Below, piece by piece: positions 1 through 64,000 of a stretch of DNA of 64,000 nucleotides. The notes beneath the pieces were generated by a model. The model was not told the origin of the DNA. It saw only the letters and a program-made list of their open reading frames with translations, and did no database searches. Source of the DNA: Burkholderiaceae bacterium (GTDB taxonomy: Bacteria > Pseudomonadota > Gammaproteobacteria > Burkholderiales > Burkholderiaceae_C); assembly GCA_041905785.1 (NCBI GenBank), contig JAYRKJ010000005.1, positions 188,319 to 252,318 on the forward strand, written 5' to 3'. Every line of letters starts with the position of its first letter. Positions within the stretch are counted from its first letter, which is position 1. The position numbers were made by a program, and so were the translations under genes.

Positions 1-2
1 GC

Positions 3-548
3 GCCGAGGTCGGCTTCGAAGTCACCAAGGCCGACTGGGACTTCAGCGCGGTGCTCTTCCACAACAAGGTCCGCGACCTGATCGTCGCGGTCTACCAGCC
101 GGCCGGTCCCTCGCGCGAGTGGCAGAACGTCGCGCAGGCCAAGACCCATGGCATCGAACTCAACGGCAGCTGGAACCTGAACCGTGCCTGGAGCCTCAAG
201 GGCAGCCTCACCGCGCTCAAGGCCGATTTCACCGACGCCGGCGGCCAGACCGTGAAGCTGGAGTTCCGTCCGGAGCAAAAGCTGATGCTCGGGCTGAACT
301 GGGCGCCCACCGAAGCGCTCAAGCTCTTCGTCGACCTGAACTACGTGGGCAAGCAGTACTTCGAGACCAAGCAGCTGCCTGGCTATGCGCGCGTCGATCT
401 GGGCGCTTCCTGGCGCCTGAGCCAGCCCTGGACGCTGCGCGCAGGCGTCAAGAACCTCGGCGATGTCCGGCTGAAGGACAAGAACGAGAACTTCGTGGCC
501 GCTGAGCTGGGGCGCAATCTGTATCTGGCGGCGAACTACGGCTTCTGA
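3..548 (+). CDS. TonB-dependent (siderophore) receptor, C-terminal part; 5' end outside window
   Basis: Open frame from window edge; beta-barrel pattern, DLGASW and GVKNLGD motifs, ends GRNLYLAANYGF with C-terminal Phe. Confidence 0.9.
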   Translation, partial: AEVGFEVTKADWDFSAVLFHNKVRDLIVAVYQPAGPSREWQNVAQAKTHGIELNGSWNLNRAWSLKGSLTALKADFTDAGGQTVKLEFRPEQKLMLGLNWAPTEALKLFVDLNYVGKQYFETKQLPGYARVDLGASWRLSQPWTLRAGVKNLGDVRLKDKNENFVAAELGRNLYLAANYGF

Positions 549-611
549 GCAGCGCCGTGAGGGCTGGCGTGCACCCGAGCTTGGGGTGCACGTCGGATGG
601 GGAGAAAAAAA

Positions 612-896
612 GTGAGCGTGCTGTTCTATCTCGGGCTCTGGGCCGCCATGGGGCTGGTCTACCTGTCCAATGCGCACCAGCGCCTCCTGGCACTGCCGCT
701 GCCCGCGCGCGGCGCACGCATGGGCGCTGCGGGTCTGGCGAGTCTCGCGCTGGCGGGCGGCTGGCAGACGATGGGAGCCGCGGTGACCTGCTTTGGCGGC
801 TTGGCCTGGACCCTGCTGTGGGCTGGGCTGTGGCCGCTGGCGGGCACGCTGCTGAGCCTGGTCCACGATGGCCAATGGGGAGGGCTGGAACCATGA
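612..896 (+). CDS. small membrane protein (DUF3325-like) of PepSY-TM iron-release operons
   Basis: Hydrophobic ~94 aa ORF; GTG at 612 follows GGAG RBS; sits between receptor and PepSY gene. Confidence 0.6.
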   Translation: MSVLFYLGLWAAMGLVYLSNAHQRLLALPLPARGARMGAAGLASLALAGGWQTMGAAVTCFGGLAWTLLWAGLWPLAGTLLSLVHDGQWGGLEP

Positions 897-1183
897 AGCC
901 ACTCATCCGGCGGGACTGGTGGCTCAAGAGCCTGTCCGGCACCGTGCTCGGCGCGACCCTGGCCCTGGCGCTGGCCGGCCTTTGGGCCTGGTGGGGTCCG
1001 GGCGGCATTCGCGCGCAGGACAAGGTGCAGTTCACGATGTGGATGATTGCGCCGCTGTGGATGCTGGCGCTGTCGGCCGTGTACTTCATGCGCTCCGGCG
1101 CGCGGGCGCTGCTGCTGCTGCTGGTCCTGAACGGGCTGGCTCACGGCGCCCTGCAGTGGACAAAACAGGCGGCGGGCGCATGA
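893..1183 (+). CDS. small 3-TM membrane protein of PepSY-TM iron-release operons
   Basis: ATGA overlaps with both neighbours; MKPLIRRDWWLKSLSGTVLG..., hydrophobic. Confidence 0.65.
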   Translation: MKPLIRRDWWLKSLSGTVLGATLALALAGLWAWWGPGGIRAQDKVQFTMWMIAPLWMLALSAVYFMRSGARALLLLLVLNGLAHGALQWTKQAAGA

Positions 1184-2808
1184 AGGTCTCCAGCGATCTG
1201 ATCAAGGTGCACAAGCGCCTGCACACCTGGGTCGGCATCACGGCCGGCTGGCTGTTGTTCGTGGCCTTCTTTGCGGGCGCTTTGACCATGTTCAAGGAAC
1301 CCCTGGACCGCTGGGTCCGCGCCGGCAGCGAACCCGTTCGCGAGGCCTGGGCGCAGCCCCTGGACGATGGGCTGATCCCCGAAATGCTCGCCCGCCAGCC
1401 CAAGGCCGGGGCCGAGTTCACCGTGCATCTGCGTCCGGCCGAGCACCGCCCGGCCCCCATCAGCGGGCCGCACCAAACCGATCCAGAGGGCCCCGGCGCG
1501 TCCGTCGCGCCCTGGGTGGCTGGCCGCAACACTGCCGGCCGGCTGCAGATCTGGCAGCAGCCGCCTTCGGTGCTGGGCGAGCTGGTGGACCTGCTCCACC
1601 GCACCGGCGGCGTGCCCGGCACCCTGGGCGACGAGCATCTGGGCGTCTACCTGATGGGCGTGGCCGCGGTGCTCTACTTCCTGGCCCTGGTGTCCGGCGT
1701 GGTGGTGCTGCTGCCGACCCTGGTGAAGGACTTCTTCGCCATCCGGCCAGGCGCCAACCGCAAGCGCTTCTGGCTGGACTTTCACAATGTGCTGGGCATC
1801 ACCAGCCTGCCCTTTCACGTGGTGATCAGCCTGACCGCCATCGTGTTTGCCTTTCATGACCAGTTCTATGGCGCCCTGCGGGAGGTGGTCTATGGCAGGC
1901 AGCCGATGTTTTCGCCGCCGGCGCTGAGCCTGCCGGTGCAGCCCGGTGCACCCCTGCTGCCCCTGTCACAGCTGCTGAAGCGCGTCCAGGACGAGGCGCC
2001 CGGCTTCGAACCCACCGAGCTGCTGTTCATGCGCAGCACCGGTCCGCGCGCCATGGTCCGCGTGGCCCTCTCGCATCCCGACGCGCTGGTCCACGGGCCG
2101 CGCAGCGCCTACCTGCTGCTGCAGCCGCAAACCGGCGAGCTGCTCAACAGCAGCATGCTGCCCGGCCGGGAAAGCCCCTGGAGCCTGCCCGTCAACACCT
2201 TTTTTGCCCTGCACTTCGGCAGCTACGGCGGCGAGACCATCCGCTGGACCTATTTCGTCATGGGGCTGATGGGCGCCGCGCTGTTCTACACCGGGAACCT
2301 GTTGTGGCTGGAGTCGCGGCGCAAGCGCCAGCCGGCCGGCCAGCCGCAGCCGGAGCAGGCCCGCAGCGTGCGCTGGCTGGCGGCCGGCACGGTGGGGACT
2401 TGCCTGGGCTGCCTGCTGGGCGTGCTCGCGGCGCTCGCGGTGGGCAAGCTGAGCCGGGGCGGCGGTGCGCATGCCGAGCCGCTGTACCTGTGCGCCTATT
2501 ACGGCACCTGGCTGGCCTGCCTGGCCTGGAGCTTCTGGCGCGGAGCGGCGCGCGCAGCACCGCTGCTGTTGAGCGCCTGCACGCTGGGCGCCTCGCTGCT
2601 GCCGGTGCTGTCGCTGCGCAGCGGCAGCGGGCTGCTGGCAGGCCTGACGGGCGGGCACTGGGGCCTATGGATGGTGGACGTCGTCGCGCTGCTGGCAGCC
2701 CTGGCCTTTGCGGCGATGGCCTGGCGGACGCGGCAGCGCGTGCGGCTGGCGGCTCCGGACACGATCTGGTCCCTGGCCGGCCCGGTGGCGCAAGCCCAGA
2801 GGACTTGA
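1180..2808 (+). CDS. PepSY-associated TM helix protein (FoxB-like ferrisiderophore reductase)
   Basis: LHTWVG, LHRTGG, WLDFHNVLG and LHFG His-bearing TM motifs; ATGA-coupled start at 1180. Confidence 0.85.
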   Translation: MKVSSDLIKVHKRLHTWVGITAGWLLFVAFFAGALTMFKEPLDRWVRAGSEPVREAWAQPLDDGLIPEMLARQPKAGAEFTVHLRPAEHRPAPISGPHQTDPEGPGASVAPWVAGRNTAGRLQIWQQPPSVLGELVDLLHRTGGVPGTLGDEHLGVYLMGVAAVLYFLALVSGVVVLLPTLVKDFFAIRPGANRKRFWLDFHNVLGITSLPFHVVISLTAIVFAFHDQFYGALREVVYGRQPMFSPPALSLPVQPGAPLLPLSQLLKRVQDEAPGFEPTELLFMRSTGPRAMVRVALSHPDALVHGPRSAYLLLQPQTGELLNSSMLPGRESPWSLPVNTFFALHFGSYGGETIRWTYFVMGLMGAALFYTGNLLWLESRRKRQPAGQPQPEQARSVRWLAAGTVGTCLGCLLGVLAALAVGKLSRGGGAHAEPLYLCAYYGTWLACLAWSFWRGAARAAPLLLSACTLGASLLPVLSLRSGSGLLAGLTGGHWGLWMVDVVALLAALAFAAMAWRTRQRVRLAAPDTIWSLAGPVAQAQRT

Positions 2809-2811
2809 CCG

Positions 2812-4137
2812 ATGCCCGTCGACGTCCCCTCGTCCGTCATGGCCTGCCTGCAGTCCGTGGCCCCGGCGCATGAGCCCGGCTCTGCGCCCTGGTGGCAGGC
2901 CGTCTCGCGCGTGGGCACACCGCTGCGATGGGCCGGCGAGCCTGGCGAGCTTGGGCAGAGGGAGCTGCTGTTCCTTTGGCGCCAGCCACCCAGCGCGCCG
3001 GCGCCGGCCGTGGTTTGTATCGACGTGGACGGGCATACGCCCCATCCCACCGCGGGGGCCACCCGCATGCGGCGGCTGCCGGGGACCGATGTCTGGTACT
3101 GGCCCACCCGCTTGCCCGAGAACTGGCTGGGCAGCTATGCCTTCATGCCGATCGCCCCGAACTGGCCAGCCGAACCCGCCACGGCCCCCGAGCGGCGCGC
3201 ATGGTGGATGGCATCCATGCAGGCGTTTGGCCAGGCTGATCCCTTCAGCCCGCATCCCGCCGCGGCGGATGGCTGGGGGCAGCCCAGGGCGGTGCTGCGC
3301 GAGGGCGTCGGCCTGTCGGTGCTGAGCGGGCAGGGCGGCCCCGACAGCGGCGGCATCCCCGCCGGCCGCCTTCGCCAGTGGACCTGGGCCAGCCGCCTGC
3401 TGGGCTGCACGCGCTCGGTCTGGCTCCATCAGACCGTGGGCCCCGCGCCAGCGTCCGGCCAGCGCGCGTGGGTGCTGCTGCTGGATGGCCAGGCCTGGGC
3501 CGGTCCCCTGCAGCTCTTCCCCTTGCTGGACCGCATGACCGCACGGCGGCAGCTGCCCGCCGCGAACTACCTGGCCATCGACGCCCGGGACCCGGCGTCG
3601 CGTCGGCAGGACATGGCCTGCCAGGACCGCTTCTGGCAGGCCCTTCATGAGGAGGCCTGGCCTGCCGCCTGGCGCGTCGCGCTGCAGGACGGCTCGGTGT
3701 CGGGGCCCTCCGCCTGCGAAACGCCCTGCCTGGTGGCCGGCCAGAGCCTGGGCGGTCTGGCGGCCAGCTACGCCGCCTTGCATTGGCCGCGCCGCTACCC
3801 GGCACTGCTGAGCCAGTCCGGCGCCTTCTGGTGGCCCGAGCTGGACGAGGGGCCGGAACACGCCTGGCTGATCCGGCAGGTCCGCGGCGGGCTGGGACGG
3901 CGGCTGAACCTGCGGGCACGCTTCCAGTACGGCGAGCGCGACCCCGAGGACATGCAGCGCTTGAGCCGGCAGATGGCCCAGGCCCTGCGTTCCCAAGTGC
4001 TCAGCCCGGCGGCGGTGCGCGCCCAGCAAGTGAAGGGCGGTCACGACTGGACGTGCTGGCGCGAGGCGCTGCTGGCAGGTCTGGCCGACTTGCTGCCGAC
4101 CCTGTGCGAGCCTCGCGGCCCCTGCCGCACTGAATGA
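2812..4137 (+). CDS. fes: ferric catecholate (enterochelin) esterase
   Basis: GQSLGG nucleophile motif, SQSGAFWW, GGHDWTCW; DUF3327-like N-terminus; directly upstream of mbtH and NRPS. Confidence 0.88.
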   Translation: MPVDVPSSVMACLQSVAPAHEPGSAPWWQAVSRVGTPLRWAGEPGELGQRELLFLWRQPPSAPAPAVVCIDVDGHTPHPTAGATRMRRLPGTDVWYWPTRLPENWLGSYAFMPIAPNWPAEPATAPERRAWWMASMQAFGQADPFSPHPAAADGWGQPRAVLREGVGLSVLSGQGGPDSGGIPAGRLRQWTWASRLLGCTRSVWLHQTVGPAPASGQRAWVLLLDGQAWAGPLQLFPLLDRMTARRQLPAANYLAIDARDPASRRQDMACQDRFWQALHEEAWPAAWRVALQDGSVSGPSACETPCLVAGQSLGGLAASYAALHWPRRYPALLSQSGAFWWPELDEGPEHAWLIRQVRGGLGRRLNLRARFQYGERDPEDMQRLSRQMAQALRSQVLSPAAVRAQQVKGGHDWTCWREALLAGLADLLPTLCEPRGPCRTE

Positions 4138-4182
4138 ACACCGCCCAGGACTGCGCGCCTGGGCTCATCCAAAGGACATGCC

Positions 4183-4401
4183 ATGACATCCCAGAGCTCG
4201 GGAACGATCAACCCATTCGACGACGAAAGCCACCGCTTCACGGTCCTCGTGAATGCACGCGGCGAGCACAGCTTGTGGCCTGAATTCGCCGCTGAGCCAA
4301 TGGGTTGGCTGCGCGCTCATGGGCCGGATTCGAGAGACGCCTGTCTGCGCTGGGTGGATACCCACTGGACGGCCATGCAGAACGCTGCGGCGTCGCGCTG
4401 A
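4183..4401 (+). CDS. MbtH-like protein (YbdZ-type)
   Basis: NPFDD...VLVNARGEHSLWP...P.GW...W..HWT signature. Confidence 0.95.
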   Translation: MTSQSSGTINPFDDESHRFTVLVNARGEHSLWPEFAAEPMGWLRAHGPDSRDACLRWVDTHWTAMQNAAASR

Positions 4402-4410
4402 GGGATGGCC

Positions 4411-7400
4411 ATGAACAACCGCGCTCCCTCGCTTGAGCTTCGATCCAAGGATCATCCGCGCAGTGCAGCCCGGGAAGTACCGCCGTTGCCTGCCAGCAGT
4501 GCCCCTCAGCCCAGCGACGGGACGCCGCAGGAAGCAGCACTCGCGCTGCCGCTGGTCGCCGCCCAGCCTGGCATCTGGATGGCCGAACAGGTGGCTGACC
4601 AGCCCGGGTCGGCCTACACCATCGCACATTGCGTCGAGCTGAGCGGGCCGCTTGATGCGGCCGCCATGACGCAGGCCATGCGCCAAGGCCTGGCACAAGC
4701 GCAGACCCTGCATGCGCGCTATGAAGACCGTGGCGACGGCACCGTGCTGCAGCACCTGCCCTCGGCCGTGCATCCGGATGAGGTGCGGGTGCCCGATCTG
4801 ATCGATCTTCGCGACTCGCCCGAAGCCGCGGCCCAGGCGCAGGCCCAGGCCTGGATGGCGCAGGACATCGGACAGGCCAGGGCGCTGAGCGACCCGCGAC
4901 AGGCCTACCGCCACGCCCTGATCCGCATGCCGGATCGCCAGGGGCAGGCGTGCTGGTGGTGGTACCTGCGCTGCCATCATCTGGCGCTGGATGGCTACAG
5001 CCTCAACGCCGTGACGCGACAGATCGCGGCGCTTTACAGGCGCGGCATGGGCGGTGGAGAACCGGACGCCGCGCCCTGGGTCGGCACCGAGGCCGTGGTG
5101 CAGGAATACCAGGCCTACGAGGCGTCGCCAGCCTTCGACGCCGACCGGCGCTTCTGGGCTGAGTACGGCGCAGCGCTCCCCGCTGCGCAGGGGCTCGCGG
5201 CGCGCCCGCTGGGCGATGACGCGCCCACACCGCAGGTGCTGCTGCAGGACCTGGCACTGCCGCTGGAGCGCATGGAGGCCCTGCGCGGCCTGATCGAGTC
5301 CGATGAGCGGGCCCGCAAGGCGCGGCTGACAGCCGCCGACCTGATCCAGGGCGCCATGGCCGCCTACCTGGGGCGCTGGATCGGCCTGGACCTCGTGCTG
5401 GGCGTTCCTTTCATGCGGCGCCTGGGCTCGGTCGCCCTGCAGGCGCTGGTGCCGGTCGTCAACGTCCTGCCGGTACGCGTGCAGCTCGACGCCGGCATGG
5501 ACTGGGTGGCCGTCGCCATGACCATGAAGCAGGCGCTGCAGGTCGTCCGCCCGCACCAGCGCTATGCGGCGGAGCAGATCCAGCGCGACCTGCATCGCCT
5601 CGGAGCCGGCCAGCGCCTTTACGGGCCGGTGCTGAACCACAAGCTCTTCGATCTGGAACTCGACCTGGGCGACGTGCGGGGCAGGGCCCGGCATCTGGCC
5701 ACCGGCCCGGTGGACGATATCGAGATGAGCCTGATGGTGCACGCGGACCGCGTTCAGCTGGAACTGCGGGGCGCCGTCGGCCGCTACGACGCGGCCGAGC
5801 TGGCGGCCCATGCGCAAAGGCTGTCGCAATGGCTGGACGCCTGGGGCAGGCAGCCCGATCTGAAGCTGCGGGACTTGCCCTGGTGCACGCCGCAGGAGCT
5901 GGTGCGCATCCAGCATTGGTCTACCGGGCCGCAAGTCGACGCGCCTGAGTCCTGGCATTTCACGCGCCGGCTGGAAAGCCAGGCCGCGGAGCACCCGCTG
6001 GAGACGGCGGTGGTCTTCCGCGACGAAGCGCTGAACTACGCCGAGCTGCTGGCCCGCGTGCGCACCCTGGCCGACTGGCTGCGCGGCCAAGGTGCCCGGC
6101 GCGGCGAGGTGGTGGCGCTGGCGCTGCCGCGCAGCATCGACGCGCTGGTCGGCCTGCTCGCCGTCATGGACAGCGGCGCCGCCTTGCTGCCCCTGGACCT
6201 GGACTACCCGGCCGAACGCCTGGGCTGGATGTGCGACGACGCCCGGCCGCGCATGGTGCTCACGCACAGCGCCGTGCCTGCGGTGTCCCCGGAAGGCCTG
6301 CGCCGCGTGGACCTGGATGACCCGCAACTGCTGCGGCAACTGGCGGCGCGCGCCGGCGCAGGCGACGCCGGCAGTAGCCGCGAGGGCGACGGCCCCCGGC
6401 CGGAGGACGTGGCCTACATCATCTTCACCTCCGGCAGCACCGGGCGTCCCAAGGGGGTGCTCAACACCCACGGTGCGCTGATGAACCTGCTCGAGGCGCA
6501 CCGCGCAAGTTTGTATGAGCCCGCGCTGAGCGCAGTGGCGCAACGGCACGGACGGCGCCTGCGTGCCGCCCACACGCACTCCTTCTCCTTTGACTCGTCC
6601 TGGATCCAGCTGCTGTGGCTCACCCAAGGGCAGGTGCTGCACCTGATGGACGAAGACACCCGGCGCGACGCGCACGCCCTGGTCGCCGACATCCGCCGGC
6701 ACGCGCTGGATGCGCTGGACCTGCCGCCGTCCTTCCTGGCTCAGATGATGAGCGAGGGGTTGTTCGAGCCGGGAGCGCACCATCCCACCCTGGTGCTGAT
6801 CGGCGGCGAGGCTGCGCCCGCGGCGCTCTGGCAGCAGTTGCGCGCCGTGCCGGCGCTGCAGGCGCACAATCTTTACGGCCCGACGGAAAACACGGTGGAC
6901 ACGCTCAGGGCCGATGTGGCGAGGCATGAGTCCCCCGTCGTTGGCCGCCCCATCGCAGGGGTGCAGGTCCGGGTGCTGGACGCCTGGCTGCGACCCGTGG
7001 CGCAAGGCGCTGTGGGCGAGCTGTACATCGCCGGCGCCGGCTTGGCGCGCGGCTATCTGGCGCGTCCGGGGCTCACGGCCAGCCGCTTCGTGGCGGATCC
7101 CTTCGCAGCTGCGGGCTTGGCCTCGCGCATGTACCGCACCGGAGACCTCGTGCGCTGGAACGCGCAGGGCCAGCTGGAATACCTCGGCCGCAGCGATGAC
7201 CAGGTCAAGGTGCGGGGCTACCGCGTCGAACTGGGCGAGATCGAGAGCGCATTGTCGCTGCTGCCCGGCGTGCAAAGCGCCGTCGTCCTGCCGCAGACCC
7301 TGCATGCCACCCAGCGCCTGCTGGCCTACTGCGTGGTGCCGGGGCTGGACGACGCGCAGCGGCTGCGGCGCGCCGCGGAGCTGCGCGCGCAGCTGCGCGA

Positions 7401-10400
7401 ACGCTTGCCCGAGTACATGGTGCCCGCCGCCTTGACGGTGCTGGACAGCTTCCCTCGCAACGTCAGCGGCAAGATCGATCGCCAGCGCCTGCCGGCGCCG
7501 CAGTTCGAATCCTCTGTGTCCCAGCCTGCGACGCCGCATGAAGCGCTGCTCTGCGCTGCGATGGCGCAGGTCCTGCAGCGCGAGGCCATCGGCCCGGAGG
7601 AGGATTTCTTCCAGCAGGGTGGCGACAGCATCTCGGCCATCATGCTGTGCACGGCCTTGCGCCGCCAGGGATGGGTGCTGACGCCGCGCCAGGTCTTCAT
7701 GCACCCGCGGCCGCAGGCCTTGGCCACGCTGCTCCAGCCCCTGGACGCGGAAGCGGATGCCACGCCGGGCCAGGCCTGGTCGCCAGCCGCCGAGCTGCGC
7801 GAACGGCTTGCCGCACGGCATGGCGACTTCGCTGCCGCGCTGCCCCTGCTGCCGCTGCAAAAAGGCATGCTCTTTCACACCCTGCTGGCCCTGGACCAGG
7901 CCGCGGGCGCCCATGCCACACATGCCATCCATGGCGCCTACGCCGCATTCACCCGGCTGCGCCTGGAGGGCCCGCTGGACATCGACCGGCTGCGCCAGTC
8001 CCTGGATGCCGCACTGCGCCGCCATCCCCAGCTCGCCGGCCTGTTCGACGTGCAGGCGGACGCCGAGCCCGTATTTCTGATGCCTGCCCAGGCCGACGCC
8101 CTGCACTGGCCCTGGCAGCTGCACGACCTCAGCGGTCTGCCCGACGATGCGCAAGCGCCGGCGCTGGCGGCGCTGCAGGGACGGCTGCTGAGCCAGGGCT
8201 ACTCCCCGCTGCGTTGGGGCGGCATGATCCAGGCCGCCCTGGTCCGGCATGGCGCGACGCGTCACAGCCTGCTGATGATGGTGCACCACCTGGTCATCGA
8301 CGGCTGGTCCAGCCCCGTGCTGCTGCGCGACCTGCTCGACGCGTATCGCGCCAACACGGCACGGCTGCCGGCCCTGTCGCGCAGCTATGCGGACGTGATG
8401 GTCCAACTGGCGGGAAGAACGCTGGACGAGAGCCGGGCCTGGTGGCGCGAGGCCGTGCCAAAGCTGACACCCACGCTGCTGTGCGAAGGCAAGCCGCCGC
8501 AGGGTGCGGTGCGGGAGCACAGCCTGCGCCTTCCCGAGCCGCTGGCCGAGTCCCTGCGCCAGGCCCTGCGCGAGCGCGGCCTCACCCTGCATGTGCTGAT
8601 GCAGGGGCTCTGGGCGCTGGCCCTGTCGGCCATGACCGGACGCGACAGCGTGGTGTTCGGCACGCCGGTGTCCGGGCGCAGCACTGCCGTGGAGGGCATT
8701 GCGGAGCAGGTCGGTCTTTTCCTCAACACGCTGCCGGTGGAGGTCTCGCTGCGCCAGGACCAGGCGCTGTGGCCCCAGCTGGAGGCCCTGCAGCGCAGCC
8801 ACGCCGAGCGCATGGCGCACGATGGCGTGGGGCTGGCCGAGATCCAGCAGATGGCCGGCGGCCCGCTGTTCGACACCTTGCTGGTCGTGGAGAACTACCC
8901 GGACAGCGACTACCTGACCGAGGCACTGCCCGGCGCCGGCGCCGCGGCAGGTGAAGAGGGTCAGGTCTTGCGCGTGACCGAGGTCCACAACCGCGGCACC
9001 AGCCACTATCCGCTGGCGCTGCTGGTCCTGCCGGGCGATGGGCTGACCCTGCTGCTGGAGGACCGTGGCGTGCTGACCGACGGTCAGGCGCTGCTGGAGC
9101 GGCTGGCTCGGTGGATCGGCCTGCTGCTGGAGCAATCGTCGCTGCCGCTGTGTCGCTATCCGCTGCAGGTGTCGCGTGAAGGCCGGCTGCTGCAGGCCAT
9201 CAATGACACCGACCATCCCGTGCCCCGCCACACGCTGCGCTCCTGGCTGGACGAGCAGGCCCGGCGCAATCCGGACGCCCCGGCCCTGATCGACGAGGCC
9301 CAGCGCCTGAGTTACGCCGAGGTCCGTCACCAGGTCCGCGTCCTGGCGGGCGAGCTGCAGGCCAGGGGCGCAGGCCCCGGCGGCATCGTGGCCGTGGCCC
9401 TGCCGCGTTCGGTGCGCCTGAGTCTGGCCCTGATGGCCGTCATCGAGGCCGGCGCGGCCTATCTGCCCCTGGATCTAAGTTATCCCGACGAGCGCCTGCG
9501 CTTCATGCTGGAGGACGCCGCGCCGGCGGTGCTGATCGCCGGCAGCGAGCAGCTCGCGCGCCTTCTTCCGGCGCCGCCGGACAGCCGCCCCGCGCTCCAG
9601 CCGCTGGTCTACGACGCCCTGCGGCCCGGCCATGAGGCGCCGGCGATCACCGTGGCGCTGCGCGCCGACGATCCGGCCTACCTGATCTACACCTCGGGCA
9701 CGACCGGCCGCCCCAAGGGCACGCTGGTGAGCCACCGAGCCATCGTCAACCGCATTGCATGGATGCAGGACGCCTACCCCTTGGGCCCTCAAGACGTGGT
9801 GCTGCAGAAGACGCCGTGCGGCTTCGACGTCTCCGTGTGGGAATTCTTCTGGCCGCTGCTGGTGGGCGCACGCCTGGTGATGGCGCCGCCGGACAGCCAC
9901 AGGGATCCGGCGGCCCTGCAGCAGTTGATCGAGCGGCACCGCGTCAGCTGCCTGCATTTCGTGCCGTCGATGCTGGCCGTGTTCAACGAGCATCTGGGCA
10001 CCCAGGACACCACCCGTGTGGCGCAGGCCTGCGCCAGCCTGCGTCTGGTGTTCTGCAGCGGCGAGGCCCTGCCGACAGCCCTGGCCCGGGAGGTTTCGCT
10101 GCGGCTGCCGGCAGCGCTGCACAACCTGTATGGCCCCACCGAAGCCGCCGTGGACGTCAGCTACCACCCGGCTCACGCTGAGGGGCTGGCGCAGCAGGGT
10201 CCCGGCGTTCCCATAGGCAGGCCGGTGTGGAACACGCAGCTGCTGGTGCTGGACCGCTGGCTGCGGCCGGTACCGCTGGGTGCCGTGGGCGAGCTCTATC
10301 TTGGCGGTGTGCAGCTGGCCCTGGGCTATCTGGGGCGCCCGGCACTCACGGCCAGCCGCTTTGTGGCCAGCCCCTTCGGCGATGGCGAGCGCCTCTACCG

Positions 10401-11880
10401 CACCGGCGACCTGGTGCGCTGGCTGCCCGGCGGGGCGCTGGAGTACCTGGGCCGCGGCGACGACCAGCTCAAGCTGCGCGGCCAGCGCATCGAACTGGGT
10501 GAGATCGAGCAATGCCTGATGGCCCAGCCCGGGGTTGCGCAGGCGGCCGTTCAGGCCATGGTGCTGTCATCGGATGCGGCCAGCGGCGATCAGCGCCAGC
10601 TGGTGGCCTATCTGGTGCCCGAGGGCGATGCGCTGCCGGACGCCGAAGTCCTGCGCCACGCGCTCAGCCGCGCCCTGCCGGCCCACATGGTGCCGGTGAG
10701 CTACCAGTGCCTGGCGGCCTTGCCGCTGAGTCCCAACGGCAAGCTGGACCGGCGCGCGCTGCCCAGGCCGGTCCTGGCGGCGGGGCCAGGTCTTGCCTCC
10801 CGCGCACCGGCCCTCGGACTGGAAAGCCGGCTGGCCGAGGCCTTTGCCCGTGTCCTGGGTCGCGAGGCCATCGGTGCCGACGACGACTTCTTCGCACTGG
10901 GCGGCCATTCCCTGATGGCCATGCGCCTGGCCGCCGAGATCCGCCGCACCCTGCAGCGGCCGGTGGCCGTGGGCCAGATCATGCTGACGCCGACCATTGC
11001 CGGCCTGGCGCAAGCGCTGCAGCAGGAAGTGATGCTCAACGACTTCGGCAGCGACGGCTTCGCCCCCGTGCTGCGCCTGCGTGAAGGAAGCACGGGGGCG
11101 GAGGCGCCGCTGTGGTGCTTCTATCCGGGCTCTGGCTTCGCCTGGCAGTACGCGGTGCTGGCCCGTCACATCCGCAGCGGCCAGCCGGTGCTGGGCCTGC
11201 AGTCGCCGCGGCCCGCCGGCCTCATCGCCAGCAGCCGGGACATGGACGAGCTGATCACGGCCCAGTTGGCGCTGATCCGCGAAATCCAGCCGCAAGGCCC
11301 CTACGACCTGCTTGGCTACTCGCTGGGCGGCACCGTGGCCTATGGCGTGGCGGCAAAGCTGAGGGAGGCCGGCGAGACGGTGCGCTTCCTCGGGCTGCTG
11401 GACACCTATCCGGCCGAGGTGCACGACTGGTCCGACCCCCAGGGCGCCGAAGCGGCCCTGGGCGCCGAGCGCGAGCAGACGCAGGTGCTGGACCAGGCCT
11501 TCGCGGGCGAGCCTTTGGGTGACGAGGACCCGGCGGAGGCTGCCGAGCTGCAGGCCCTGATGCAGCGCGAGAAGCAGGCCATGCTGGCGCAGATCTTCGC
11601 CAACTACCAGGACGCCGTGCGCCTGCTCTCGCGCGCACGCACCCCGCGCTATGACGGCCGGGTGACGCTGTTCGTCGCCGAGCGCTCGCTGCCGGCCTAC
11701 ATCCACCCCGAGCGGGACTGGTCCGGCCTCGCCGCGCAGCTGGACCTGCACCGGCTGCCCGACTGCAGTCATGAGGACATTCTTTCCCCGCAGCGGCTGC
11801 AAACGCTGGGCCCCTTGATCGACCGCCTGCTGCACGACGCCCACGCCCAGCCGGCAACTCAGAACCGCAAGGACAACTGA
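4411..11880 (+). CDS. two-module siderophore NRPS, C-A-T-C-A(Ser)-T-TE (EntF/TnbF/FreF-like)
   Basis: HHLALDG and HHLVIDG C motifs; two A domains; GGDS and GGHS T domains; GYSLGG TE; A2 code reads DVWHFSLVDK (Ser); start 4405 or 4411. Confidence 0.95.
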
Positions 11881-11881
11881 T

Positions 11882-13159
11882 ATGAGCAACGCTTCTTCCA
11901 AGCCACGGACCGGCCTGGACTGGGGACTCCTGGCCAGGAATCCCCATTTCCGCCACGTCTTCATCGCCCGCACCATCTCGCTGCTGGGACTGGGCTTCCT
12001 CTCGGTGGCCGTGCCCTTGCAGGTCTTCCAGCTCAGCGGCGACAGCGCTGCCGTCGGGCTGGCGATGGCGCTGGAGGGCGCCGGCATGTTCGCGGGCCTG
12101 CTGGCGGGCGGCGTGCTGGCGGACCGCCACGACCGCAAGCGCCTGATCCTGCTGGCCCGCGCCGCCTGCGGCCTGGGATTCCTGGGCCTCGCGCTCAACG
12201 CCTGGGCAGCCAGCGCCTGGCCCCGGCCGCTGGTGCTGGCCCTGGTGTACGGGCTGGCGGCCTGGGATGGGCTCTTCGGCGCCATCGGCGTGACCGCGCT
12301 GTTGGCGGCCATGCCCCAGCTGGTCGGCCGCGAGAACTTGCTGCAGGCCCGCGCCATGAGCATGCTGAGCATGCGCCTGGCCACCGTGGCATCGCCGGCG
12401 CTGGGCGGCCTGCTGATCGCCGCCTGGGGCGTGGGCTGGAACTACCTGCTGGCCGCCCTGGCCACCGGCCTGACGCTGCTGCCGCTGCTGCGCCTGCCGC
12501 CCATGCGCCCGCCTGCCGCGGACGACAGCCATCCGCTGCGCGCCCTGGCTGACGGCCTGCGCTATCTGGTGCGCAACAAGGTGGTGGCCAGCGTGGTGCT
12601 CGTGGGCAGCCTGGTCAGCTTCACCACGGCGGTGCGCGCCCTGTTTCCGGCCCTGGCGCAGCAGGCCTATGGTGGCGGCGCGCTGGAGCTGGGCTTGATG
12701 TACTCCGCCGTACCGCTGGGCGCGGCGCTGTCCGCCGCCCTGAGCGGCTGGGCTGAACGGCTGGAGCGCCCGGGCCTGGCCCTGCAGTGGCTGGGGCTGG
12801 CCGCATTTGCCTGCCTGCTGGCCCTGGGCCTCAACGGTTCCTTCGTCCTCGCGCTGCTCCTGCTGGCGCTGTTCGGTGGCCTGGTGTCGCTGGCCGGGCT
12901 GCTGCAGTACGCGCTGGTGCAGGGGCACACGCCGGATGCCTACCTCGGCCGCGTCAACGGTCTGTGGAGCGCGCAGGACGCCTTGGGCGACTCCATCGGC
13001 ACCGTGGCCATCGGCCTGCTGGCCCAGACCCTGTCGCCCCTGGGCGGCGTGGCCGCACTCGGCGGCGCAGGCCTGGCGCTCGGACTCTGGGCGCTCACCA
13101 GCCTGCCCCGGCTGCGCAGGGCTGCTGCCGAAGACACCGCGCTCCAGGCGCAACCCTGA
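11882..13159 (+). CDS. entS: catecholate siderophore MFS exporter
   Basis: HFRHVFIARTISLLGLG, GGVLADRHDRKRLILLAR, YLGRVNGLWSAQ; 12-TM pattern. Confidence 0.9.
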   Translation: MSNASSKPRTGLDWGLLARNPHFRHVFIARTISLLGLGFLSVAVPLQVFQLSGDSAAVGLAMALEGAGMFAGLLAGGVLADRHDRKRLILLARAACGLGFLGLALNAWAASAWPRPLVLALVYGLAAWDGLFGAIGVTALLAAMPQLVGRENLLQARAMSMLSMRLATVASPALGGLLIAAWGVGWNYLLAALATGLTLLPLLRLPPMRPPAADDSHPLRALADGLRYLVRNKVVASVVLVGSLVSFTTAVRALFPALAQQAYGGGALELGLMYSAVPLGAALSAALSGWAERLERPGLALQWLGLAAFACLLALGLNGSFVLALLLLALFGGLVSLAGLLQYALVQGHTPDAYLGRVNGLWSAQDALGDSIGTVAIGLLAQTLSPLGGVAALGGAGLALGLWALTSLPRLRRAAAEDTALQAQP

Positions 13160-13177
13160 TCCGAAAGAAGGTAAGCC

Positions 13178-14413
13178 ATGTTGACTCCCACCCGAAGGAC
13201 CGAGGCCGTCAGCCCGTCCGGTACCCGACGCGTCGAGCAGGACGCAGCCGGACTGAGCGCCGAGTTCGTGTTCAGCTCGCCCCACCGCAGTCTGCTGGCT
13301 CGAGGCTGCCTGGCGCGCATCGAAAGCCCCGTGCATGAGCGGGCGCGAGAGGACGATGCCAGACAGTCGGCGTTTCTGAAGACCGTGCAGGCCGCACTGG
13401 ACCTGGCGCGCAAGAAGGGCCAGCGCCATCCGGTCGTCCTGGGCGCCATTCCCTTTGACACGCGCCAGCCTTCGGCCCTGGTGGTGCCGCAGGAGGTCGA
13501 GTTCATCGACCGCGAGGCCTTGATGGCGCGGGCACGGGTCTCGCCTCTGCAGGCACGCGTCGCAGCCGCGCGCAGCATTCCCGACCAGCAGTGCTTCAAG
13601 CAGGGCGTGCGGCAGGCCATCGCCAACTTCCAGCACAGCTGCATCCGCAAGGCCGTGCTGTCGCGTCTGTGCGAGATCGAGCTGGAGCAGCCCGTGGACA
13701 TCGAGGGGCTGCTGGCCAACCTCATGGTGCAGAACCCAGCGGCCTACCACTTCAGGCTGCCCATGGGCGACGGCTCGGCGCTGCTCGGCGCCAGCCCCGA
13801 GCTGCTGCTGCGCCTGCAGGGCCGGCAGGTGGAGACTTTTCCGCTGGCCGGCACCGCGGCGAGGCAGGCATCGGCCGCCGATGACGAGGCCGTGGCGCAG
13901 CGGCTGCTCGCTTCAGGCAAGGATCTGCACGAGCACCGCCTGGTGGTGGAGGACATCCAGCAGCGCCTGCGACCGCTGTGCGACGCGCTGGAGGTGCCGC
14001 CCGGGCCGGCCCTGGTGTCCACGCCCCATCTGTGGCACCTGGGCACGCCCATCGCCGGCCAACTGAAGGCAGGCGCCACCGCGCCGCTGGCCGCGCTGGA
14101 CCTGGCCTGCCTGCTGCATCCCACGCCCGCGGTCTGCGGGTTCCCGCGCCTGCAGGCCAGCAAGCTGGTGCACCTGATCGAACCTTTCGAGCGCGGCCCT
14201 TTCACCGGCATCGTGGGCTGGTGCGACGCCGAAGGGCAGGGCGAATGGGTGGTCACCATCCGCTGCGCCACCGTGCTGGCGCGCCGGCTGCGGCTCTTTG
14301 CAGGCGTGGGCGTGGTGGAGGCCTCCTGCCCCGATGCCGAGTGGGCGGAAACGCAAGCCAAGCTGGGCACCATGCTGCGCGCCATCGGCCTCGGTCCGGA
14401 GGTGCTGGCATGA
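13178..14413 (+). CDS. entC: isochorismate synthase
   Basis: KAVLSR, GASPELL, PLAGT, KDLHEH, LHPTPAVCG, FTGIVGW, FAGVGVV MST-family motifs. Confidence 0.93.
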   Translation: MLTPTRRTEAVSPSGTRRVEQDAAGLSAEFVFSSPHRSLLARGCLARIESPVHERAREDDARQSAFLKTVQAALDLARKKGQRHPVVLGAIPFDTRQPSALVVPQEVEFIDREALMARARVSPLQARVAAARSIPDQQCFKQGVRQAIANFQHSCIRKAVLSRLCEIELEQPVDIEGLLANLMVQNPAAYHFRLPMGDGSALLGASPELLLRLQGRQVETFPLAGTAARQASAADDEAVAQRLLASGKDLHEHRLVVEDIQQRLRPLCDALEVPPGPALVSTPHLWHLGTPIAGQLKAGATAPLAALDLACLLHPTPAVCGFPRLQASKLVHLIEPFERGPFTGIVGWCDAEGQGEWVVTIRCATVLARRLRLFAGVGVVEASCPDAEWAETQAKLGTMLRAIGLGPEVLA

Positions 14414-16107
14414 GCGCGACACCATGCGTGACGCAGGCGAAGCAGCCGTCGCGTCGCATCGAGTTCACGCCCTGGCCGGCCGAGCTGGCGCGCCGCTACC
14501 GCAGCGAGGGTTACTGGCTGGACCGGCCACTGCTGGCGCTGCTGGAGGACGGCCATGCCGCTCAGGCGGGGGTGGCATCGGCCGCGCCGGCGCTGATCTG
14601 CGGCGATCGGCGGTTCAGCTATGGCGACATGGCCGCGGCCGTCGAGCGCCTGGCCGCCAGCCTTTGGGCGCGCGGGCTGCGTGGCCATGACACCGCACTG
14701 GTCCAACTGCCCAACGTGGCGGAGTTCTACCTCGTCTTCTTCGCCCTGCTGCGCATCGGCGTGGTGCCGGTCAACGCCCTGTTCAGCCACAAGCGGCATG
14801 AACTCAGCGCCTATGCCGCGCAGGTCCGCCCGAGCCTGCTGATCGCCGACCGCAGCCATGACTTGTTTGCCGATGAGGGCTTTGCGACCTCGCTGCGGCA
14901 GGAGAACCCGCAACTGCAGCACCTGCTGCTGCGCGGCGAGCCCACGGGACCGCACAGCCTGGACGAGGCAATGGCAGCGGCGCTGCCGGCGAACTGGCCC
15001 GGCGATGCCGCGCCGACGCCGCCTGAGGATGTGGCTTTCTTCCAGCTCTCCGGCGGCAGCACCGGCACGCCCAAGCTGATCCCGCGGACCCACAACGATT
15101 ACGACTACAGCGTGCGCCGCAGCGCGCAAATCTGCCGCTTGAACCCGCAGACGCGCTACCTCTGCGCCTTGCCGGCCGCGCACAACTTCCCGCTGAGCTC
15201 GCCGGGCGCGCTGGGCGTCTTTCACGCCGGCGGCTGCGTGGTGCTGGCCGGCAGCCCGGAGCCCCTGGCCTGCTTCGAGCTGGTCGAGCGCCACCAGGTG
15301 ACGATGACGGGGCTGGTGCCCTCGGCCGTGTCGCTGTGGATGCAGACCGTGCAGGGCGATCCGTCGCGGCGCTCCCAGCTGCGGACGCTGGCGCTGCTGC
15401 AGGTGGGCGGCGCCAGCTTCGCCGAGTCGCTGGCGCGGCGCGTGCCCGAACTGCTGGGCTGCCGGCTGCAGCAGGTCTTCGGCATGGCCGAAGGGCTGGT
15501 GAACTACACGCGGCTGGACGATGACGAGGCCCGGGTCATGGGCACGCAGGGCCGGCCCATGAGTCCGGCCGACGAGGTCGAGGTGCGTGATGCCGATGGT
15601 GTCCCGCTGCCGCCGGGAGAAGTGGGCCTGCTGGCCACGCGCGGCCCTTATACCTTTCGCGGCTACTACCGCAGCCCGGAGCACAACCTGCGCGTTTTCG
15701 ACGCCCGCGGCTTCTACAGCTCCGGCGACCTCGTCCGGCGCCTGCCGGACGGCTATTTGTGCGTGGTCGGTCGGGTCAAGGACCAGATCAACCGCGGGGG
15801 CGAGAAGATCGCCGCCGAGGAGATCGAGGAACTGCTGCTGCGCCATGCCGACATCCAGCAGGTGGGCGTTGTCGCGCTGCCCGACGAGCGCCTGGGCGAG
15901 AAGAGCTGTGCCTGCTTCGTGAGCGACAGGGCGGATCTCAGCGCCGCGCAGCTGCGCCGTTTCCTGCGCGAGCAGGGCGTGGCGGACTACAAGGTGCCGG
16001 ACCGCTTCGAACGCCTGCAGGCGCTGCCGCTGACCGCCGTCGGCAAAGTGGACAAACAAGGCCTGCGTGCCCTCGTTCTGGCCGAGCCATTCCCTTCCAA
16101 GACCTGA
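14410..16107 (+). CDS. entE: 2,3-dihydroxybenzoate-AMP ligase
   Basis: FQLSGGSTGTPKLIPRTHNDY, HNFPLSSPG, QQVFGMAEGL; ATGA overlap with entC. Confidence 0.95.
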   Translation: MSATPCVTQAKQPSRRIEFTPWPAELARRYRSEGYWLDRPLLALLEDGHAAQAGVASAAPALICGDRRFSYGDMAAAVERLAASLWARGLRGHDTALVQLPNVAEFYLVFFALLRIGVVPVNALFSHKRHELSAYAAQVRPSLLIADRSHDLFADEGFATSLRQENPQLQHLLLRGEPTGPHSLDEAMAAALPANWPGDAAPTPPEDVAFFQLSGGSTGTPKLIPRTHNDYDYSVRRSAQICRLNPQTRYLCALPAAHNFPLSSPGALGVFHAGGCVVLAGSPEPLACFELVERHQVTMTGLVPSAVSLWMQTVQGDPSRRSQLRTLALLQVGGASFAESLARRVPELLGCRLQQVFGMAEGLVNYTRLDDDEARVMGTQGRPMSPADEVEVRDADGVPLPPGEVGLLATRGPYTFRGYYRSPEHNLRVFDARGFYSSGDLVRRLPDGYLCVVGRVKDQINRGGEKIAAEEIEELLLRHADIQQVGVVALPDERLGEKSCACFVSDRADLSAAQLRRFLREQGVADYKVPDRFERLQALPLTAVGKVDKQGLRALVLAEPFPSKT

Positions 16108-16115
16108 GAGATTCC

Positions 16116-17000
16116 ATGAGCATTCCTGCCCTTTCTTCTTATCCCATGCCGGCCACCGCGGACTTTCCGAAGTCCAAGGTGTCCTGGCCGCTCCAGTCCT
16201 CGCGTGCCGTACTGCTCGTGCATGACATGCAGGACTACTTCCTGCGCAGCTACGGCGAGCAAAGCCCGCTGCGCGACACCCTGCTGCAGCGCTTGCAGGC
16301 CCTGCGCGACTGGGCCCATGCGCGACAGGTGCCGGTGGTCTACACCGCGCAAGCCGCGGAGCAGGCCCCGCAGGACCGTGCCCTGCTGAACGACATGTGG
16401 GGGCCGGGCCTGACCGCCGCCGACCCGGCGCTTGCGGCGATCGCCGCCCCTCTGGCGCCGGCCGCCAGCGACGTGGTGCTATGCAAATGGCGCTACAGCG
16501 CCTTCCAGCGCTCGGACCTGGCCGCGCTGATGCGTCGGTGGGGCCGCGACCAGCTGCTCATCGGCGGCGTGTATGCGCACATCGGCTGCCTGATGACGGC
16601 GGTCGAGGCCTTCATGCAGGACATCCAGCCCTTCATGGTGGGAGATGCGGTGGCGGACTTCTCGCTCGAGGAACATCAGATGGCGCTTCGCTACGTCGCC
16701 GGGCGCGCGGGCCGGGTGATCAGCAGCGCGGATGTCCTGGCGCTCGACGCCGAGCCCCTGAGCTGGGAACGCTTCAAAGCCAGCGTGCTGGAGCGCCTTC
16801 CCGAAGGGCAGGGTGGCCTGCAGGACGACGACAACCTGCTGGACTTCGGGCTGGACTCCGTGCAGCTGATGGAGCTGATCGCCACCTGGTCGCGCCAGGG
16901 CGTGAAGCTGAGCTTCGAAGCCCTGGCCCGCAGCCCCAGCCTGCGCGCCTGGCGGGCGCTGCTCAGGCAGGTACAGGCGCCTGCAGGGGAGCCGGCATGA
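16116..17000 (+). CDS. entB: isochorismatase / aryl carrier protein
   Basis: [25 protein letters not shown]; C-terminal Ar[14 protein letters not shown]. Confidence 0.95.
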
Positions 17001-17767
17001 ACGCCTCTGGCTTCAAGGGCCGCGTGGTCTGGGTGAGCGGCGCGGGCAGCGGCATTGGCCGTGCCGCGGCACAGGCCTTCCACGATGCCGGCGCGCGCGT
17101 GCTGGGACTGGATCGCCGCTTCGACGAAAGCGGGCCTGAAGGCCAGGCACCCGCTTACGAGACCCTGGTGCTGGACCTCAGCCAGCCCGAGGCCGTGGCG
17201 CGCTTGTGCCGTGATCGGCTGGCGGCTCAAGGGCGCATCGACGTGCTGGTGCATGCCGCGGGCATCCTGCGCATGGGGCGCACGGACGAGTTGAGCCTGG
17301 ACGATTGGCAGCAGAGCCTGCAGGTGAACGCCTCGGCGGCATTCCATCTCTTCCATGCGTTGGTGCCGCAATTCAAGAAGCAAGGGCAGGGCGCCATCGT
17401 CGTGCTCGGCTCCAATGCGGCCCATGTTCCGCGCGTGGGCATGGCGGCCTATTGCGCGTCCAAGGCGGCCCTTCGAAGCCTCAGCCAGTGCGTGGCACTG
17501 GAGCTGGCACCCTTTGGCGTGCGCTGCAATCTCGTGTCACCCGGCACCACGCGCACGCCGATGCTGCAGGCCATGGGCATGGACGAGGCAGGCATCCAGC
17601 GCACCATCGAGGGCCTGCCGGTGCAGTACAAGCTGGGCATTCCGCTGGGCAAGATCGCCGAGACCCGGGACGTGGTGGACGCTGTCCTCTTCCTGGCCTC
17701 GGAGAACGCCGGACACATCACCCTGCACGACCTGCTCGTGGACGGTGGCGCCACCCTGGGAGCATGA
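16997..17767 (+). CDS. entA: 2,3-dihydro-2,3-dihydroxybenzoate dehydrogenase
   Basis: SDR GAGSGIG and YCASK; SNAAHVPR; KLGIPLGKIA; DGGATLGA. Confidence 0.95.
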   Translation: MNASGFKGRVVWVSGAGSGIGRAAAQAFHDAGARVLGLDRRFDESGPEGQAPAYETLVLDLSQPEAVARLCRDRLAAQGRIDVLVHAAGILRMGRTDELSLDDWQQSLQVNASAAFHLFHALVPQFKKQGQGAIVVLGSNAAHVPRVGMAAYCASKAALRSLSQCVALELAPFGVRCNLVSPGTTRTPMLQAMGMDEAGIQRTIEGLPVQYKLGIPLGKIAETRDVVDAVLFLASENAGHITLHDLLVDGGATLGA

Positions 17768-18901
17768 ATGGACACCAAGCTCAGAACGGACCGGCCCGAG
17801 CGGCCGCCGGCGCAGGACCGGTCGATGCGGCCGCCGCAGGTCCTGCCATCACCGCTTCAGCTGCGCCAGCAGACAGACGCCCCGGATCGCGAGGGGCTGG
17901 CTCTGATCGGCACGAGCCGCGCCCGCATTCGCCAACTGCTGCAGGGCCAGGATGACCGGCTGCTGGTGGTCATGGGCCCGTGTTCCATCCATGACCCACG
18001 CGCTGCGCTGGAGTACGCCAAGCGCCTGGCGCGTGAGCGCGACCGGCGCGGCGGCGAGCTGGAGCTGGTCATGCGCGTCTACTTCGAGAAGCCGCGTACA
18101 ACGGTGGGTTGGAAGGGCCTGATCCAGGACCCCTGGCTCGACGGCACGGGACAGCTGCACGAAGGGCTGTTCCTGGCCCGCCAGCTGCTGGTCGACATCA
18201 ACCGCCTGGCGCTGCCTGCCGCGACGGAATTCCTGGATCCCTTGGTGGCGCCTTTCGTGGAGGACCTGGTGAGTTGGGGCGCCGTGGGGGCGCGAACGAC
18301 CGAAAGCCAGACCCATCGCGAGATGGCTTCGGGTTTGCCCATGCCGATCGGATTCAAGAACGGCACGGACGGGAACGTGCGCATTGCCTGCGACGCGATC
18401 GAGGCGGCCTCCGTGCCGCACCACCGCCTGGCCCTGCATCCTGCCGGCAGTGTGGTGGCCCTGCGCACCAGGGGCAATCCCGACGGCCACCTGATCCTGC
18501 GCGGCGGACTGGAGCCCAACTACCAGGCCGGTCCCGTGGCGCAAGCTTGCGAGGCCTTGAGGAAGCGGGGGCTGCCGACGCGCCTGGTGGTGGACTGCAG
18601 CCATGGCAACAGCAGCAAGCAGCATGAACGGCAGCGGCTGGTGGCGGCAGACGTTGCTGCGCGCATCGCGGCAGGCGAGCGCCATGTTTGCGGCCTGATG
18701 GTGGAGAGCCACCTGAAGGCCGGCAGCCAGCCCTTCGTCGCCGGCCTTCACAAGGCCGATGCGCTGGTCTACGGGCAAAGCATCACCGATGGCTGCCTGG
18801 ACTGGCCATCCAGCCTGGAGCTGCTGGACGAGCTGCAGACGGCGGTGATCGCCCGCCGTTCGCTGCGCCGGACGCAGGGTCTGAACTTGACGGGCGCATG
18901 A
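17768..18901 (+). CDS. DAHP synthase, class I-alpha (siderophore-cluster copy)
   Basis: GPCSIHD, YFEKPRTTVGWKG, GARTTESQTHR, GFKNGT, DCSHGNS, SITDGC. Confidence 0.93.
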   Translation: MDTKLRTDRPERPPAQDRSMRPPQVLPSPLQLRQQTDAPDREGLALIGTSRARIRQLLQGQDDRLLVVMGPCSIHDPRAALEYAKRLARERDRRGGELELVMRVYFEKPRTTVGWKGLIQDPWLDGTGQLHEGLFLARQLLVDINRLALPAATEFLDPLVAPFVEDLVSWGAVGARTTESQTHREMASGLPMPIGFKNGTDGNVRIACDAIEAASVPHHRLALHPAGSVVALRTRGNPDGHLILRGGLEPNYQAGPVAQACEALRKRGLPTRLVVDCSHGNSSKQHERQRLVAADVAARIAAGERHVCGLMVESHLKAGSQPFVAGLHKADALVYGQSITDGCLDWPSSLELLDELQTAVIARRSLRRTQGLNLTGA

Positions 18902-18964
18902 CGGAGCAAAGCATGGCCATGTGATTTGCTTTGCATCTAATGCCAGTTTCTCAATTGCCGTAAC

Positions 18965-18979
18965 TGAGGCTCAATCTCA
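18965..18979. promoter_or_regulatory. candidate Fur-like 7-1-7 box upstream of second DAHP synthase
   Basis: TGAGGCT-C-AATCTCA; 9/14 to TGATAAT-N-ATTATCA and similar to the ftrA box; 45 nt before ATG. Confidence 0.33.
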
Positions 18980-19024
18980 TTCACTCGCTGGCCTGGAGGA
19001 CAGCGATGCTGAAGGAGATGTGAC

Positions 19025-20110
19025 ATGACCGTCGAAGTCGCCCGTTCCGCGCCCGGCTTTGTGGCCGAGCTGCTGACGCCAGGACAACTCAAGCGCCTGA
19101 TCCCCTGCAGTGCGGCCTCTGCCGCCACAGTGCAGCAGGCGCGCAAGAACATTCGGAGCATTCTGCAGGGGGGCAGTAACCGGCTGCTCGTCCTGATCGG
19201 CCCTTGCTCGATCCATGACTGCATGGCTGCCCGCCACTATGCGCGGCGCCTGCTGCGCATGCGAGAGCAGTGGGGTCAGGAGCTCGAAATCGTGATGCGT
19301 GCCTACCTGGAAAAACCCAGGACCACGCTGGGCTGGACGGGGCTGCTCAACGACCCCTTTCTAGACGGCAGCGGCCTGATTTCCCATGGGCTGGAGATCG
19401 GCCGCAGCCTGCTGGAGGAGCTCAACGCCATGGGCGTGCCGGTGGCCCACGAGATCGTGGCACCGGCCTCCTTGAGCTACCTCGATGACCTGCTGTCCTG
19501 GGTGGCCATCGGCGCTCGTACATCGGCGTCGCCGGTGCATCGTCAGCTTGCTTCGGGGCTGGACATCCCTGTCGGATTCAAGAATGGCGTGGAAGGGCAG
19601 GTGCAGGTGGCGGTGGAAGGCATCTTGTCGGCGCGGCATCCCCACAGCTATCTCGCGGTTCGACCGCAGGGGTCGCTCGGGATCTACAACAGCAGCGGCA
19701 ACGTCGACGCCCACCTGGTGATGCGCGGCGGCAAGCATCCCAATTTCGACGCCCAGAGCCTGGCCGAGGCAGCGTCCCTGCTGCGTGCGGCCGGCCTTGC
19801 CGACACCCTGGTGGTCGATGCCAGCCACGGAAACAGCCAGAAGGACCATCGCCGCCAGGGATTCGTGTGCGCTGACCTAGCAGGGCAGATCAGCGGCGGC
19901 AACCGTTCCATTGCCGGCGTAATGATTGAGAGCAACCTGCAGGCCGGCCGGCAGGACATCAAGCCTGGCAAAGTGCCGGATCCCGAGCTGAGCGTCACGG
20001 ATGCCTGCATAGGCTGGGATGAAAGCGCCGAGATCCTGGGCATGCTCGCGCAAGCGGTGAAGGCACGACGTCAGCGCAACCGGGCGCCTGCTTCCGAGGT
20101 CACTTTCTGA
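19025..20110 (+). CDS. DAHP synthase, class I-alpha (second, divergent copy)
   Basis: GPCSIHD, YLEKPRTTLGWTG, AIGART, GFKNG, DASHGNS, GVMIES, SVTDACIGW; AAGGAG RBS. Confidence 0.9.
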   Translation: MTVEVARSAPGFVAELLTPGQLKRLIPCSAASAATVQQARKNIRSILQGGSNRLLVLIGPCSIHDCMAARHYARRLLRMREQWGQELEIVMRAYLEKPRTTLGWTGLLNDPFLDGSGLISHGLEIGRSLLEELNAMGVPVAHEIVAPASLSYLDDLLSWVAIGARTSASPVHRQLASGLDIPVGFKNGVEGQVQVAVEGILSARHPHSYLAVRPQGSLGIYNSSGNVDAHLVMRGGKHPNFDAQSLAEAASLLRAAGLADTLVVDASHGNSQKDHRRQGFVCADLAGQISGGNRSIAGVMIESNLQAGRQDIKPGKVPDPELSVTDACIGWDESAEILGMLAQAVKARRQRNRAPASEVTF

Positions 20111-20154
20111 GGCCACTGTCTGAGGCCACTGTCTGAGGCCACTGTCTGAGGCCA
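20106..20154 (+). repeat. 13-bp tandem repeat, 3.8 copies
   Basis: TCTGAGGCCACTG x3 plus TCTGAGGCCA; first copy contains the DAHP synthase stop codon. Confidence 0.95.
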
Positions 20155-20302
20155 ATTCTCGAGGAACGCCAGGCCAGCCGCGCGTGGCAGCCCCCCCCTG
20201 ACGGCACCCACCCGGCCGGACGGGCCGCACCGCCTTCTCTTCATTCGAACGCCCCCCCGACGCGATCACCCTCGGGAAGCGCCCATTTCAAGGACTTGCA
20301 CC

Positions 20303-22300
20303 ATGAACGCCCCTCTGGACACCCCGCTGCTGCGGGAATCGGCATCGGAAGCCGACGCCGACCGCGCGTTGGAGCGCCCATCGCTTCCGGCACAGACGCA
20401 TGCGCCCAATCCCTCGGTGCAGCTCGCGCTCGGCCTCGGCAGCTTGCGCCAGGCCGCCGCGAGCCTGCATGCACAAGGCGGATTCGCGACGCGCGCCCGC
20501 CAGTTGCTGCAGCTTTGCGAGCATCTGCAACTGCATCGCGAATCGCTGATGCATGCCGGCTGGCTGGTGGGCTACGCGCCCTGGGACCAGCACCTGGACT
20601 TCGACGCCGGCCTGCTCGCGGTGCGCAGCATGGCGCAGCAGGTGGCCAACGAATGGCCCGATTCCATGCTGGTGCCGAAGTCCGAGCCGCATGCGCTGGA
20701 CAAAGAGGGCCGGTGCTGGACGGCCGAGGTGCTGGGCCGCGCCGCGGGCGTGGACGTGTTGATCCTGGGCCTGCACCGGCCCTGCGCACACCTGCTGCTG
20801 GGTTTCGCGAGCGCCTGGCTCGCCGGCCGATCCTGCCTGGTGCTCAGTCCGGAAGAGCATCCCCTGCTGGACTCCCTGCTGCTGGCGCTGCGCAGAGGTC
20901 TGCCGCACGGCGGCGCAGCGCTGCGCTGGATGGTGGGCGTCGACACGGCCCATGCCTTGGCGCAGCTGGAGTCGGCCGATCACGTGCAGGTCTGGAGCAC
21001 CCCGGTCGCAGGCGAGCTGCGCTGGGAAGGCATGCAGAGCTGTGCAGCCGATCGCACATTGCATCTGGCCGCCCCCGGCCTGGCGGTGCTGGATGATGCC
21101 GTCGCGGCGGGCAGTCCGATGTTCGAGAGAGTCGTCGACCTCGTGGCTTTGGGCGCCATGGCCGTCCACGGCCTGCATGAACATGCGGTGCGCACCGTCT
21201 GGCTGCCGCGCGAGCTGTCGACGGCCTTTGAAGCCGCCCTGCAGCAGCGTTGGCAGGCCTGGCACGGCAGCCGTCCCTCGCAGCACTGGCAAGGCAGCGC
21301 CGCGGCCGTGCAGCGGCTCGCCATGCAGTCGTGGATCCAGGACAGGCTGCACCAGGGTGCCACCCTGAGCGGTGCGACCGCGCAGGGGCCTGCCGTCCTC
21401 CGGCTGGCATCGCCCCATGACGCCGACGAGCGGGGCTTGGCGGCCCCGCCCCTGGGGCCGGTGCTCGCGCTCTGGGCCTATGACGACGTGGCGGCGTTGA
21501 GGCAAGCCCTGGAGGACAGCCACAGCGGCCGTCGTGCCGGCCTGGCCGTGCTGGCCTGCGGCGCTGAAGCGTGCAGGCGGCAGTGGGGCGCAGCATTGGC
21601 CCGCCGGCATCGCGCGCTGCACATCGTCGCAAACCCGCCCACGGTGCCGGCGGACCCCGACGATGCCTTGCGCCATGCCTGGGAATTGCTGGCCTCCCTG
21701 GACAAGGTCAGCGCCGAAGCGTCCCTCAAGGCATTGCTTCCTTCGTGCGCCGTGCTGGCCGCGCCGGCCGAACTCGGCGAATGCCTCCAGCAGTACCTGC
21801 CCGGCAGCCCGGTGCGCGAACTGGACCTCCACCCCTTTCGCTGCCACTTCGAAGACTTGCGCGTCGGCGACTCGCTGCTCACGCATCGCCGCACGGTCAC
21901 CGAGGCCGATATCGCGGCCTTCGGCGGGGTGTCGGGGGACTACTTCTACATGCACTTTGACGCGGAGGCGGCTGCCGCGTCTCCGTTCGGGCGCCGCATC
22001 GCCCACGGCTATTTCGTGCTGTCTGCAGCGGCCGGCCTGTTTGTCTGGCCCGGCGAAGGGCCGGTGCTGGCGAACTATGGCCTGGACAATCTGCGCTTCA
22101 TCCAGCCTGTCGGGATCGGCGACACCATCCAGGCTCGCCTGACCTGCAAGCGCAAACTGGACAAGGCACGCGCTGGCGGCAAGCGCGGCCAGGGGGTGGT
22201 GGTTTGGGACGTGCTCGTCTGCAATCAGCGTGGCGAAGCCGTGCTGCGCTACGACATCCTGACGCTGGTGGCCCGGCGAGGGCCGGAGGGGCAGGCATGA
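20303..22300 (+). CDS. PaaZ-like oxepin-CoA hydrolase with degenerate aldehyde dehydrogenase domain and intact MaoC hydratase domain
   Basis: C-terminus matches PaaZ closely ([53 protein letters not shown]); GQKCTAIRR-equivalent reads GLHEHAVRT. Confidence 0.85.
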
Positions 22301-22326
22301 GCAGCAGGCCGGCTCGCGCCTGGCGT

Positions 22327-23157
22327 TCACCGGCTGGGGGCCCGCTTGGCGAAGTAGTGAGCGGGTGAGTCGCCAAAGCAGCGGCGGAACATCGCGATGA
22401 AGTTGCTGGGCGTCGCGTAGCCCAGCGCATCGGCCACATTGGCCACGCTGTCGCCGCGGGCCAGCCGCTCCAGGGCATGGGTGAGCCGCGCCTGCTGACG
22501 CCACTGCGCAAAGCTGACCTGAGTCTCGGCCATGAACAGCCGGCCCAGAGTGCTCGGCGACAGACCCGCCCATTGGGCCCAATCGTCCATGGTGCGCTTG
22601 TCCTCGGGCTGTTCCAGGATGGCGTTGGCGATGCGCAGCAGCCGGCGGTCCTCGGGCATGGGCAGGTGCAGGGGCTCATGCGGTGCGTGGCGCATCTCGT
22701 CCAGCAGTACGGCCAGCATGCGCTCCTGTTCTTCGTTGAGACGCTCTTGCAGGGTCCAGGACACCGCCCGCCGAACCAGCGCCCGCATCAACTCGCTGAT
22801 GCCGATCACGCAAGGCGTGTCCGGCAGCGCCTGGCAGACCGAGGGAGCGATCACCACACTCCAGCCGCTCATGGCGCCGCTGATGCTGACCTTGTGAGCA
22901 ACGCCGGGCGGGATCCAACCGGCGCGATGGGGCGGCAGCAGCCAGGAGCCATGGGGGGTGCGCACATGCACGAGACCGTTTTCCACGCAGAACACCTGCC
23001 CGCGCAGATGGCTGTGCCAGTCGATTTCACGCGTGCCGAGACGGTACTCCGCCTTTGCATCGTCCTCGCCCCATATGGCGATCAGCGGCGGCCCGTCGGC
23101 ACGCTCGCTGAGATCGGGGAGGGCGTCGAGCCCCTGGGGAAATGCGGCATTGGCCAT
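22327..23157 (-). CDS. AraC-family regulator with cupin sensor (NimR-like)
   Basis: DWHSHLRGQ cupin, WLLPPHRAGWIPPG, C-terminal HTH LGYATPSNFIAMFRR; divergent from efflux operon. Confidence 0.92.
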   Translation of the reverse strand: MANAAFPQGLDALPDLSERADGPPLIAIWGEDDAKAEYRLGTREIDWHSHLRGQVFCVENGLVHVRTPHGSWLLPPHRAGWIPPGVAHKVSISGAMSGWSVVIAPSVCQALPDTPCVIGISELMRALVRRAVSWTLQERLNEEQERMLAVLLDEMRHAPHEPLHLPMPEDRRLLRIANAILEQPEDKRTMDDWAQWAGLSPSTLGRLFMAETQVSFAQWRQQARLTHALERLARGDSVANVADALGYATPSNFIAMFRRCFGDSPAHYFAKRAPSR

Positions 23158-23247
23158 GACTGAAATTCAGTATTTTTAGATCGAACAACGCTATCACGCT
23201 TTTCCGGCTTCGACCAAGAATTCCTGCCAGGGAAAGGCAACATCACC

Positions 23248-24729
23248 ATGAAGCGCCATACACGCAGACCAGAAGCAGTACCTCAGCAGGACCATCGCGC
23301 CGCGGCTTGGCGGCGCAGTCGGACGGCCGCAGGCGCATGCCTGCTGGTCTTCGCTGCCCAGCTGAGCGGCTGCGCCAGCATGGGCCCGGAAACGCCGCGC
23401 GTGGCCTTGCTGGACGCCCAGCAGCTGAAGCTCTCGGACGCCCCTGCGGCGGCGCCCAGCCCCTGGCCCCGCCTGGACTGGTGGCAGGCGCTGGGCGACC
23501 CGCAGCTCAATGCCCTGATCGATGATGCCCTGTCGTCTGCTCCCGACCCCATCGCGGCCGACGCGCGTCTGCGCCAGGCACGCGCCGCCGCAGGCATCGA
23601 CGCAGCCGCGCTGCAGCCGCAGCTGACGGCCAGCGTCGGCTGGCAGGGGGTTCGGCAGTCCTCGCAAGCCGTCCCGCCCAGCGAAGGCGGGGGGCAGTTC
23701 AAGCGGAAGTGGGAGGGCAGCCTGGGTCTGGACTGGACGCCGGACCTGTGGGGCGGTCGCCGCGCCGCCTGGACGGCCGCGCTCGGCGCCGTGCGCGCCG
23801 CGGAGGTGTCGGCACAGGACGCCCGCATCCAGCTGACGGTGGCGGTCGCCCAGGCCTATATGCAGCTGGCCTATGCCCATGTGCAGGGTGACATCGCCCG
23901 CGCCGAGCAGGAGCGCGTGGCCGAAGTCCAGCGGCTGACCCAGCAGCGCGTCAGCAGCGGCCTGGGCACGCAGGCACAGTTGCGCCAGACGGACAGCGAC
24001 ATGGCCAGCGCCGCCCAGCAGCGCCTGATGGCCGAGCGCCTGGTGTCCATGGCCCAGACCACGCTGTCGGTGCTGCTGGGCAAGGGTCCGGACCGAGGTG
24101 CCGCCGTGGGACGGCCGGCCTGGCCATCCGGCCCCGTTCTGGCCGCTCCCGGGTGGCTGCCGCTGGAGTTGCTCAGCCGCAGGGCCGACGTCGTGGCCGC
24201 GCGCTGGCGGGTGGAGTCCACCATGCAGCACATCACGTCGGCCAAGACCGCCTTCTTGCCCAATCTGAACCTGGCGGCCCTGGTCGGCGTGGCCGCGACG
24301 CAATGGAGCGACCTGCTTCGCCACGGCTCGGGCGTCTACTCGCTCAGCCCGGCGCTGAGTCTGCCCATCTTCGATGCCGGCAGACGCAGCGCCGAGCTGG
24401 CCGTGCAGGAAGCGCGGTACGACGAGGCGGTCGCTCAATACAACCAGACCTTGGTCAGGGCGGTGAACGAGGTGGCCGACCAGATCCAGGCGCAGCGCTC
24501 GCTCGCCGAGCAGCTGGAACAGCAGCAGCGTGCCAGGGACGCCGCACATGACGCCTGGCAGATGGCTGAGCAGCGCTACAAGGCCGGCGTCGGAAGCTAC
24601 CTGGATGCCCTCTCGGTCCGCCAGCAGCTGCTGCAGGCGGAGCAGCGCCTGGCGGCACTGCAGGCGCAGCGCATCCAGGACGGCCTGCTGCTGGTCAGGG
24701 CATTGGGCGGCGGATTCCGTGCGGAATAA
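23248..24729 (+). CDS. efflux outer-membrane lipoprotein (NodT/OprM family)
   Basis: LSGC lipobox, WWQALGDPQLNALI, ELLSRRADV, LVRALGGG. Confidence 0.92.
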   Translation: MKRHTRRPEAVPQQDHRAAAWRRSRTAAGACLLVFAAQLSGCASMGPETPRVALLDAQQLKLSDAPAAAPSPWPRLDWWQALGDPQLNALIDDALSSAPDPIAADARLRQARAAAGIDAAALQPQLTASVGWQGVRQSSQAVPPSEGGGQFKRKWEGSLGLDWTPDLWGGRRAAWTAALGAVRAAEVSAQDARIQLTVAVAQAYMQLAYAHVQGDIARAEQERVAEVQRLTQQRVSSGLGTQAQLRQTDSDMASAAQQRLMAERLVSMAQTTLSVLLGKGPDRGAAVGRPAWPSGPVLAAPGWLPLELLSRRADVVAARWRVESTMQHITSAKTAFLPNLNLAALVGVAATQWSDLLRHGSGVYSLSPALSLPIFDAGRRSAELAVQEARYDEAVAQYNQTLVRAVNEVADQIQAQRSLAEQLEQQQRARDAAHDAWQMAEQRYKAGVGSYLDALSVRQQLLQAEQRLAALQAQRIQDGLLLVRALGGGFRAE

Positions 24730-24792
24730 GGGACTCAGTAGTGCGCCTGAGGCTTGCAAGCCCGGGCATCGAAGACAAAAGGGGAAGCAATC

Positions 24793-26064
24793 ATGAGTGC
24801 AGAGAAAAGCGTGCAGACACCCGGTGCGGCGGCCACGCCCACCGATCCGGCGGCAGGCGCCACGAACCGTCGGCGCAACTTGCTGCTCAAGGCCTTGCTC
24901 GTCGGGGCTGGCCTAGGCGGGGCCCTCTGGGCCTTGTGGTACCAGCAGATTGGCCGTTGGCACGAGGAAACCGACAACGCCTATGTGCAGGGGAACCTGG
25001 TCCAGATCACGCCTCAGACGGCGGGGACGGTGGTGTCCATCGCGGCGGATGTCGGCGAGCCCGTGGGGCTGGGGCAGACGCTGATCTCCCTGGATCGCAC
25101 CGACAGCGAAGTGGCGCTGGCCTCTGCCATGGCCGATCTCTCGACGGTCATGCGCAAGGTCAAGGGTCTCTACACGCAGGAGCGCGGACTGCGCAGCACC
25201 ATCCAGGGAGCCGAAGCGGATGTGCAATCCCGCCGCGTCACCCTGGACAAAGCGCGCGCCGACTACCAGCGCCGCAAGGAACTGGCACGCTCGGGCGCGA
25301 TCTCGGATGAAGAGCTGGCCCATGCAAGAGACACGCTGTCCGCCGCGCAGAGCGCCTTGAACGCGTCGCAGAGCGCGGTGGCAAGCCTGGAGCAGCAGTA
25401 CCAAGGGAGCAAGGCCTTGGTCGACGGCACCGTGGTGGTCTCTCATCCCGAAGTCCAGAAGGCCGCCGCCACGCTGCGCTCCGCCTATCTCGACCAGGTG
25501 CGGACAGCACTGATCACGCCGGTCGCGGGGCATGTGGCCCAGCGCTCCGTGCAGCTGGGTCAACGCGTGGCCCCGGGCAGCAGCCTGATGTCCGTGCTGC
25601 CGCTGGACCAGGTCTGGGTGGAGGCGAATTTCACCGAAACGCAGCTGGCTCACATCCGGATCGGCCAGCCGGTGGAGCTGCGTGCTGACGCCTACGGCGA
25701 CGCTGTGAGCTACTCCGGCCGCGTGGTCAGCCTGGGGCTGGGAACCGGCAGCGCGTTTTCACCGCTGCCAGTCCAGAACGCCACCGGCAACTGGATCAAG
25801 ATCGTCCAGCGCCTGCCGGTACGGATCGAGCTGACCGATCGCAAGCAGCTGGTCCAGCATCCGCTTCGCCTGGGCTTGTCCATGCACGTCAAGGTCGATG
25901 TGCATGACGAAAGCGGCCCCATGCTGGTCGAGCAGCCACGGGCCAAGCCCAAGCTCAGCACGGACGTGTACAGCAAACAGGTCGACGCTGTGGACAGCCT
26001 GATCGATCGCATCGTCCGCGGCGCGCCGATCGGCACGCCCGCGGTCCGCGGAGCCCAGCGATGA
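24793..26064 (+). CDS. emrA: EmrA-family membrane fusion protein
   Basis: ETDNAYVQG, GTGSAFSPLP.QNATGNWIKIVQRLPVRI. Confidence 0.92.
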   Translation: MSAEKSVQTPGAAATPTDPAAGATNRRRNLLLKALLVGAGLGGALWALWYQQIGRWHEETDNAYVQGNLVQITPQTAGTVVSIAADVGEPVGLGQTLISLDRTDSEVALASAMADLSTVMRKVKGLYTQERGLRSTIQGAEADVQSRRVTLDKARADYQRRKELARSGAISDEELAHARDTLSAAQSALNASQSAVASLEQQYQGSKALVDGTVVVSHPEVQKAAATLRSAYLDQVRTALITPVAGHVAQRSVQLGQRVAPGSSLMSVLPLDQVWVEANFTETQLAHIRIGQPVELRADAYGDAVSYSGRVVSLGLGTGSAFSPLPVQNATGNWIKIVQRLPVRIELTDRKQLVQHPLRLGLSMHVKVDVHDESGPMLVEQPRAKPKLSTDVYSKQVDAVDSLIDRIVRGAPIGTPAVRGAQR

Positions 26065-27659
26065 GCAGCGCATCCGCGACCGCCACCCTGGGGCCGGGCG
26101 AGCCCCGCGGCGGGCCACCCGCGCCGCCAGCGCCAGCGCCGGCGCCGGGCGCTGCGGAATTCCTGCCGCAAAGCGTGCCGCTGACCACCGTGGGACTGGC
26201 CCTGGCCGTCTTCATGCAGGTGCTGGACGGCACCATCGCCAACGTGTCGCTGCCCACCATCGCGGGCAACCTGGGCGTCAGCACCAACCAGAGCGCCTGG
26301 GTGATCACCACCTTCTCGGTATGCAACGCCATCGCCCTGCCATTGACCGGATTCCTGGTCCGTCGCGTGGGGCAGGTGAGGCTTTTCATCTGGTCGACGC
26401 TGCTGTTCACGCTGGCCTCGCTGCTGTGCGGGCTGGCGCAGAGCCTGGGCGCCCTGGTGCTGTTCCGCGCACTGCAAGGCGCCGTGGCGGGTCCGATGAT
26501 CCCGACCACGCAAGCTTTGATGCTGTCCATCTATCCGCCACACCGGCGAGGATTCGCCCTGTCCATGATCGCGATGGTGACGGTGGTGGCGCCGATCGCT
26601 GGACCCTTGCTCGGCGGATGGATCACCGACAGCTACTCGTGGCAGTGGACCTTCCTCATCAACGTACCGATTGGGCTGTTCGCCGCTGCCGCGATTTCCA
26701 ATCAGATGCGAAGCAAGCCGGAGAAGACCGAGGCCGTCAAGGTCGACCACATCGGCCTGGCCACGCTGGTCCTGGGCGTTGGCGCGCTGCAGGTGGTCCT
26801 GGACAAAGGCAATGACGAGGACTGGTTCCAGTCGCCCTTCATCGTGGTCATGTCGCTGGTGGCCGCCATCAGCCTGGCGGTCTTCCTGATCTGGGAGCTG
26901 CACGAGCGCAACCCCATCGTCAACCTCCGGCTCTTTGCCAATCGCAACTTTGCGGCGGGCACGGTGACGCTCGTGCTGGCCTATTCCGCCTTCTTCGCGG
27001 TCAACGTCATCGTGCCCCAGTGGCTGCAGCGCACCATGGGCTACACGGCCATCTGGGCGGGGCTCGCGGCAGCGCCCATGGGCATCCTGCCGGTGCTGTT
27101 GACGCCCTTCATGGGCAAGTACGCGCCGCGCTTCAACATGCGCTGGATGGTCTGCAGCGCCTTCGCGATCCTGGGCGCGGCGTCCTTCATCCGGTCTGGC
27201 TTCTTTCTCGGCGTGGACTTCCAGCATGTGGCGGCGGTCCAGTTGCTGCAGGGCCTGGGGCTGGCCCTCTTCATCATGCCGATCAATGCCATCCTGCTGT
27301 CCGACCTGAAGCCACAGGAGATCGCCGCAGCGTCCGGGCTCTCGACCTTCAGCCGCACCCTGGGTGCCAGCTTTGCCGTCTCGATCACCGCGCTGGTCTG
27401 GGACCGTCGAGCGGTGCTGCACCACGCCCATCTGGCCGAAGGGCTGCCACCCGGCACGCTTGGGCAGCCGGCCCTGCCGCTGGCGCCGGGCGACCAGGCC
27501 TTTGCATTCCGGCTCGACCACTACCTGGACCAGCTCGCCTACCAGATGTCGTTCAACGACGTGGCCTACGCCCTGGGCTGGGTCTTCATGCTGGCCATCG
27601 CCGTGGTGTGGCTGGCCAAGCCGCCCTTCACCCCCAAGGCGCCGCCAGGCAAGCGCTGA
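26061..27659 (+). CDS. emrB: EmrB/QacA (DHA2) MFS efflux pump
   Basis: MQVLDGTIANVSLP, GPLLGGWITDSYSWQWTFLINVPIG, LDKGNDEDWF; 14-TM pattern. Confidence 0.92.
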   Translation: MSSASATATLGPGEPRGGPPAPPAPAPAPGAAEFLPQSVPLTTVGLALAVFMQVLDGTIANVSLPTIAGNLGVSTNQSAWVITTFSVCNAIALPLTGFLVRRVGQVRLFIWSTLLFTLASLLCGLAQSLGALVLFRALQGAVAGPMIPTTQALMLSIYPPHRRGFALSMIAMVTVVAPIAGPLLGGWITDSYSWQWTFLINVPIGLFAAAAISNQMRSKPEKTEAVKVDHIGLATLVLGVGALQVVLDKGNDEDWFQSPFIVVMSLVAAISLAVFLIWELHERNPIVNLRLFANRNFAAGTVTLVLAYSAFFAVNVIVPQWLQRTMGYTAIWAGLAAAPMGILPVLLTPFMGKYAPRFNMRWMVCSAFAILGAASFIRSGFFLGVDFQHVAAVQLLQGLGLALFIMPINAILLSDLKPQEIAAASGLSTFSRTLGASFAVSITALVWDRRAVLHHAHLAEGLPPGTLGQPALPLAPGDQAFAFRLDHYLDQLAYQMSFNDVAYALGWVFMLAIAVVWLAKPPFTPKAPPGKR

Positions 27660-27703
27660 GCGGCAAGACCATGAGACCCATACACAAACTGAAAGGAGCA
27701 GCC

Positions 27704-28102
27704 ATGGACATGGCCATTGAAACAGCCCAAGTGTTTGAGATGAGCAATTTCCCCATCGTGACCTTCCGCAATGCGGCCATCCGGCCGGGTTATGCGGCGC
27801 GATGGGCGCGGGAGATGGAGGCCCTCATGGCGCGCGGCGAACCCTTCGTCATCGTCTTTCTTCCGAACCGTCCCGAAGAGGATCAGGAAGATCGCAAGCT
27901 GCGCGCCGTCTGGCTGAAGACCCACAAGCATGAGCTGTCCGAGGTGTGCCGCGCCCTCATCACCGTGGAGCCGGACGCCATCCAGCGCGCCGAGGCGGCC
28001 AAGGAAGCGCAAGCCATGCAGAAGGCCTTTGGCCTCCTGTTGGTGAGCGTGGCGACGCAAGAGGAAGCATGGGATCTGGCCACCACCCTCGTGGCGGCCT
28101 GA
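27704..28102 (+). CDS. hypothetical protein, 132 aa (possibly STAS/SEC14-like)
   Basis: AAAGGAG RBS, typical codon use, FPIVTF...RGEPFVIV segment; within operon. Confidence 0.6.
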   Translation: MDMAIETAQVFEMSNFPIVTFRNAAIRPGYAARWAREMEALMARGEPFVIVFLPNRPEEDQEDRKLRAVWLKTHKHELSEVCRALITVEPDAIQRAEAAKEAQAMQKAFGLLLVSVATQEEAWDLATTLVAA

Positions 28103-28180
28103 CCCATGTCGGGCTGCGCGCGGCGCTTCATCGGCGCCGCGACGAACTGATCATCACCTTTGAACCAGAAGGAACTCGAC

Positions 28181-29083
28181 GTGAGTCAAGCGAAGCGAAA
28201 AGTACCGGCCCTGCGCCGCTCGTGGCTGTTTCTTGCCGGCGCCGACCGGCAGGCGCTGCTCGATGGCATCCACTCAGGGGCCGATGTGCTGGTCCAGGAG
28301 CTGGAGACCTTCACGCCACCGGCCCGACGTCCGGAAGCCCGGCAACTGAGCGGGGAGGTCATCCACGGCTGGCGTGAGGCTGGCATCCTCAGTTCGGTTC
28401 GGGTCAATCCGCTGGAAAACGGCGGCATGGAGGACCTCGCGGCCGTGATGCACCATCGGCCCGACATCATCATGATGTCCTACATCTCCACGCCGGAGCA
28501 GGTCGTCGCCCTGGACCAGGCCGTCTCCCACTTCGAGCGGGAGTACGGCATCGAGGCCGGCTCGACCGAGCTGGTGCCCAATATCGAAAGCACCCTGGGC
28601 GTGGTCAACACCATGGCCATCGGCAAATGCAGCCCGCGCGTCAGCGCATTGCTGGTCGCCACCGAAGACATGGTGGCGGACCTGGGTGCCCGCCGCACCC
28701 GGGCCGGCCATGAGCTGGACTACGTGCGCTCGCGATTCCTCGTGGAGTGCGCGGCCATTGGCATGCCGGCCATCGACTGCCCCTACAGCTACTCGGACAA
28801 CGAAGGGGCGGAGCTGGACATGCAGCGCTGCCGCGACCTGGGCTTTCGGTCCAAGGCCATCGTGAACGCCCAGTTCACGTCCGTGGTCAATCGCTGGCTC
28901 ACGCCCTCGGCCGCGGAGCTGGCACTGGCTCGGCGGGTGATCCAGGCCTTCGACCTCGCTCGCAGCCAGTCCGGCGGAAAACGGGTGCCGGCCGCCGTGG
29001 TGGACGGCTTCCTGGCTGAGATTCCCGACTACCTCGCGGCCCAGCGCCTGATCGCACGGGCCCTTCAATTCGGCATGGAGTAA
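28181..29083 (+). CDS. CitE/HpcH-HpaI aldolase-lyase family protein
   Basis: RRSWLF, SGADV...ELE, VRVN, IES, EDM.ADLG, AIDCP, GFRSK; GTG after AAGGA. Confidence 0.82.
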   Translation: MSQAKRKVPALRRSWLFLAGADRQALLDGIHSGADVLVQELETFTPPARRPEARQLSGEVIHGWREAGILSSVRVNPLENGGMEDLAAVMHHRPDIIMMSYISTPEQVVALDQAVSHFEREYGIEAGSTELVPNIESTLGVVNTMAIGKCSPRVSALLVATEDMVADLGARRTRAGHELDYVRSRFLVECAAIGMPAIDCPYSYSDNEGAELDMQRCRDLGFRSKAIVNAQFTSVVNRWLTPSAAELALARRVIQAFDLARSQSGGKRVPAAVVDGFLAEIPDYLAAQRLIARALQFGME

Positions 29084-29090
29084 GAACGGC

Positions 29091-29744
29091 ATGGAATCCC
29101 TGATTCAAAAATTCAAATCGCTGCCCGTCCTGACCGGGCAGTTGTCAGACTTCGATACCGCGGCGGTGCCCAGCAATCCGCAGGCGCTGTTCATGCAGTG
29201 GCTCGATGAAGCCCTTGAGCATGGCATCTGTGAGCCGCATGTAACGACCTTGTCTACGGTGGATCAGGACGGCGCGCCGGACGCCCGCTCGGTGGTCCTT
29301 CTCGACGTGGGCGAGGACGGCTGGCATTTCGCCGCCAATGCGGCCAGCCCGAAGGGCCGCCAACTGGCGAAGCAGCCGCAGGCCGCGATGACCTTCTACT
29401 GGGCCGGCCTGGGGCGCCAGATCCGCTTGCGGGGCGAAGTGAAGGCGCTGGCCCGCGAGGCCGGGCTGGCTGACTTCCGCAGCCGCCCCGAGAAGTCGCG
29501 CGCGGCCATTCTGGCCGCACGGCAAAGCGAGGTGCTTGAGCAGGCCGCTGACCTGGACAGCGCGCTGGCCGTGCAGCTGGCACGCCTCCAGGAAGATCCC
29601 GAGCTGGCCTCGGCGCACTGGACGATGTACGCACTCAAGCCCTTGGACGTCGAGTTCTGGCAGTCCAACGGCCAGCGCCGCTTCACCCGTCTGCGCTACC
29701 GGCGCCAGGGGCAGCAGTGGACACGACAGCTGCTGTGGCCATGA
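29091..29744 (+). CDS. pyridoxamine 5'-phosphate oxidase-like FMN protein (PdxH/PhzG family)
   Basis: TLSTVD..G.PDARSV, SPKGRQL, FYW..LGRQIRLRG, VEFWQ, RLRY. Confidence 0.88.
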   Translation: MESLIQKFKSLPVLTGQLSDFDTAAVPSNPQALFMQWLDEALEHGICEPHVTTLSTVDQDGAPDARSVVLLDVGEDGWHFAANAASPKGRQLAKQPQAAMTFYWAGLGRQIRLRGEVKALAREAGLADFRSRPEKSRAAILAARQSEVLEQAADLDSALAVQLARLQEDPELASAHWTMYALKPLDVEFWQSNGQRRFTRLRYRRQGQQWTRQLLWP

Positions 29745-30967
29745 GCAAGAACGTCGAGCTGAAACCGCAAGAGGGGTCGCACCCCTGGCAGCCCGACCAG
29801 GGGGTCGGCACGCGGCTGGTCCATGCCGGTCGCAATCCGGCGGCCTACCATGGCTTCGTCAACACCCCCGTCTTTCGCGCCTCGACAGTGCTGAGCCCCA
29901 CGGTCCGCGAGCTGCTGGGGCGTACGCAGCCCTACATCTACGGGCGCCGGGGCACCCCAACCTCGCAGGCCCTGGAGCGCGCCGTCTGCGAGCTCGAGGG
30001 CGGCGTTGGCGCCGTGCTGTGCCCCTCGGGGCTTTCGGCCTGCACGCTGGCGCTTCAGTCCTGTCTCAGGCCCGGCGACCATGTGCTGGTCACCGATGCC
30101 GTCTACGGTCCTGTCCGCCATGCCTGCGAGGGTCTGCTCAAGCGCATGGCCATCGACGTGAGCTACTTTGCGCCAATGATGGGCGCTGAGCTGGCCTCGC
30201 TCGTTCGACCGAACACCCGGGCCGTTTACCTGGAGTCGCCGGGTTCGCACAGCATGGAGGTGCAGGACATTCCGGCGATCGTCTCGGTCGCCAGGGCGCA
30301 TGAGCTGACGGTGATCGCCGATTGCAGCTGGGCCACGCCCTTGTTCCTCCCGGCGCATGAGCTCGGCGTCGACCTGTCCATCCAGGCGGGCACCAAGTAT
30401 CTGTTGGGCCATTCCGACGGGATGCTGGGCACGGTGTCGGCGTCGTCCCGCGCCTGGCCCGCGCTGAAGGCACTGCATGGCGACCTGGGCTTGTGCGTGG
30501 GTCCGGACGACGTGTTCCTCGCCTTGCGTGGTCTGCGTTCCCTGCAGGTGCGCCTGCGCCAGCACGAGCAGGGTGGCCTGCAGGTGGCGCGCTGGCTCAA
30601 GCAGCAGAAGGAGGTGGCACGTGTGCTGCACCCGGCGCTGGAGGACTGCCCGGGACATGCGTTCTGGAAACGCGACTTCAGAGGTTCTTCCGGCCTTTTC
30701 ACCGTGGTGCTGAAGCCGGCACCGTTCGCAGCGGTCGAAGCCTTTCTGGATGGTCTTCGCCTGTTCGGCCTCGGCTATTCCTGGGGTGGCTTCGAGAGCC
30801 TGGCCTTGCCGCTCGATGCCTCGAGCGGGCGGCTGACCGAGCTTTGCGAGCCGGGCAGTCAGTGCGTTCGGCTGCACATCGGGCTTGAAGACCCACAGGA
30901 TCTCATCGACGACCTGCGGGCCGGCCTGGATCGCCTGCAGAACGTATGCATGGAATCGTTGAGCTAG
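29741..30967 (+). CDS. metC: cystathionine beta-lyase-like PLP C-S lyase (MetC type)
   Basis: VNTPVFRAST, YGRRGTPT, YLESPGS, QAGTKYLLGHSD (PLP Lys), GYSWGGFESL; ATGA overlap. Confidence 0.88.
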   Translation: MSKNVELKPQEGSHPWQPDQGVGTRLVHAGRNPAAYHGFVNTPVFRASTVLSPTVRELLGRTQPYIYGRRGTPTSQALERAVCELEGGVGAVLCPSGLSACTLALQSCLRPGDHVLVTDAVYGPVRHACEGLLKRMAIDVSYFAPMMGAELASLVRPNTRAVYLESPGSHSMEVQDIPAIVSVARAHELTVIADCSWATPLFLPAHELGVDLSIQAGTKYLLGHSDGMLGTVSASSRAWPALKALHGDLGLCVGPDDVFLALRGLRSLQVRLRQHEQGGLQVARWLKQQKEVARVLHPALEDCPGHAFWKRDFRGSSGLFTVVLKPAPFAAVEAFLDGLRLFGLGYSWGGFESLALPLDASSGRLTELCEPGSQCVRLHIGLEDPQDLIDDLRAGLDRLQNVCMESLS

Positions 30968-30977
30968 AAGGGAGAGC

Positions 30978-31661
30978 ATGGACATGTTGACCGTATGGGG
31001 GCGGCGCAGCTCATTCAATGTTCAGAAGGTGATGTGGCTGATCGGTGAGCTCGGACTCCCGCATCGCCACATCCCGGCCGGCGGCGACTTCGGCGGCTGC
31101 GATACGCCGGCGTTCGAGCGGCTCAATCCGCACCAGCGTGTGCCCGTGATCGAGCATGACGGCGAGGTGGTGTGGGAGTCCCACGCCATCCTTCGCTACC
31201 TTGCCGCCAAAGCCGGCCGCGAACCCTTCTGGTCCGCGGACGCTCACCGACGCTCGCTGAGCGAGCGCTGGATGGATTGGAGCCAGAGCTCGCTGGAGCC
31301 CGATCTCATGCTGGGGCTCTTCTGGGCCCTCGTGCGAACGCCGGCAGAGCAGCGAGACGAGGCGCTGATTCGGACCAAGCTGGCCCTGAGCGTGCGGCAC
31401 TTCCAGCGCCTGGACGGCATCCTGGCCCGACAGCCCTACCTCAGCGGCGATGCCCTCGGGCTGGGCGACATCCCTGCCGGTGCCACGCTGTTTCGCTACT
31501 ACTCGATGGACATCGACAGGCCACGACTGCCGCACGTGAACGACTGGTACCGACGGCTTTGCGCCCGCCCGGCCTACCAGGAGCACGTGATGGTGTCCTA
31601 TGACGAACTGCGGGGCCGCCCAGACCGCAGCGCGCTCGTCCTGGACTGGGAGCTGCCATGA
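30978..31661 (+). CDS. glutathione S-transferase (GstB/YliJ-like)
   Basis: WGRRSSFNVQKV, LNP..RVPV, WESHAILRYL, WYRRLCARP. Confidence 0.93.
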   Translation: MDMLTVWGRRSSFNVQKVMWLIGELGLPHRHIPAGGDFGGCDTPAFERLNPHQRVPVIEHDGEVVWESHAILRYLAAKAGREPFWSADAHRRSLSERWMDWSQSSLEPDLMLGLFWALVRTPAEQRDEALIRTKLALSVRHFQRLDGILARQPYLSGDALGLGDIPAGATLFRYYSMDIDRPRLPHVNDWYRRLCARPAYQEHVMVSYDELRGRPDRSALVLDWELP

Positions 31662-32350
31662 AGCCGCCCGTGCTGCTGATCCTGCACCGGCCGCAGTCAT
31701 CGCCAGGTCGCGTCGGACGCCTGCTGAAGCAAAAGGGCTACGAGCTGGACATCAGGCGGCCGCCCCTGGGCGACACGCTCCCACCGACGCTGCGGGCGCA
31801 CAGTGGGGTGGTGGTGTTTGGCGGCCCCATGAGCGCCAATGATCCGGATCCCTGGCTGCGAACCGAGACGGACTGGCTTCGCGTCCCCTTGAGGGAGCAG
31901 GCGCCGCTTCTGGGCATCTGCCTGGGTGCCCAGCTGCTGGCACGCCATCTCGGTGCCGCCGTGCGCCCAAGGGCCGACGGCCGCGTCGAGATCGGCTACT
32001 GGCCGATCCGGCCCACGTCCAAGGGACGGCAGCTGGGGCACTGGCCCGAGCGCGTCTATCACTGGCATCGCGAGGGCTTTGATCTGGTGGACGGGATGCA
32101 GCGGCTCGCCGTCGGCGAGGTCTTCGAAAACCAGGCCTTCCATTACGGCAGGAAGGCCTATGGCCTGCAATTCCACCCCGAGGTCAGCTACCAGACCATG
32201 AACCGCTGGGCGCTGTCCGCACCCGACAAGCTGCACGCTCCCGGCGCTCAGCTGCTGGCGACGCAGCGTCATCAGGGCGGGCGGCATGACCGCGCCGGGA
32301 AAGCCTGGCTCAGCGCCTTTCTGGATGGCTGGCTCGCACCGGCCGCCTGA
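31658..32350 (+). CDS. class I glutamine amidotransferase-like protein (possible gamma-glutamyl peptidase)
   Basis: FGGPMSAND, LGICLGAQ (nucleophile Cys), GLQFHPE (His-x-Glu); ATGA overlap with GST. Confidence 0.88.
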   Translation: MKPPVLLILHRPQSSPGRVGRLLKQKGYELDIRRPPLGDTLPPTLRAHSGVVVFGGPMSANDPDPWLRTETDWLRVPLREQAPLLGICLGAQLLARHLGAAVRPRADGRVEIGYWPIRPTSKGRQLGHWPERVYHWHREGFDLVDGMQRLAVGEVFENQAFHYGRKAYGLQFHPEVSYQTMNRWALSAPDKLHAPGAQLLATQRHQGGRHDRAGKAWLSAFLDGWLAPAA

Positions 32351-32604
32351 GTGCCAGGTGGGTGGCACGCCCCACCCTGTCACCTGATTGCGGGATGCTT
32401 ATGCGCCGGGGCGTGCCATGTCGCCAGCCTTTGGAATTGTAAAATGCACAGAAACTCGCATTTCACGGCCCATGCCACATGGGGGCGCCCAGGGTCGCGC
32501 GGCCATGGAATGCCCAAGCAGTTCAGGATAGTTGCTCAACGCAGAGCAGGGTTCCGCTGCAGCCGCATGCAGCAGTCCAGAGGCTTGTTTCAAGCAAAAA
32601 CGCG

Positions 32605-33225
32605 ATGTCCAACCAGCAAGCAGGTCCGCGCAAGATTCCGAGCCAGGCTCGGTCGCGCCGCATGGTCGATTCGATTCTAGAAGCAGCGGCCGGCGTGCTG
32701 GCCGAGCGCGGCTATGCCGGGACGAGCACCAACCTGGTCGCCGAGCGGGCCGGCGTGAGCGTCGGGTCCGTCTATCAATACTTTCCCAACAAGGACTCGC
32801 TGGTCGCGGCCCTGCATGAGCGCCATGCGGGCCAGATGTACCAGGTCATCGATGCCGTGTTGGGGACCGGCCATCGAGGCAATCTGCGCAGCCAGATTGA
32901 AGCCATGGTGCGGGCACTGATGGCCGCGCACATGGTCGAGCCCCGCTTGCATCGTGTCCTGGAGCAGGAACTTCCCTTCTTCGAGATCCCCAAGGCGAAC
33001 GACAGCCCCTCGGACAAGGGCATCTTCTCGCGCGTGCAGCTGCTGCTGGAGCAGCACCGCGCCGAGATCGTGCCGCAAGACGTTCCGCTGGCCGCCTGGG
33101 TGATCCAGCGCATCATCGAATCCATGGTCCATGCCGCCGTCATCGACCCGCCGCCTGGATTCTCCATGCCGGAGATTGAGCGCGCGATCGTCGATGCCGT
33201 GCTGGGTTTTCTGGGCGCGCGCTGA
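32605..33225 (+). CDS. TetR/AcrR-family regulator
   Basis: PSQARSRRMVDSILEAA...VAERAGVSVGSVYQYFPNK HTH. Confidence 0.93.
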   Translation: MSNQQAGPRKIPSQARSRRMVDSILEAAAGVLAERGYAGTSTNLVAERAGVSVGSVYQYFPNKDSLVAALHERHAGQMYQVIDAVLGTGHRGNLRSQIEAMVRALMAAHMVEPRLHRVLEQELPFFEIPKANDSPSDKGIFSRVQLLLEQHRAEIVPQDVPLAAWVIQRIIESMVHAAVIDPPPGFSMPEIERAIVDAVLGFLGAR

Positions 33226-33349
33226 GCCATAGCCGGCGCCGGACCTGACCTTTGTCCGCCTGAAGGGCGCCGGCGCCGCAGGCGCCGGGCATGTGCATTG
33301 CCAGCAGCGAAGACCCACCCGAGGGGCAACTGACTTTGCGGAGAATGCC

Positions 33350-33679
33350 ATGGCTCATGACACCCACCCATCCTGTATCCAGGCCTGTGAAGCCTGCGCC
33401 AACGCCTGCGATCACTGCGCCGTTGCCTGCCTGCATGAGCAGGACGTCAAGATGATGGCCCGCTGCGTCGCACTGAACATGGACTGTGCGGCGATCTGCC
33501 GCCTGGTCGTCGGATGCATGGCCCGCGGCAGCGAGCTCAGTGTGCTGCTCTGCCGCGCCTGCGCGCAGGTCTGCGAAGCCTGCGGCGAGGAATGCGCCAG
33601 ACACCTCCACGATCACTGCGAGCAATGCGCCGAAGCTTGCCGGCGATGCGCCGAGCAATGCCGGCAGATGGCGGCCTGA
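33350..33679 (+). CDS. four-helix-bundle copper storage protein (Csp3/DUF326-like)
   Basis: 20 Cys in 109 aa in CxxC/CxxxC repeats; no signal peptide. Confidence 0.88.
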   Translation: MAHDTHPSCIQACEACANACDHCAVACLHEQDVKMMARCVALNMDCAAICRLVVGCMARGSELSVLLCRACAQVCEACGEECARHLHDHCEQCAEACRRCAEQCRQMAA

Positions 33680-33789
33680 ACCTGCTGCGCGCGCAAGGAC
33701 TGGCCTGCGGCCAACCCCGCCCGGCTGCGTGCGGCAGGCAGCACCCACCACTGCGAAAGGGCAAGCATGCATGGTGGCATGCGCCGGCT

Positions 33790-34509
33790 TCAGAAGAGCA
33801 TCCCCAGCACGGCCGCCTTCAGCACCGCCTGCGTCTTGTTTGTCGAGTTCAGCTTCATCGTGGCCTTGGCCACATGAAAGTTGACGGTGCGCTTGGTCAA
33901 GCCCAGGATCATGGCGATCTCTGATGACGTCTTGCCGTCAGCCGTCCACTGAAGGATGGTGCGCTCCCGCTCGCTCAACCGGGAATCAGGCCGGTGGAAC
34001 AGTTGCGGGAGGCGGCGCTTCAGCACGCCGTCATGCAGACGCTGGCAAAAGCCGGCCAGCTCAGCCGCCTTCTCATCAAACTCCCCCAGCGACACGCCCC
34101 CATGTGTCCGGGCAAAGGTCATGGCGCCAATGATGCCGTGCTCGGTCCGCGCGGGCAGCGTGCAGCCGTAGTGCATGCCGCAGCTCAGCGCGGTCCGCCA
34201 GAAGAGGATGGGCGTCTGCTGGCCGGCCGCCGCCCACAGCCATGGGCTGCTGCTTCCCTGGGCGTGCCGAATCCACGGGTCTTGCACCGCGAAGTCCTGG
34301 CCCGCATAGGCTTCAAGCCATTCACGAGGCGCGTTGCCGGTCTGAATGACCGCCGGACGGGTCATTGGCGGATAGACATGCGCCTGGTACAGGCAATGAT
34401 CAAAGCCCAGCTTCTTCGCGAAAGAAGACATCAGCCGCTCGCATTCTTGCTCCTCAAGTTCGTGGCCGCATCGCGGAACAACCCCGCCATCAATAACGCA
34501 ATCCTGCAT
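33790..34509 (-). CDS. LuxR-family autoinducer-binding regulator (apparent solo)
   Basis: W-x3-Y, DP, W, G ligand-pocket pattern (EWLEAY..QDFAVQDPW..SPWLW..GMHYG); HTH WTADGKTSSEIA...TVNFH; alternative start 34560. Confidence 0.9.
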   Translation of the reverse strand: MQDCVIDGGVVPRCGHELEEQECERLMSSFAKKLGFDHCLYQAHVYPPMTRPAVIQTGNAPREWLEAYAGQDFAVQDPWIRHAQGSSSPWLWAAAGQQTPILFWRTALSCGMHYGCTLPARTEHGIIGAMTFARTHGGVSLGEFDEKAAELAGFCQRLHDGVLKRRLPQLFHRPDSRLSERERTILQWTADGKTSSEIAMILGLTKRTVNFHVAKATMKLNSTNKTQAVLKAAVLGMLF

Positions 34510-34919
34510 GCTTGACTCCCTGGTTCGTCGAGTGCCCACCATCAATAAATATTCAATCACTCGCGTTTCTCTGCATTCTCTTGGGTCGTTCTGACATGGA
34601 CGTTACCAACCGTGTCAGTCATGCCGGCGTGATCCTGCCAACGCCCAGAATCACCAGCAATCAAGCCACATTTGGCAAGTTTCATTTGCTTACATGCAAT
34701 GGGCGAACCCTCGCAAAATGCACAAACATGGAGCAAATGCCCACGCTATTGGCATGCACATTGACGTCAATATGCGAGTAACAAGTCGCGTGTTGTCGTG
34801 ATGCATAGGCCGGTATGGCCATGAGGACGCGACGACAGCGCCCAATTGCCAGCACGGCCGAGACGCGCCGGGATACGAGACCGGGCGAAGGGACGGCCGA
34901 CCTACGCCGAGTCCAGGCC

Positions 34920-35525
34920 TTAGGCGCGAACCGCGCTTCGATAGCGGCCCAGCACCCTCAGTTCGCAGGCCAGAGCAGCAGCGTCCTGCAGGGCCAGCCT
35001 GACGTCTTCGCGGTCGGGAGGGGCGGCGATGGTGAAATGGAAGCGATAGTGCCAGCCCGCGACGCGCGCCGGCCGCGAGCACCAATGCTCGACGGACAGG
35101 CGACGTCGCGCCAGCGGCGACAGCAGCTCCAGCATGCTGCCGGTGCGCTGCGCAAGGGACACCGCGATCATCAGGCGGTCGTCATCTTCACCCGGTGGAT
35201 GGCCCTTGCCTGCGATGACGCCATACCTGATGCAGGAGGTGCCACCCAGCGGGGTCGGCGGTGTTGGCGTGCCGGGCACCAGCACTTCGCCCACCATGCT
35301 GACTGCGCCCGAGTAGAGAAGATCGAGGCTGCGGTTGACGGGGCCATCCCTGCTGCATTCCAGCGGCATGACACCGTAGCGGCATGCTCCTTCCGCTACG
35401 GCGGCATGGATGGCATCCAGGCTTGCAAAGGGCAGACGCGGCGGCTCAGGTCCGAAGTACCTGGCCGCGGCGAGCTCGCCGGCGGATCCCTGCGGGCCCG
35501 GATAGGCGATGCCGGCATCCGCCAT
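34920..35525 (-). CDS. shortened prephenate dehydratase-like protein with ACT domain (TdaC-like)
   Basis: IAYPGPQGS, YGVMPLECS..GPV..SLDLL, then ACT (GSMLELLSPLA...SRP); only 201 aa. Confidence 0.72.
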   Translation of the reverse strand: MADAGIAYPGPQGSAGELAAARYFGPEPPRLPFASLDAIHAAVAEGACRYGVMPLECSRDGPVNRSLDLLYSGAVSMVGEVLVPGTPTPPTPLGGTSCIRYGVIAGKGHPPGEDDDRLMIAVSLAQRTGSMLELLSPLARRRLSVEHWCSRPARVAGWHYRFHFTIAAPPDREDVRLALQDAAALACELRVLGRYRSAVRA

Positions 35526-35553
35526 GGCTACAGCCCCGATTCCCCAAGCGGCA

Positions 35554-36717
35554 TCAGGCCGCCTGGGGCGCCGCCAGCGGGCGGGTCACGGCCTGCGCGG
35601 TCAGCGGCCGGATCATCTGGTTGAAGATGTTCTTGCGATGCATCTCCTCGGTGCCGCCCACGCTGGCGAAGCCCAGGGCGTCACGCATCAGGGTCGCGAT
35701 CGGTCCTTCATGGTAGCCGCGGCTTCCATACAGCCGGACCAGATCCAGCGCGCTCTTGATGAGGTCTTCCGATCCCACCAGCTTGGCCACCGAGCAGGCC
35801 AGCAAGGCGTCGGGCTGCTCGCCCAGCAGCCGACCGAGCGCGCCGAGCGCCGTCCAGCGGCTGCGCTCCATGCCGATGCGGATGTCCGTCAGGCGACGCT
35901 GCACATACTGGTGGTCGATGATGGGCTCGCGGAAGCTGTGCCGCGCCTGGGCATAACGCAAGGCGTCATCAAGAAAGGGCGCAGCCAGCGCGGCGGCCAC
36001 CAAGCCGTAATATGCGCGCCCCAGCGAAATGATGTCGATGAGCTGACGCAAGCCGCGCTTGGGATCGCCCAAGACCTGGGCGTGCGGCACGAAGACGTCG
36101 TGGAACTCCAGGCTGCCCGTGGGAAGATCCGCGTTGCCCAGCTTGTGATCACTCGGGCCGGTCACCAGGCCATCAGCGTCTCGGTCCACGAAGACCAGGC
36201 CCACCGCCTCCGGCGCGTCGGCATACCGGCAAACAACCAGCGAGAACGCTGCCATGGGGGCATGCGCAATGTTGTATTTGCTGCCGTTCAGCAGATAACC
36301 CTCGGCGCAGGGCGTCAGTGTGCTGCCCAGGCTGCGCACGTCTGTACCGGTACTGGGCTCGGCGATTCCCGTGGCGCACAGCTCCCCGCGCGCCAGCGCG
36401 GCCAGATACTTGTCCTTCTGTGCCACCGTGCCGTAGCGCTGCAGCCCGCGGACCATGCCCGCCTGCGCAATGGCCGACAGCAACAGGGCAGGGGAGCGGA
36501 TGGAGAGCGACAAGCCCTCCAACGCTGCCGTGAAGTCCCACCAAGCCGGCGTACTGCCCTCCCGCTGGCCGATGAGCTGCCAAAGGCCCTCCTGGCGCAG
36601 GCGGCCCCAGCGGCACGCGTCAAAACCCGGCTGCGCGCCCATGGCGGCGAGCTGCTCACCCAGCCCGCGAAAGCGGTGGTGCAAGGCCAGTTGGTGTTCA
36701 GACCACTGCATCATCAT
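35554..36717 (-). CDS. acyl-CoA dehydrogenase-fold flavoprotein (TdaE-like candidate)
   Basis: TGIAEPSTGTDV, LNGSKYNI, KLG, AKL, GSRGY, GGTEEM; AAGGAG RBS. Confidence 0.85.
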   Translation of the reverse strand: MMMQWSEHQLALHHRFRGLGEQLAAMGAQPGFDACRWGRLRQEGLWQLIGQREGSTPAWWDFTAALEGLSLSIRSPALLLSAIAQAGMVRGLQRYGTVAQKDKYLAALARGELCATGIAEPSTGTDVRSLGSTLTPCAEGYLLNGSKYNIAHAPMAAFSLVVCRYADAPEAVGLVFVDRDADGLVTGPSDHKLGNADLPTGSLEFHDVFVPHAQVLGDPKRGLRQLIDIISLGRAYYGLVAAALAAPFLDDALRYAQARHSFREPIIDHQYVQRRLTDIRIGMERSRWTALGALGRLLGEQPDALLACSVAKLVGSEDLIKSALDLVRLYGSRGYHEGPIATLMRDALGFASVGGTEEMHRKNIFNQMIRPLTAQAVTRPLAAPQAA

Positions 36718-36739
36718 GGCGCTGCTCCTTGCCTTCGGC

Positions 36740-37153
36740 TCAGACGCTGCCCTGGAAATCCAGGATCTTGGCCTTGAATTCTTCGGTGACCGGCGTGGTC
36801 TTGTTCGTGGCGTAGTCAAACATCACATGCTTCGAGTAGCCGCGTGCCACCACGGTGTCCTGCTCATCCTGGCGATGCATCACGTGCTCGATCTCGAAGC
36901 TCTTGGTTCCGAAGTTGCTGACCCGACTGCGAACCACCAGGCTGTCGCCGAACATGGCCGGCTGCACATACTCGCAGGCAGTTTTCACCATGATGTGAGG
37001 CAGCTTCTCATGCTTGGGGATGGACAGCACCTTGAACATGAACTCGAGGTAGGCATGCTGAAGATAGTCGTAGTAGACCGGGCTGCTGACATGACCCATT
37101 GAATCAGTGTCCCGATATTTCACCTGGATGGGCGTTTCAAAGTTCCTGCTCAT
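36740..37153 (-). CDS. hotdog-fold acyl-CoA thioesterase (4-HBA-CoA/YbgC type, TdaD-like)
   Basis: IQVKYRDTDSMGHV...YYDY, FGTKSF; AAGGAG RBS. Confidence 0.88.
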   Translation of the reverse strand: MSRNFETPIQVKYRDTDSMGHVSSPVYYDYLQHAYLEFMFKVLSIPKHEKLPHIMVKTACEYVQPAMFGDSLVVRSRVSNFGTKSFEIEHVMHRQDEQDTVVARGYSKHVMFDYATNKTTPVTEEFKAKILDFQGSV

Positions 37154-37248
37154 GGCTTCTCCTTTAGAAGTGCTTGGGTGTTTTTCACCCTCCAGGCACC
37201 GGTCGCTGAAGGGCGAGCGCCAGTGTTCCGGTCTTGGCGTCGGATGGC

Positions 37249-37268
37249 TACTGTCACCAATCACAGTC
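37249..37268. promoter_or_regulatory. candidate lux-type box upstream of thioesterase operon
   Basis: TACTGTCACCAATCACAGTC fits NNCTG-N10-CAGNN with ACTGT/ACAGT arms; ~96 nt upstream of ATG 37153. Confidence 0.35.
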
Positions 37269-37400
37269 CACTGCGTCTGCCGATTCCGAAAAGTGCCATC
37301 TTTCCTGAAGCTTTTGCGATGGCACCTTGCCCGCGGCCATTCCGGGATGTCGCGACGCGCATCCAGCAAGCTCGCCTGGACTTGATGTAGCTCATATGAA

Positions 37401-37415
37401 TGAGAATTGCTCTCA
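37401..37415. promoter_or_regulatory. Fur-like box upstream of ftrA
   Basis: AA-TGAGAAT-T-GCTCTCA-TT, 7-1-7 inverted repeat 33 nt before ATG of an iron-uptake gene. Confidence 0.72.
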
Positions 37416-37448
37416 TTTACGATGCGCCGACTTTCACTCGGAGGCATC

Positions 37449-38006
37449 ATGACTTTGACTCGCTGGCAGCAAGCCTGCATCCTCAGCGCGGGCCTGTGCT
37501 GGAGCGCACTCGCGGGCGCGGCGGAGATTCCCATCGGAACGCCACAGAACCTCGCAGGCATGGAAATCGCGGCGGTGTATCTCCAGCCGGTCGAGATGGA
37601 GCCTGACGGCCATATGCGCCCAGCCGCTGACAGTGACATCCATCTCGAGGCCGACATCCACGCCCTGGCCAGCAACGCCAACGGCTTTGCCGAAGGCATG
37701 TGGATCCCCTATCTGCACATCCGCTATGAGCTGCGCAAGGTGGGCAGCAGCGATGTGATCAGCGGCGTCATGATGCCCATGGTCGCCAGCGATGGCCCGC
37801 ACTATGGCGACAACGTCAAGCTGCGCGGCCCCGGGAAGTACCAGGTCCGCCTCACGGTGTATGCGCCCAATGCGCCCGAGAACGCCATGGGCAAACACTT
37901 CGGGCGCCATACCGACCGTGCCACCGGCGTGCGCCCCTGGTTCAAGCCGCTGACCGCCGAATGGGAGTTCAGCTACGCAGGCATCGGCAAGAAGGGCGGG
38001 TATTGA
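37449..38006 (+). CDS. ftrA: periplasmic Fe2+-binding protein, P19/FtrA family
   Basis: Signal peptide; EIAAVYLQP, DIHLEADIH, M.PMVASDGPHYGDN, HTD..TGV..WFKP. Confidence 0.93.
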   Translation: MTLTRWQQACILSAGLCWSALAGAAEIPIGTPQNLAGMEIAAVYLQPVEMEPDGHMRPAADSDIHLEADIHALASNANGFAEGMWIPYLHIRYELRKVGSSDVISGVMMPMVASDGPHYGDNVKLRGPGKYQVRLTVYAPNAPENAMGKHFGRHTDRATGVRPWFKPLTAEWEFSYAGIGKKGGY

Positions 38007-38007
38007 G

Positions 38008-39456
38008 ATGAAGCTGAGCAAGGGTACGCTGCTGGGCAGCGTCCTGCTGGCGCCAGCGCTGGCCATCGCCCAGGGCAGCACGGCGGCGCAGCCCTCTCTC
38101 AAGGACGTTCTTGAGCGCCTGCAGCGCTTGGAAAACGAAAACCAAGCCTTGCGAGCCCGTCTGGACGCTGTCGCCCCCGACACGGAGAAGCGGATCCAGG
38201 CACTCGAGTCCGCGCAGCAGCAAACCGACAAGGCGCTGAACACGGAGCGGCTCAGCGAGAAGGAGCCGGAGCTCGTGACGCGGCTCAAGGCGGTGGAGTT
38301 CCAGACCCTGGCCATGCAGAAGCAGGCGCGCCAGATCGAGGCCCTGGAAGGCGTGAGCGTGTCGGCCTCGCTGGCCAGCGTGCTGCAGGCGGCCGATGCG
38401 GCGTCCACGCCCGACGGCCGGCGCCAAGCCCGCCTGAACTACCGCGGCGACGTCTCCATCGGCGCACCCGGTGGTTCGCTGGGCGATATCGAAGGCCGGC
38501 TGTTCGCCCATGTCCGACTGGGCCAGGGCGAAGGACTGCCGCTGCGCGACAGCCATGCCGGCGGCAGCAATGCAATCGCCTTCCAGACGCAGGCAGGCGC
38601 CTCGGACTCCTTCGCGGTGCTGGCGCAGGCCTGGTACCAACTGACCATCCCGCTGCCGCGCGATCACGGGCAGGCCAAGGCTCGCGAGCAGTTGGAACTG
38701 ACCGTCGGCAAGATGGACCCCTTCCTGTTCTTCGATCAGAACGCCATCGCTGACGACGAGACCACGCGCTTCCTGAACAAGGTCTTCGTGCACAACCCCA
38801 TGCTGGATGCAGGCGGGGACATCGGCGGTGACGCCTATGGATTCACACCGGGCGTGCGCCTGGCCTACACCAGCCGGCCCGATCGCACGAGCAGCTGGAG
38901 CGCGTCACTGGGACTGTTTGCTGCCGGTGATGCGGCAAGCTTCGGTGGCGGGCTCAGCAAACCCCTGCTGCTGGCACAACTGGACACCAGCCGCCGGCTG
39001 TGGGACGGGCTGCCCGGCAGCTACCGCGTCTATGCATGGCGCAATGCGCAGGCAAGCGACCACGATGGGACGAGCGCCGTTCATGCGGGCTGGGGCGCCT
39101 CGATCGACCAGCGGCTGTCCGACAGCTATACCGGCTTCTTGCGCTACGGCCAGCAGGCCAAGGGATCGCCGCGCGTGGACCGCGCCCTGACCCTAGGCAT
39201 GGAGCTCGACGGCCGCCATTGGGGCCGCGGAGCCGATGGCCTTGGCCTGGCACTGGGTTGGCTGCACAGCGGCGCTGCCTATCGCGCCGCACAGGGCACG
39301 GGCGCGCAGGAACAAGTCTGGGAGCTCTACTACCGCTATCAGCTCAACGACAAGGTGCAGATCACGCCGGACCTGCAGTGGATACGGCATCCGCTGGCGC
39401 TGGCCGGCAGCCCGGCGATTCGCGTGCTGGGCATCCGCGCCAAGGTGGGTCTCTGA
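38008..39456 (+). CDS. OprB-like porin with N-terminal coiled coil
   Basis: Signal peptide, heptad segment, GKMDPF.FFDQN, WELYYRYQL, ITPDLQWI, LGIRAKVGL. Confidence 0.8.
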   Translation: MKLSKGTLLGSVLLAPALAIAQGSTAAQPSLKDVLERLQRLENENQALRARLDAVAPDTEKRIQALESAQQQTDKALNTERLSEKEPELVTRLKAVEFQTLAMQKQARQIEALEGVSVSASLASVLQAADAASTPDGRRQARLNYRGDVSIGAPGGSLGDIEGRLFAHVRLGQGEGLPLRDSHAGGSNAIAFQTQAGASDSFAVLAQAWYQLTIPLPRDHGQAKAREQLELTVGKMDPFLFFDQNAIADDETTRFLNKVFVHNPMLDAGGDIGGDAYGFTPGVRLAYTSRPDRTSSWSASLGLFAAGDAASFGGGLSKPLLLAQLDTSRRLWDGLPGSYRVYAWRNAQASDHDGTSAVHAGWGASIDQRLSDSYTGFLRYGQQAKGSPRVDRALTLGMELDGRHWGRGADGLGLALGWLHSGAAYRAAQGTGAQEQVWELYYRYQLNDKVQITPDLQWIRHPLALAGSPAIRVLGIRAKVGL

Positions 39457-39797
39457 TGCGTCGCCTGGCACGCTCCTGCGCCGCCGCCGCCGCCGCGCTC
39501 CTCATGCTGGCCCATGGCGTGGCCCAGGCCGAATTGCCCGGCGCACTGCTGGTGCTGCAAAACGGCCGCATCACGCCGTCGCAGCTCGAGCTGCCGGCCG
39601 GGCAGCGCATCAAGCTGCGCTTGCAGAACAAGGGCCCTGGGCCCATCGAGTTCGAAAACCTCGACTTGCGCATCGAGAAGGTGCTGGCCGAAGGCGGGGA
39701 GTCCTTCGTCGTGCTGGCCCCGATGCGCCCGGGACGCTATCGCTTCATCGATGAGTTCCATCCCGACACCGGCGTCTTCGAACTCGTGATCCGATAG
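39456..39797 (+). CDS. ftrB: cupredoxin-domain protein
   Basis: PIEFEN..LRIEKV, PGRYRFIDEFH; TGATG coupling to porin gene. Confidence 0.88.
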   Translation: MRRLARSCAAAAAALLMLAHGVAQAELPGALLVLQNGRITPSQLELPAGQRIKLRLQNKGPGPIEFENLDLRIEKVLAEGGESFVVLAPMRPGRYRFIDEFHPDTGVFELVIR

Positions 39798-40619
39798 GTG
39801 GGCAGCATGCTGGCATCCTTCATCATCGTCTGGCGGGAAAGCCTCGAGGCCCTGCTGGTGCTGGCCATCCTGCTCGCCTGGGTGGCCGAACAACCGCAGG
39901 CGGATCAGCTGCGCCGCCGCATCGGTTTGGGCGCATTGTTGGGGCTCGCGCTCTCCGTCCTGCTGGCCGGGCTGACGCTGAGCGCCAGCCGGTGGATGCA
40001 AGGCGAGGCTCTGGACGCCTTCCAGGCCGGCGCCGCCTTGTTCGCCGCGTTCCTGGTTTTGCAGATGCTGGCCTGGATGCGTCGGCATGCGGCAGGGCTG
40101 AAGGCATCGCTGCGCTCACAGGCCGGTGCTGCGGCACAGGGCGGAAGCCTCGTGCTGATGGTGAGCCTGACCATCGCTCGCGAAGGCTGTGAAGCCGCCA
40201 TCTTTCTCGCCGGGCAGCTTGGCAGCGCATCGTCGCTGCTGCCGGCGATGGGTGGGGCCGCCCTCGGTCTGGGGTTGGCCCTGGCCTGCCTGATGCTGCT
40301 GGAGCGCGGTGCGCGCTGGCTGCGCGGGCCTCTGCTGTTTCGGGTGGCCGAGCTGCTGCTGCTGATGCTGGCGTTCTCAATGCTGGTGCAGGGCGTGGAA
40401 CGGCTGCTGACGCTGGACTGGCTGCCCACGGGTCCCGATCCGCTGTGGGACAGCTCGGCCTGGCTGCCGGACGCTCGCGGGGCAGGGCGCTGGCTCGCGC
40501 AGTTGTTGGGCTATCGCGACCGTCCCAGCGCCTGCCTGGTTGCGGCATACCTGGGCTTTGCGCTGCTGGCGACGCTGGCCTTGCGGCGTCCGCGCCTGCG
40601 CTCGGGAGCGCAGCGGTGA
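39798..40619 (+). CDS. ftrC: FTR1-family iron permease
   Basis: Two RExxE motifs (WRESLEA, AREGCEA). Confidence 0.92.
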   Translation: MGSMLASFIIVWRESLEALLVLAILLAWVAEQPQADQLRRRIGLGALLGLALSVLLAGLTLSASRWMQGEALDAFQAGAALFAAFLVLQMLAWMRRHAAGLKASLRSQAGAAAQGGSLVLMVSLTIAREGCEAAIFLAGQLGSASSLLPAMGGAALGLGLALACLMLLERGARWLRGPLLFRVAELLLLMLAFSMLVQGVERLLTLDWLPTGPDPLWDSSAWLPDARGAGRWLAQLLGYRDRPSACLVAAYLGFALLATLALRRPRLRSGAQR

Positions 40620-42028
40620 GACAGGCCGTCATCCCCATCGTCAGCAGCACGCGGGTCCGCTTGGAGCGGCCAGCACGCTGGGGTGACGCGCTGCGGCGCC
40701 ATCGTGGCGTGTTGATCGGACTGCAATGGGTCATCGTGGCGCTGTACCTCGCGCTGGTGATCCTGCCCGCGCTGCTGCCGCCGCCGCCAGAATCGGCGCA
40801 CATTCTGGGGAACCTGACGCTGCTGGCGCAGTTTCTGTTCTGGGGCATCTGGTGGCCCTTCGTCATCCTCAGCGTGCTGTTGTTCGGCCGACTGTGGTGC
40901 GGCACCCTGTGCCCCGAGGGCGCGCTCAGCGAATGGGCCAGCCGGCACGGCCTGGGACGCAGCATCCCGCGCTGGCTGCGCTGGGGCGGCTGGCCGTTCG
41001 TAGCTTTTGTCTGGACGACGGTCTGGGGGCAGCTGATCAGCGTGTACGAGTATCCGCGCGCCACCTTGCTGATCCTGGGCGGTTCCACCGTGCTGGCTAT
41101 GGCCATCGGATGGGTGTATGGGCGCGGCAAGCGGGTCTGGTGCCGCTATCTATGCCCCGTCAGCGGCGTGTTCGGCCTGCTCGCTCGCCTTGCGCCGCTG
41201 CACTACAGCACCGACGCCAGGGCCTGGCGCTCTTACCCGGGCCCCACGCCACGCGTGGATTGCCCCACCTTGCTCGATCTTCGTCACCTGGACGCCGCCG
41301 CCGACTGCCATGCCTGCGGGCGCTGCAGCGGGCACCGCCAGGCCATCGCTTTGCGCGTACGCTGGCCAGGCGCGGAAGTGCTGTTGCCTGCGCGCGATTC
41401 GCGCGCACAAGGGCGTGCCGCGGTCTTGCTGGTTTACGGCCTCTTCGGCGTTGCCTTGGCAGCCTTCCAGTGGAGCGCCAGCCCCCTTTGGCAGGCACTG
41501 AAGCAGCGGGCGGTGGAGGCCGTCCTGGACGGTGGTCAGGCACTCTGGCTGCTCGAAGATACGGCGCCCTGGTGGCTGCTGACCCATGAACCGCAGGCGC
41601 ACGACGTCTTCCTCTGGTTGGATGGCCTTTGCATCCTCGGCTACATCGGCGGCGCCACGCTGCTGCTGGGCGGCGCGCTGCACCTGCTGCTGCGACTGGC
41701 CTCGGCGCTGAGCGGCCTGCCATGGCCCCGCCTGGCCCTGACCCTCAGCCCGCTGGCGGCCATGACCTTGTTCGTCGGTCTGTCGCAGATGACACTGAGC
41801 CAACTGCGGTCGGCGGGCTACGTCTGGCCCCAGTTCGTCCTCTGGGCTCGCATCGGGCTGCTGGGCGGCAGCACGCTGTGGAGCCTGTTCCTGGCCGCAA
41901 GGATGTTGCGCATGGGTGCAGCGACGCCGCCCACCCGCCAGGCCGCTCGCAACCTGGCTGTCCTGCTGCTGGCGCTATGCATGGTCGTGGTCAACGGGGT
42001 CTGGTGGGTTCACTTTCGGCATGCCTGA
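40616..42028 (+). CDS. ftrD: membrane polyferredoxin (4Fe-4S binding)
   Basis: GRLWCGTLCPEG, WCRYLCP, CHACGRC; GTGA overlap with ftrC. Confidence 0.9.
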   Translation: MRQAVIPIVSSTRVRLERPARWGDALRRHRGVLIGLQWVIVALYLALVILPALLPPPPESAHILGNLTLLAQFLFWGIWWPFVILSVLLFGRLWCGTLCPEGALSEWASRHGLGRSIPRWLRWGGWPFVAFVWTTVWGQLISVYEYPRATLLILGGSTVLAMAIGWVYGRGKRVWCRYLCPVSGVFGLLARLAPLHYSTDARAWRSYPGPTPRVDCPTLLDLRHLDAAADCHACGRCSGHRQAIALRVRWPGAEVLLPARDSRAQGRAAVLLVYGLFGVALAAFQWSASPLWQALKQRAVEAVLDGGQALWLLEDTAPWWLLTHEPQAHDVFLWLDGLCILGYIGGATLLLGGALHLLLRLASALSGLPWPRLALTLSPLAAMTLFVGLSQMTLSQLRSAGYVWPQFVLWARIGLLGGSTLWSLFLAARMLRMGAATPPTRQAARNLAVLLLALCMVVVNGVWWVHFRHA

Positions 42029-42152
42029 ACCGCGAATATTGAGGCACCATGCGCTAAGGGGCGTGCTACGAGACGGGTTGCTGGATCAAGAGCCCTCCTG
42101 CCCCGGTTTTTCAGGGAGCCTTGAATCGGGACTACTCGCGTTGATCTGACTT

Positions 42153-42897
42153 GTGCCAATGGGAATCGCCACGTTTGGAGAGCTCCGGGCGGGCTATATC
42201 GGTCCGCTGCGGCAACACAAGTTGCACGAGCACATGGCCAAGCAGATTGCGGTCGGCTTGTCAGGCGCGGTCCGCATCCAGACACTGACGACGCTTGTTT
42301 GCGCCGACGGCGTCATGGTGGGCCCACGCATCGACCACATCGCCTGCTCGACGACCGGGGGCCTCGTCGCATTCCTCTATATCGCTCCACATGCGTCCCT
42401 GGCTCGCACACTGGGTTGGCGCCTGGGCGTAACGGGGCGTCGCTGCCATGGATCGGCGCCTGGTCGCCTGCTTCAGGAACCGCGAGCGCGTCCAGGACAT
42501 GGTCGACGCCTTGTGCACTGAGCTCGGAATCGCGGCCGATCGCGCCTCCTTTGATCGCCGTCTGCTGTGCGCCCTGGATGAGTTGGCAGGCGATGCGGGA
42601 GACCGAGGCGCCATTGAGCGCGCGACAAAGGCGAGCGGCCTGTCGGAAGCCCGCCTGCGCGCACTGGCCAAGGAAGAAATGGGCGTTCCGCTGTCGCAAT
42701 GGATGCTGTGGCGCAAACTCGAGCGCGGCATGCGGGCTATTGCGGCGGGGCAGCGTTTAGCTTCAGCCGCCAGTCATGCCGGTTTTGCAGACCAGGCACA
42801 CTTTGCCCGCACCATGAAGCGCATGTTCGGTGTCACCTTGAGCGACGTGAGTCCGTCACTGCAAGAGTCAAGCGCTTTGTTCAAGACACCCGCCTAA
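42153..42897 (+). pseudogene. frameshifted AraC-family regulator
   Basis: Sensor half (HEHMAKQIAVG, FLYIAP) in 42153..42521; HTH half (AGFADQAHFART.KRMFG) in another frame, 42448..42897. Confidence 0.72.
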
Positions 42898-43047
42898 CGA
42901 AGACTCAACATGAGTAGGCGCCAAAGTGGCGCTAGCTGCTGCCTTGGCTGCCAGATGTCGCCGCGCGCGATGGCAGCGCAGCGCCTCATGCCCGCCCGGA
43001 ACCCGTGGCCAGCCTGCTGCGCAGCTCTCGGGGACTGGAGGAGAACC

Positions 43048-44124
43048 ATGTCGAAGTCAATGGGCAAACAATGGGTCCCGCTCGTGCTGGGCCTTTCCAT
43101 CGTGGCCAGCGCTGCGGCCTACGGTGTGCAACGCTGGCAGCACCGCCAGAGCTTCGTGTCCACTGACGACGCGCAGGTGGGAGGCGTCATCATCCCGATT
43201 CGAGCGCGAGTCTCCGGTCTTGTCGAACGCGTGCCCGTCGAGGACAACCAGGCCGTTCCTGCAGGCGCCGAGCTCGTGCAGCGCATGGCTCAAGCGGGAA
43301 GCGCCACCCTGCCCGATGTCGAGGAGGCACAGGCCCGCGTGGACCATGCGCGCGCTCTGTGGCTGGCTGCGAGGAGCGACCGTGAGCTGCAGCTCGCGTC
43401 CTTGCGTCTGGCGGCCGGGCCTGAGTTTTCCCCGAGCACCGCGCTGCACGCAGATGCAGAGCTGCAGCCGCTTCAGCCGAACTCCATCGAACAGTGGGTG
43501 GACGCAGCGCGGCAGGACAAGCTGGAGCTGCGGACAGCGCTTCTCTTGTCGCGCCAGGCCTCGCGGGAAATTGACAAGCAACGGGCCGCTGCCATGCCCA
43601 CCATTCAGCTGTACGGACTGCATGGCCATCTGAGCCAGCATGGGGGCATCATCTTCGGCATGCCGGTGCCTTCCAACCGGGTCACGCAGACATCGGTCGG
43701 GCTGCAATTGACCCTGCCCTTGGCGACAGGCGGCGCGATCGATGCGCGCACCCGACAGGCCGTAGCCCAGCGCCAGTTCAGCGAGGATCTGGTGGAAGAA
43801 GCACGCCGCCAGGCGGCCCTGTCGGCGCGCCAAACCTATCTGGGCGTGAGCATGGGGCTTGAGCGGTCCCGCGCCGAGCAGCGCGCCATGGCCTCCGCGC
43901 AAGCGACCCTGCGCTCCACCCAAGCGGCCTTCGAGGTCGGCAAGCGCTTGAACAGCGATGTGCTGAATGCCCAGCAGCTGCTGGCCAGCGCCGAACAGCG
44001 ATGGCAGCAAGCCCGCTATGACACGCTGCTTGCGCAGCTGCAGCTCAAGGCCACGGTCGGCGCACTCGACGATGCCGAACTGGCGCGCATGAGCAGGCTA
44101 CTCTTGCCCGCTGGAGTGCCCTGA
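43048..44124 (+). pseudogene. in-frame chimera of EmrA/HlyD N-terminus and TolC C-terminal half
   Basis: TM + STDDAQV..ARVSG..DNQ.V..G..LV, then TolC-type DVEEAQAR and FEVGKRLNSDVLNAQQ.L. Confidence 0.7.
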
Positions 44125-44140
44125 GCAAATCGCCGCAATG

Positions 44141-44815
44141 TCAATGCAGGCTGAAGCGCACCGGGTACTCAATCCAGGCCACCAGGCGTTCATCGCCGCG
44201 CCTTGCTGCGACATAGGGGCATGCCGCGGCCACCTGCCTGGCCGCTTCATCGAGCAGGCGCCAGCCGCTGGGACCTTGCACCAGCACTTCCGCAGCCCGC
44301 CCGTCTTCATCCACCTTCACCCGCACGACAACCCGTCCCTCGATCCCGCGGTCACGGAGAAGGGCCGGGTAGTGCCGCGCCACCTGGCGGTCGTTGCAGG
44401 CCTGATGCTCGGGCGGCAAGGTCACCGGGACCAAGGCCGCTGGTGCCGCTGCCAGTGGCGCCCGGGCGACGAGTGCAGCAGGAGGCGGGGCCGCCAGCTG
44501 CGCGTCGCCGGCCAGCGTCGGCGCAGGGATGTCTGCAGGCGAGGCGGGCAACTCCTGCGCTCCCCATGCGTGCGGCAGGCTGATGCCGGGCAGCACTGGG
44601 GCATGCAGCTGCAGGGGCAGGCTTTGCCTTCGCAGGCTGGCCGCGGCATCCCGTGCGGGGTTGCGGGCAATCAGGCGTACGCCAATGCTGGTGTGCGTCC
44701 TGGCCTCGACGGCGGCCGGCGCGCGATCCGTTCCCTGCATGGCGGCCCCCACCCGCAGCATGAGCAGCAGCACGCAGTGCAGGAGGAGCGTTGAACAAAG
44801 GGCCGTACGGTTCAT
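44141..44815 (-). CDS. tonB: TonB energy transducer
   Basis: N-terminal TM, Pro/Ala linker, YP..LR..GIEGRVVVRVKVDEDG, SGW.LLDEAA. Confidence 0.88.
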   Translation of the reverse strand: MNRTALCSTLLLHCVLLLMLRVGAAMQGTDRAPAAVEARTHTSIGVRLIARNPARDAAASLRRQSLPLQLHAPVLPGISLPHAWGAQELPASPADIPAPTLAGDAQLAAPPPAALVARAPLAAAPAALVPVTLPPEHQACNDRQVARHYPALLRDRGIEGRVVVRVKVDEDGRAAEVLVQGPSGWRLLDEAARQVAAACPYVAARRGDERLVAWIEYPVRFSLH

Positions 44816-45612
44816 GGCGCCGGCTCGAGAGAAGCCGCCGGCCGGCTGACATGCACGGGAAGAATGGCCACGCCGTGTGCATCCTTGAGCATCCGCAGAC
44901 GCAGTCCATAGAGCTGCTCCAGCAGCGGGAGCGTCGCGGGCACGGCGCCGCAGTCCGCGAGAACCCGTCCATCCTGGATCATCCAGAGCCGCTCGAAATG
45001 GTTCAGGGCCAGATTCAGGTCATGCAACACCGCCACGATGGCATGCCCACGCTGTGTCGCGTAGACGTCCATCGCCTGCATCAGCGAAAGCACGAGACCG
45101 GGATCCAGCGCGGCCACCGGCTCGTCAAACAGCAGCAGGCCGTCACGTTCGTCCCACAGCTGTGCAAAGACGCGGGCGAGCTGAACGCGCGCCTGCTCGC
45201 CCCCCGACAGGGTGTCGAACCGGCGCCCCATCAGATGCAAGGCCTCGGCACAGGCCAGCGCCTGCTGCACGATCTGTCGCTGCCTGGGATCGCTGCGCAG
45301 CGCCACCCGGCCCAGCGACACCACCAGCTCGACCGGCAAGCCAAAGGCCACGCCGTGGGACTGCGGCAGAACGGCGCGCCGACGGGCGAGTTCCGCAGTC
45401 GCCCAGTCCGCCATCGGACGACCCTGGAGCCGCACCTGCCCGCTGGCCGGCTTGAGCTCACCGGCCATCAGCCTCAGCAGGGTCGATTTCCCAGCGCCGC
45501 TGGGCCCCAGTACGGCCACCCGTTCCCCGGTCCGGATGGCCAAGGGCAGGGGCCCCAGCAGCCGCGGCCCCAGCCGTGCGGTGACTTGGTCCAGGCGCAT
45601 CAGCTCGCGCAT
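44812..45612 (-). CDS. hmuV: heme ABC transporter ATP-binding protein
   Basis: GPSGAGKST, LSGGEQARVQLARVFAQ, DEP, LHDLNLA. Confidence 0.9.
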   Translation of the reverse strand: MRELMRLDQVTARLGPRLLGPLPLAIRTGERVAVLGPSGAGKSTLLRLMAGELKPASGQVRLQGRPMADWATAELARRRAVLPQSHGVAFGLPVELVVSLGRVALRSDPRQRQIVQQALACAEALHLMGRRFDTLSGGEQARVQLARVFAQLWDERDGLLLFDEPVAALDPGLVLSLMQAMDVYATQRGHAIVAVLHDLNLALNHFERLWMIQDGRVLADCGAVPATLPLLEQLYGLRLRMLKDAHGVAILPVHVSRPAASLEPAP

Positions 45613-45613
45613 C

Positions 45614-46711
45614 TCAGGCCCCTCCCATGCGCCGCAGGCTGCCGCGCAGCAGGACCAGGAACCAGGGCGCCCCCAGCAAGGCACTGAAGACGCCCACCGG
45701 AACCTCAGCCGGCATGGCGACCGTGCGGCCCAGCGTGTCCGCCGCGAGCAGCAGCAAAGCCCCGCAGACCATGGACATGGGCAGGGTCTGGCGCAGGTCC
45801 GCCCCCACCAGCTGGCGCGCCAGATGGGGCGCCATCAGTCCCACGAAGCCGATGCTCCCGCACCAGGCCACGGTCAGGGCGCCAAGCAGCGCGACCAAGA
45901 CAACGACACGCGTGCGCAAGCCGGAAACGTCCACCCCGACGTGGGACGCCGCCGCTTCGCCCAGGGCCAGGGCGTTCAGCGCCTGCGCCATTTGCCTTGC
46001 ATTCCATGCGGCCAGCACCAGGGCCAGCAGCATCACGCCAGCCATGGTCCAGTTGGCGCCAGCCAGCGACCCCAAGGTCCAGAAGCTGATGGCGCGCAGC
46101 TGCTCGTCGCTGGCGAGATGGCTGCAAAGGCCAACCAGCGCACCGCACAGCGCCTGCAAGGCCAGTCCAGTCAGCAGCAGACCGGCGATCGAGCCCGGTG
46201 CCAGCCAGCGCGCACAGCGCTCCAGCGTGAAGCACACCAGCAGCGCACCGCCAAAGCCCGCGGCAGGCAGCAACCAGAGCCGTGCCACCGGCGGCAGGGC
46301 GGCTGATGCAGCCGAGAACAAAGTCAGGCAAAGCGCGACGGCCGCTGCTGCACCGCTGCTGATGCCCAGCAGCGCCGGGTCGGCCATGGGATTGCGAAAC
46401 AGGCTTTGCGCCAGCACGCCGCCCAAGGCCAGGGATCCGCCCACCGCCAAGCACAGCAGCAGCCGCGGCAGGCGCAGCTGCCACAGTACATACGCCGAGC
46501 CGCTGCGCTGGGCAGCGTCGCTGATCCAGGGGGGCTGCAGCCAGTCGTCCAGCCGGGCCGGCAGCGCGCCGAGCTGTGCACAGGCCAGGGCGGCGCACAG
46601 GGTCAGCAGCAAGAGCAGCAGCAGGCGTTTGCGCGGATCAGCGCGCCGCAGGCGTGCCACCACGGACAGGGGGTGAGAGCCTCCATGCCCTAGGGTCAGG
46701 TCTTGCCGCAT
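45614..46711 (-). CDS. hmuU: heme ABC transporter permease (FecCD family)
   Basis: LRLPR, FRNPMADPALLG, FWTLGSL, IGFVGLMAPH, EVPVGV. Confidence 0.9.
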   Translation of the reverse strand: MRQDLTLGHGGSHPLSVVARLRRADPRKRLLLLLLLTLCAALACAQLGALPARLDDWLQPPWISDAAQRSGSAYVLWQLRLPRLLLCLAVGGSLALGGVLAQSLFRNPMADPALLGISSGAAAAVALCLTLFSAASAALPPVARLWLLPAAGFGGALLVCFTLERCARWLAPGSIAGLLLTGLALQALCGALVGLCSHLASDEQLRAISFWTLGSLAGANWTMAGVMLLALVLAAWNARQMAQALNALALGEAAASHVGVDVSGLRTRVVVLVALLGALTVAWCGSIGFVGLMAPHLARQLVGADLRQTLPMSMVCGALLLLAADTLGRTVAMPAEVPVGVFSALLGAPWFLVLLRGSLRRMGGA

Positions 46712-46718
46712 GGTGGCT

Positions 46719-47573
46719 TCACCGCTGATGCAGGGCCTCCGCCAGGCGCGGAAGCAGCTGGGGAAGGCGGGGGCCAAAGCCCAGCAGGGCCAGGGCATCA
46801 AAGCTTGCCACGCGGCGGACGCGGCCGGCCGGCGTCTGGGCAAGACCTGGCACCTGGAGCAGGCGGTCGATGCCGCCGGCGGTCTGCAGCCCCTCCGTCG
46901 TCGTCAGGATGACCTCGGGCGCTGCCGCCACCGCCGCCTCCGGGGTGAGCTGCTTGTAGCCTTGCGCCTCCGCCAGGGCATTGCGGGCGCCAGCGTAGCC
47001 GATGACAGCATCCGCCGCGGTGGCACTGCCGGCGATGCGCAGCTGCGCCATGTTGTGCGCCAGCACGAACAGCACGCGCGGCGGGCGCTGTTCTCCCATG
47101 CTCAGTTGCCGAACCCTGCTCAGGGCCTGCTGCCAGTCGGCGCGCAGGGTTCGAACCAGCGCCTGCGCCGCGGACTCCCTGCCGAGCAGTGCGCCGATGC
47201 GTTCGACGCGAGCGAGCAAGCCTTCGAAGCGATGCTCGGAACGCAGGGTGTGCAGCGCAATGCCCGCGGCCTCCAGCTGCCTAAGCGCTGCCGGGGGACC
47301 GGCATCCTCGGTGGCCAGGACCAGGGTGGGCGCCAGTGACAGCAGGCCCTCGGCCGACAGCGTCCGCATATAGCCCACATCCGGCAGCGCCATGGCTGCC
47401 GGGGGAAACACCGACGTGCTGTCCCGCCCGACGAGCAAGGATTCGCAGCCCAGGGCGTAGACGATTTCCGTGAGCGCTCCGCTGACGCAGACCACGCGCG
47501 GCGCAGTCGCCGCGTCGGCCAAGGGCGGCAGTCCGAGGGCACATGCGGCCAGCAGGTGACGCCGGCTCAGCAT
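46719..47573 (-). CDS. hmuT: heme ABC transporter periplasmic binding protein
   Basis: LTEIVYALG..LVGRDSTS, VGYMRTLSAEG, LLGFGPR. Confidence 0.92.
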   Translation of the reverse strand: MLSRRHLLAACALGLPPLADAATAPRVVCVSGALTEIVYALGCESLLVGRDSTSVFPPAAMALPDVGYMRTLSAEGLLSLAPTLVLATEDAGPPAALRQLEAAGIALHTLRSEHRFEGLLARVERIGALLGRESAAQALVRTLRADWQQALSRVRQLSMGEQRPPRVLFVLAHNMAQLRIAGSATAADAVIGYAGARNALAEAQGYKQLTPEAAVAAAPEVILTTTEGLQTAGGIDRLLQVPGLAQTPAGRVRRVASFDALALLGFGPRLPQLLPRLAEALHQR

Positions 47574-48655
47574 GCGCCAGCCTCCGCCGCGACGTCGCGC
47601 AGGCTCTCCAGCAACTGCCGCCACTCGCAGCGTTCGGCCTGGCCGGGCTTGCGCTCGCCGAAGAACTGGGCGATCAGGGCGTTCTGTTCGTCGAACAGTT
47701 CCAAGGAGCACACCAGCCCGTCCACTGTCGGCTTGCGCACCAGCCATGCCGAGGCGATGTGGTCCTCGCGCAGATGCAAATTGAAGCCCTCGTCGAGCAC
47801 GTTCAGCCACGGGCCCATGACGGCCACCCGGCTCACCGGTCCGCTGTGGATCTGGATCATGCCGGGGTTGCCCACGAAGCACATGATGGGCACCGCTTCC
47901 TGCGCGGCCCGTGACAGCAGTTCCTGGGCGCTGGCACGAGGCAACCGATCGACGAACTCCGGAGCCGCCAGGCGCAAGGCCTGCGTGCGGCTCAGCCCAA
48001 AGCGTTTGAGCAGGCCGAAGAACTCGTGGGTGTCGCGCAGCGAGGCCCAGGCCCTGCGGAATGCGGTCAGATCCACGCTGGCATCCGCTGGCTCGGGCGG
48101 TTCGCGCCAGGCCTCGCCGGGCGTCATGCCGGGTTGCTGCTCGTTGGACGCAAAGGTCAGCACCAGTTGCTCGTAGGCCTCCAAGGCACTGTCGGGGCGC
48201 AGGAACACCTTGTGCAGGGCCTGCCCGGCGGCGTCGAAGAACTGGAGGCTGCGCTGCACAGCGCCGTCGGCCAGACGCTCGGAGACGGCAAAGCCGTGAG
48301 CCCACTGCGCATAGAAAGCCCGCAAATCGATCGCGCCGCCCAGCACCAGGCCCACAGGCCCCTGGTGACTGGCCCTCGCGTAGACGCCGACCTTCTCATG
48401 GACGCAGCTCTCATTGCGGGTCAGCGCCATCAAGGGGCCCAAGGGCTCGAGGGACTCGATGAGGGTGCTCCAGTCCTCCCTCAGCCGCCTGGCCTGCAGG
48501 GGAGACTCCTGGCTGGCGAAAGCGCCGCAGTGCGCGGCGATCAACTCAGCCTCGCTGATCTGCAACTGCCTGGCGATGTCCCGATGGCGCTCGGGGCGTG
48601 CTTGCTGACGCGCCGCGGCGAAGGCCTGGCGCAGCTGCTGGTGGCTCGCTTGCAT
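47567..48655 (-). CDS. hmuS: heme trafficking/degrading protein (HemS/ChuS family)
   Basis: ALTRNESCVHEK, RSLQFFD..G.A.HKV, FVGN.G.IQIH, FNLHLRED. Confidence 0.93.
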   Translation of the reverse strand: MQASHQQLRQAFAAARQQARPERHRDIARQLQISEAELIAAHCGAFASQESPLQARRLREDWSTLIESLEPLGPLMALTRNESCVHEKVGVYARASHQGPVGLVLGGAIDLRAFYAQWAHGFAVSERLADGAVQRSLQFFDAAGQALHKVFLRPDSALEAYEQLVLTFASNEQQPGMTPGEAWREPPEPADASVDLTAFRRAWASLRDTHEFFGLLKRFGLSRTQALRLAAPEFVDRLPRASAQELLSRAAQEAVPIMCFVGNPGMIQIHSGPVSRVAVMGPWLNVLDEGFNLHLREDHIASAWLVRKPTVDGLVCSLELFDEQNALIAQFFGERKPGQAERCEWRQLLESLRDVAAEAGAC

Positions 48656-48674
48656 GATGGGTTCGCTCCTGGGG

Positions 48675-50852
48675 TCAGTAGTCGGCGCGCAGGGAGACCT
48701 GCAGTTGGCGCCCCGGCGCCGTGAAGGCGTCCAGGGTCGGGCTGCTGGCGGCGATGCCGCGCACATCGCTCCAGCGCCAGTACTTCTTGTTGCCGACGTT
48801 GCTGAGGAATGCCGCTGCGCGAAGCGTCGTACTCAGGCGGCAGCTCAGGCCGAGGTCGAGCACGTCGTGGCTAGGTGGCAAGAAATTCGCGGCACTGCTG
48901 CTGCGGCCGGCCTTCTTGGCCGCCACATGCTGCCAGGCGGCCTGCAGCTCCCAGTCGCCCCGAGTCCAACGCAGCGCGGTGCTCAAGCGCGTCGGCTGCA
49001 CCGTGTCCAACGGCGTGTCCACGCCGGCCCGCGTGCTGTCGCCGCGCGTATCCGCCAGGGCGGCGCTGAGCGACAAGCCATTCGTCGGCTGCCAGATCAG
49101 CCGCGCATCAAAGCCGCGGATGCGCGCCTGCGTCAGGTTGATGTACTGGAACACCAGCGGGTCTGCCGGCGTGCCGCTGCCCTTGACCACCTCCTGGCTG
49201 ATGAAGTCTCGGTAGCGATTGCGGTAGACGCTGAGCTGCCAGCGCAGCTGCTCGTGAAGCGTCCCGCGCAGCCCGATTTCCACGCTGTTGGCATGCTCCG
49301 GTCTGAGCTCCGCATTCCCGATGCTGCGGTAGCCCTGCGCTGGATTCGCGAAGCCGTTGTTGACCTGGTCGGGCCTTGGTGCCCGAAAGCCCTGCGACCA
49401 CTGCAGGTAGGGCTGGAATGCCGCATGCAAGCGCCAGATCAGCCCCAGCCGCGGCGTCACCGCACGGTCAGACAGCGACACCACGGGGCCCGCGGTAAAG
49501 CCCTCCGGCGAGGGCTTGAGGGCGTAGTGCTCCAGACGCAGGCCGGGGATCAGGCTGAAGTCCGCGAGCTCGATTTCGTCCTGCACAAAGGCGCCCGCGA
49601 GTCGGTAGCGGGTGTCCGGGAAGGGCTTGTTCGGGAAACTCTCGCCGGGCGGCGGCACGGTGCCGTCTCGCAGCGCGGTGATTTTGTTGCTGCTCATCTC
49701 CAGCCCATAGCTCAGGCGCTGCCCCGGCAGTTGCGTCTGCGCCAGCGCGGCAAAGCCCAGCAGCTGTTCCCTGTAGAAGCCATCGCGGGTGCGGTCCGCC
49801 GCGCTGTAGCGGTCTTCTGTGGAGAGCTGGCGGGTCTTGGACGCCTGCACATAGACCTGGGTGCTCAGCGTCTGCAGCCAAGGCGCGTTCAGGTCTTCGT
49901 AGCGGTGCTCGATGGACAGACGCGCGCGGTCCAGCTCGTCCTGGGCTTGCAGGCCGATGACGGCGGTGGGCGTGGTCTTGTCGACCACCGCAGCGTTGGC
50001 ACTCAGGACCTGTGTGTCGGTGACACGGTGGCGCGCCTCCAGCGTGATTTGCAGCTGCTGCTGTTCATTGATTTTCCGGCCCAGCTTGCCCAGCACGCTG
50101 TGCGAGCGGATGTCTGCAGGATTGGCTGCCGTGCGGCCGACGTTGGCCGCCTCATTGCGCCCCATGTTCTTGAGCTCATGGCCCCGGCGCGCCACGCCAG
50201 CCAGCAGGCCCTGCCAGGGTCCGGACGCCGCAGCCACGCCCGCACTGAGCTTGATGGATCGATCGACCGAGGAGACCGACGCCGCAGCAAAACCGCCCAG
50301 CGAACTGCCTTGCAGCAGCAGGTCTTCGGGCGCCAGTGTGCGCAGGACCAGCGCCCCTCCCAGGCCATCGCTGCCGAACTGCGCGGAAGCCGGGCCGCGC
50401 AGGATTTCCGCACCGGCCAGGAGATCCATGTCGATGTAGTCGGCACGCCCGCTGGCAAACGCGCCAAAGCTGAAGCTCTGCGGCAGACGGATGCCGTCCA
50501 GGCTCATCAACACCTGGTTGCCCTCCAGGCCGCGGATATTGATGCCCTCGTTGCCCGCTCGGCCCGTTGACGCGCCTGCAGCAGTAAAGCGCGAGGCGCT
50601 CGCGCGCACGGCAACGTCGACTTCCTGGTCCAGCAGGTCCTTCAGGTCGCGAGCATCACGCTGCTGCAGGCGCTTGCGCTCATAGACGGTGACCGTATTG
50701 GGCACGGCCTCCGTGCTGCGCTCAGTGCGCGTGGCGCTGACGGTGAGTTCACCGAGCCGGCTCGGTTCGGCCGGTGTCGCCAGCGATGAGGCCGGCGCGA
50801 GAAGGAATGGGAGCGCGGAAAGCGCCAGCGCGACCGGGGTCTTGCGCAGCAT
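48675..50852 (-). CDS. hmuR: TonB-dependent heme/hemoglobin receptor
   Basis: TVSATR TonB box, NIRGLEGNQV, GFRAP and NAELRPE (FRAP/NPNL-type) motifs. Confidence 0.92.
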   Translation of the reverse strand: MLRKTPVALALSALPFLLAPASSLATPAEPSRLGELTVSATRTERSTEAVPNTVTVYERKRLQQRDARDLKDLLDQEVDVAVRASASRFTAAGASTGRAGNEGINIRGLEGNQVLMSLDGIRLPQSFSFGAFASGRADYIDMDLLAGAEILRGPASAQFGSDGLGGALVLRTLAPEDLLLQGSSLGGFAAASVSSVDRSIKLSAGVAAASGPWQGLLAGVARRGHELKNMGRNEAANVGRTAANPADIRSHSVLGKLGRKINEQQQLQITLEARHRVTDTQVLSANAAVVDKTTPTAVIGLQAQDELDRARLSIEHRYEDLNAPWLQTLSTQVYVQASKTRQLSTEDRYSAADRTRDGFYREQLLGFAALAQTQLPGQRLSYGLEMSSNKITALRDGTVPPPGESFPNKPFPDTRYRLAGAFVQDEIELADFSLIPGLRLEHYALKPSPEGFTAGPVVSLSDRAVTPRLGLIWRLHAAFQPYLQWSQGFRAPRPDQVNNGFANPAQGYRSIGNAELRPEHANSVEIGLRGTLHEQLRWQLSVYRNRYRDFISQEVVKGSGTPADPLVFQYINLTQARIRGFDARLIWQPTNGLSLSAALADTRGDSTRAGVDTPLDTVQPTRLSTALRWTRGDWELQAAWQHVAAKKAGRSSSAANFLPPSHDVLDLGLSCRLSTTLRAAAFLSNVGNKKYWRWSDVRGIAASSPTLDAFTAPGRQLQVSLRADY

Positions 50853-50938
50853 GTGCGTGTCCTTGAAGAAACGGCACGGGCTGGCAGGGGCTGGCTGGCT
50901 GGTGCAGATGCAGAAAGAGGGTGAATCTGCATTGTAAA

Positions 50939-50953
50939 TGCAAATGATTTGCA
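50939..50953. promoter_or_regulatory. Fur-like box upstream of hmuR
   Basis: Perfect 7-1-7 inverted repeat TGCAAAT-G-ATTTGCA, 86 nt upstream of hmuR ATG. Confidence 0.75.
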
Positions 50954-51008
50954 ACTGCAATGCGAACCCAGGGACGGTCGCAGCCAGGGCCGGGCATTGG
51001 CAAGGTGT

Positions 51009-52412
51009 TCAGGCTTCGCCGGTCAGTTGGGACGGATCCAGCAGCACTTCGAGGGTGGCGCGCGGAATGTCGGTCTGTTCCGCGGCGACGTCGAGCACGG
51101 AGCGGCCCTCGCTGTAGGCCTTCTTGGCAATCTCTGCCGCGCGCGCATAGCCGATCAGCGGATTGAGCGCCGTCACGAGCACGGGATTGCGCGCCAGCAT
51201 TTCCTGCAGCCGCGGCTCGTTCACCCTGAAGCTGGCAATCGCCTTGTCCGCCAGCAGCGGCAGCACCCGGGCCAACAGCTCGATGCTCGCCAGCAGATTG
51301 CGAGCCACCAGCGGCAGCATCACGTTGAGCTCGAAGTTCCCGGACTGCCCAGCCACCGTGATGGCGACATCGTTGCCCATGACTTGCGCGGCCACCATCG
51401 CCGCGGCCTCGGGGATCACGGGATTGACCTTGCCGGGCATGATCGAGGAACCGGGCTGCAGCGCTTCGAGTTCGATCTCGGCCAGGCCGGTGAGGGGACC
51501 GGAGTTCATCCAGCGCAGGTCATTGGCCACCTTCGTCAGGACTACGGCCAGGACCTTCAAGGCTCCCGAGGCGGCCACCGCGACGTCCTGCCCCCCCATC
51601 AGTGCAAAGCGATTCGCCCCGGGCATGAATTCGAGGCCGGACAGCGTGGAAAGCACCCGGCAGCATTCACCGGCAAAGCGCGGGTCGGCGTTGACGCCCG
51701 TCCCCACCGCCGTGCCACCGAGGGCCAGGCGCTGCAGCGCAGGCTGCACTGCTTCCAGATGCGCACGGGCACCCAGCATTTGCGCCGCCCAGCCTTCCAG
51801 CACCTGGCTGAGGCGTACCGGCAGCGCGTCCATCAGATGGGTGCGTCCGGTCTTGACATGGTGATGCACGGTGGCCGCCTTGGCATGCAACACCTGGACC
51901 AGGTGGTCCAGCGCCGGCAGCAGTCGCCCATGGATCGCGAGGGCTGCGGCCACATGGATCGCGCTGGGAACGACATCGTTGCTGCTCTGTCCGGCGTTCA
52001 CATGGTCGTTGGGGTGGAGGGTGCGCCCCAGCTTGCGGGAGGCCAGCGATGCGATCACCTCATTGGCGTTCATATGGCTGCTGGTCCCTGAGCCGGTCTG
52101 GAAGACGTCGACGGGGAAGTGCAGCATCAGCTGCGCATCCTCCCTGCCCACCAGCTCCTGGCAGGCGTCGGCGATGGCGCGAGCCTCCGTGTCAGCAATG
52201 ACGCCCAGCGCGCCGTTGGTGTGGGCCGCTGCAGCCTTGATCAGCAGGAGCGCGCGGATGAAGGACGGCGGCATCGTCTCCCCGCTAACCGGAAAGTTGA
52301 GCACCGCCCGCTGCGTCTGAGCGCCGTACAGCGCTTCGGCTGGCACGAGCAGGGGGCCCATGGAGTCGCGCTCCTCGCGCTGGGCCGGCATGGGGGGCGT
52401 GCGGGCTGTCAT
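51009..52412 (-). CDS. fumC: class II (iron-independent) fumarate hydratase
   Basis: LYGAQTQRA, VFQTGSGTSS.MNANEV, GRTHLMDA, GSSIMPGKVNP. Confidence 0.88.
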   Translation of the reverse strand: MTARTPPMPAQREERDSMGPLLVPAEALYGAQTQRAVLNFPVSGETMPPSFIRALLLIKAAAAHTNGALGVIADTEARAIADACQELVGREDAQLMLHFPVDVFQTGSGTSSHMNANEVIASLASRKLGRTLHPNDHVNAGQSSNDVVPSAIHVAAALAIHGRLLPALDHLVQVLHAKAATVHHHVKTGRTHLMDALPVRLSQVLEGWAAQMLGARAHLEAVQPALQRLALGGTAVGTGVNADPRFAGECCRVLSTLSGLEFMPGANRFALMGGQDVAVAASGALKVLAVVLTKVANDLRWMNSGPLTGLAEIELEALQPGSSIMPGKVNPVIPEAAAMVAAQVMGNDVAITVAGQSGNFELNVMLPLVARNLLASIELLARVLPLLADKAIASFRVNEPRLQEMLARNPVLVTALNPLIGYARAAEIAKKAYSEGRSVLDVAAEQTDIPRATLEVLLDPSQLTGEA

Positions 52413-52545
52413 GGCTGTCCGGCTCCATGGTTGAAAGAAAAGGGAAGGACCGCGCGGCGAGGGGATCTGTCTTCACATATACGCGCTTGCGCGCCCGCAG
52501 GCAACTCGGCAGGAGCGGGCAGGGTTCACGGGAGGCCATCGCGGC

Positions 52546-53193
52546 TCATGCGCGGGGCGAGGTACTTGCCAGCAGCGCGCACACCTCCTCGTCGCTGGTT
52601 TGCTCGAAGTGCTCGTACCACAGGCTCACGGCCCTGAAGGGCTCTGGGGTCGACAGGCACAGCACGTCATCGGCAGCACAACGCAGGGCCTCGCAGGCCG
52701 CTGCGGACGCCACAGGCACGGCCACCACGACCCGCTCCGGCGCCAGCCGGCGCACGGCCTGGACGGCTGCGCGCATCGTGCAGCCGGTGGCCAGGCCATC
52801 GTCAACCAGGATCGCCACGCCGCCCTTGAGCTCAGGAAAGGGCCGTTCGCCTCGGTACAAGCGCTCGCGGCGGCGCAGCTCCTCGAGCGCCGTTTGCGTC
52901 ATGGCCTGCACGGCGCCGTCAGAGACTGCCGCGCTGCGCAGCAGTGGCTGGTCCAGCACCCGCAGCCCCGGGCCGGCAAGGGCGCCGACAGCGTACTCGG
53001 GATGGCTGGGCAGGGCCAGCTTGCGCACCACCAGCACGTCCAGCGGCAGCTGCAGCTCGCGCGCAGCCTCATAGGCCACCGGCACGCCGCCGCGCGGCAG
53101 CGCGAGAAGGAAGCTTGCCGGCCGGTTCGCATAGGCGCTCAGCAGGCCTGCCAACTCCCTGCCCGCCTGCCGACGATCCTGGAATCGCGCCAT
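52546..53193 (-). CDS. phosphoribosyltransferase-family protein
   Basis: FQDRRQAGRELA, LALPRGGVPVA, ILVDDGLATG PRPP motif. Confidence 0.88.
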   Translation of the reverse strand: MARFQDRRQAGRELAGLLSAYANRPASFLLALPRGGVPVAYEAARELQLPLDVLVVRKLALPSHPEYAVGALAGPGLRVLDQPLLRSAAVSDGAVQAMTQTALEELRRRERLYRGERPFPELKGGVAILVDDGLATGCTMRAAVQAVRRLAPERVVVAVPVASAAACEALRCAADDVLCLSTPEPFRAVSLWYEHFEQTSDEEVCALLASTSPRA

Positions 53194-53202
53194 GGACGTC
53201 CC

Positions 53203-53361
53203 CTAGTGCCGGGTGCTCTGGGTGCTCCCGGTGCTCGTCTGGGAGTGCATCCCGCCCGGCGTCGAGATGCAGTACATCACCTCCCTGGACATCACTTCCT
53301 CGATCTTGGCGTCCGGCCCTCGGCCCGCCGCCACGGCACGCATCACTTCAGAAACTTGCAT
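53203..53361 (-). pseudogene. internally deleted CBS-domain protein remnant (52 aa; not in supplied ORF track)
   Basis: AAGGAG RBS then MQVSEVM/RAVAAGRGPDAKIEEVMSREVMYC and an unrelated tail. Confidence 0.6.
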
Positions 53362-53889
53362 GGTTCACTCCTTTGTCGGGTCAAGCTGCTTGATCCGCGA
53401 GGAAGTCGGCAAGCCACGTACCGAACACCGCCGTGGGATTGCCATGCGCCAAATTCAGCGACGCCCGCTGCGCGCCGGCCCGGCCTGGCATCCCTGCGCA
53501 CAAGCCGCGCTAGGCTGAGGCAGGAGCGGCAGCCATTGCAGCACTGTTTTCACCATAGCACCGCAGGCGTCGCTTTCCAGTTCGAAGGCCAGAGCACGGA
53601 CGCGGTGCCCACCGCCTGATGCCCAAGCCGTGTCCCGGCAGGTGGCCGGCCCGCTCAGCGGCCATCGGCTGCGATGATCCCAGAAGCCTCATGGCAATGC
53701 CCGTGGCCTGCGACGTTTCGAGGCCGGCTTGTCGTCTGCGCATGCTTGTCGCCGAGAACATGGACATTCCGGATTCGCCAGGGGCCGTTGGATCTATGCT
53801 TTGCGCCATAGCTGCCGCCTGATGCGGTCCGTCCCGGACGACTCGTTCGCCAGGCCACGGACGCACAGAGCGCAGCAAGGGAGCGTTCT

Positions 53890-54570
53890 ATGGACTCATT
53901 GCCCCAGCCTGCCCGCATCGACCGTTGGCAGAAGAGCCGCCAGAAGCTGTTCAAGACCGTACCCGAGGGCGGCAAGGTCATTCAGTACCTGGGCAAAGAG
54001 TTTCTGGTCTACCCGAATACCTTCTGGCCCTTTGCCGACAGCCAGCCGCTGGTGCGCAGCATGCGTGTCAATGCGGGCGAGAGCGTGCTCGACGTGGGCA
54101 CCGGATCCGGGGTCATCGCGATCTTCGCGTGCTACCGCGGCGCCTCCAAGGTGACGGCGGTGGACATCAACCCGGCGGCGATCAAGAGCGCAAGGCACAA
54201 CTCGCGGCTGCACGGCTTCGAAAGAATCATGACGGTGAAGCGATCCAACCTCTTCGACGAGCTCGATGGCGAGCAGTTCGATGTGATCACCGCCAATCTG
54301 CCGTTTCGCAACAAAGCTGCCCACGATGTGGTGGCCCAGTCCCAGTGGGACACCGATTTCCAGACCAACACGCGCTTCTTCCAAGAGGTAGATCGGCATC
54401 TGAAGCCGGGCGGGCGCATCTACTTCGCGCACGCCAATTTCGGAGCCGTTGAAGAGGTGCGAAAGCTGGCCAAGTCGGCCGGATTCACGGTGCGCGCCCT
54501 GGCCCGTTCGCCCATGGCCCAGGCGGGAGGCAAGCAGTTCCTTGCCTTCGTCATGAAGAGGTCTTGCTGA
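53890..54570 (+). CDS. class I SAM-dependent methyltransferase (HemK/PrmC-like)
   Basis: VLDVGTGSG, VDINP, FDVITANLPF (NPPY/F-like). Confidence 0.9.
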   Translation: MDSLPQPARIDRWQKSRQKLFKTVPEGGKVIQYLGKEFLVYPNTFWPFADSQPLVRSMRVNAGESVLDVGTGSGVIAIFACYRGASKVTAVDINPAAIKSARHNSRLHGFERIMTVKRSNLFDELDGEQFDVITANLPFRNKAAHDVVAQSQWDTDFQTNTRFFQEVDRHLKPGGRIYFAHANFGAVEEVRKLAKSAGFTVRALARSPMAQAGGKQFLAFVMKRSC

Positions 54571-54594
54571 TAGTCGCTGTCAGGACGGCGTCCC

Positions 54595-55845
54595 ATGAGC
54601 GAGCTGCTGGCCACCATCAGGCGCTTGCGCAAGGTACAGCGTTCGGACTTGAGGCTGCGCGTGCGACGCGTGGCAGTGATGCTGACCAGCTCGCGCTCCG
54701 GCTCGACCTTGCTCAAGGACGTGCTGAGCCGACATCCGGACATCGCCTCACTGGACGGCGAACTCGAGCCCTTGCTGGTGCTGACCGAGAATGGCTTCCG
54801 CTTCAACTCAAGCAGCGATGCCATTGCCGAGCTTGCCAATCACGAGGAGTTGGGCGACCAGCTGATGGGCGACCTGACCCTGCCCAGTACGCAGCTGCCG
54901 ACCAAGGCGGAACTCAGACAGCGCTGGGAACGCCGCTTGCTCCTGCAGTTTCCGAGCTTGTTTGCCGAGCCGGCGAGCTATCGACGCCTGGGCCGGGCCC
55001 TGGACACGGCGCTGGCGCGGATCGCCGGCTGCACTGCGCACGACGAGGACGCGCTGCAACGCATGATGCTGGACGCGGTCTTCCGCCAGGCGTTTCGCCA
55101 AGAAGCCTGGCGCATGCGCTACTACGACGGGCTCGGCGGTGCGGGCCCAGGGCAGGGCTTTGACGAGCCTTGCAAGATCGAGGAGCCGCCCTTCGTGCTG
55201 CCTCGTTTTTTCCGCCGACCTTTCGCCGAGGAAGATGTGCAGAGCAAGGTGCTGCTGTTCAAGACGCCCTCCGATGCCTATCGCATCGGCATGTACGAAC
55301 AGTTGTTTCCCAATGCCCGGATTCAGTACCTGCACCTGACGCGGGGCTACGCGCAGTCGGTCAACGGGCTGATGGACGGCTGGCTGTCCGCCGTCGGCTT
55401 CTTTGCCCACGACCTGGCGCGCAGTGGCGTGCAGCTGGCGATTGCGGGCTACTCGGACGCCTGCGCCTTTGGCAGGCGATGGTGGAAGTTCGACCTGCCG
55501 CCCAACTGGCACGACTTCACGCGCGCCAGCCTGGAGGAGGTGTGCCTGAATCAATGGCTGTCCGCGCACCGGGAAATCCTCGCCAGCGGCGTGAGTGCCC
55601 TGCGCATCGCCTTCGAACAATTCCTGGCGCAGCCGGCGCGCGTGATGGATGCCATCACGGATCACCTGGACCTGCCGCCGTTGCCCGTCCCCGCCAAGCT
55701 GCCGGTCAAGATGGCCACCGAAGCGCCTTCCGAAGGACGCTGGCGCAAGCGTGAGGGGCAATTGCTGGCGCTGGCCCGCCGCGAAGAGGTTCGAGGCATG
55801 ATGGAGAACCTGGGCTATCGCATGCAGGCGGAGGATTGGCGATGA
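54595..55845 (+). CDS. sulfotransferase-family protein
   Basis: SSRSGSTLL (5'-PSB), LHLTRGYAQSVNG (3'-PB R..S), LLFKTP. Confidence 0.78.
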   Translation: MSELLATIRRLRKVQRSDLRLRVRRVAVMLTSSRSGSTLLKDVLSRHPDIASLDGELEPLLVLTENGFRFNSSSDAIAELANHEELGDQLMGDLTLPSTQLPTKAELRQRWERRLLLQFPSLFAEPASYRRLGRALDTALARIAGCTAHDEDALQRMMLDAVFRQAFRQEAWRMRYYDGLGGAGPGQGFDEPCKIEEPPFVLPRFFRRPFAEEDVQSKVLLFKTPSDAYRIGMYEQLFPNARIQYLHLTRGYAQSVNGLMDGWLSAVGFFAHDLARSGVQLAIAGYSDACAFGRRWWKFDLPPNWHDFTRASLEEVCLNQWLSAHREILASGVSALRIAFEQFLAQPARVMDAITDHLDLPPLPVPAKLPVKMATEAPSEGRWRKREGQLLALARREEVRGMMENLGYRMQAEDWR

Positions 55846-56660
55846 ACCGTCGATTGGTGGTCCCCTTCCTGATGGGGCAGCGACGCGAGGGTCTGGCCCG
55901 AGTCAGCGAGCTGGACGATCAGCGCTGGGAAGTGCTCGCTGTCCCCGGCTGCGAGGCCGCGCGGATCGACGACACGAATGAGAAGATCAGCTGCATGGCC
56001 GCGATCTACGCCAAGCTGGCTTGCCGGGTCAAGGCTGCCATCGAGCGCGACGAAGTGCCCATCTGCATTGCCGGCGACTGTGTGTCGACACTGGGCATGC
56101 TCGGCGGCCTGCAGCAGGCGGGCAAGGCGCCGGAGCGCATTCTCTGGCTCGATGCCCATGGCGATTTCCACACCTGGGCCACGACCCAGACCAAGTACGT
56201 AGGCGGCATGCCGCTGGCCATGCTGGTGGGGCGGCCGGATCGGCGCCGCGGTGGCCGGGACGCGAGCGAGGCGATGCGCTGCACGATAGGCGTGAGCCCC
56301 TATCCCGAGCCCCAGATCGTGCTCAGCGATGCACGGGACCTCGACCCGGGGGAGAAGGAGGCCCTCAGCGAATCCGGCATCGTCTGTTGCCCGTTTGACG
56401 AGATATTGCAGCACCTCCGGCCCAGCGAACGGCTGTACATCCATTTCGACACCGACGTGCTGGACGCGGAATCCGAGATGCCAGCGCTCAAGTACCACGT
56501 CAAGGCCGGGCCACGGGTGGCCGATGTGGCCGAGCTGTTCCGGCAGCTGCGCGACCACAACATCGTGTCGGTCTCGGTGTCGGCCTGGCATGAAGAGCTG
56601 GACGAAGGCAACCGTGCCGCGATGACCTGCCTGAGGCTGCTGAATCAATTGATCAACTAG
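55842..56660 (+). CDS. arginase/ureohydrolase-family protein (GDC variant)
   Basis: AGDC, WLDAHGDF, IHFDTDVLD metal motifs; ATGA overlap with sulfotransferase. Confidence 0.85.
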   Translation: MNRRLVVPFLMGQRREGLARVSELDDQRWEVLAVPGCEAARIDDTNEKISCMAAIYAKLACRVKAAIERDEVPICIAGDCVSTLGMLGGLQQAGKAPERILWLDAHGDFHTWATTQTKYVGGMPLAMLVGRPDRRRGGRDASEAMRCTIGVSPYPEPQIVLSDARDLDPGEKEALSESGIVCCPFDEILQHLRPSERLYIHFDTDVLDAESEMPALKYHVKAGPRVADVAELFRQLRDHNIVSVSVSAWHEELDEGNRAAMTCLRLLNQLIN

Positions 56661-56898
56661 CCCCGGATCGTGGCGGTGCAGGCTCCAAACCAGCAGACCT
56701 GAGTCGGCAGACCTCGGTGGGGACTTCGAGACATCGGTGTGTCCCCCGCCCCCGTCGTCAGGCATCAGCCCGGGTCACTGCGGCCCTCCCTGCCGGTTCA
56801 TTTGCCTTGGATCAGCTCTTTGCAGGACTTCACTTGCGGATGCTGCACTGCAACATCAACATGACAGGACAGTGTCGAAGCACGTGGAGGCGCAAGTC

Positions 56899-57123
56899 AT
56901 GGGCACCATTTCCAAAGAACTTTTTCTTGAGTCCCGCATCGGCGAGCTGGTCGAACTACCTCGCTGCGGCACCGCCCTTGAGCTGCCCTGGGTCTACGAC
57001 AGGGTGGCCGAAGACATCTGCGCCATGGCGAGTTCCGGCAAGGTGGAGGTGATTGCGCGCCAGGTGCAGCAAGTTCAGGGCGAGCCCTTGATCACGCATC
57101 TGGCATTTCGTCGACTGCTCTGA
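56899..57123 (+). CDS. hypothetical protein, 74 aa
   Basis: GGAGG RBS before ATG; protein-like composition. Confidence 0.6.
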   Translation: MGTISKELFLESRIGELVELPRCGTALELPWVYDRVAEDICAMASSGKVEVIARQVQQVQGEPLITHLAFRRLL

Positions 57124-57274
57124 CGGCTGCAGCGGCGATCGCGGTCGGCAGCTGACGTTCGCGCCGACCCGCGAGCTTGACGCCCTCGTCGGTGCGTGCG
57201 GCCTGGCTGCGTCATTCCCGCTTCACGCCAGGATGGTCTGATGGAGGGCTGACCTTCAACTCAGCATCCACGAA

Positions 57275-57718
57275 GTGCATTCCCTTCTTGTACCCCAAGC
57301 GCTTGCTCAGCCTGAGGAAGCCAGAAAGCATGAGCGCGTGAGCTTCTTCCTCCTGCCTGTCAGACGCGAACAGATCCCGGTGTGGATCTTCGTTCCGCCG
57401 GGACTTGCCCATGGCGTGGCCGCGCTGGTCATGAACTTGAGCGAGGGCGGCGTCCAGGTGTTTGCACCCGGCGGCGTGGCATGGGGTACCGGCCCCTTGA
57501 TGCTGCACCTGCTGGACGGTGCAGAGGAGGCGACCGCCAGCCGACACTTCAGCACCCGCGTGCGGCGTCTCTGGAAGAAGACCGTCTCCCACAGCGGGGA
57601 TCTGCATGGCCTGGCCTTTGACGACGAGAACCCAGCCGTTCGCGCCTTTCTGGCGCGGCGCCGTCCCGACCCCCTGGCCGGCCAGTGGGTCCGGTGCATC
57701 ATCGAACCCATCGTCTGA
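57275..57718 (+). CDS. PilZ-domain protein
   Basis: RKHER (RxxxR) and NLSEGG (D/NxSxxG) motifs; start uncertain. Confidence 0.72.
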   Translation: MHSLLVPQALAQPEEARKHERVSFFLLPVRREQIPVWIFVPPGLAHGVAALVMNLSEGGVQVFAPGGVAWGTGPLMLHLLDGAEEATASRHFSTRVRRLWKKTVSHSGDLHGLAFDDENPAVRAFLARRRPDPLAGQWVRCIIEPIV

Positions 57719-57744
57719 CACGGACCTCCGGTCCAGAGGGCCGG

Positions 57745-58758
57745 TCAGCGCTCCATGTGGTGCAGGTGGGCATGCGGCAGCACGAGCTCCACCAACTGCC
57801 CAAGCTCAGGGGCATCGTCGCCCAACTCCAGCCAGACTTTCAGGGCGTGCCCATCGGCGGTAGTGCCCGTCAGCAGTTGGCGAGCCGAGCTGCGCGCCAC
57901 ATCGGTCACGCGCACGGGAAGGCTCCAGTCCTGGTCCTGCAGGGCTTTGGCCCGAGACTTGAGCATGGAGCGCGCCACCGGCACCGCCCACCAGCCGGCT
58001 TGCGGCATGCCAGGCCGCTGGTCAGCGGGCAGGAGATTGAAGGCCCCCAGGAACTGAGCGACTTCCGTGCTGGCCGGGCGCGTCCACAAGTCAGCGGGCG
58101 CAGCGCATTGTGCGATCTCGCCCTCAATCATGAGCGCCACGCGGTCCGCCAGTTCGTAGGCCTCGTCGCGGTCATGGGTCACGATGAGGCAGCTCTGCTG
58201 CAATTCCTTTTGCAGCTGGCGGAACGAGCGCCGCAGCGGCGCACGGAAGTGCTCGTCCAGCGCCGAAAACGGCTCGTCCATCAAGAGCAGGGCCGGATGC
58301 CTGGCCAAGGCTCGGGCCAGGGCCACCCGCTGGCGCTGCCCGCCGGAGAGCTGGGAGGGCCGATGTCCAGCCCAGTTGGCCATGCCCACCATCGCCAGCA
58401 GGGCCCTGGCCCGTTCGGCTGCAGCGGCCGGCGCGAGCCCGTCCGCCAGCGGGCCGAACTCGACATTGGCTCGCACGGTGAGGTTGGGGAACAGCGCATA
58501 GTTCTGGAACACGAAGCCGAGGCCGCGCGCCTGAACAGGGCGTGCGCTCAAGTCGCACCCCTCCAGGAGGAGGCTGCCGCGGTCCAGGGGTGCCAGGCCC
58601 GCGACGCAGCGCAGCAGGGTCGTCTTGCCGCAGCCGGATGCACCGAGCAGGGCCAGGACCTCGCCTCGTTGAAGGGACAGATCCACCCCGCGCAGCACAT
58701 GGCGTGCGCCCAGGCGCACATGGGCCCCTTGAAGACTCAAGAGCGGCGTGCGTTCCAT
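57745..58758 (-). CDS. ABC transporter ATP-binding protein (PotA/FbpC-like)
   Basis: GASGCGKTT, FQNYALFP, LSGGQRQR, DEPF, VTHD; TOBE-like C-terminus. Confidence 0.92.
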   Translation of the reverse strand: MERTPLLSLQGAHVRLGARHVLRGVDLSLQRGEVLALLGASGCGKTTLLRCVAGLAPLDRGSLLLEGCDLSARPVQARGLGFVFQNYALFPNLTVRANVEFGPLADGLAPAAAAERARALLAMVGMANWAGHRPSQLSGGQRQRVALARALARHPALLLMDEPFSALDEHFRAPLRRSFRQLQKELQQSCLIVTHDRDEAYELADRVALMIEGEIAQCAAPADLWTRPASTEVAQFLGAFNLLPADQRPGMPQAGWWAVPVARSMLKSRAKALQDQDWSLPVRVTDVARSSARQLLTGTTADGHALKVWLELGDDAPELGQLVELVLPHAHLHHMER

Positions 58759-59534
58759 GACATCAATCCTTGAACCAGTGTGGCCACGAGGGCCACGACA
58801 ATGAAGCTGACCGCCACCAGCGCTGCCACTTGATGGCCGTTGGTGTTGCGCATGCTGTTCATCAGGGGCTGCAGCAGCTCCATCTGCGCGCCCAGCAGCA
58901 AATTGGCGATGGCAAACTCCATCGCAGCCATCACCCAGGTCAGCAGCCAGCCGGCGAGCAGCTGCGGGGCCAGCAGCGGCAGCAGCACCTGACGCATGAA
59001 GCGCCCGTCGCCCGCGCCGAGGGTGCGCGCGGCCTCCAGCAGCGGGCCCACATCCAACTGTGACCAGGCCGCGGTGACCGCCTTGTGCACCACGGGCAGC
59101 AGCAGGGGCGTTGCGCACAGGACATAGATCGACCACAGCGGCGCGGCACCGGACCAGCCGCGTCCGATGAAGACATCCAGCGCACCCACGGCGATGACGA
59201 CGGCGGGGAGGGCGTAGGGCAGCAAGTCCAGAAGGCTGAGGAGCCGCGCAAGCCGGCGCGAAGCCATGAGGGCCGCCAACGCCGCCGCGGTGCCGGCCAC
59301 TACAGCCAGCGTCGCGCATGCACCGGCGAGCAGCAGCGTGCGCAGGATGGCGTCGACGGTGCGGGCATCGTCTGCCAGCAGGGCGAACCAGCGCAGCGTC
59401 AGGCCCTCCGGCCAGAGGCCGCGGTCCCAACGCTCACTGAACCCATAGGCCAGCGTGGCGAGCCAGGGCACCAGCAGCGTCAGCAGCACCATGCACAGGT
59501 ACAGCTTGCTCAATGAAGCGCCTCGCCCCCTCAT
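58737..59534 (-). CDS. ABC transporter permease
   Basis: LLEAARTLGA EAA loop; TGATG coupling. Confidence 0.88.
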   Translation of the reverse strand: MRGRGASLSKLYLCMVLLTLLVPWLATLAYGFSERWDRGLWPEGLTLRWFALLADDARTVDAILRTLLLAGACATLAVVAGTAAALAALMASRRLARLLSLLDLLPYALPAVVIAVGALDVFIGRGWSGAAPLWSIYVLCATPLLLPVVHKAVTAAWSQLDVGPLLEAARTLGAGDGRFMRQVLLPLLAPQLLAGWLLTWVMAAMEFAIANLLLGAQMELLQPLMNSMRNTNGHQVAALVAVSFIVVALVATLVQGLMSWNARRS

Positions 59535-60391
59535 CACGAACTCCCGCCGTCGAGACGCTGCCGGGCGACGCGCGCGGCCCAATGCCCGAGCCCGAGAGCC
59601 GCCCCCAGCAGCAGGAGCAGCATCAGCGACAGTTGCTGCGGCAGGCTCGGGTCCTCGAAGATATCGCCGCTGACCGCCGCCGCGATGCGCACCGCGAGCA
59701 CATTGGCCGACGTGCCGCTCAAGGCGAAAGGCGTGGCGTACGCGGCGGCTGCGTTGGCGAACAGGAGGCTGGCGGCCTCGATCAGGCTGGGGGTGAGCAT
59801 GGGCAGGCCGACCCGCCACCAGAATCGCGTCGAGCCGGCGCCCAGGGTCCAGGCGGCTTCTTCGATGTGCGCGTCGAGCTGCGCGACCGGCGCGGCCATG
59901 ATCATCATCGCCAGGGGCAGTTGGAACAGCAGATAGGCCAGCAGCAGCCCGGACCGTCCATACAGATCCAGCGGCAACGCCAGCCCCACCGGACGCAGGA
60001 GGCCGGGCAGCCATCCCTGCGATCCGAGCAGCAGGATGAGTGCACTGGCCAGGGGAACGCCCGCGAAGTTGGCACCCAGGCTTCCCATCAGGTTCATGAG
60101 CCGACGCCAGCCCGGATGGCGCCGCATCGCGATGGCCGCCAGCGTGCCCAGGCCCAGTCCCCATGCCGTGGACAGCCCGGACATCCAGGCCGTGTCGAGC
60201 AGGGCGTCAAGGTAGTAGCGATCGCTGAACGGGCTTCCTGCCGGCCACTCACCTGCGTGCAGCACGGCCAGCAGGAAGTCGCCGGTCCGCAGGGCAAAGG
60301 GGAGCAGCACACCCAGGGTCAGCAGGGCAAGCGCGGGCGCCGCCAGCAGCCAGGCGATGGCCGCAGCACGTCGGTTCGGCAGGCCTTGCAT
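59534..60391 (-). CDS. ABC transporter permease
   Basis: IEEAAWTLGA EAA loop; FQLPLAM; FANAAAAYAT. Confidence 0.88.
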   Translation of the reverse strand: MQGLPNRRAAAIAWLLAAPALALLTLGVLLPFALRTGDFLLAVLHAGEWPAGSPFSDRYYLDALLDTAWMSGLSTAWGLGLGTLAAIAMRRHPGWRRLMNLMGSLGANFAGVPLASALILLLGSQGWLPGLLRPVGLALPLDLYGRSGLLLAYLLFQLPLAMMIMAAPVAQLDAHIEEAAWTLGAGSTRFWWRVGLPMLTPSLIEAASLLFANAAAAYATPFALSGTSANVLAVRIAAAVSGDIFEDPSLPQQLSLMLLLLLGAALGLGHWAARVARQRLDGGSS

Positions 60392-60392
60392 G

Positions 60393-61184
60393 TCAGTCGC
60401 CAAGGCCCAGGCGCTTCAGCACGAAGCCGGGCACCTCCGGTTGGGATTGCGGCCAGCCCGGTGGCGCCAGCGCCTCTTTCGCGGGCAGCGGGACCCAGAT
60501 GAGTGGCACCAGGCGCTCCGCATCAAGCGGCCCGCCGTGCATGCGGTCGCTGTTCATGCCGTGATCGCTGCACAGCAGCAGCTCGTAGCCGGCGGCCTGC
60601 CAGCGCGGCAGCCACAGGGACAGCAGGTGGTCCAGACGCCGCGCTGCGAGCGCATAGCCGGCCGTGTCGGCACCGTGCACATGGCCTGCGTGGTCCGGCC
60701 CCATCGGGTGCAGGAACAGCAGATCGGGGGCATGCAGGCGGCGCAGCTCATCGGCGTCTGCAAAGAGATGGGAGTCGGGGTACTCGTCCTCCCAGTACCA
60801 GCGAGCGGCCAGCACCGAGGCGGGATCGGGCCGCGCGGCGCGGTCGAGCAGGGCGTCGAAGGTCCTTCCGGACAGCAGCTCGAAGAACCAGTGGTAAGCA
60901 GCCAGGCAGGCGGTCCGTCCGCTGCCGTCCATGGCGTCGAACACTGTTTTCTGCAGGCGCTGGCCGGCCTGCTGGTTGCTCAGGATGCCGTGCTCGAGCG
61001 GCGTCTGCCCATTGATCAGGGTCGCGTACAGCGGCCGTGACAGGCTGGGAAGCTCGCTGCGCAGCGTCGTGGCCACCGCCCGGCCTTGCTCGAGCAGAGC
61101 GGCCAGATAGCCCATGTACTGGCGCGCGGTGTCGTCGCGCAGGCCGTCCGCCAGCAACCAGACCAGCTTTCTGCCTTCGCTCAC
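60393..61184 (-). CDS. alkaline-phosphatase-superfamily (NPP-like) hydrolase without signal peptide
   Basis: LADGLR, PSLSRP, DHAGH, SDHGM metal/nucleophile motifs. Confidence 0.88.
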   Translation of the reverse strand: MSEGRKLVWLLADGLRDDTARQYMGYLAALLEQGRAVATTLRSELPSLSRPLYATLINGQTPLEHGILSNQQAGQRLQKTVFDAMDGSGRTACLAAYHWFFELLSGRTFDALLDRAARPDPASVLAARWYWEDEYPDSHLFADADELRRLHAPDLLFLHPMGPDHAGHVHGADTAGYALAARRLDHLLSLWLPRWQAAGYELLLCSDHGMNSDRMHGGPLDAERLVPLIWVPLPAKEALAPPGWPQSQPEVPGFVLKRLGLGD

Positions 61185-62281
61185 CTGGCGCTCCCCATGA
61201 CCTCGCGCTGCCAGCTGCGGCCCAGCTTCTTGACCTCCTCGGTCCAGAGCACCGGACGCAGCGCACGGGCCTTGGCGTACTGCTTGCTGTCCAGCAGCTG
61301 GCCCTGCAGCTCAGTGGGAAGCGTCAGGGCGTTGATGCGGATCGGGCGTGCATGGCCGCGCGCCAGGTTCAGCTGGCCCGCATCGCTGAGAATGAACTCC
61401 CGCGCCAAGCGGGCGGCCTGCGGGTGCGGCGCGTTTTTGTTGATCAGCGTGCTGTACCCGCTGGTGATGGAGCCATCCGCGGGGATCAGCACCTCGTAGT
61501 CCGCCTTGTTGGGCAGCTTGGCGCGAAAGGAGAGGGCGTTGAAGTCCCACAGCAGGAAGACATCGGCCTCGGCGCGCTCCATCAGCGCCGGCGACGGGTT
61601 GACCAGCAGCAGATCCCGGCGCTGCGCCAGCCCGGCAAAGGCCTGCAGGGCGGGCTGCAGCCTTTGCTCGTCCCCGCCCAGCGCCACCGCCGCGGCCAGC
61701 ACGGCCGCATTGGCCTGGGACGCCCGGCCGACTTCGCCGATCATCACGCGGTACTTGCCCTTGAAGAGCTCCACCCAGCTGCGGGGCACGGCGCTCACCT
61801 TGCGGGTGTTCACCGCGAAGGCCATGGTGCCGGTGTAGGCCAGCACCCAATGCCCGTCGGGATCCTTCGCCCATTCGGGGATCTGCTGCCAGGTGCTGGG
61901 CTTGAAGGGCGCGGTGATGCCGCGGGCCTTGGCAATTGCGCCGAACTCGAAGCCGACATCGCCGAGATCCACCGTGGCCTGCGAACGTTCAGCCTCGATC
62001 TTGGCGATCTGCTCGGCACTGCTCATGTCGGTATCGACATGCTGCAGCCCATGCTGGCGTGCCAGGTCTTGCCAGGTCTGACGCCAGTTGGCCCAGTCGT
62101 CAGGCATGCCGACCGTCTGCAGCCGGCCCTCATGCGCGGTGCTTTGCCTAGGCGCTCCGCCGTCGACAGTGACGGCAACAGCGAGCTTCGCCAGGCCGAG
62201 GAGTCCTGCCGTCAGCAGGGTTCTGAATGCCGGCGCCGCAGCGCGCGCGAGGGGCCGAGTCTTGCGGGGGGGTGCCGTCAC
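61181..62281 (-). CDS. ABC transporter substrate-binding protein (PotD/AfuA fold)
   Basis: GMPDDWANW, DTDMSSAEQIAK, GDVG..FG, YTGT.AF.VN; GTG after AAGGAG. Confidence 0.9.
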   Translation of the reverse strand: MTAPPRKTRPLARAAAPAFRTLLTAGLLGLAKLAVAVTVDGGAPRQSTAHEGRLQTVGMPDDWANWRQTWQDLARQHGLQHVDTDMSSAEQIAKIEAERSQATVDLGDVGFEFGAIAKARGITAPFKPSTWQQIPEWAKDPDGHWVLAYTGTMAFAVNTRKVSAVPRSWVELFKGKYRVMIGEVGRASQANAAVLAAAVALGGDEQRLQPALQAFAGLAQRRDLLLVNPSPALMERAEADVFLLWDFNALSFRAKLPNKADYEVLIPADGSITSGYSTLINKNAPHPQAARLAREFILSDAGQLNLARGHARPIRINALTLPTELQGQLLDSKQYAKARALRPVLWTEEVKKLGRSWQREVMGSAR

Positions 62282-63447
62282 GGTTGACGCTCCTTCTTGA
62301 GCTGCAGTTGGGCCAGCGGCACGTTCTGGCGCAGGCGCACGCGACCCTGGATGTCGCAGATGCCGAACTCCAGCAGCGGCTGTTCGAGATCCCAGCGCAG
62401 GTCCAGCAGGCCAAAGTTTTCGGCCGCCAGGACTTCCGAACGCCGCCGGCGGTTGGGGGTCGGGATGTCCCAGACTTCCGTCAGGCCCGAGGAGGTGGCG
62501 TCCCACAGGGGGTACAGATCCGGTTCCTCGCGGCAGCTGATGTCGCCGTAGTGCATGTCGCCGCTGATGAACACAACCCCGGCTGCTTGCTTGTCGCGCA
62601 GGAGCGTCACCAGGCGCCGCTGCTCATGAGGAAAATTCGCCCAGCCTTCCCAGCCCGTGCCTTCCGCAGCGAACTGGATGCTCGACGCGATGATGCGGAC
62701 GTCAGCGGGCTGCTCCAGCGTTTGCGCCAGCCACGCCCACTGCTCCTCACCAAGAAGCGTCGCCGCGGGGTCCTGCTCGGGCTGGTACCAGCCGGCCATC
62801 GGCTGCCCCGAAATCCGGGCTTGGAGAACGAGCGCGCCGTAGCTCTTCTTCTGCGCCGCGTCGGCCTGCAGCGGGCTGCGATTGAAGCGCAGATCGGGCA
62901 GGATGATCTGGACGCGGCGCTGCCCCACCTGGATGTAGCGGACGTCGTAGATGCCGCTGCGGCGGCGGCGCGGTGAATCCGGGGCCTCGCCCCAGGCATC
63001 GCAGAACAGCTGCTGCGAAAGCCGCTTGAGCGGATAGTCGGCACCGGCGTCGTCGGTGCCGTAGTCGTGGTCGTCCCAGATCGCCAGGTGCGGCAGCTCG
63101 CGCCGAAAGGCCTGCAGCGGCGCCACCTCGGCGAACTCGCGGTAACGCTGGCGCAGCGTGGCCTCGTCCTCGGCGTCACCATAGAAGTTGTCGCCGAGGA
63201 AGATGAACAGGTCCGGCCGGCTTTCCCGGATGGCTTGCCAGATGGGCTGCGGCTTGGACTGCTTGGCGCAGGAGCCGAAGGCGATCCGCAGGCGCTGGGC
63301 CTGGCCGGCGCCCATCGACCCATCCGCGGGGCTCGTGAGGACGGGAGCCTCCAGGGCCGCGGTGGAGCCTCCGGAAGCAGCGGCCATGGCGGAGGCTGCG
63401 AGCCAGCGTCGGCGCGAGGGGTTGGCGAGATGGGAGGGCATGTCCAA
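62278..63447 (-). CDS. phoD: PhoD-family alkaline phosphatase/phosphodiesterase, Tat-exported
   Basis: SRRRWL twin-Arg; FGSC, LGDNFYGD, WDDHDYG, SGDMH. Confidence 0.9.
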   Translation of the reverse strand: MDMPSHLANPSRRRWLAASAMAAASGGSTAALEAPVLTSPADGSMGAGQAQRLRIAFGSCAKQSKPQPIWQAIRESRPDLFIFLGDNFYGDAEDEATLRQRYREFAEVAPLQAFRRELPHLAIWDDHDYGTDDAGADYPLKRLSQQLFCDAWGEAPDSPRRRRSGIYDVRYIQVGQRRVQIILPDLRFNRSPLQADAAQKKSYGALVLQARISGQPMAGWYQPEQDPAATLLGEEQWAWLAQTLEQPADVRIIASSIQFAAEGTGWEGWANFPHEQRRLVTLLRDKQAAGVVFISGDMHYGDISCREEPDLYPLWDATSSGLTEVWDIPTPNRRRRSEVLAAENFGLLDLRWDLEQPLLEFGICDIQGRVRLRQNVPLAQLQLKKERQP

Positions 63448-63508
63448 TCGGTTCGGGCAAAGGGTGTGGTGCGCCCAGGTCCAGCCTGGGCGCCATGGCC
63501 GCTGCGTG

Positions 63509-64000
63509 TCAGAGCTTGGCCGAGAAGCTGACGAAGAACTGGCGCGGGGCGCCGGTCAGTAGGGTCTGGCCCGTCCCCTTGGGGTCGTCGTTGGTGAAGC
63601 CGTTGCTGCCCACCGTCGAGATGTACTTCTTGTCCGTCAGGTTGTTCACGCCCACGGTGAAGGTGCCTTCCGAGACAAAGCCCAGGGACTTGCTGCGATA
63701 GCCGGCACTCAGGTTCAGCAGCGTGCGGGCGCCGACGCTTCCGTCATTGAGATAGGTGTAGTAGCGCTTGGACATGTGGTCGAGGCCGAGGCTGCCGAAC
63801 AGCGATCCCCGGTCATAGCCGAGGATGGACTTGAACATGGTGTCCGGTGCGTCGACCACATGCTTGCCCTTGGTGGCGACCACGATGTCCTTGTTGTTCG
63901 CGTCCTTGCTCACCACGTCATCACGATAGGTGGACTTGCTCAGGCTCAGGCTGTTGTACCAGCTGAAGCCAGGCGCCAGTCGGAAGGACAATGCAGCCTC
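63509..64000 (-). CDS. TonB-dependent receptor, C-terminal part; 5' end outside window
   Basis: LNLSAGY, VNNLTDKKY, GAPRQFFVSFSAKL. Confidence 0.88.
   Translation of the reverse strand, partial: EAALSFRLAPGFSWYNSLSLSKSTYRDDVVSKDANNKDIVVATKGKHVVDAPDTMFKSILGYDRGSLFGSLGLDHMSKRYYTYLNDGSVGARTLLNLSAGYRSKSLGFVSEGTFTVGVNNLTDKKYISTVGSNGFTNDDPKGTGQTLLTGAPRQFFVSFSAKL

What the first reader, a model, noticed from the sequence alone, without database searches (positions are those of the whole stretch)
35554..37153. Thioesterase plus ACAD-fold flavoprotein lacking both canonical catalytic glutamates (TdaD/TdaE-like)
Seen: the MCAD-type YEGT position reads VGGT, and the IVD/LCAD-type xER position reads LGR. 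The gene sits between a hotdog thioesterase and the PDT-like gene, the same trio as tdaC/D/E in a different order. Known: TdaE is an ACAD-fold flavoprotein dioxygenase that oxidises the cycloheptatriene-CoA, cleaves the CoA ester and epoxidises the ring. Inference: this is the core tropone-maturing enzyme, and its epoxide would be a natural GST substrate.
Basis: partly seen in the sequence, partly recalled or inferred. Interest (0 to 1): 0.78.

Follow-up and report, generated by a model that had tools for sequence, protein, structure and literature searches.

The report
TdaE/TdaD tropone-forming enzyme pair
These two adjacent genes are clear orthologues of an already characterised flavoenzyme and thioesterase pair (TdaE/TpoE and TdaD/TpoD) that diverts a by-product of phenylacetate breakdown into tropone antibiotics; here they sit in a probable sulfur-tropone gene cluster of a Roseateles-like betaproteobacterium, so this is a new member of a known kind, not a new enzyme type.

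Summary
On the minus strand, 36740-37153 encodes a 137-aa 4HBT hotdog thioesterase. 35554-36717 encodes a 387-aa protein with a full acyl-CoA dehydrogenase (ACAD) fold. It reads VGGT where MCAD/SCAD carry the catalytic Glu (YEGT), and LGR where IVD carries its Glu (xER).

The missing glutamates are not a peculiarity of this gene. They are the published signature of the TdaE family: SVGGTEEMH and S-L/M-G-R are near-invariant in about 100 homologues.

The protein is 51%, 55% and 58% identical to the three biochemically characterised members (TdaE of P. inhibens, TdaE of B. plantarii, TpoE of Pseudomonas Ps652). It nests inside the clade they span. The thioesterase is 61% identical to Phaeobacter TdaD and keeps its catalytic Asp.

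The surrounding cluster matches the published, unverified B. cenocepacia "ditropolonyl sulfide" cluster. It contains two DAHP synthases, an ALDH-dead PaaZ2, efflux genes, and a block of CitE-like, PNPOx-like, MetC-like, GST and amidotransferase-like genes. A complete paa catabolon lies elsewhere in the genome. No TdaF is present.

The "tdaC-like" gene is an internally deleted prephenate dehydratase. It is not detectably similar to Phaeobacter TdaC.

It remains open whether the flavoprotein (TdaE type) or the thioesterase (TpoD type) cleaves the CoA ester.

The parts
36740..37153 (-). tdaD/tpoD-like acyl-CoA thioesterase: 137 aa, 4HBT hotdog fold, catalytic Asp17 in the DTDSMGHV motif
   Evidence: Pfam 4HBT_2 E 3.7e-20. 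61% identity to Phaeobacter TdaD. Aligns to solved thioesterase 5byu; the Asp that is mutated in 5dio corresponds to Asp17 here. AAGGAG ribosome-binding site. dN/dS 0.04.
35554..36717 (-). tdaE/tpoE-like ACAD-fold flavoprotein, 387 aa, start MMMQW
   Evidence: Pfam ACAD domains. Best PDB sequence hit only E 5.5e-31, so no TdaE structure has been solved. 51/55/58% identity to TdaE(Pi), TdaE(Bp) and TpoE. Tree placement. AF2 pLDDT 94.7 and TM 0.84-0.88 to ACADs. dN/dS 0.12.
35650..35661 (-). VGGT (residues 353-356). Gly354 replaces the MCAD/SCAD-type catalytic Glu. Part of the family signature SVGGTEEMHRKNIFNQM.
36016..36024 (-). LGR (residues 232-234). Gly233 sits at the position of the IVD-type catalytic Glu. 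Family motif IISLGR.
34920..35525 (-). Short PDT-like protein (201 aa). It keeps the N-terminal half of the PDT domain and the ACT-like C-terminus. About 86 aa are deleted internally. The TRF motif reads IRY.
   Evidence: Pfam PDT match covers only profile positions 1-79 of 181. Two-segment alignment to the B. plantarii-type P-protein. No similarity to Phaeobacter TdaC. 72% identical orthologue in L003 with dN/dS 0.21.
33790..34560 (-). LuxR-type regulator (autoinducer-binding plus GerE domains) downstream of the tdaD-E-PDT genes
   Evidence: The same gene is present in the relative L003 and in the Burkholderia clusters.
28160..32350 (+). Accessory block: CitE/HpcH-like CoA-ester lyase, PNPOx/PhzG-like protein, MetC-like C-S lyase, GST, class I amidotransferase-like protein. 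Same genes in the same order as the B. cenocepacia/B. seminalis cluster.
20150..22300 (+). PaaZ2: intact MaoC hydratase domain and degenerate ALDH domain (catalytic Cys replaced by Glu)
   Evidence: Pfam finds only MaoC. PaaN-DH model 290 bits against a cut-off of 563; ALDH model 24.6 bits against 597 bits for the genome's own PaaZ. In the alignment, GQKCTAIRR of the real PaaZ faces GLHEHAVRT here.
17768..20110 (+). Two DAHP synthase genes (precursor supply)

Best explanation
The two genes form the core tropone-forming step of a specialised-metabolite cluster.

Substrate supply. The genome's phenylacetate (paa) catabolon, together with the cluster's ALDH-dead PaaZ2, produces the shunt product 2-hydroxycyclohepta-1,4,6-triene-1-carboxyl-CoA (dihydrotropone-2-carboxyl-CoA).

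Flavoprotein step. The ACAD-fold FAD protein is a TdaE/TpoE orthologue. It uses this substrate as its own electron donor and dehydrogenates the ring to tropone-2-carboxyl-CoA. The reduced flavin then reacts with O2 to give flavin-N5-oxygen adducts, which epoxidise the ring.

CoA-ester cleavage. The ester is removed in one of two ways:
- oxygenolytically by the flavoprotein itself, as in TdaE of P. inhibens and B. plantarii; or
- hydrolytically by the adjacent TdaD/TpoD-type hotdog thioesterase, as in Pseudomonas Ps652.
I cannot decide between the two and put them at roughly even odds.

Fate of the product. The product, 2,3-epoxytropone-2-carboxylate, is a reactive electrophile. Left alone it decarboxylates to tropolone. 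In this cluster it is probably captured by the GST, gamma-glutamyl-peptidase-like and C-S lyase genes to give a sulfur-containing tropone.

Shown here: orthology, fold, motifs, gene context, and presence of the substrate pathway.
Inferred from published biochemistry of orthologues: the chemistry.
Speculative: the sulfur steps and the final product.
For: Orthology and tree:
- 51%, 55% and 58% full-length identity to the three biochemically characterised enzymes, identified by accession: WP_014881725.1 (TdaE Pi), the B. plantarii protein, and VVM49077.1 (TpoE).
- These three are only 51-60% identical to one another.
- The ML tree puts the window protein inside the 32-row clade that contains all three (SH-aLRT 99). 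That clade is separated from classical ACADs by a branch with 100% support.

Motifs and fold:
- The family signatures are all present: IAEPxTGTDVRS, KYNIAHAP, LGNxDLPTG, IISLGR, HQYVQRRL, LYGSRGYHEG and SVGGTEEMHRKNIFNQM.
- High-confidence ACAD fold.

Thioesterase and operon structure:
- The thioesterase is 61% identical to TdaD and retains the catalytic Asp.
- The two genes are separated by 22 nt, and both have ribosome-binding sites.

Genomic context:
- The cluster content matches Table S3 of Duan et al. 2021 and the B. seminalis locus.
- PaaZ2 is ALDH-dead.
- A full paa operon is present on another contig: paaG, paaI, paaK, paaA, paaB, paaC and paaE called by NCBIfam (paaG below its cut-off, paaD not scored), followed by a TetR-type regulator, an ABC substrate-binding gene and paaZ.

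Selection and distribution:
- Purifying selection acts on both genes, and the flavoprotein gene is present in 6 of 8 species of the genus.

Published mechanism.
Against: No biochemistry exists for this protein or for any member of its immediate subclade (Roseateles/Mitsuaria).

The subclade has lost the N-domain PxxYGGxG loop that other TdaEs keep. The consequence of that loss is unknown.

The 2024 mining study warns that many TpoE-like flavoproteins sit in clusters that probably do not make tropolones.

The GST is only weakly similar to Phaeobacter TdaB (24% over 102 aa), and TdaF is absent. The downstream chemistry therefore cannot simply be copied from TDA biosynthesis.
Confidence: 0.87

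Rival explanations
1. TpoE/TpoD-type division of labour. The flavoprotein only dehydrogenates and epoxidises, giving epoxytropone-2-carboxyl-CoA. The adjacent hotdog thioesterase is essential and hydrolyses the CoA ester. This is a sub-variant of the best explanation, not a different family.
For: It has been shown for the Pseudomonas Ps652 homologues, where TpoD is essential in vivo. The window protein is slightly closer to TpoE (58%) than to TdaE(Bp) (55%) or TdaE(Pi) (51%). The thioesterase is very strongly conserved: dN/dS 0.04, 61% identity to TdaD, catalytic Asp kept. TdaD-like thioesterases accompany all closely related clusters.
Against: At the 31 alignment columns where the two thioester-cleaving TdaEs agree and TpoE differs, the window matches the TdaEs at 12 and TpoE at 5. 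One of the 12 is Arg361 in the SVGGTEEMH-R motif, which is Gln in TpoE. This signal is weak, because it rests on three enzymes and no residue is known to control cleavage. In the tree, the B. plantarii enzyme, the window clade and the Pseudomonas clade form an unresolved trichotomy.
Confidence: 0.45
2. A TdaE-like flavoprotein that acts on a different, non-tropone CoA or carrier-protein substrate in an unrelated pathway.
For: The 2024 genome-mining study concluded that many clusters with TpoE-like flavoproteins probably make other products. More distant homologues with AGGT or LDR motifs form separate basal clades.
Against: The window protein lies inside the clade of the three tropone-forming enzymes, not in the basal clades. 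It is clustered with PaaZ2, DAHP synthases and a TdaD orthologue, which are the tropone-specific context. The genome has the paa catabolon.
Confidence: 0.07
3. A classical ETF-dependent acyl-CoA dehydrogenase, or another Glu-less ACAD-fold enzyme such as 3-sulfinopropanoyl-CoA desulfinase or a group D flavin monooxygenase.
For: It has the ACAD fold and ACAD Pfam domains. The top NCBIfam hit is the desulfinase model.
Against: Both catalytic-base positions are Gly. Every NCBIfam ACAD, desulfinase and DszC model scores far below its cut-off, for example 131 bits against 600. Identity to solved ACADs is only 22-26%, against 51-58% to the TdaE/TpoE enzymes.
Confidence: 0.03

Closest known systems
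TdaE of Burkholderia plantarii (TdaE-Bp) and of Phaeobacter inhibens (TdaE-Pi), flavoprotein dioxygenases (Duan et al., JACS 2021, PMC8283759)
   Same: ACAD fold. Both catalytic Glu are absent. All family motifs are present, including SVGGTEEMHRKNIFNQM. Identity is 55% and 51%. It is adjacent to a TdaD thioesterase. The gene order TdaD-TdaE-PDT is the same as in B. plantarii. It depends on the paa catabolon, with a PaaZ2 as in P. inhibens.
   Different: The N-domain PxxYGGxG loop is lost in the Roseateles subclade. The host is a Roseateles/Mitsuaria-like genus, for which I found no tropone literature. The cluster lacks TdaF, TdaA (LysR) and a recognisable Phaeobacter-type TdaC. The PDT gene is internally deleted, unlike the full P-protein of B. 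plantarii.
TpoE/TpoD of Pseudomonas sp. Ps652, 7-hydroxytropolone/3,7-dihydroxytropolone cluster (bioRxiv 10.1101/2024.04.03.587903)
   Same: It is the closest characterised homologue (58%). The flavoprotein and hotdog thioesterase are paired. A CitE/HpcH-like 'TpoB-like' lyase is in the cluster.
   Different: TpoE has Gln where the window and both TdaEs have Arg361. The tpo cluster supplies precursor through TpoF and TpoG, not through DAHP synthases and PaaZ2. The tpo cluster has no GST/C-S-lyase sulfur genes.
Predicted ditropolonyl sulfide cluster of Burkholderia cenocepacia Bp8974 / B. seminalis (Table S3 of Duan et al. 2021)
   Same: The block CitE-like, PNPOx-like, cystathionine-beta-lyase-like, GST and amidotransferase is in the same order. 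It also has a LuxR-type regulator, a tripartite MFS efflux system, an AraC regulator, a DAHP synthase and TdaD. It has no TdaF.
   Different: The window additionally has PaaZ2, a second DAHP synthase, a TetR regulator and the short PDT-like gene. No glutamate-cysteine ligase was seen in the cluster. TdaE is 57% identical. The Burkholderia cluster itself has not been verified experimentally.
Janthinobacterium sp. PLB04 TDA cluster (PMC13163973, 2026)
   Same: A betaproteobacterial TdaE (about 60% identity to J. lividum) together with patB, a glutamine amidotransferase and paaZ2.
   Different: Janthinobacterium has tdaA, tdaB and tdaF and lacks tdaC. The window genome has no tdaF.

Membership tests
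TdaE/TpoE flavoprotein family (tropone-forming ACAD-fold oxygenases) | Three-domain acyl-CoA dehydrogenase fold | tested here: met
   Pfam M and C domains are above the cut-off and the N domain is just below it. AF2 pLDDT 94.7 and Foldseek TM 0.84-0.88 to SCAD/BCAD.
TdaE/TpoE flavoprotein family (tropone-forming ACAD-fold oxygenases) | No catalytic Glu at either the MCAD/SCAD or the IVD position, with the conserved family motifs (SVGGTEEMH, S-L/M-G-R, KYNIAHAP and others) in their place | tested here: met
TdaE/TpoE flavoprotein family (tropone-forming ACAD-fold oxygenases) | Phylogenetic placement within the clade spanned by the characterised enzymes (TdaE-Pi, TdaE-Bp, TpoE) | tested here: met
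   The tree (clade SH-aLRT 99; quick search without bootstraps). Reference sequences were identified by accession.
TdaE/TpoE flavoprotein family (tropone-forming ACAD-fold oxygenases) | Genomic association with a TdaD/TpoD thioesterase and with phenylacetate/shikimate precursor-supply genes, plus a paa catabolon in the genome | tested here: met
TdaE/TpoE flavoprotein family (tropone-forming ACAD-fold oxygenases) | FAD-dependent, O2-dependent conversion of dihydrotropone-2-carboxyl-CoA to an epoxytropone-2-carboxyl product | not testable with these tools
   Requires enzyme assays and 18O2 labelling.
Classical acyl-CoA dehydrogenases (ETF-dependent) | Catalytic glutamate base at the MCAD-type or the IVD-type position | tested here: not met
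   Gly354 and Gly233. All NCBIfam ACAD equivalog models score far below their cut-offs.
TdaD/TpoD 4HBT-type thioesterases | Hotdog 4HBT fold with an N-terminal catalytic Asp, orthology to TdaD, and adjacency to the flavoprotein gene | tested here: met
Canonical tropodithietic acid (tda) cluster of Rhodobacteraceae | TdaF (HFCD-family flavoprotein) present | tested here: not met
   The only two PF02441 hits in the 99.8%-complete genome are UbiX (253 bits to the UbiX model) and a 414-aa frame. I take the latter to be CoaBC from its size; it was not scored against a CoaBC model.
Canonical tropodithietic acid (tda) cluster of Rhodobacteraceae | TdaC and TdaB orthologues | tested here: not met
   The PDT-like protein against Phaeobacter TdaC gives E 0.71. 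The GST against TdaB gives 24% identity over 102 aa, E 0.004: a GST-superfamily relationship only.
B. cenocepacia-type (predicted ditropolonyl sulfide) tropone cluster | The collinear block CitE-like, PNPOx-like, MetC-like, GST and amidotransferase, together with TdaE, TdaD, LuxR and MFS tripartite efflux | tested here: met
   The glutamate-cysteine ligase listed for Burkholderia was not looked for outside the genes scanned.

The most novel reading that the evidence does not exclude
The TdaE/TdaD pair feeds its reactive epoxytropone-2-carboxylate into a glutathione-based sulfur-insertion route: the GST, then a gamma-glutamyl-peptidase-like class I amidotransferase, then a MetC-like C-S lyase. 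Because TdaF and the Phaeobacter-type TdaB and TdaC are absent, the product would be a sulfur tropone that is neither TDA nor necessarily ditropolonyl sulfide. It would be a genus-specific, LuxR-controlled metabolite of Roseateles that has not been described. The strongly conserved thioesterase, not flavin-N5-peroxide oxygenolysis, might release the CoA.
Probability: 0.3. Interest if true: 0.55.

Novelty: new member of a known kind. Interest (0 to 1): 0.3.

Why it matters
TdaE is the only known flavoprotein dioxygenase and the gateway to bacterial tropones: tropolone (a virulence factor), TDA, roseobacticides and hydroxytropolones.

This locus adds a well-supported orthologue in a genus, Roseateles/Mitsuaria, for which my one full-text search (tropolone plus Roseateles) found no paper. 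The cluster type it sits in has only been predicted in Burkholderia, never verified.

The practical value is moderate. It is a candidate source of a new sulfur tropone. It is also one more data point on the open question of whether CoA release is oxygenolytic (TdaE) or hydrolytic (TpoD). It does not reveal a new enzyme class, because the 'missing glutamates' are the published hallmark of the family.

Tried and rejected
1. A solved TdaE structure. The best PDB sequence hit is a generic ACAD at E 5.5e-31, and Foldseek returns only classical ACADs. No TdaE structure exists to compare active sites against.

2. Equating the PDT-like gene with Phaeobacter TdaC. BLASTP gives no similarity (E 0.71). 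Phaeobacter TdaC has only a faint match to a different part of the PDT profile. I rejected orthology and kept only 'PDT-derived'.

3. Equating the GST with TdaB. The relationship is at superfamily level only.

4. Looking for TdaF to decide whether TDA is the product. None was found.

5. Predicting the thioester-cleavage phenotype from residues that distinguish TdaE(Pi/Bp) from TpoE. The window matches the TdaEs at 12 columns, TpoE at 5 and neither at 14. With three reference enzymes this is too weak to use.

6. The desulfinase (AcdDPN7-like) reading suggested by the top NCBIfam hit. I rejected it: 131 bits against a cut-off of 600.

7. A literature search for tropolone in Roseateles returned nothing.

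8. The named active-site residues of TdaE are shown only as coloured figures in the 2021 supplement and are not stated in the text. A residue-by-residue check against 'published catalytic residues' was therefore limited to the conserved motifs.
Full report
**1. What is at the coordinates**

The window has high G+C content (about 62-74% in 2-kb windows). Within the interval the real genes lie on the minus strand.
- 36740-37153 encodes a 137-aa protein (P0002).
- 35554-36717 encodes a 387-aa protein starting MMMQW (P0001).
- 34920-35525, just downstream of the interval, encodes a 201-aa protein (P0003).

The reported interval runs exactly from the stop codon of P0001 to the start codon of P0002. 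The genes are spaced 22 and 28 nt apart. The first two have AAGGAG ribosome-binding sites.

Pfam assigns the following:
- P0002 to the 4HBT_2 hotdog thioesterases (E 3.7e-20).
- P0001 to the ACAD middle and C-terminal domains, with the N domain just below the cut-off.
- P0003 to prephenate dehydratase, but covering only profile positions 1-79 of 181.

**2. The observation**

Bases 35650-35661(-) translate to VGGT, and 36016-36024(-) translate to LGR.

In HMMER alignments to solved ACADs, Gly354 faces the catalytic Glu of the (G/F/Y)-E-G-T motif. Gly233 aligns with Gly240 of P. inhibens TdaE. The published structure-based alignment places that residue opposite the IVD catalytic Glu.

Gly-Arg at the IVD position is normal for MCAD/SCAD-type enzymes. 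Only the joint absence of both glutamates is unusual.

An AlphaFold2 model built on 82 homologues is confident (pLDDT 94.7, pTM 0.91). It superposes on SCAD, BCAD, glutaryl-CoA dehydrogenase and others at TM 0.84-0.88 with only 22-26% identity. The fold claim holds. No TdaE-type structure is in the PDB.

**3. What it is**

A search of 5.8 billion proteins found about 105 full-length homologues at 37-85% identity. Below that, identity drops sharply to classical ACADs at 33% or less.

Cluster look-ups identified the three biochemically characterised enzymes among these homologues (accessions as given):
- P0141 = WP_014881725.1, TdaE of P. inhibens.
- P0122, the B. plantarii TdaE.
- P0181 = VVM49077.1, TpoE of Pseudomonas sp. 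Ps652.

P0001 is 51%, 55% and 58% identical to them over its full length. They are 51-60% identical to one another.

In a maximum-likelihood tree (48 rows, LG+C20 model, SH-aLRT support), the TdaE-like proteins are separated from classical ACADs by a branch with 100% support.
- The window protein lies inside the 32-row clade (support 99) that contains all three characterised enzymes.
- Within that clade it sits in a subclade with Roseateles and Mitsuaria sequences.
- That subclade forms an unresolved trichotomy with B. plantarii TdaE and the Pseudomonas/Janthinobacterium group.

A motif survey of about 120 aligned sequences shows S/A-V-G-G-T-E-E-M-H in about 100 of them and S-L/M-G-R in about 100. 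The classical ACAD outgroups carry Y/F-E-G-T or an IVD-type Glu.

These are the motifs shown for 'functional TdaE homologues' in Fig. S62 of Duan et al. 2021. That paper states explicitly that the conserved active-site residues of TdaE are lacking in classical ACADs. The 'missing glutamates' are thus the published hallmark of a known family.

**4. The thioesterase**

P0002 is 61% identical to Phaeobacter TdaD. It aligns with solved 4HBT-type thioesterases. The Asp that is mutated in entry 5dio relative to 5byu corresponds to Asp17 of the window protein, in DTDSMGHV, and is retained. Its dN/dS against the orthologue in the 85%-related genome is 0.04. The values for the flavoprotein and the PDT-like gene are 0.12 and 0.21.

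**5. Context**

Upstream, mainly on the plus strand, lie:
- two DAHP synthases;
- a PaaZ paralogue;
- an AraC regulator (minus strand);
- an OEP/HlyD/MFS efflux system;
- a CitE/HpcH-like CoA-ester lyase;
- a PNPOx/PhzG-like protein;
- a cystathionine-beta-lyase-like PLP enzyme;
- a GST;
- a class I amidotransferase-like protein;
- a TetR regulator.

A LuxR-type regulator follows on the minus strand.

The PaaZ paralogue keeps its MaoC hydratase domain but has a degenerate ALDH half. It scores 24.6 bits on the ALDH model, against 597 bits for the genome's own PaaZ. The catalytic Cys motif GQKCTAIRR is replaced by GLHEHAVRT. It therefore matches the 'PaaZ2' type described for P. inhibens.

The CitE-like, PNPOx-like, lyase, GST and amidotransferase block is collinear with the 'tda gene cluster' listed for B. 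cenocepacia Bp8974 (proposed to make ditropolonyl sulfide) and with the B. seminalis locus. A genome 85% identical at TdaE is fully syntenic, including the divergent Ftr iron-uptake operon.

The order TdaD-TdaE-PDT is also the order in B. plantarii and B. perseverans.

The window's own genome is 4.84 Mb and 99.8% complete. It carries a canonical paa operon on another contig: paaG, paaI, paaK, paaA, paaB, paaC, paaE and paaZ were called by NCBIfam, all above their curated cut-offs except PaaG. The paaD gene was not scored. The TdaE substrate can therefore be made.

The flavoprotein gene occurs in 6 of 8 species of the genus, but in only 1 of 150 genera sampled from the family. The nearest named carriers are Roseateles flavus, Mitsuaria sp. 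WAJ17 and R. subflavus.

**6.

- The PDT-like protein is not detectably similar to Phaeobacter TdaC (E 0.71).
  - It aligns in two segments with the B. plantarii-type bifunctional P-protein: residues 100-178 and 265-362 of that protein.
  - About 86 residues of the PDT domain are missing.
  - The TRF motif reads IRY here, and TRY in the relative.
  - It is conserved and under purifying selection, so it is a real gene, though probably not a catalytic dehydratase.
- The GST is related to TdaB only at superfamily level.
- There is no TdaF. The only two PF02441 hits in the genome are UbiX and a 414-aa frame that I take, from its size, to be CoaBC.
- The cluster is therefore not a TDA cluster in a different order. 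It is the Burkholderia-type sulfur-tropone cluster with additional genes.

**7. Mechanism**

By orthology, the flavoprotein should oxidise dihydrotropone-2-carboxyl-CoA, using the substrate itself as the reductant of FAD. It should then activate O2 through flavin-N5 adducts and epoxidise the ring.

For TdaE(Pi) and TdaE(Bp), the same enzyme also cleaves the thioester oxygenolytically. For Pseudomonas TpoE, the CoA ester persists and the TdaD-like TpoD hydrolyses it; TpoD is essential in vivo.

Which regime applies here cannot be decided from sequence.
- The window protein is marginally closer to TpoE overall.
- It agrees with the two TdaEs at 12 of 31 discriminating columns and with TpoE at 5. 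One of the 12 is Arg361 next to the VGGTEEMH motif, which is Gln in TpoE.
- The extreme conservation of the thioesterase argues that it has a real role.

The product, epoxytropone-2-carboxylate, decays spontaneously to tropolone. The authors of the 2021 paper themselves suggest that sulfur nucleophiles attack it.

**8. Novelty and score**

The enzyme type, its signature, its partnership with the thioesterase and this cluster architecture are all in the literature (2021, 2024, 2026). What is new is the host genus and the particular gene complement (PaaZ2 plus the short PDT-like gene plus the sulfur cassette, without TdaF).

This is a new member of a known kind, and I score interest at 0.3.

**9. 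Earlier notes of this scan**

The notes list the same cluster genes, the ALDH-dead PaaZ and the GST/peptidase/lyase cassette. I confirmed the PaaZ substitution independently. The rest agrees with my annotation but did not change my reading.

Noticed in passing
window 34920-35525 (-): The PDT-like protein is a prephenate dehydratase with an internal deletion of about 86 aa. It keeps the N-terminal PDT half and the ACT-like end. The catalytic TRF motif reads IRY here and TRY in the 85%-related genome. It is conserved (72% identity, dN/dS 0.21), so it is probably a regulatory or ligand-binding remnant and not a dehydratase.
   Followed up: partly
window 36550-36600 (-), residues about 45-58 of the flavoprotein: The Roseateles/Mitsuaria subclade of TdaE has lost the N-domain 'IVPxxFGGxG' loop that other TdaEs and classical ACADs keep (it reads LWQLIG----QREGSTPAWW). 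This explains the sub-threshold Pfam N-domain score. The functional consequence is unknown.
   Followed up: partly
whole genome (G000); L007, L008: No TdaF homologue is present. The only two PF02441 flavoproteins are UbiX and a 414-aa frame that is probably CoaBC (not scored against a CoaBC model). The cluster product is therefore unlikely to be tropodithietic acid made by the Phaeobacter route.
   Followed up: yes
window 37407-42028 (+) and L003 4711-9293: An Ftr-type iron uptake operon (Fe2+ transport protein, OprB-like porin, FTR1 permease, polyferredoxin; the relative L003 also has a cupredoxin gene) lies divergently next to tdaD. The adjacency is conserved in the 85%-related genome. Tropolones chelate iron, so the juxtaposition may be meaningful.
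   Followed up: no
L001 12593-13171 (Phaeobacter porticola plasmid): A ChaC-family gene (glutathione-specific gamma-glutamylcyclotransferase family) lies three genes downstream of tdaE in Phaeobacter. This parallels the amidotransferase-like (gamma-glutamyl-peptidase-like) gene of the window's cluster and hints at a shared glutathione-trimming step.
   Followed up: no
window 35635-35637 (-), Arg361: In the motif VGGTEEMH-R, the Arg is conserved in at least 90% of TdaE-like and classical ACAD sequences but is Gln in Pseudomonas TpoE, the one homologue shown not to cleave the thioester. The window keeps Arg. This is a candidate determinant worth mutating, but it is unproven.
   Followed up: partly
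genus and family level: The tdaE gene is present in 6 of 8 species of the window's genus but in only 1 of 150 genera sampled from its family. This points to a genus-restricted acquisition, probably horizontal.
   Followed up: partly
It looks like a catechol-siderophore locus upstream of the tropone cluster.
   Followed up: no

Follow-up and report, generated by a model that had tools for sequence, protein, structure and literature searches.

A methyltransferase, a sulfotransferase, and an arginase-fold hydrolase (hereafter MT, ST, and ARG) are encoded side by side in the 64,000-nucleotide stretch of DNA analyzed here (the window), and of 80 related loci, drawn from at least ten named genera, 76 have the MT-ST-ARG order. 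Judged from gene order and sequence, this arrangement is far beyond chance and marks the three genes as one functional unit. On balance, we favor the view that the trio encodes a cytoplasmic route, self-contained and dependent on SAM and PAPS, which acts on a free arginine-like alpha-amino acid and cleaves its decorated guanidino group. The co-conservation of the trio in over 200 Burkholderiales species from soil and freshwater suggests that one sulfated, methylated arginine-derived small molecule is probably made or trimmed. We found no account in the literature of the trio or of N-sulfoarginine pathways, in keeping with the initial annotation of this DNA, which had not recognized the locus as a described system.

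Organization and conservation of the trio

The initial annotation described three same-strand genes, the first two 24 nt apart and the last two overlapping in ATGA, isolated by spacers of about 530 and 240 nt, and the coordinates obtained here (53890-56660; Table 1) agree, with measured spacers of 528 and 238 nt. The upstream spacer extends to a minus-strand 52-aa ORF (53203-53361) that is the decayed remnant of a CBS gene, and the start of a phosphoribosyltransferase gene at 53193 is located 696 nt from MT. The downstream spacer extends to an unconserved 74-aa ORF (56899-57123), which has no homologue in any of the related loci. The reading frame of ARG can be extended upstream to a TTG codon at 55836. 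The region preceding MT is strongly conserved in comparison to other trio-bearing species of the genus (alignment with L004/G005); a consensus scan of the sequence upstream of MT revealed no sigma-70 consensus or terminator, and an Rfam scan of positions 53000-57500 at E <= 1 returned no matches and, thus, no guanidine or other riboswitch. The site is island-like and slightly lower in G+C.

Table 1. Positions of the trio and its associated elements in the window
Feature	Positions	Strand	Description
Upstream conserved region	53745-53889	+	~145 nt; candidate promoter or 5' leader, including a GGGAG ribosome-binding site
MT	53890-54570	+	226 aa; class I SAM-dependent methyltransferase, short HemK2/Mtq2/PrmC-like type
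MT-ST gap	54571-54594	+	24 nt
ST	54595-55845	+	416 aa; PAPS-type sulfotransferase, PF13469
ST/ARG stop/start overlap	55842-55845	+	ATGA; translational coupling
ARG	55842-56660	+	272 aa from ATG; arginase-fold metallohydrolase, Cys-type (DcsB-like) clade

When 185,579 species genomes were searched with a pattern scan, 212 relatives of ST were obtained, and 80 loci were kept for neighborhood analysis. Taxa with the trio include Janthinobacterium, Duganella, Massilia, Rugamonas, Pseudoduganella, Undibacterium, Roseateles/Pelomonas, Rhodoferax, Chitinimonas, Vitreoscilla, and Solimicrobium, and the bacteria that carry it live in soil, the rhizosphere, and freshwater. The flanking genes vary between loci. 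The 4-nt ST/ARG overlap is present in 74 of the 80 loci, with 60 ATG, 9 GTG, 3 TTG, and 2 ATA (a non-start codon) at the inferred start, and the spacing between MT and ST ranges from -17 to +32 nt. A sister family, in which ARG is 49% identical, again has the order MT-ST-ARG, and a metagenome contig of 29% GC encodes a 526-aa MT::ARG fusion with ST (35% identical) directly after it. The conservation of the three genes together, on which the initial annotation had staked its proposal, is borne out: they are kept together, translationally coupled, and fused as MT::ARG in one lineage, a fusion which hints that the enzymes may form a complex. MT is absent from two loci (L013 and L029), so methylation may be an optional tailoring step. 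Within the genus of the window, the trio occurs in two of eight species, a patchy, accessory distribution.

Predicted active sites of the three enzymes

MT matches the MTS profile PF05175 at 3.9e-19, and it aligns with PRK14968 (5e-29), PrmC (7e-22), and hemK_rel_arch (4e-21), with every score below the equivalog cut-off (78 bits versus 199 for TIGR03534, 75.5 versus 87 for TIGR00537, and 101 versus 162 for PRK14968). The alignment to TIGR03534 begins at profile position 54. On the basis of these scores, the lack of the N-terminal substrate-binding helical domain, and a length of just 226 aa, the protein is not classified as PrmC/HemK. Its SAM motif I is VLDVGTGSG, and in motif IV the NPPY signature for methylating planar amino or amide nitrogens appears as the variant NLPF. 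The N, P, and F residues are each at least 98% conserved among 77 sequences, and together with the PF05175 match they sustain the earlier description of a HemK-like methyltransferase with NLPF; the motif is compatible with N-methylation, short of proof. The best PDB matches were apramycin N-methyltransferase/release-factor Gln MTase (3.5e-11) and GenN, so that the nearest solved relatives include small-molecule N-methyltransferases.

ST, previously described as a PAPS-motif sulfotransferase, matches PF13469 (Sulfotransfer_3) at 3.5e-12, and the R34, G36, and S37 residues of its PAPS loop SSRSGST are invariant, as is E56 (24 sequences), in agreement with that description. The 5'-phosphosulfate-binding loop, ILTSSRSGSTLL, aligns with ILSSPRSGSTLL of the OLS and CurM ST domains, and the 3'-phosphate-binding segment LLFKTPS...YLHLTRG and the FEQFL..P motif also align with CurM/OLS; the alignable segments are confined to the 5'-PSB loop ILTSSRSGSS/TLL, K-x-PS...YLHLTR, and the C-terminal FE.FL..P. 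A large helical insertion (~residues 60-215, about 150 residues) separates the PAPS-binding elements. The AF2 model (pLDDT 81, pTM 0.85) gave CurM ST 4gbm (8e-6), TPST1/2, and Stf9 as its top Foldseek matches, and its comparison to CurM ST, TPST1/2, Stf9, and Stf1 yielded probabilities of 0.98-1.0 with query-normalized TM values of 0.26-0.37, which are low because of the ~150-residue insertion. ST is remote from every characterized sulfotransferase (best NCBIfam match NoeE at E 0.004; best PDB sequence match at E 0.42). A search for remote homologues in a class-wide sample of 400 genomes returned partial matches only, and neither MT nor ARG accompanied them in the short loci obtained.

The product of APS kinase is PAPS, and a gene for this enzyme adjoins the trio in 26 of the 80 related loci, in at least three arrangements. 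In the genome of the window it is located away from the trio, next to cysN (G000:C38:35635-36081), and it was present in all 28 of the further trio genomes tested. The earlier observation that no PAPS synthase or scaffold enzyme is adjacent is correct for the window, but the lack of an adjacent PAPS-forming enzyme is not a general trait of the system. The assignment of ST as a PAPS-type sulfotransferase is supported by its motifs, and the APS-kinase adjacency in relatives backs its predicted PAPS dependence.

ARG matches PF00491 (Arginase) at 9.5e-20, and its AF2 model (pLDDT 92) matched arginases in Foldseek at 1e-15. The same search matched DcsB (6lug) with a TM of 0.80. DcsB is the N-omega-hydroxy-L-arginine amidinohydrolase (EC 3.5.3.25; PDB 6lug, 9ixe) of D-cycloserine biosynthesis; it converts N-hydroxyarginine to hydroxyurea and ornithine and is not known to act on arginine. 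According to the family alignment and a residue table covering 149 cluster representatives, five of the six arginase metal ligands (D104, H106, D108, D203, and D205) are kept in ARG and invariant in its family, and the sixth, arginase His101, is replaced by a family-invariant Cys80. The initial annotation had noted that the arginase-fold protein has AGDC in place of GGDH and lacks the GNLHG His, and both features are family traits: G78, D79, and C80 of AGDC are invariant, as are Y119, G121, G122, and M123 of YVGGM, the counterpart of arginase NIHGM. In arginase, His141 is the proton shuttle and Glu277 functions in guanidinium binding; the corresponding residues of ARG are Gly121 and Ala248, both family-conserved, with invariant Trp249 and His250 following the latter. 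The RDLDPGE sequence, corresponding to the arginase alpha-amino motif RD-x-DPGE, is also invariant; ARG thus retains both this motif and Thr117, the residues through which arginase binds the free alpha-amino and alpha-carboxylate groups. ARG scored 75 bits against TIGR01229 (cut-off 227.6), and with an incomplete six-ligand set and both His141 and Glu277 replaced it is not a canonical arginase (EC 3.5.3.1). The Cys is present in at least 143 clusters (50% identity), and DcsB is, to our knowledge, the only characterized member of this clade. Four distant Cys-type relatives (P0242, P0244, P0247, and P0254) occur in unrelated gene contexts and were uninformative on function.

Proposed pathway and alternative readings

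The initial annotation proposed a compact pathway that makes or modifies a sulfated or sulfamated, N-methylated metabolite derived from a guanidine or amine. The enzyme classes and the conserved unit support this proposal in part, and the link to guanidine and arginine is strengthened by the DcsB-like active site and the retained RDLDPGE; the substrate, the product, the order of steps, and N- versus O-sulfation are matters that we only infer. Decoration of the guanidino group, or of a close derivative, would come first, with N-methylation by the NPPY-type MT and sulfonation by ST, for which PAPS would be provided by an APS kinase encoded nearby or elsewhere. ARG would then cut the decorated guanidino group, yielding ornithine (or a derivative) together with a small urea- or guanidine-derived product that is N-methylated and sulfated. 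In line with the logic of DcsB, ARG lacks the residues for holding and protonating an unmodified guanidinium (Glu277, His141, and His101), a loss that should cause it to spare cellular arginine and take only a modified substrate. Given the difference at the Glu277 position and the approximately 25% identity to DcsB, the designation "modified arginine" is an analogy and not an orthology call. Counting against the route, an outlay of SAM and PAPS on so small a product has no obvious purpose.

The neighborhoods of the related loci bear on this proposal and on its alternatives. Sensor genes are located beside the trio in about 34 of the 80 loci, comprising an SsuA/TauA-family binding protein without ABC partners, a HAMP/GAF kinase, and a TorS/LuxQ-like hybrid kinase, and they follow at least four distinct arrangements and span two Burkholderiales families. 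They are missing from about 46 loci, and the genome of the window encodes no sensor-kinase orthologue (best match 30%, catalytic core only). No exporter or N-oxygenase was consistently linked to the trio in these neighborhoods. A PF13454 flavoprotein adjoins the trio in 17 loci and also accompanies APS kinase in genomes without the trio; its candidacy as a trio component that supplies an N-hydroxy group was rejected because the flavoprotein/APS-kinase pair is apart from the trio in the genome of the window and is found in genus members that have no trio. Among the PADLOC defense models, ST and ARG had no match, and MT had a domain-level match to mad2 only.

An unlikely alternative, though the one that fares best, is the detoxification or salvage of an exogenous or damaged guanidino compound (canavanine, N-hydroxyguanidines, or methylarginines of plants or competitors), such that ARG would cleave the foreign guanidino or guanidinooxy amino acid, leaving the reactive amine, aminooxy, or hydroxylamine fragment to be capped by MT and ST. 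The patchy accessory distribution and island-like site fit this explanation, as do the soil, rhizosphere, and freshwater hosts and the use of an N-O-substituted guanidine by the closest characterized relative of ARG, and a binding-protein sensor system beside the trio would be expected if the trio responds to a compound from outside. That system is, however, missing in more than half of the loci and in the genome of the window, no transporter is linked, no sequence feature is specific to canavanine, and PAPS sulfation is costly and unusual for bacterial detoxification.

The sensor genes also allow a special case of the proposed pathway, which we consider a rather distant prospect: as a minimal synthase, the three enzymes of the trio would make from arginine a small diffusible molecule of a new class, N-methylated, sulfated, and of urea or guanidine type, which would serve as a quorum-sensing-like signal or allelochemical perceived in many Burkholderiales by the neighboring SsuA-like protein and hybrid histidine-kinase phosphorelay. 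The recurrence of these genes beside the trio in several arrangements and two families argues for such a circuit, but the link is lacking in the remaining loci and in the genome of the window, no DNA-binding output regulator is evident, and the adjacency could equally mean that an external cue regulates the trio. If correct, this reading would reveal a previously unknown sulfur-containing signaling or allelochemical circuit and the first function of the Cys-type arginase clade outside of D-cycloserine synthesis.

Very doubtful is the modification of a peptide or protein, with ARG as a peptidyl-arginine-to-ornithine hydrolase (OspR-type), MT as a protein Gln/Arg N-methyltransferase, and ST as a TPST-like tyrosine sulfotransferase: peptide arginases exist within the arginase family, and the nearest families of MT (PrmC/Mtq2, PrmA, and PRMT) and some structural neighbors of ST (TPST1/2) act on proteins, but in the 700 nt flanking the trio on each side, 74-75 loci showed no conserved small ORF (20-120 aa) suited to be a RiPP precursor, lineage-specific frame artefacts aside, the trio neighborhoods have no conserved protease, transporter, or RiPP recognition element, ARG retains the free-amino-acid-binding RD-x-DPGE and Thr117, and no peptide arginase was among its PDB sequence matches at E <= 0.01.

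The favored route, acting on a free arginine-like amino acid, is encoded by a conserved cassette of 2.8 kb that would need only SAM and PAPS as cofactors, which makes it, for an orphan pathway, unusually tractable by heterologous expression. Its solution would show what a sulfotransferase family without a characterized relative does, provide a second function for the Cys-type arginase clade, of which DcsB is the one studied member, and probably reveal a new sulfated arginine-derived metabolite of common soil, rhizosphere, and freshwater bacteria (Massilia, Duganella, Janthinobacterium, Undibacterium, and Roseateles). Public records name ARG "arginase" (family protein) even though three arginase-essential residues are missing, and the name should not be read as arginase activity.

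Comparison with known systems

MT shares with HemK2/Mtq2/PrmC and with GenN and the apramycin N-methyltransferase the class I Rossmann fold and, in the variant form NLPF, an N-P-P-Y-type motif IV. In place of the PrmC N-terminal domain it has its own conserved N-terminal segment, R-x-D-R-W-Q-x-S-R, and, unlike HemK2/Mtq2/PrmC and the aminoglycoside N-methyltransferases, it is always beside ST and ARG or fused to ARG. ARG resembles the arginase/agmatinase ureohydrolases (PF00491) in its fold (TM 0.75-0.82), its DAHGD and D-x-D metal motifs, and its amino-acid-binding motif, whereas the substitutions of Cys for His101, Gly for His141, and Ala for Glu277, all family-invariant, distinguish it from canonical arginase.

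The closest likeness is to DcsB, which has the arginase fold, the other five metal ligands, the RD-x-D-x-GE motif, and a similarly short length (about 270-280 aa). Both proteins have Cys at the position of the first Mn ligand, His101 (DcsB Cys86 aligns with ARG Cys80), and Gly in place of His141 within T-x-T-x-Y-L-G-G-M; DcsB YLGGM aligns with Y119-M123 of ARG, and T117, Y119, and G121 are common to both. The proposed logic is also alike, a hydrolase for a modified arginine and not for arginine. In contrast, DcsB has Glu at the Glu277 position where ARG has Ala248 (followed by the invariant Trp249 and His250), and DcsB Asn130 corresponds to His110 in ARG. The two are distant (about 25% identity; E 2e-12 to 4e-17; profile alignment 3.6e-17), and the neighborhoods examined contain no dcsA or dcsC-G, with MT and a sulfotransferase instead. 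We conclude from these alignments and gene contexts that ARG is not a DcsB orthologue.

The pairing of a sulfotransferase with APS kinase and a link to arginine recall, by description and not by sequence, the gene clusters for saxitoxin (sxtN/sxtO) and cylindrospermopsin (cyrJ/cyrN), in which a sulfotransferase and a dedicated APS kinase serve a pathway from arginine. Those clusters are large, multi-enzyme, and cyanobacterial, with PKS-like scaffolding enzymes, and we know of no arginase-fold hydrolase in them. Clethramycin/mediomycin biosynthesis in Streptomyces involves an arginase-family amidinohydrolase and a PAPS-dependent sulfotransferase that modify one guanidino metabolite in either order; the substrate is a giant PKS polyene, and a distance of 670 kb separates the two genes (PMC5704753). 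The trio differs in being a tight operon with an N-methyltransferase and no PKS/NRPS, and its hydrolase retains the amino-acid-binding residues.

Organization and conservation of the trio

The operon comprises genes for a methyltransferase (MT), a sulfotransferase (ST), and an arginase-fold protein (ARG). The initial annotation of three same-strand genes, with a 24-nt gap between MT and ST and an ATGA overlap between ST and ARG, is borne out by the ORFs, and its spacers of ∼530 and ∼240 nt hold when measured to the small ORFs on either side. The G+C content of the trio (63–66%) is slightly under that of the surroundings (66–71%), and scans of 53000–57500 were negative for Rfam families, for a sigma-70 consensus, and for intrinsic terminators. 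The 52-aa ORF on the 5' side, which has a good ribosome-binding site, retains the N-terminus, middle block, and C-terminus of an intact 147-aa protein encoded at the equivalent position in a related trio-bearing species (G005), and we therefore regard it as an internally deleted remnant. By sequence, the 147-aa relative looks like a CBS-domain protein. The 74-aa ORF on the 3' side lacks both a Pfam match and homologues in the related loci. Of the other species in the genus, just the trio-bearing one has a counterpart of the phosphoribosyltransferase gene (79% DNA identity), the DNA matches in five trio-less species being short and weak (at most ∼100 nt); thus, an accessory island may extend beyond the trio to the phosphoribosyltransferase and CBS-like genes. 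Farther in the 5' direction, the translations resemble those of a haem-uptake cluster.

Coordinates of the trio, its flanks, and related features (positions in the window unless a prefix is given; G000, genome of the window; C, contig; L, retrieved locus)
Feature	Location	Strand	Remarks
Apparent haem-uptake cluster	46700-50960	-	5' of trio
Periplasmic binding protein	in 46719-48305	-	read from translation
Haemin-degrading ChuX/HutX-like protein	47567-48766	-	read from translation
TonB-dependent receptor	48675-50960	-	read from translation
Phosphoribosyltransferase	52546-53193	-	PF00156; divergent; nearest intact gene 5' of trio
52-aa ORF	53203-53361	-	between phosphoribosyltransferase and MT
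MT	53890-54570	+	226 aa
ST	54595-55845	+	416 aa
ARG	55842-56660	+	272 aa from ATG; TTG at 55836 in ORF listing
74-aa ORF	56899-57123		3' of trio
147-aa ORF of G005	L004 6205-6648	-	putative CBS-domain protein
Phosphoribosyltransferase of G005	G005:C22:69739-70365
APS kinase of window's genome	G000:C38:35635-36081		downstream of cysN
cysN, APS kinase, PF13454 protein	G000:C38:34203-36686 (L092 8030-10685)		PF13454 FAD/NAD(P)-binding protein convergent
Sensor genes, examples	L089 3570-8077; L090 6608-8245 and 11284-14774
MT::ARG fusion and ST	L107 935-3700		metagenome contig

To survey relatives, one GTDB genome per species (185,579 species) was scanned with two exact ST peptide patterns. The scan yielded 212 species, a floor that covers close relatives only since exact patterns are blind to distant ones, and 80 loci were returned. 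The order MT-ST-ARG was found by tblastn in 76 of the 80, so the three genes, whose joint conservation had been proposed as a check, are kept together; of the four exceptions, L037 and L044 are contig ends and L013 and L029 truly lack MT. ST and ARG overlap by 4 nt in 74 of 80 loci, and the MT-ST spacing ranges from -17 to +32 nt. The taxa are almost wholly Burkholderiales (Janthinobacterium, Duganella, Massilia, Rugamonas, Pseudoduganella, Undibacterium, Solimicrobium, Roseateles/Pelomonas, Rubrivivax, Rhodoferax, Vitreoscilla, Chitinimonas, and one 'Burkholderia'). The trio occurs in two of eight species of the window's genus, 400 genomes sampled evenly from the class contained no further full-length orthologue, and the flanking genes vary among lineages. 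A sister family (ARG 49%, ST 46%, and MT 53% identical) is again ordered MT-ST-ARG and in one genome sits between map/glnD and rpsB-tsf. On a 29% GC metagenome contig (L107, from Logan SRR31655997), a 526-aa protein fuses an NLPF-containing MT to a Cys-type ARG, and the gene directly 3' of it encodes an ST with 35% identity along its entire length. Retention of a gene set through rearrangement, fusion, and a marked change in base composition classically signals functional coupling, and we conclude that the trio is a functionally coupled unit; chance adjacency is excluded by the gene order, the overlap, the sister family, and the fusion. The linkage is specific to these subfamilies because distant ∼255-aa Cys-type relatives of ARG sit in unrelated contexts.

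Several individual loci have further features. The fusion contig also encodes 252- and 271-aa proteins with no Pfam match. L013 comes from an Oxalobacteraceae isolate, where a hybrid kinase gene abuts ST, and L029 from a MAG. Two Ca. Kerfeldbacteria MAGs (L021 and L037) and a Woesearchaeota MAG (L031) carry ST genes 50–54% identical on contigs of 42–46% GC; L021 and L031 hold the whole trio, L037 lacks MT and ends inside ARG, and all three are possibly mis-binned low-GC Burkholderiales contigs.

Sequence and structural features of the proteins

By motif analysis, the cofactor and metal motifs are intact in all three proteins, and each of the initial family assignments was confirmed. The HemK-like MT is a class I SAM methyltransferase (PF05175, 3.9e-19) of the short HemK2/Mtq2/PrmC-like type (PRK14968, 5e-29; PrmC, 7e-22; hemK_rel_arch, 4e-21, all three scoring short of the curated cut-offs for equivalogs) and is missing the N-terminal domain of PrmC. 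Among proteins of solved structure it is closest to an apramycin-pathway N-methyltransferase/release-factor glutamine methyltransferase (3.5e-11), the gentamicin N-methyltransferase GenN, PrmA, and HemK. Motif IV is NLPF, as annotated, with N, P, and F at least 98% conserved in 77 sequences. The (D/N)PP(Y/F/W) motif is associated with methyl transfer to planar nitrogens of amino or amide groups, namely N6 of adenine, N2 of guanine, and N5 of glutamine, and guanidino and urea nitrogens are of the same chemical type.

The PAPS motif ascribed to ST likewise stands, and the protein matches PF13469 (3.5e-12). At the sequence level ST aligns with solved sulfotransferases in three elements only: the 5'-phosphosulfate loop (ILTSSRSGSTLL versus ILSSPRSGSTLL of the OLS and CurM domains), a K-x-PS...YLHLTR segment, and a C-terminal FE-x-FL-x-x-P motif. 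Residues R34, G36, S37, and E56 are invariant. The AlphaFold2 model (pLDDT 81, pTM 0.85) matched the CurM ST, TPST1/2, Stf9, and Stf1 in Foldseek (probability 0.98–1.0, E 8e-6 to ∼2e-3), with a low query-normalized TM score because ∼150 residues (roughly 60–215) form a predicted extra helical domain. By sequence and modeled fold, ST is a genuine PAPS-type sulfotransferase; since no close relative has been characterized, homology gives no indication of its acceptor.

ARG matches PF00491 (9.5e-20) but TIGR01229 at only 75 bits versus a cut-off of 228, and its model (pLDDT 92) superposes on arginases (E ∼1e-15, TM 0.75–0.82) and on DcsB, the N-omega-hydroxy-L-arginine amidinohydrolase of D-cycloserine synthesis (PDB 6lug; TM 0.80). 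An alignment of 37 family members upheld the annotated change of GGDH to AGDC and the missing histidine: the first Mn ligand of arginase, His101, is replaced by Cys80 (G78-D79-C80 invariant), the proton shuttle His141 by Gly121, and the guanidinium-binding Glu277 by Ala248 (conserved in at least 90%), after which Trp249 and His250 are invariant. The other Mn ligands (Asp124, His126, Asp128, Asp232, and Asp234) correspond to invariant D104, H106, D108, D203, and D205. Of the alpha-amino-binding RD-x-DPGE motif, R165, D166, D168, G170, and E171 are invariant and P169 is not, and the alpha-carboxylate-binding Ser137 corresponds to invariant Thr117. Judged from these alignments, ARG keeps the amino-acid-binding residues of arginase and lacks the three residues that handle unmodified guanidinium. 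In a comparison of the family profile with PDB sequences, NNTC of DcsB (Cys86) aligned on AGDC and TTDTGYLGGM on TTQTKYLGGM; Cys86 is a noted active-site residue according to later PDB titles, e.g., 'without oxidized Cys86' (9ixe). A HMMER scan of 1.84 billion cluster representatives gave 80 clusters at E ≤ 1e-30; among the best 149 representatives, Cys occupies the His101 position in 143, the His141 position is Gly in 103 and Asp in 33, and Glu never occurs at the Glu277 position. These counts place ARG in a large, essentially unstudied Cys-type clade of the arginase fold, of which DcsB is, to our knowledge, the sole characterized member.

Genes linked to the trio in other genomes

Of the 80 loci, 26 have a gene for an APS kinase (adenylyl-sulfate kinase, TIGR00455, 4e-72) next to the trio, in at least three placements (convergent downstream, directly upstream, and further off), and such a gene occurs in 28/28 further trio genomes and in 6/11 relatives without the trio. 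The adjacency and the occurrence in all 28 trio genomes support true PAPS dependence. The initial remark that no PAPS synthase is adjacent is correct for the window, the APS kinase gene of its genome being on another contig, but does not hold for those 26 loci. A PF13454 flavoprotein accompanies the kinase in 17 loci. It was rejected as an N-oxygenase of the pathway: the kinase/flavoprotein pair is conserved, also occurring away from the trio in the window's genome and in trio-less genus members (G003 and G006), and the flavoprotein therefore belongs with the kinase.

Sensor genes flank the trio in ∼34 of 80 loci. They encode an SsuA/TauA-family periplasmic binding protein (TIGR01728, 3.5e-34) without ABC partners, a histidine kinase of HAMP/GAF type, and a hybrid kinase resembling TorS, LuxQ, and BarA, and show at least four arrangements across Oxalobacteraceae-type and Roseateles-type genomes, and the Roseateles-type loci add a small receiver protein. 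No DNA-binding regulator was evident among the sensor genes beside the trio, and no orthologue of them was found in the window's genome. They lie outside the trio core and suggest that many hosts either regulate the trio in response to a signal or sense its product.

Proposed pathway and comparison with known systems

Drawing on sequence, predicted structure, and gene context, we consider it moderately probable that an arginine-like substrate is methylated, sulfonated, and then cleaved. The substrate would be a free arginine-like alpha-amino acid whose guanidino group is N-methylated by MT and sulfonated by ST; ARG would then release ornithine or a derivative together with a small product of urea or guanidine type that is methylated and sulfated. 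Hydrolysis is provisionally placed last by analogy with DcsB, where modification comes first and arginine is not taken, and because the loss of His141 and Glu277 would keep the enzyme from consuming the arginine pool. Ala-Trp-His in place of the acidic Glu277 would likewise favor a substituted guanidine of lower basicity or negative charge. Fusion of MT to ARG suggests that methylation and hydrolysis are consecutive, with ST then acting first or last, and the absence of MT from two loci suggests that methylation is a dispensable tailoring step.

A role in detoxifying or salvaging a guanidino compound from outside the cell (e.g., canavanine or N-hydroxyguanidines) would fit the accessory occurrence of the trio, the habitat of its hosts, the sensors beside it, and the DcsB-like site, but a PAPS-dependent route would be unusual and no transporter is linked to the trio, and we judge this explanation unlikely. 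That the trio makes a signal read by a cognate sensor, which would be one particular form of the methylation-sulfonation-cleavage model, is more doubtful still. Least probable is a peptide- or protein-modifying system, which the nearest MT families and some ST structural neighbors would fit, but no conserved precursor ORF was found near the trio, ARG retains free-amino-acid-binding residues, and peptide arginase is absent from its PDB matches.

The trio is a compact, readily testable orphan pathway, and solving it would open two uncharacterized enzyme clades. DcsB is the closest known enzyme to ARG, with similar active-site deviations in a different context; orthology is ruled out by low similarity, the Glu that DcsB retains, and the unrelated gene context. 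In the arginine-derived saxitoxin and cylindrospermopsin pathways, a sulfotransferase is paired with its own APS kinase, but those clusters are large and are not known to include an arginase-fold enzyme. The closest known enzyme combination is clethramycin/mediomycin tailoring, in which a sulfotransferase and an arginase-family amidinohydrolase act on a PKS polyene and are encoded by unlinked genes (PMC5704753). Our literature searches found no published description of the trio, in keeping with its initial annotation as an unrecognized system. It brings no new principle and represents an undescribed, widely conserved three-gene combination of known enzyme families.
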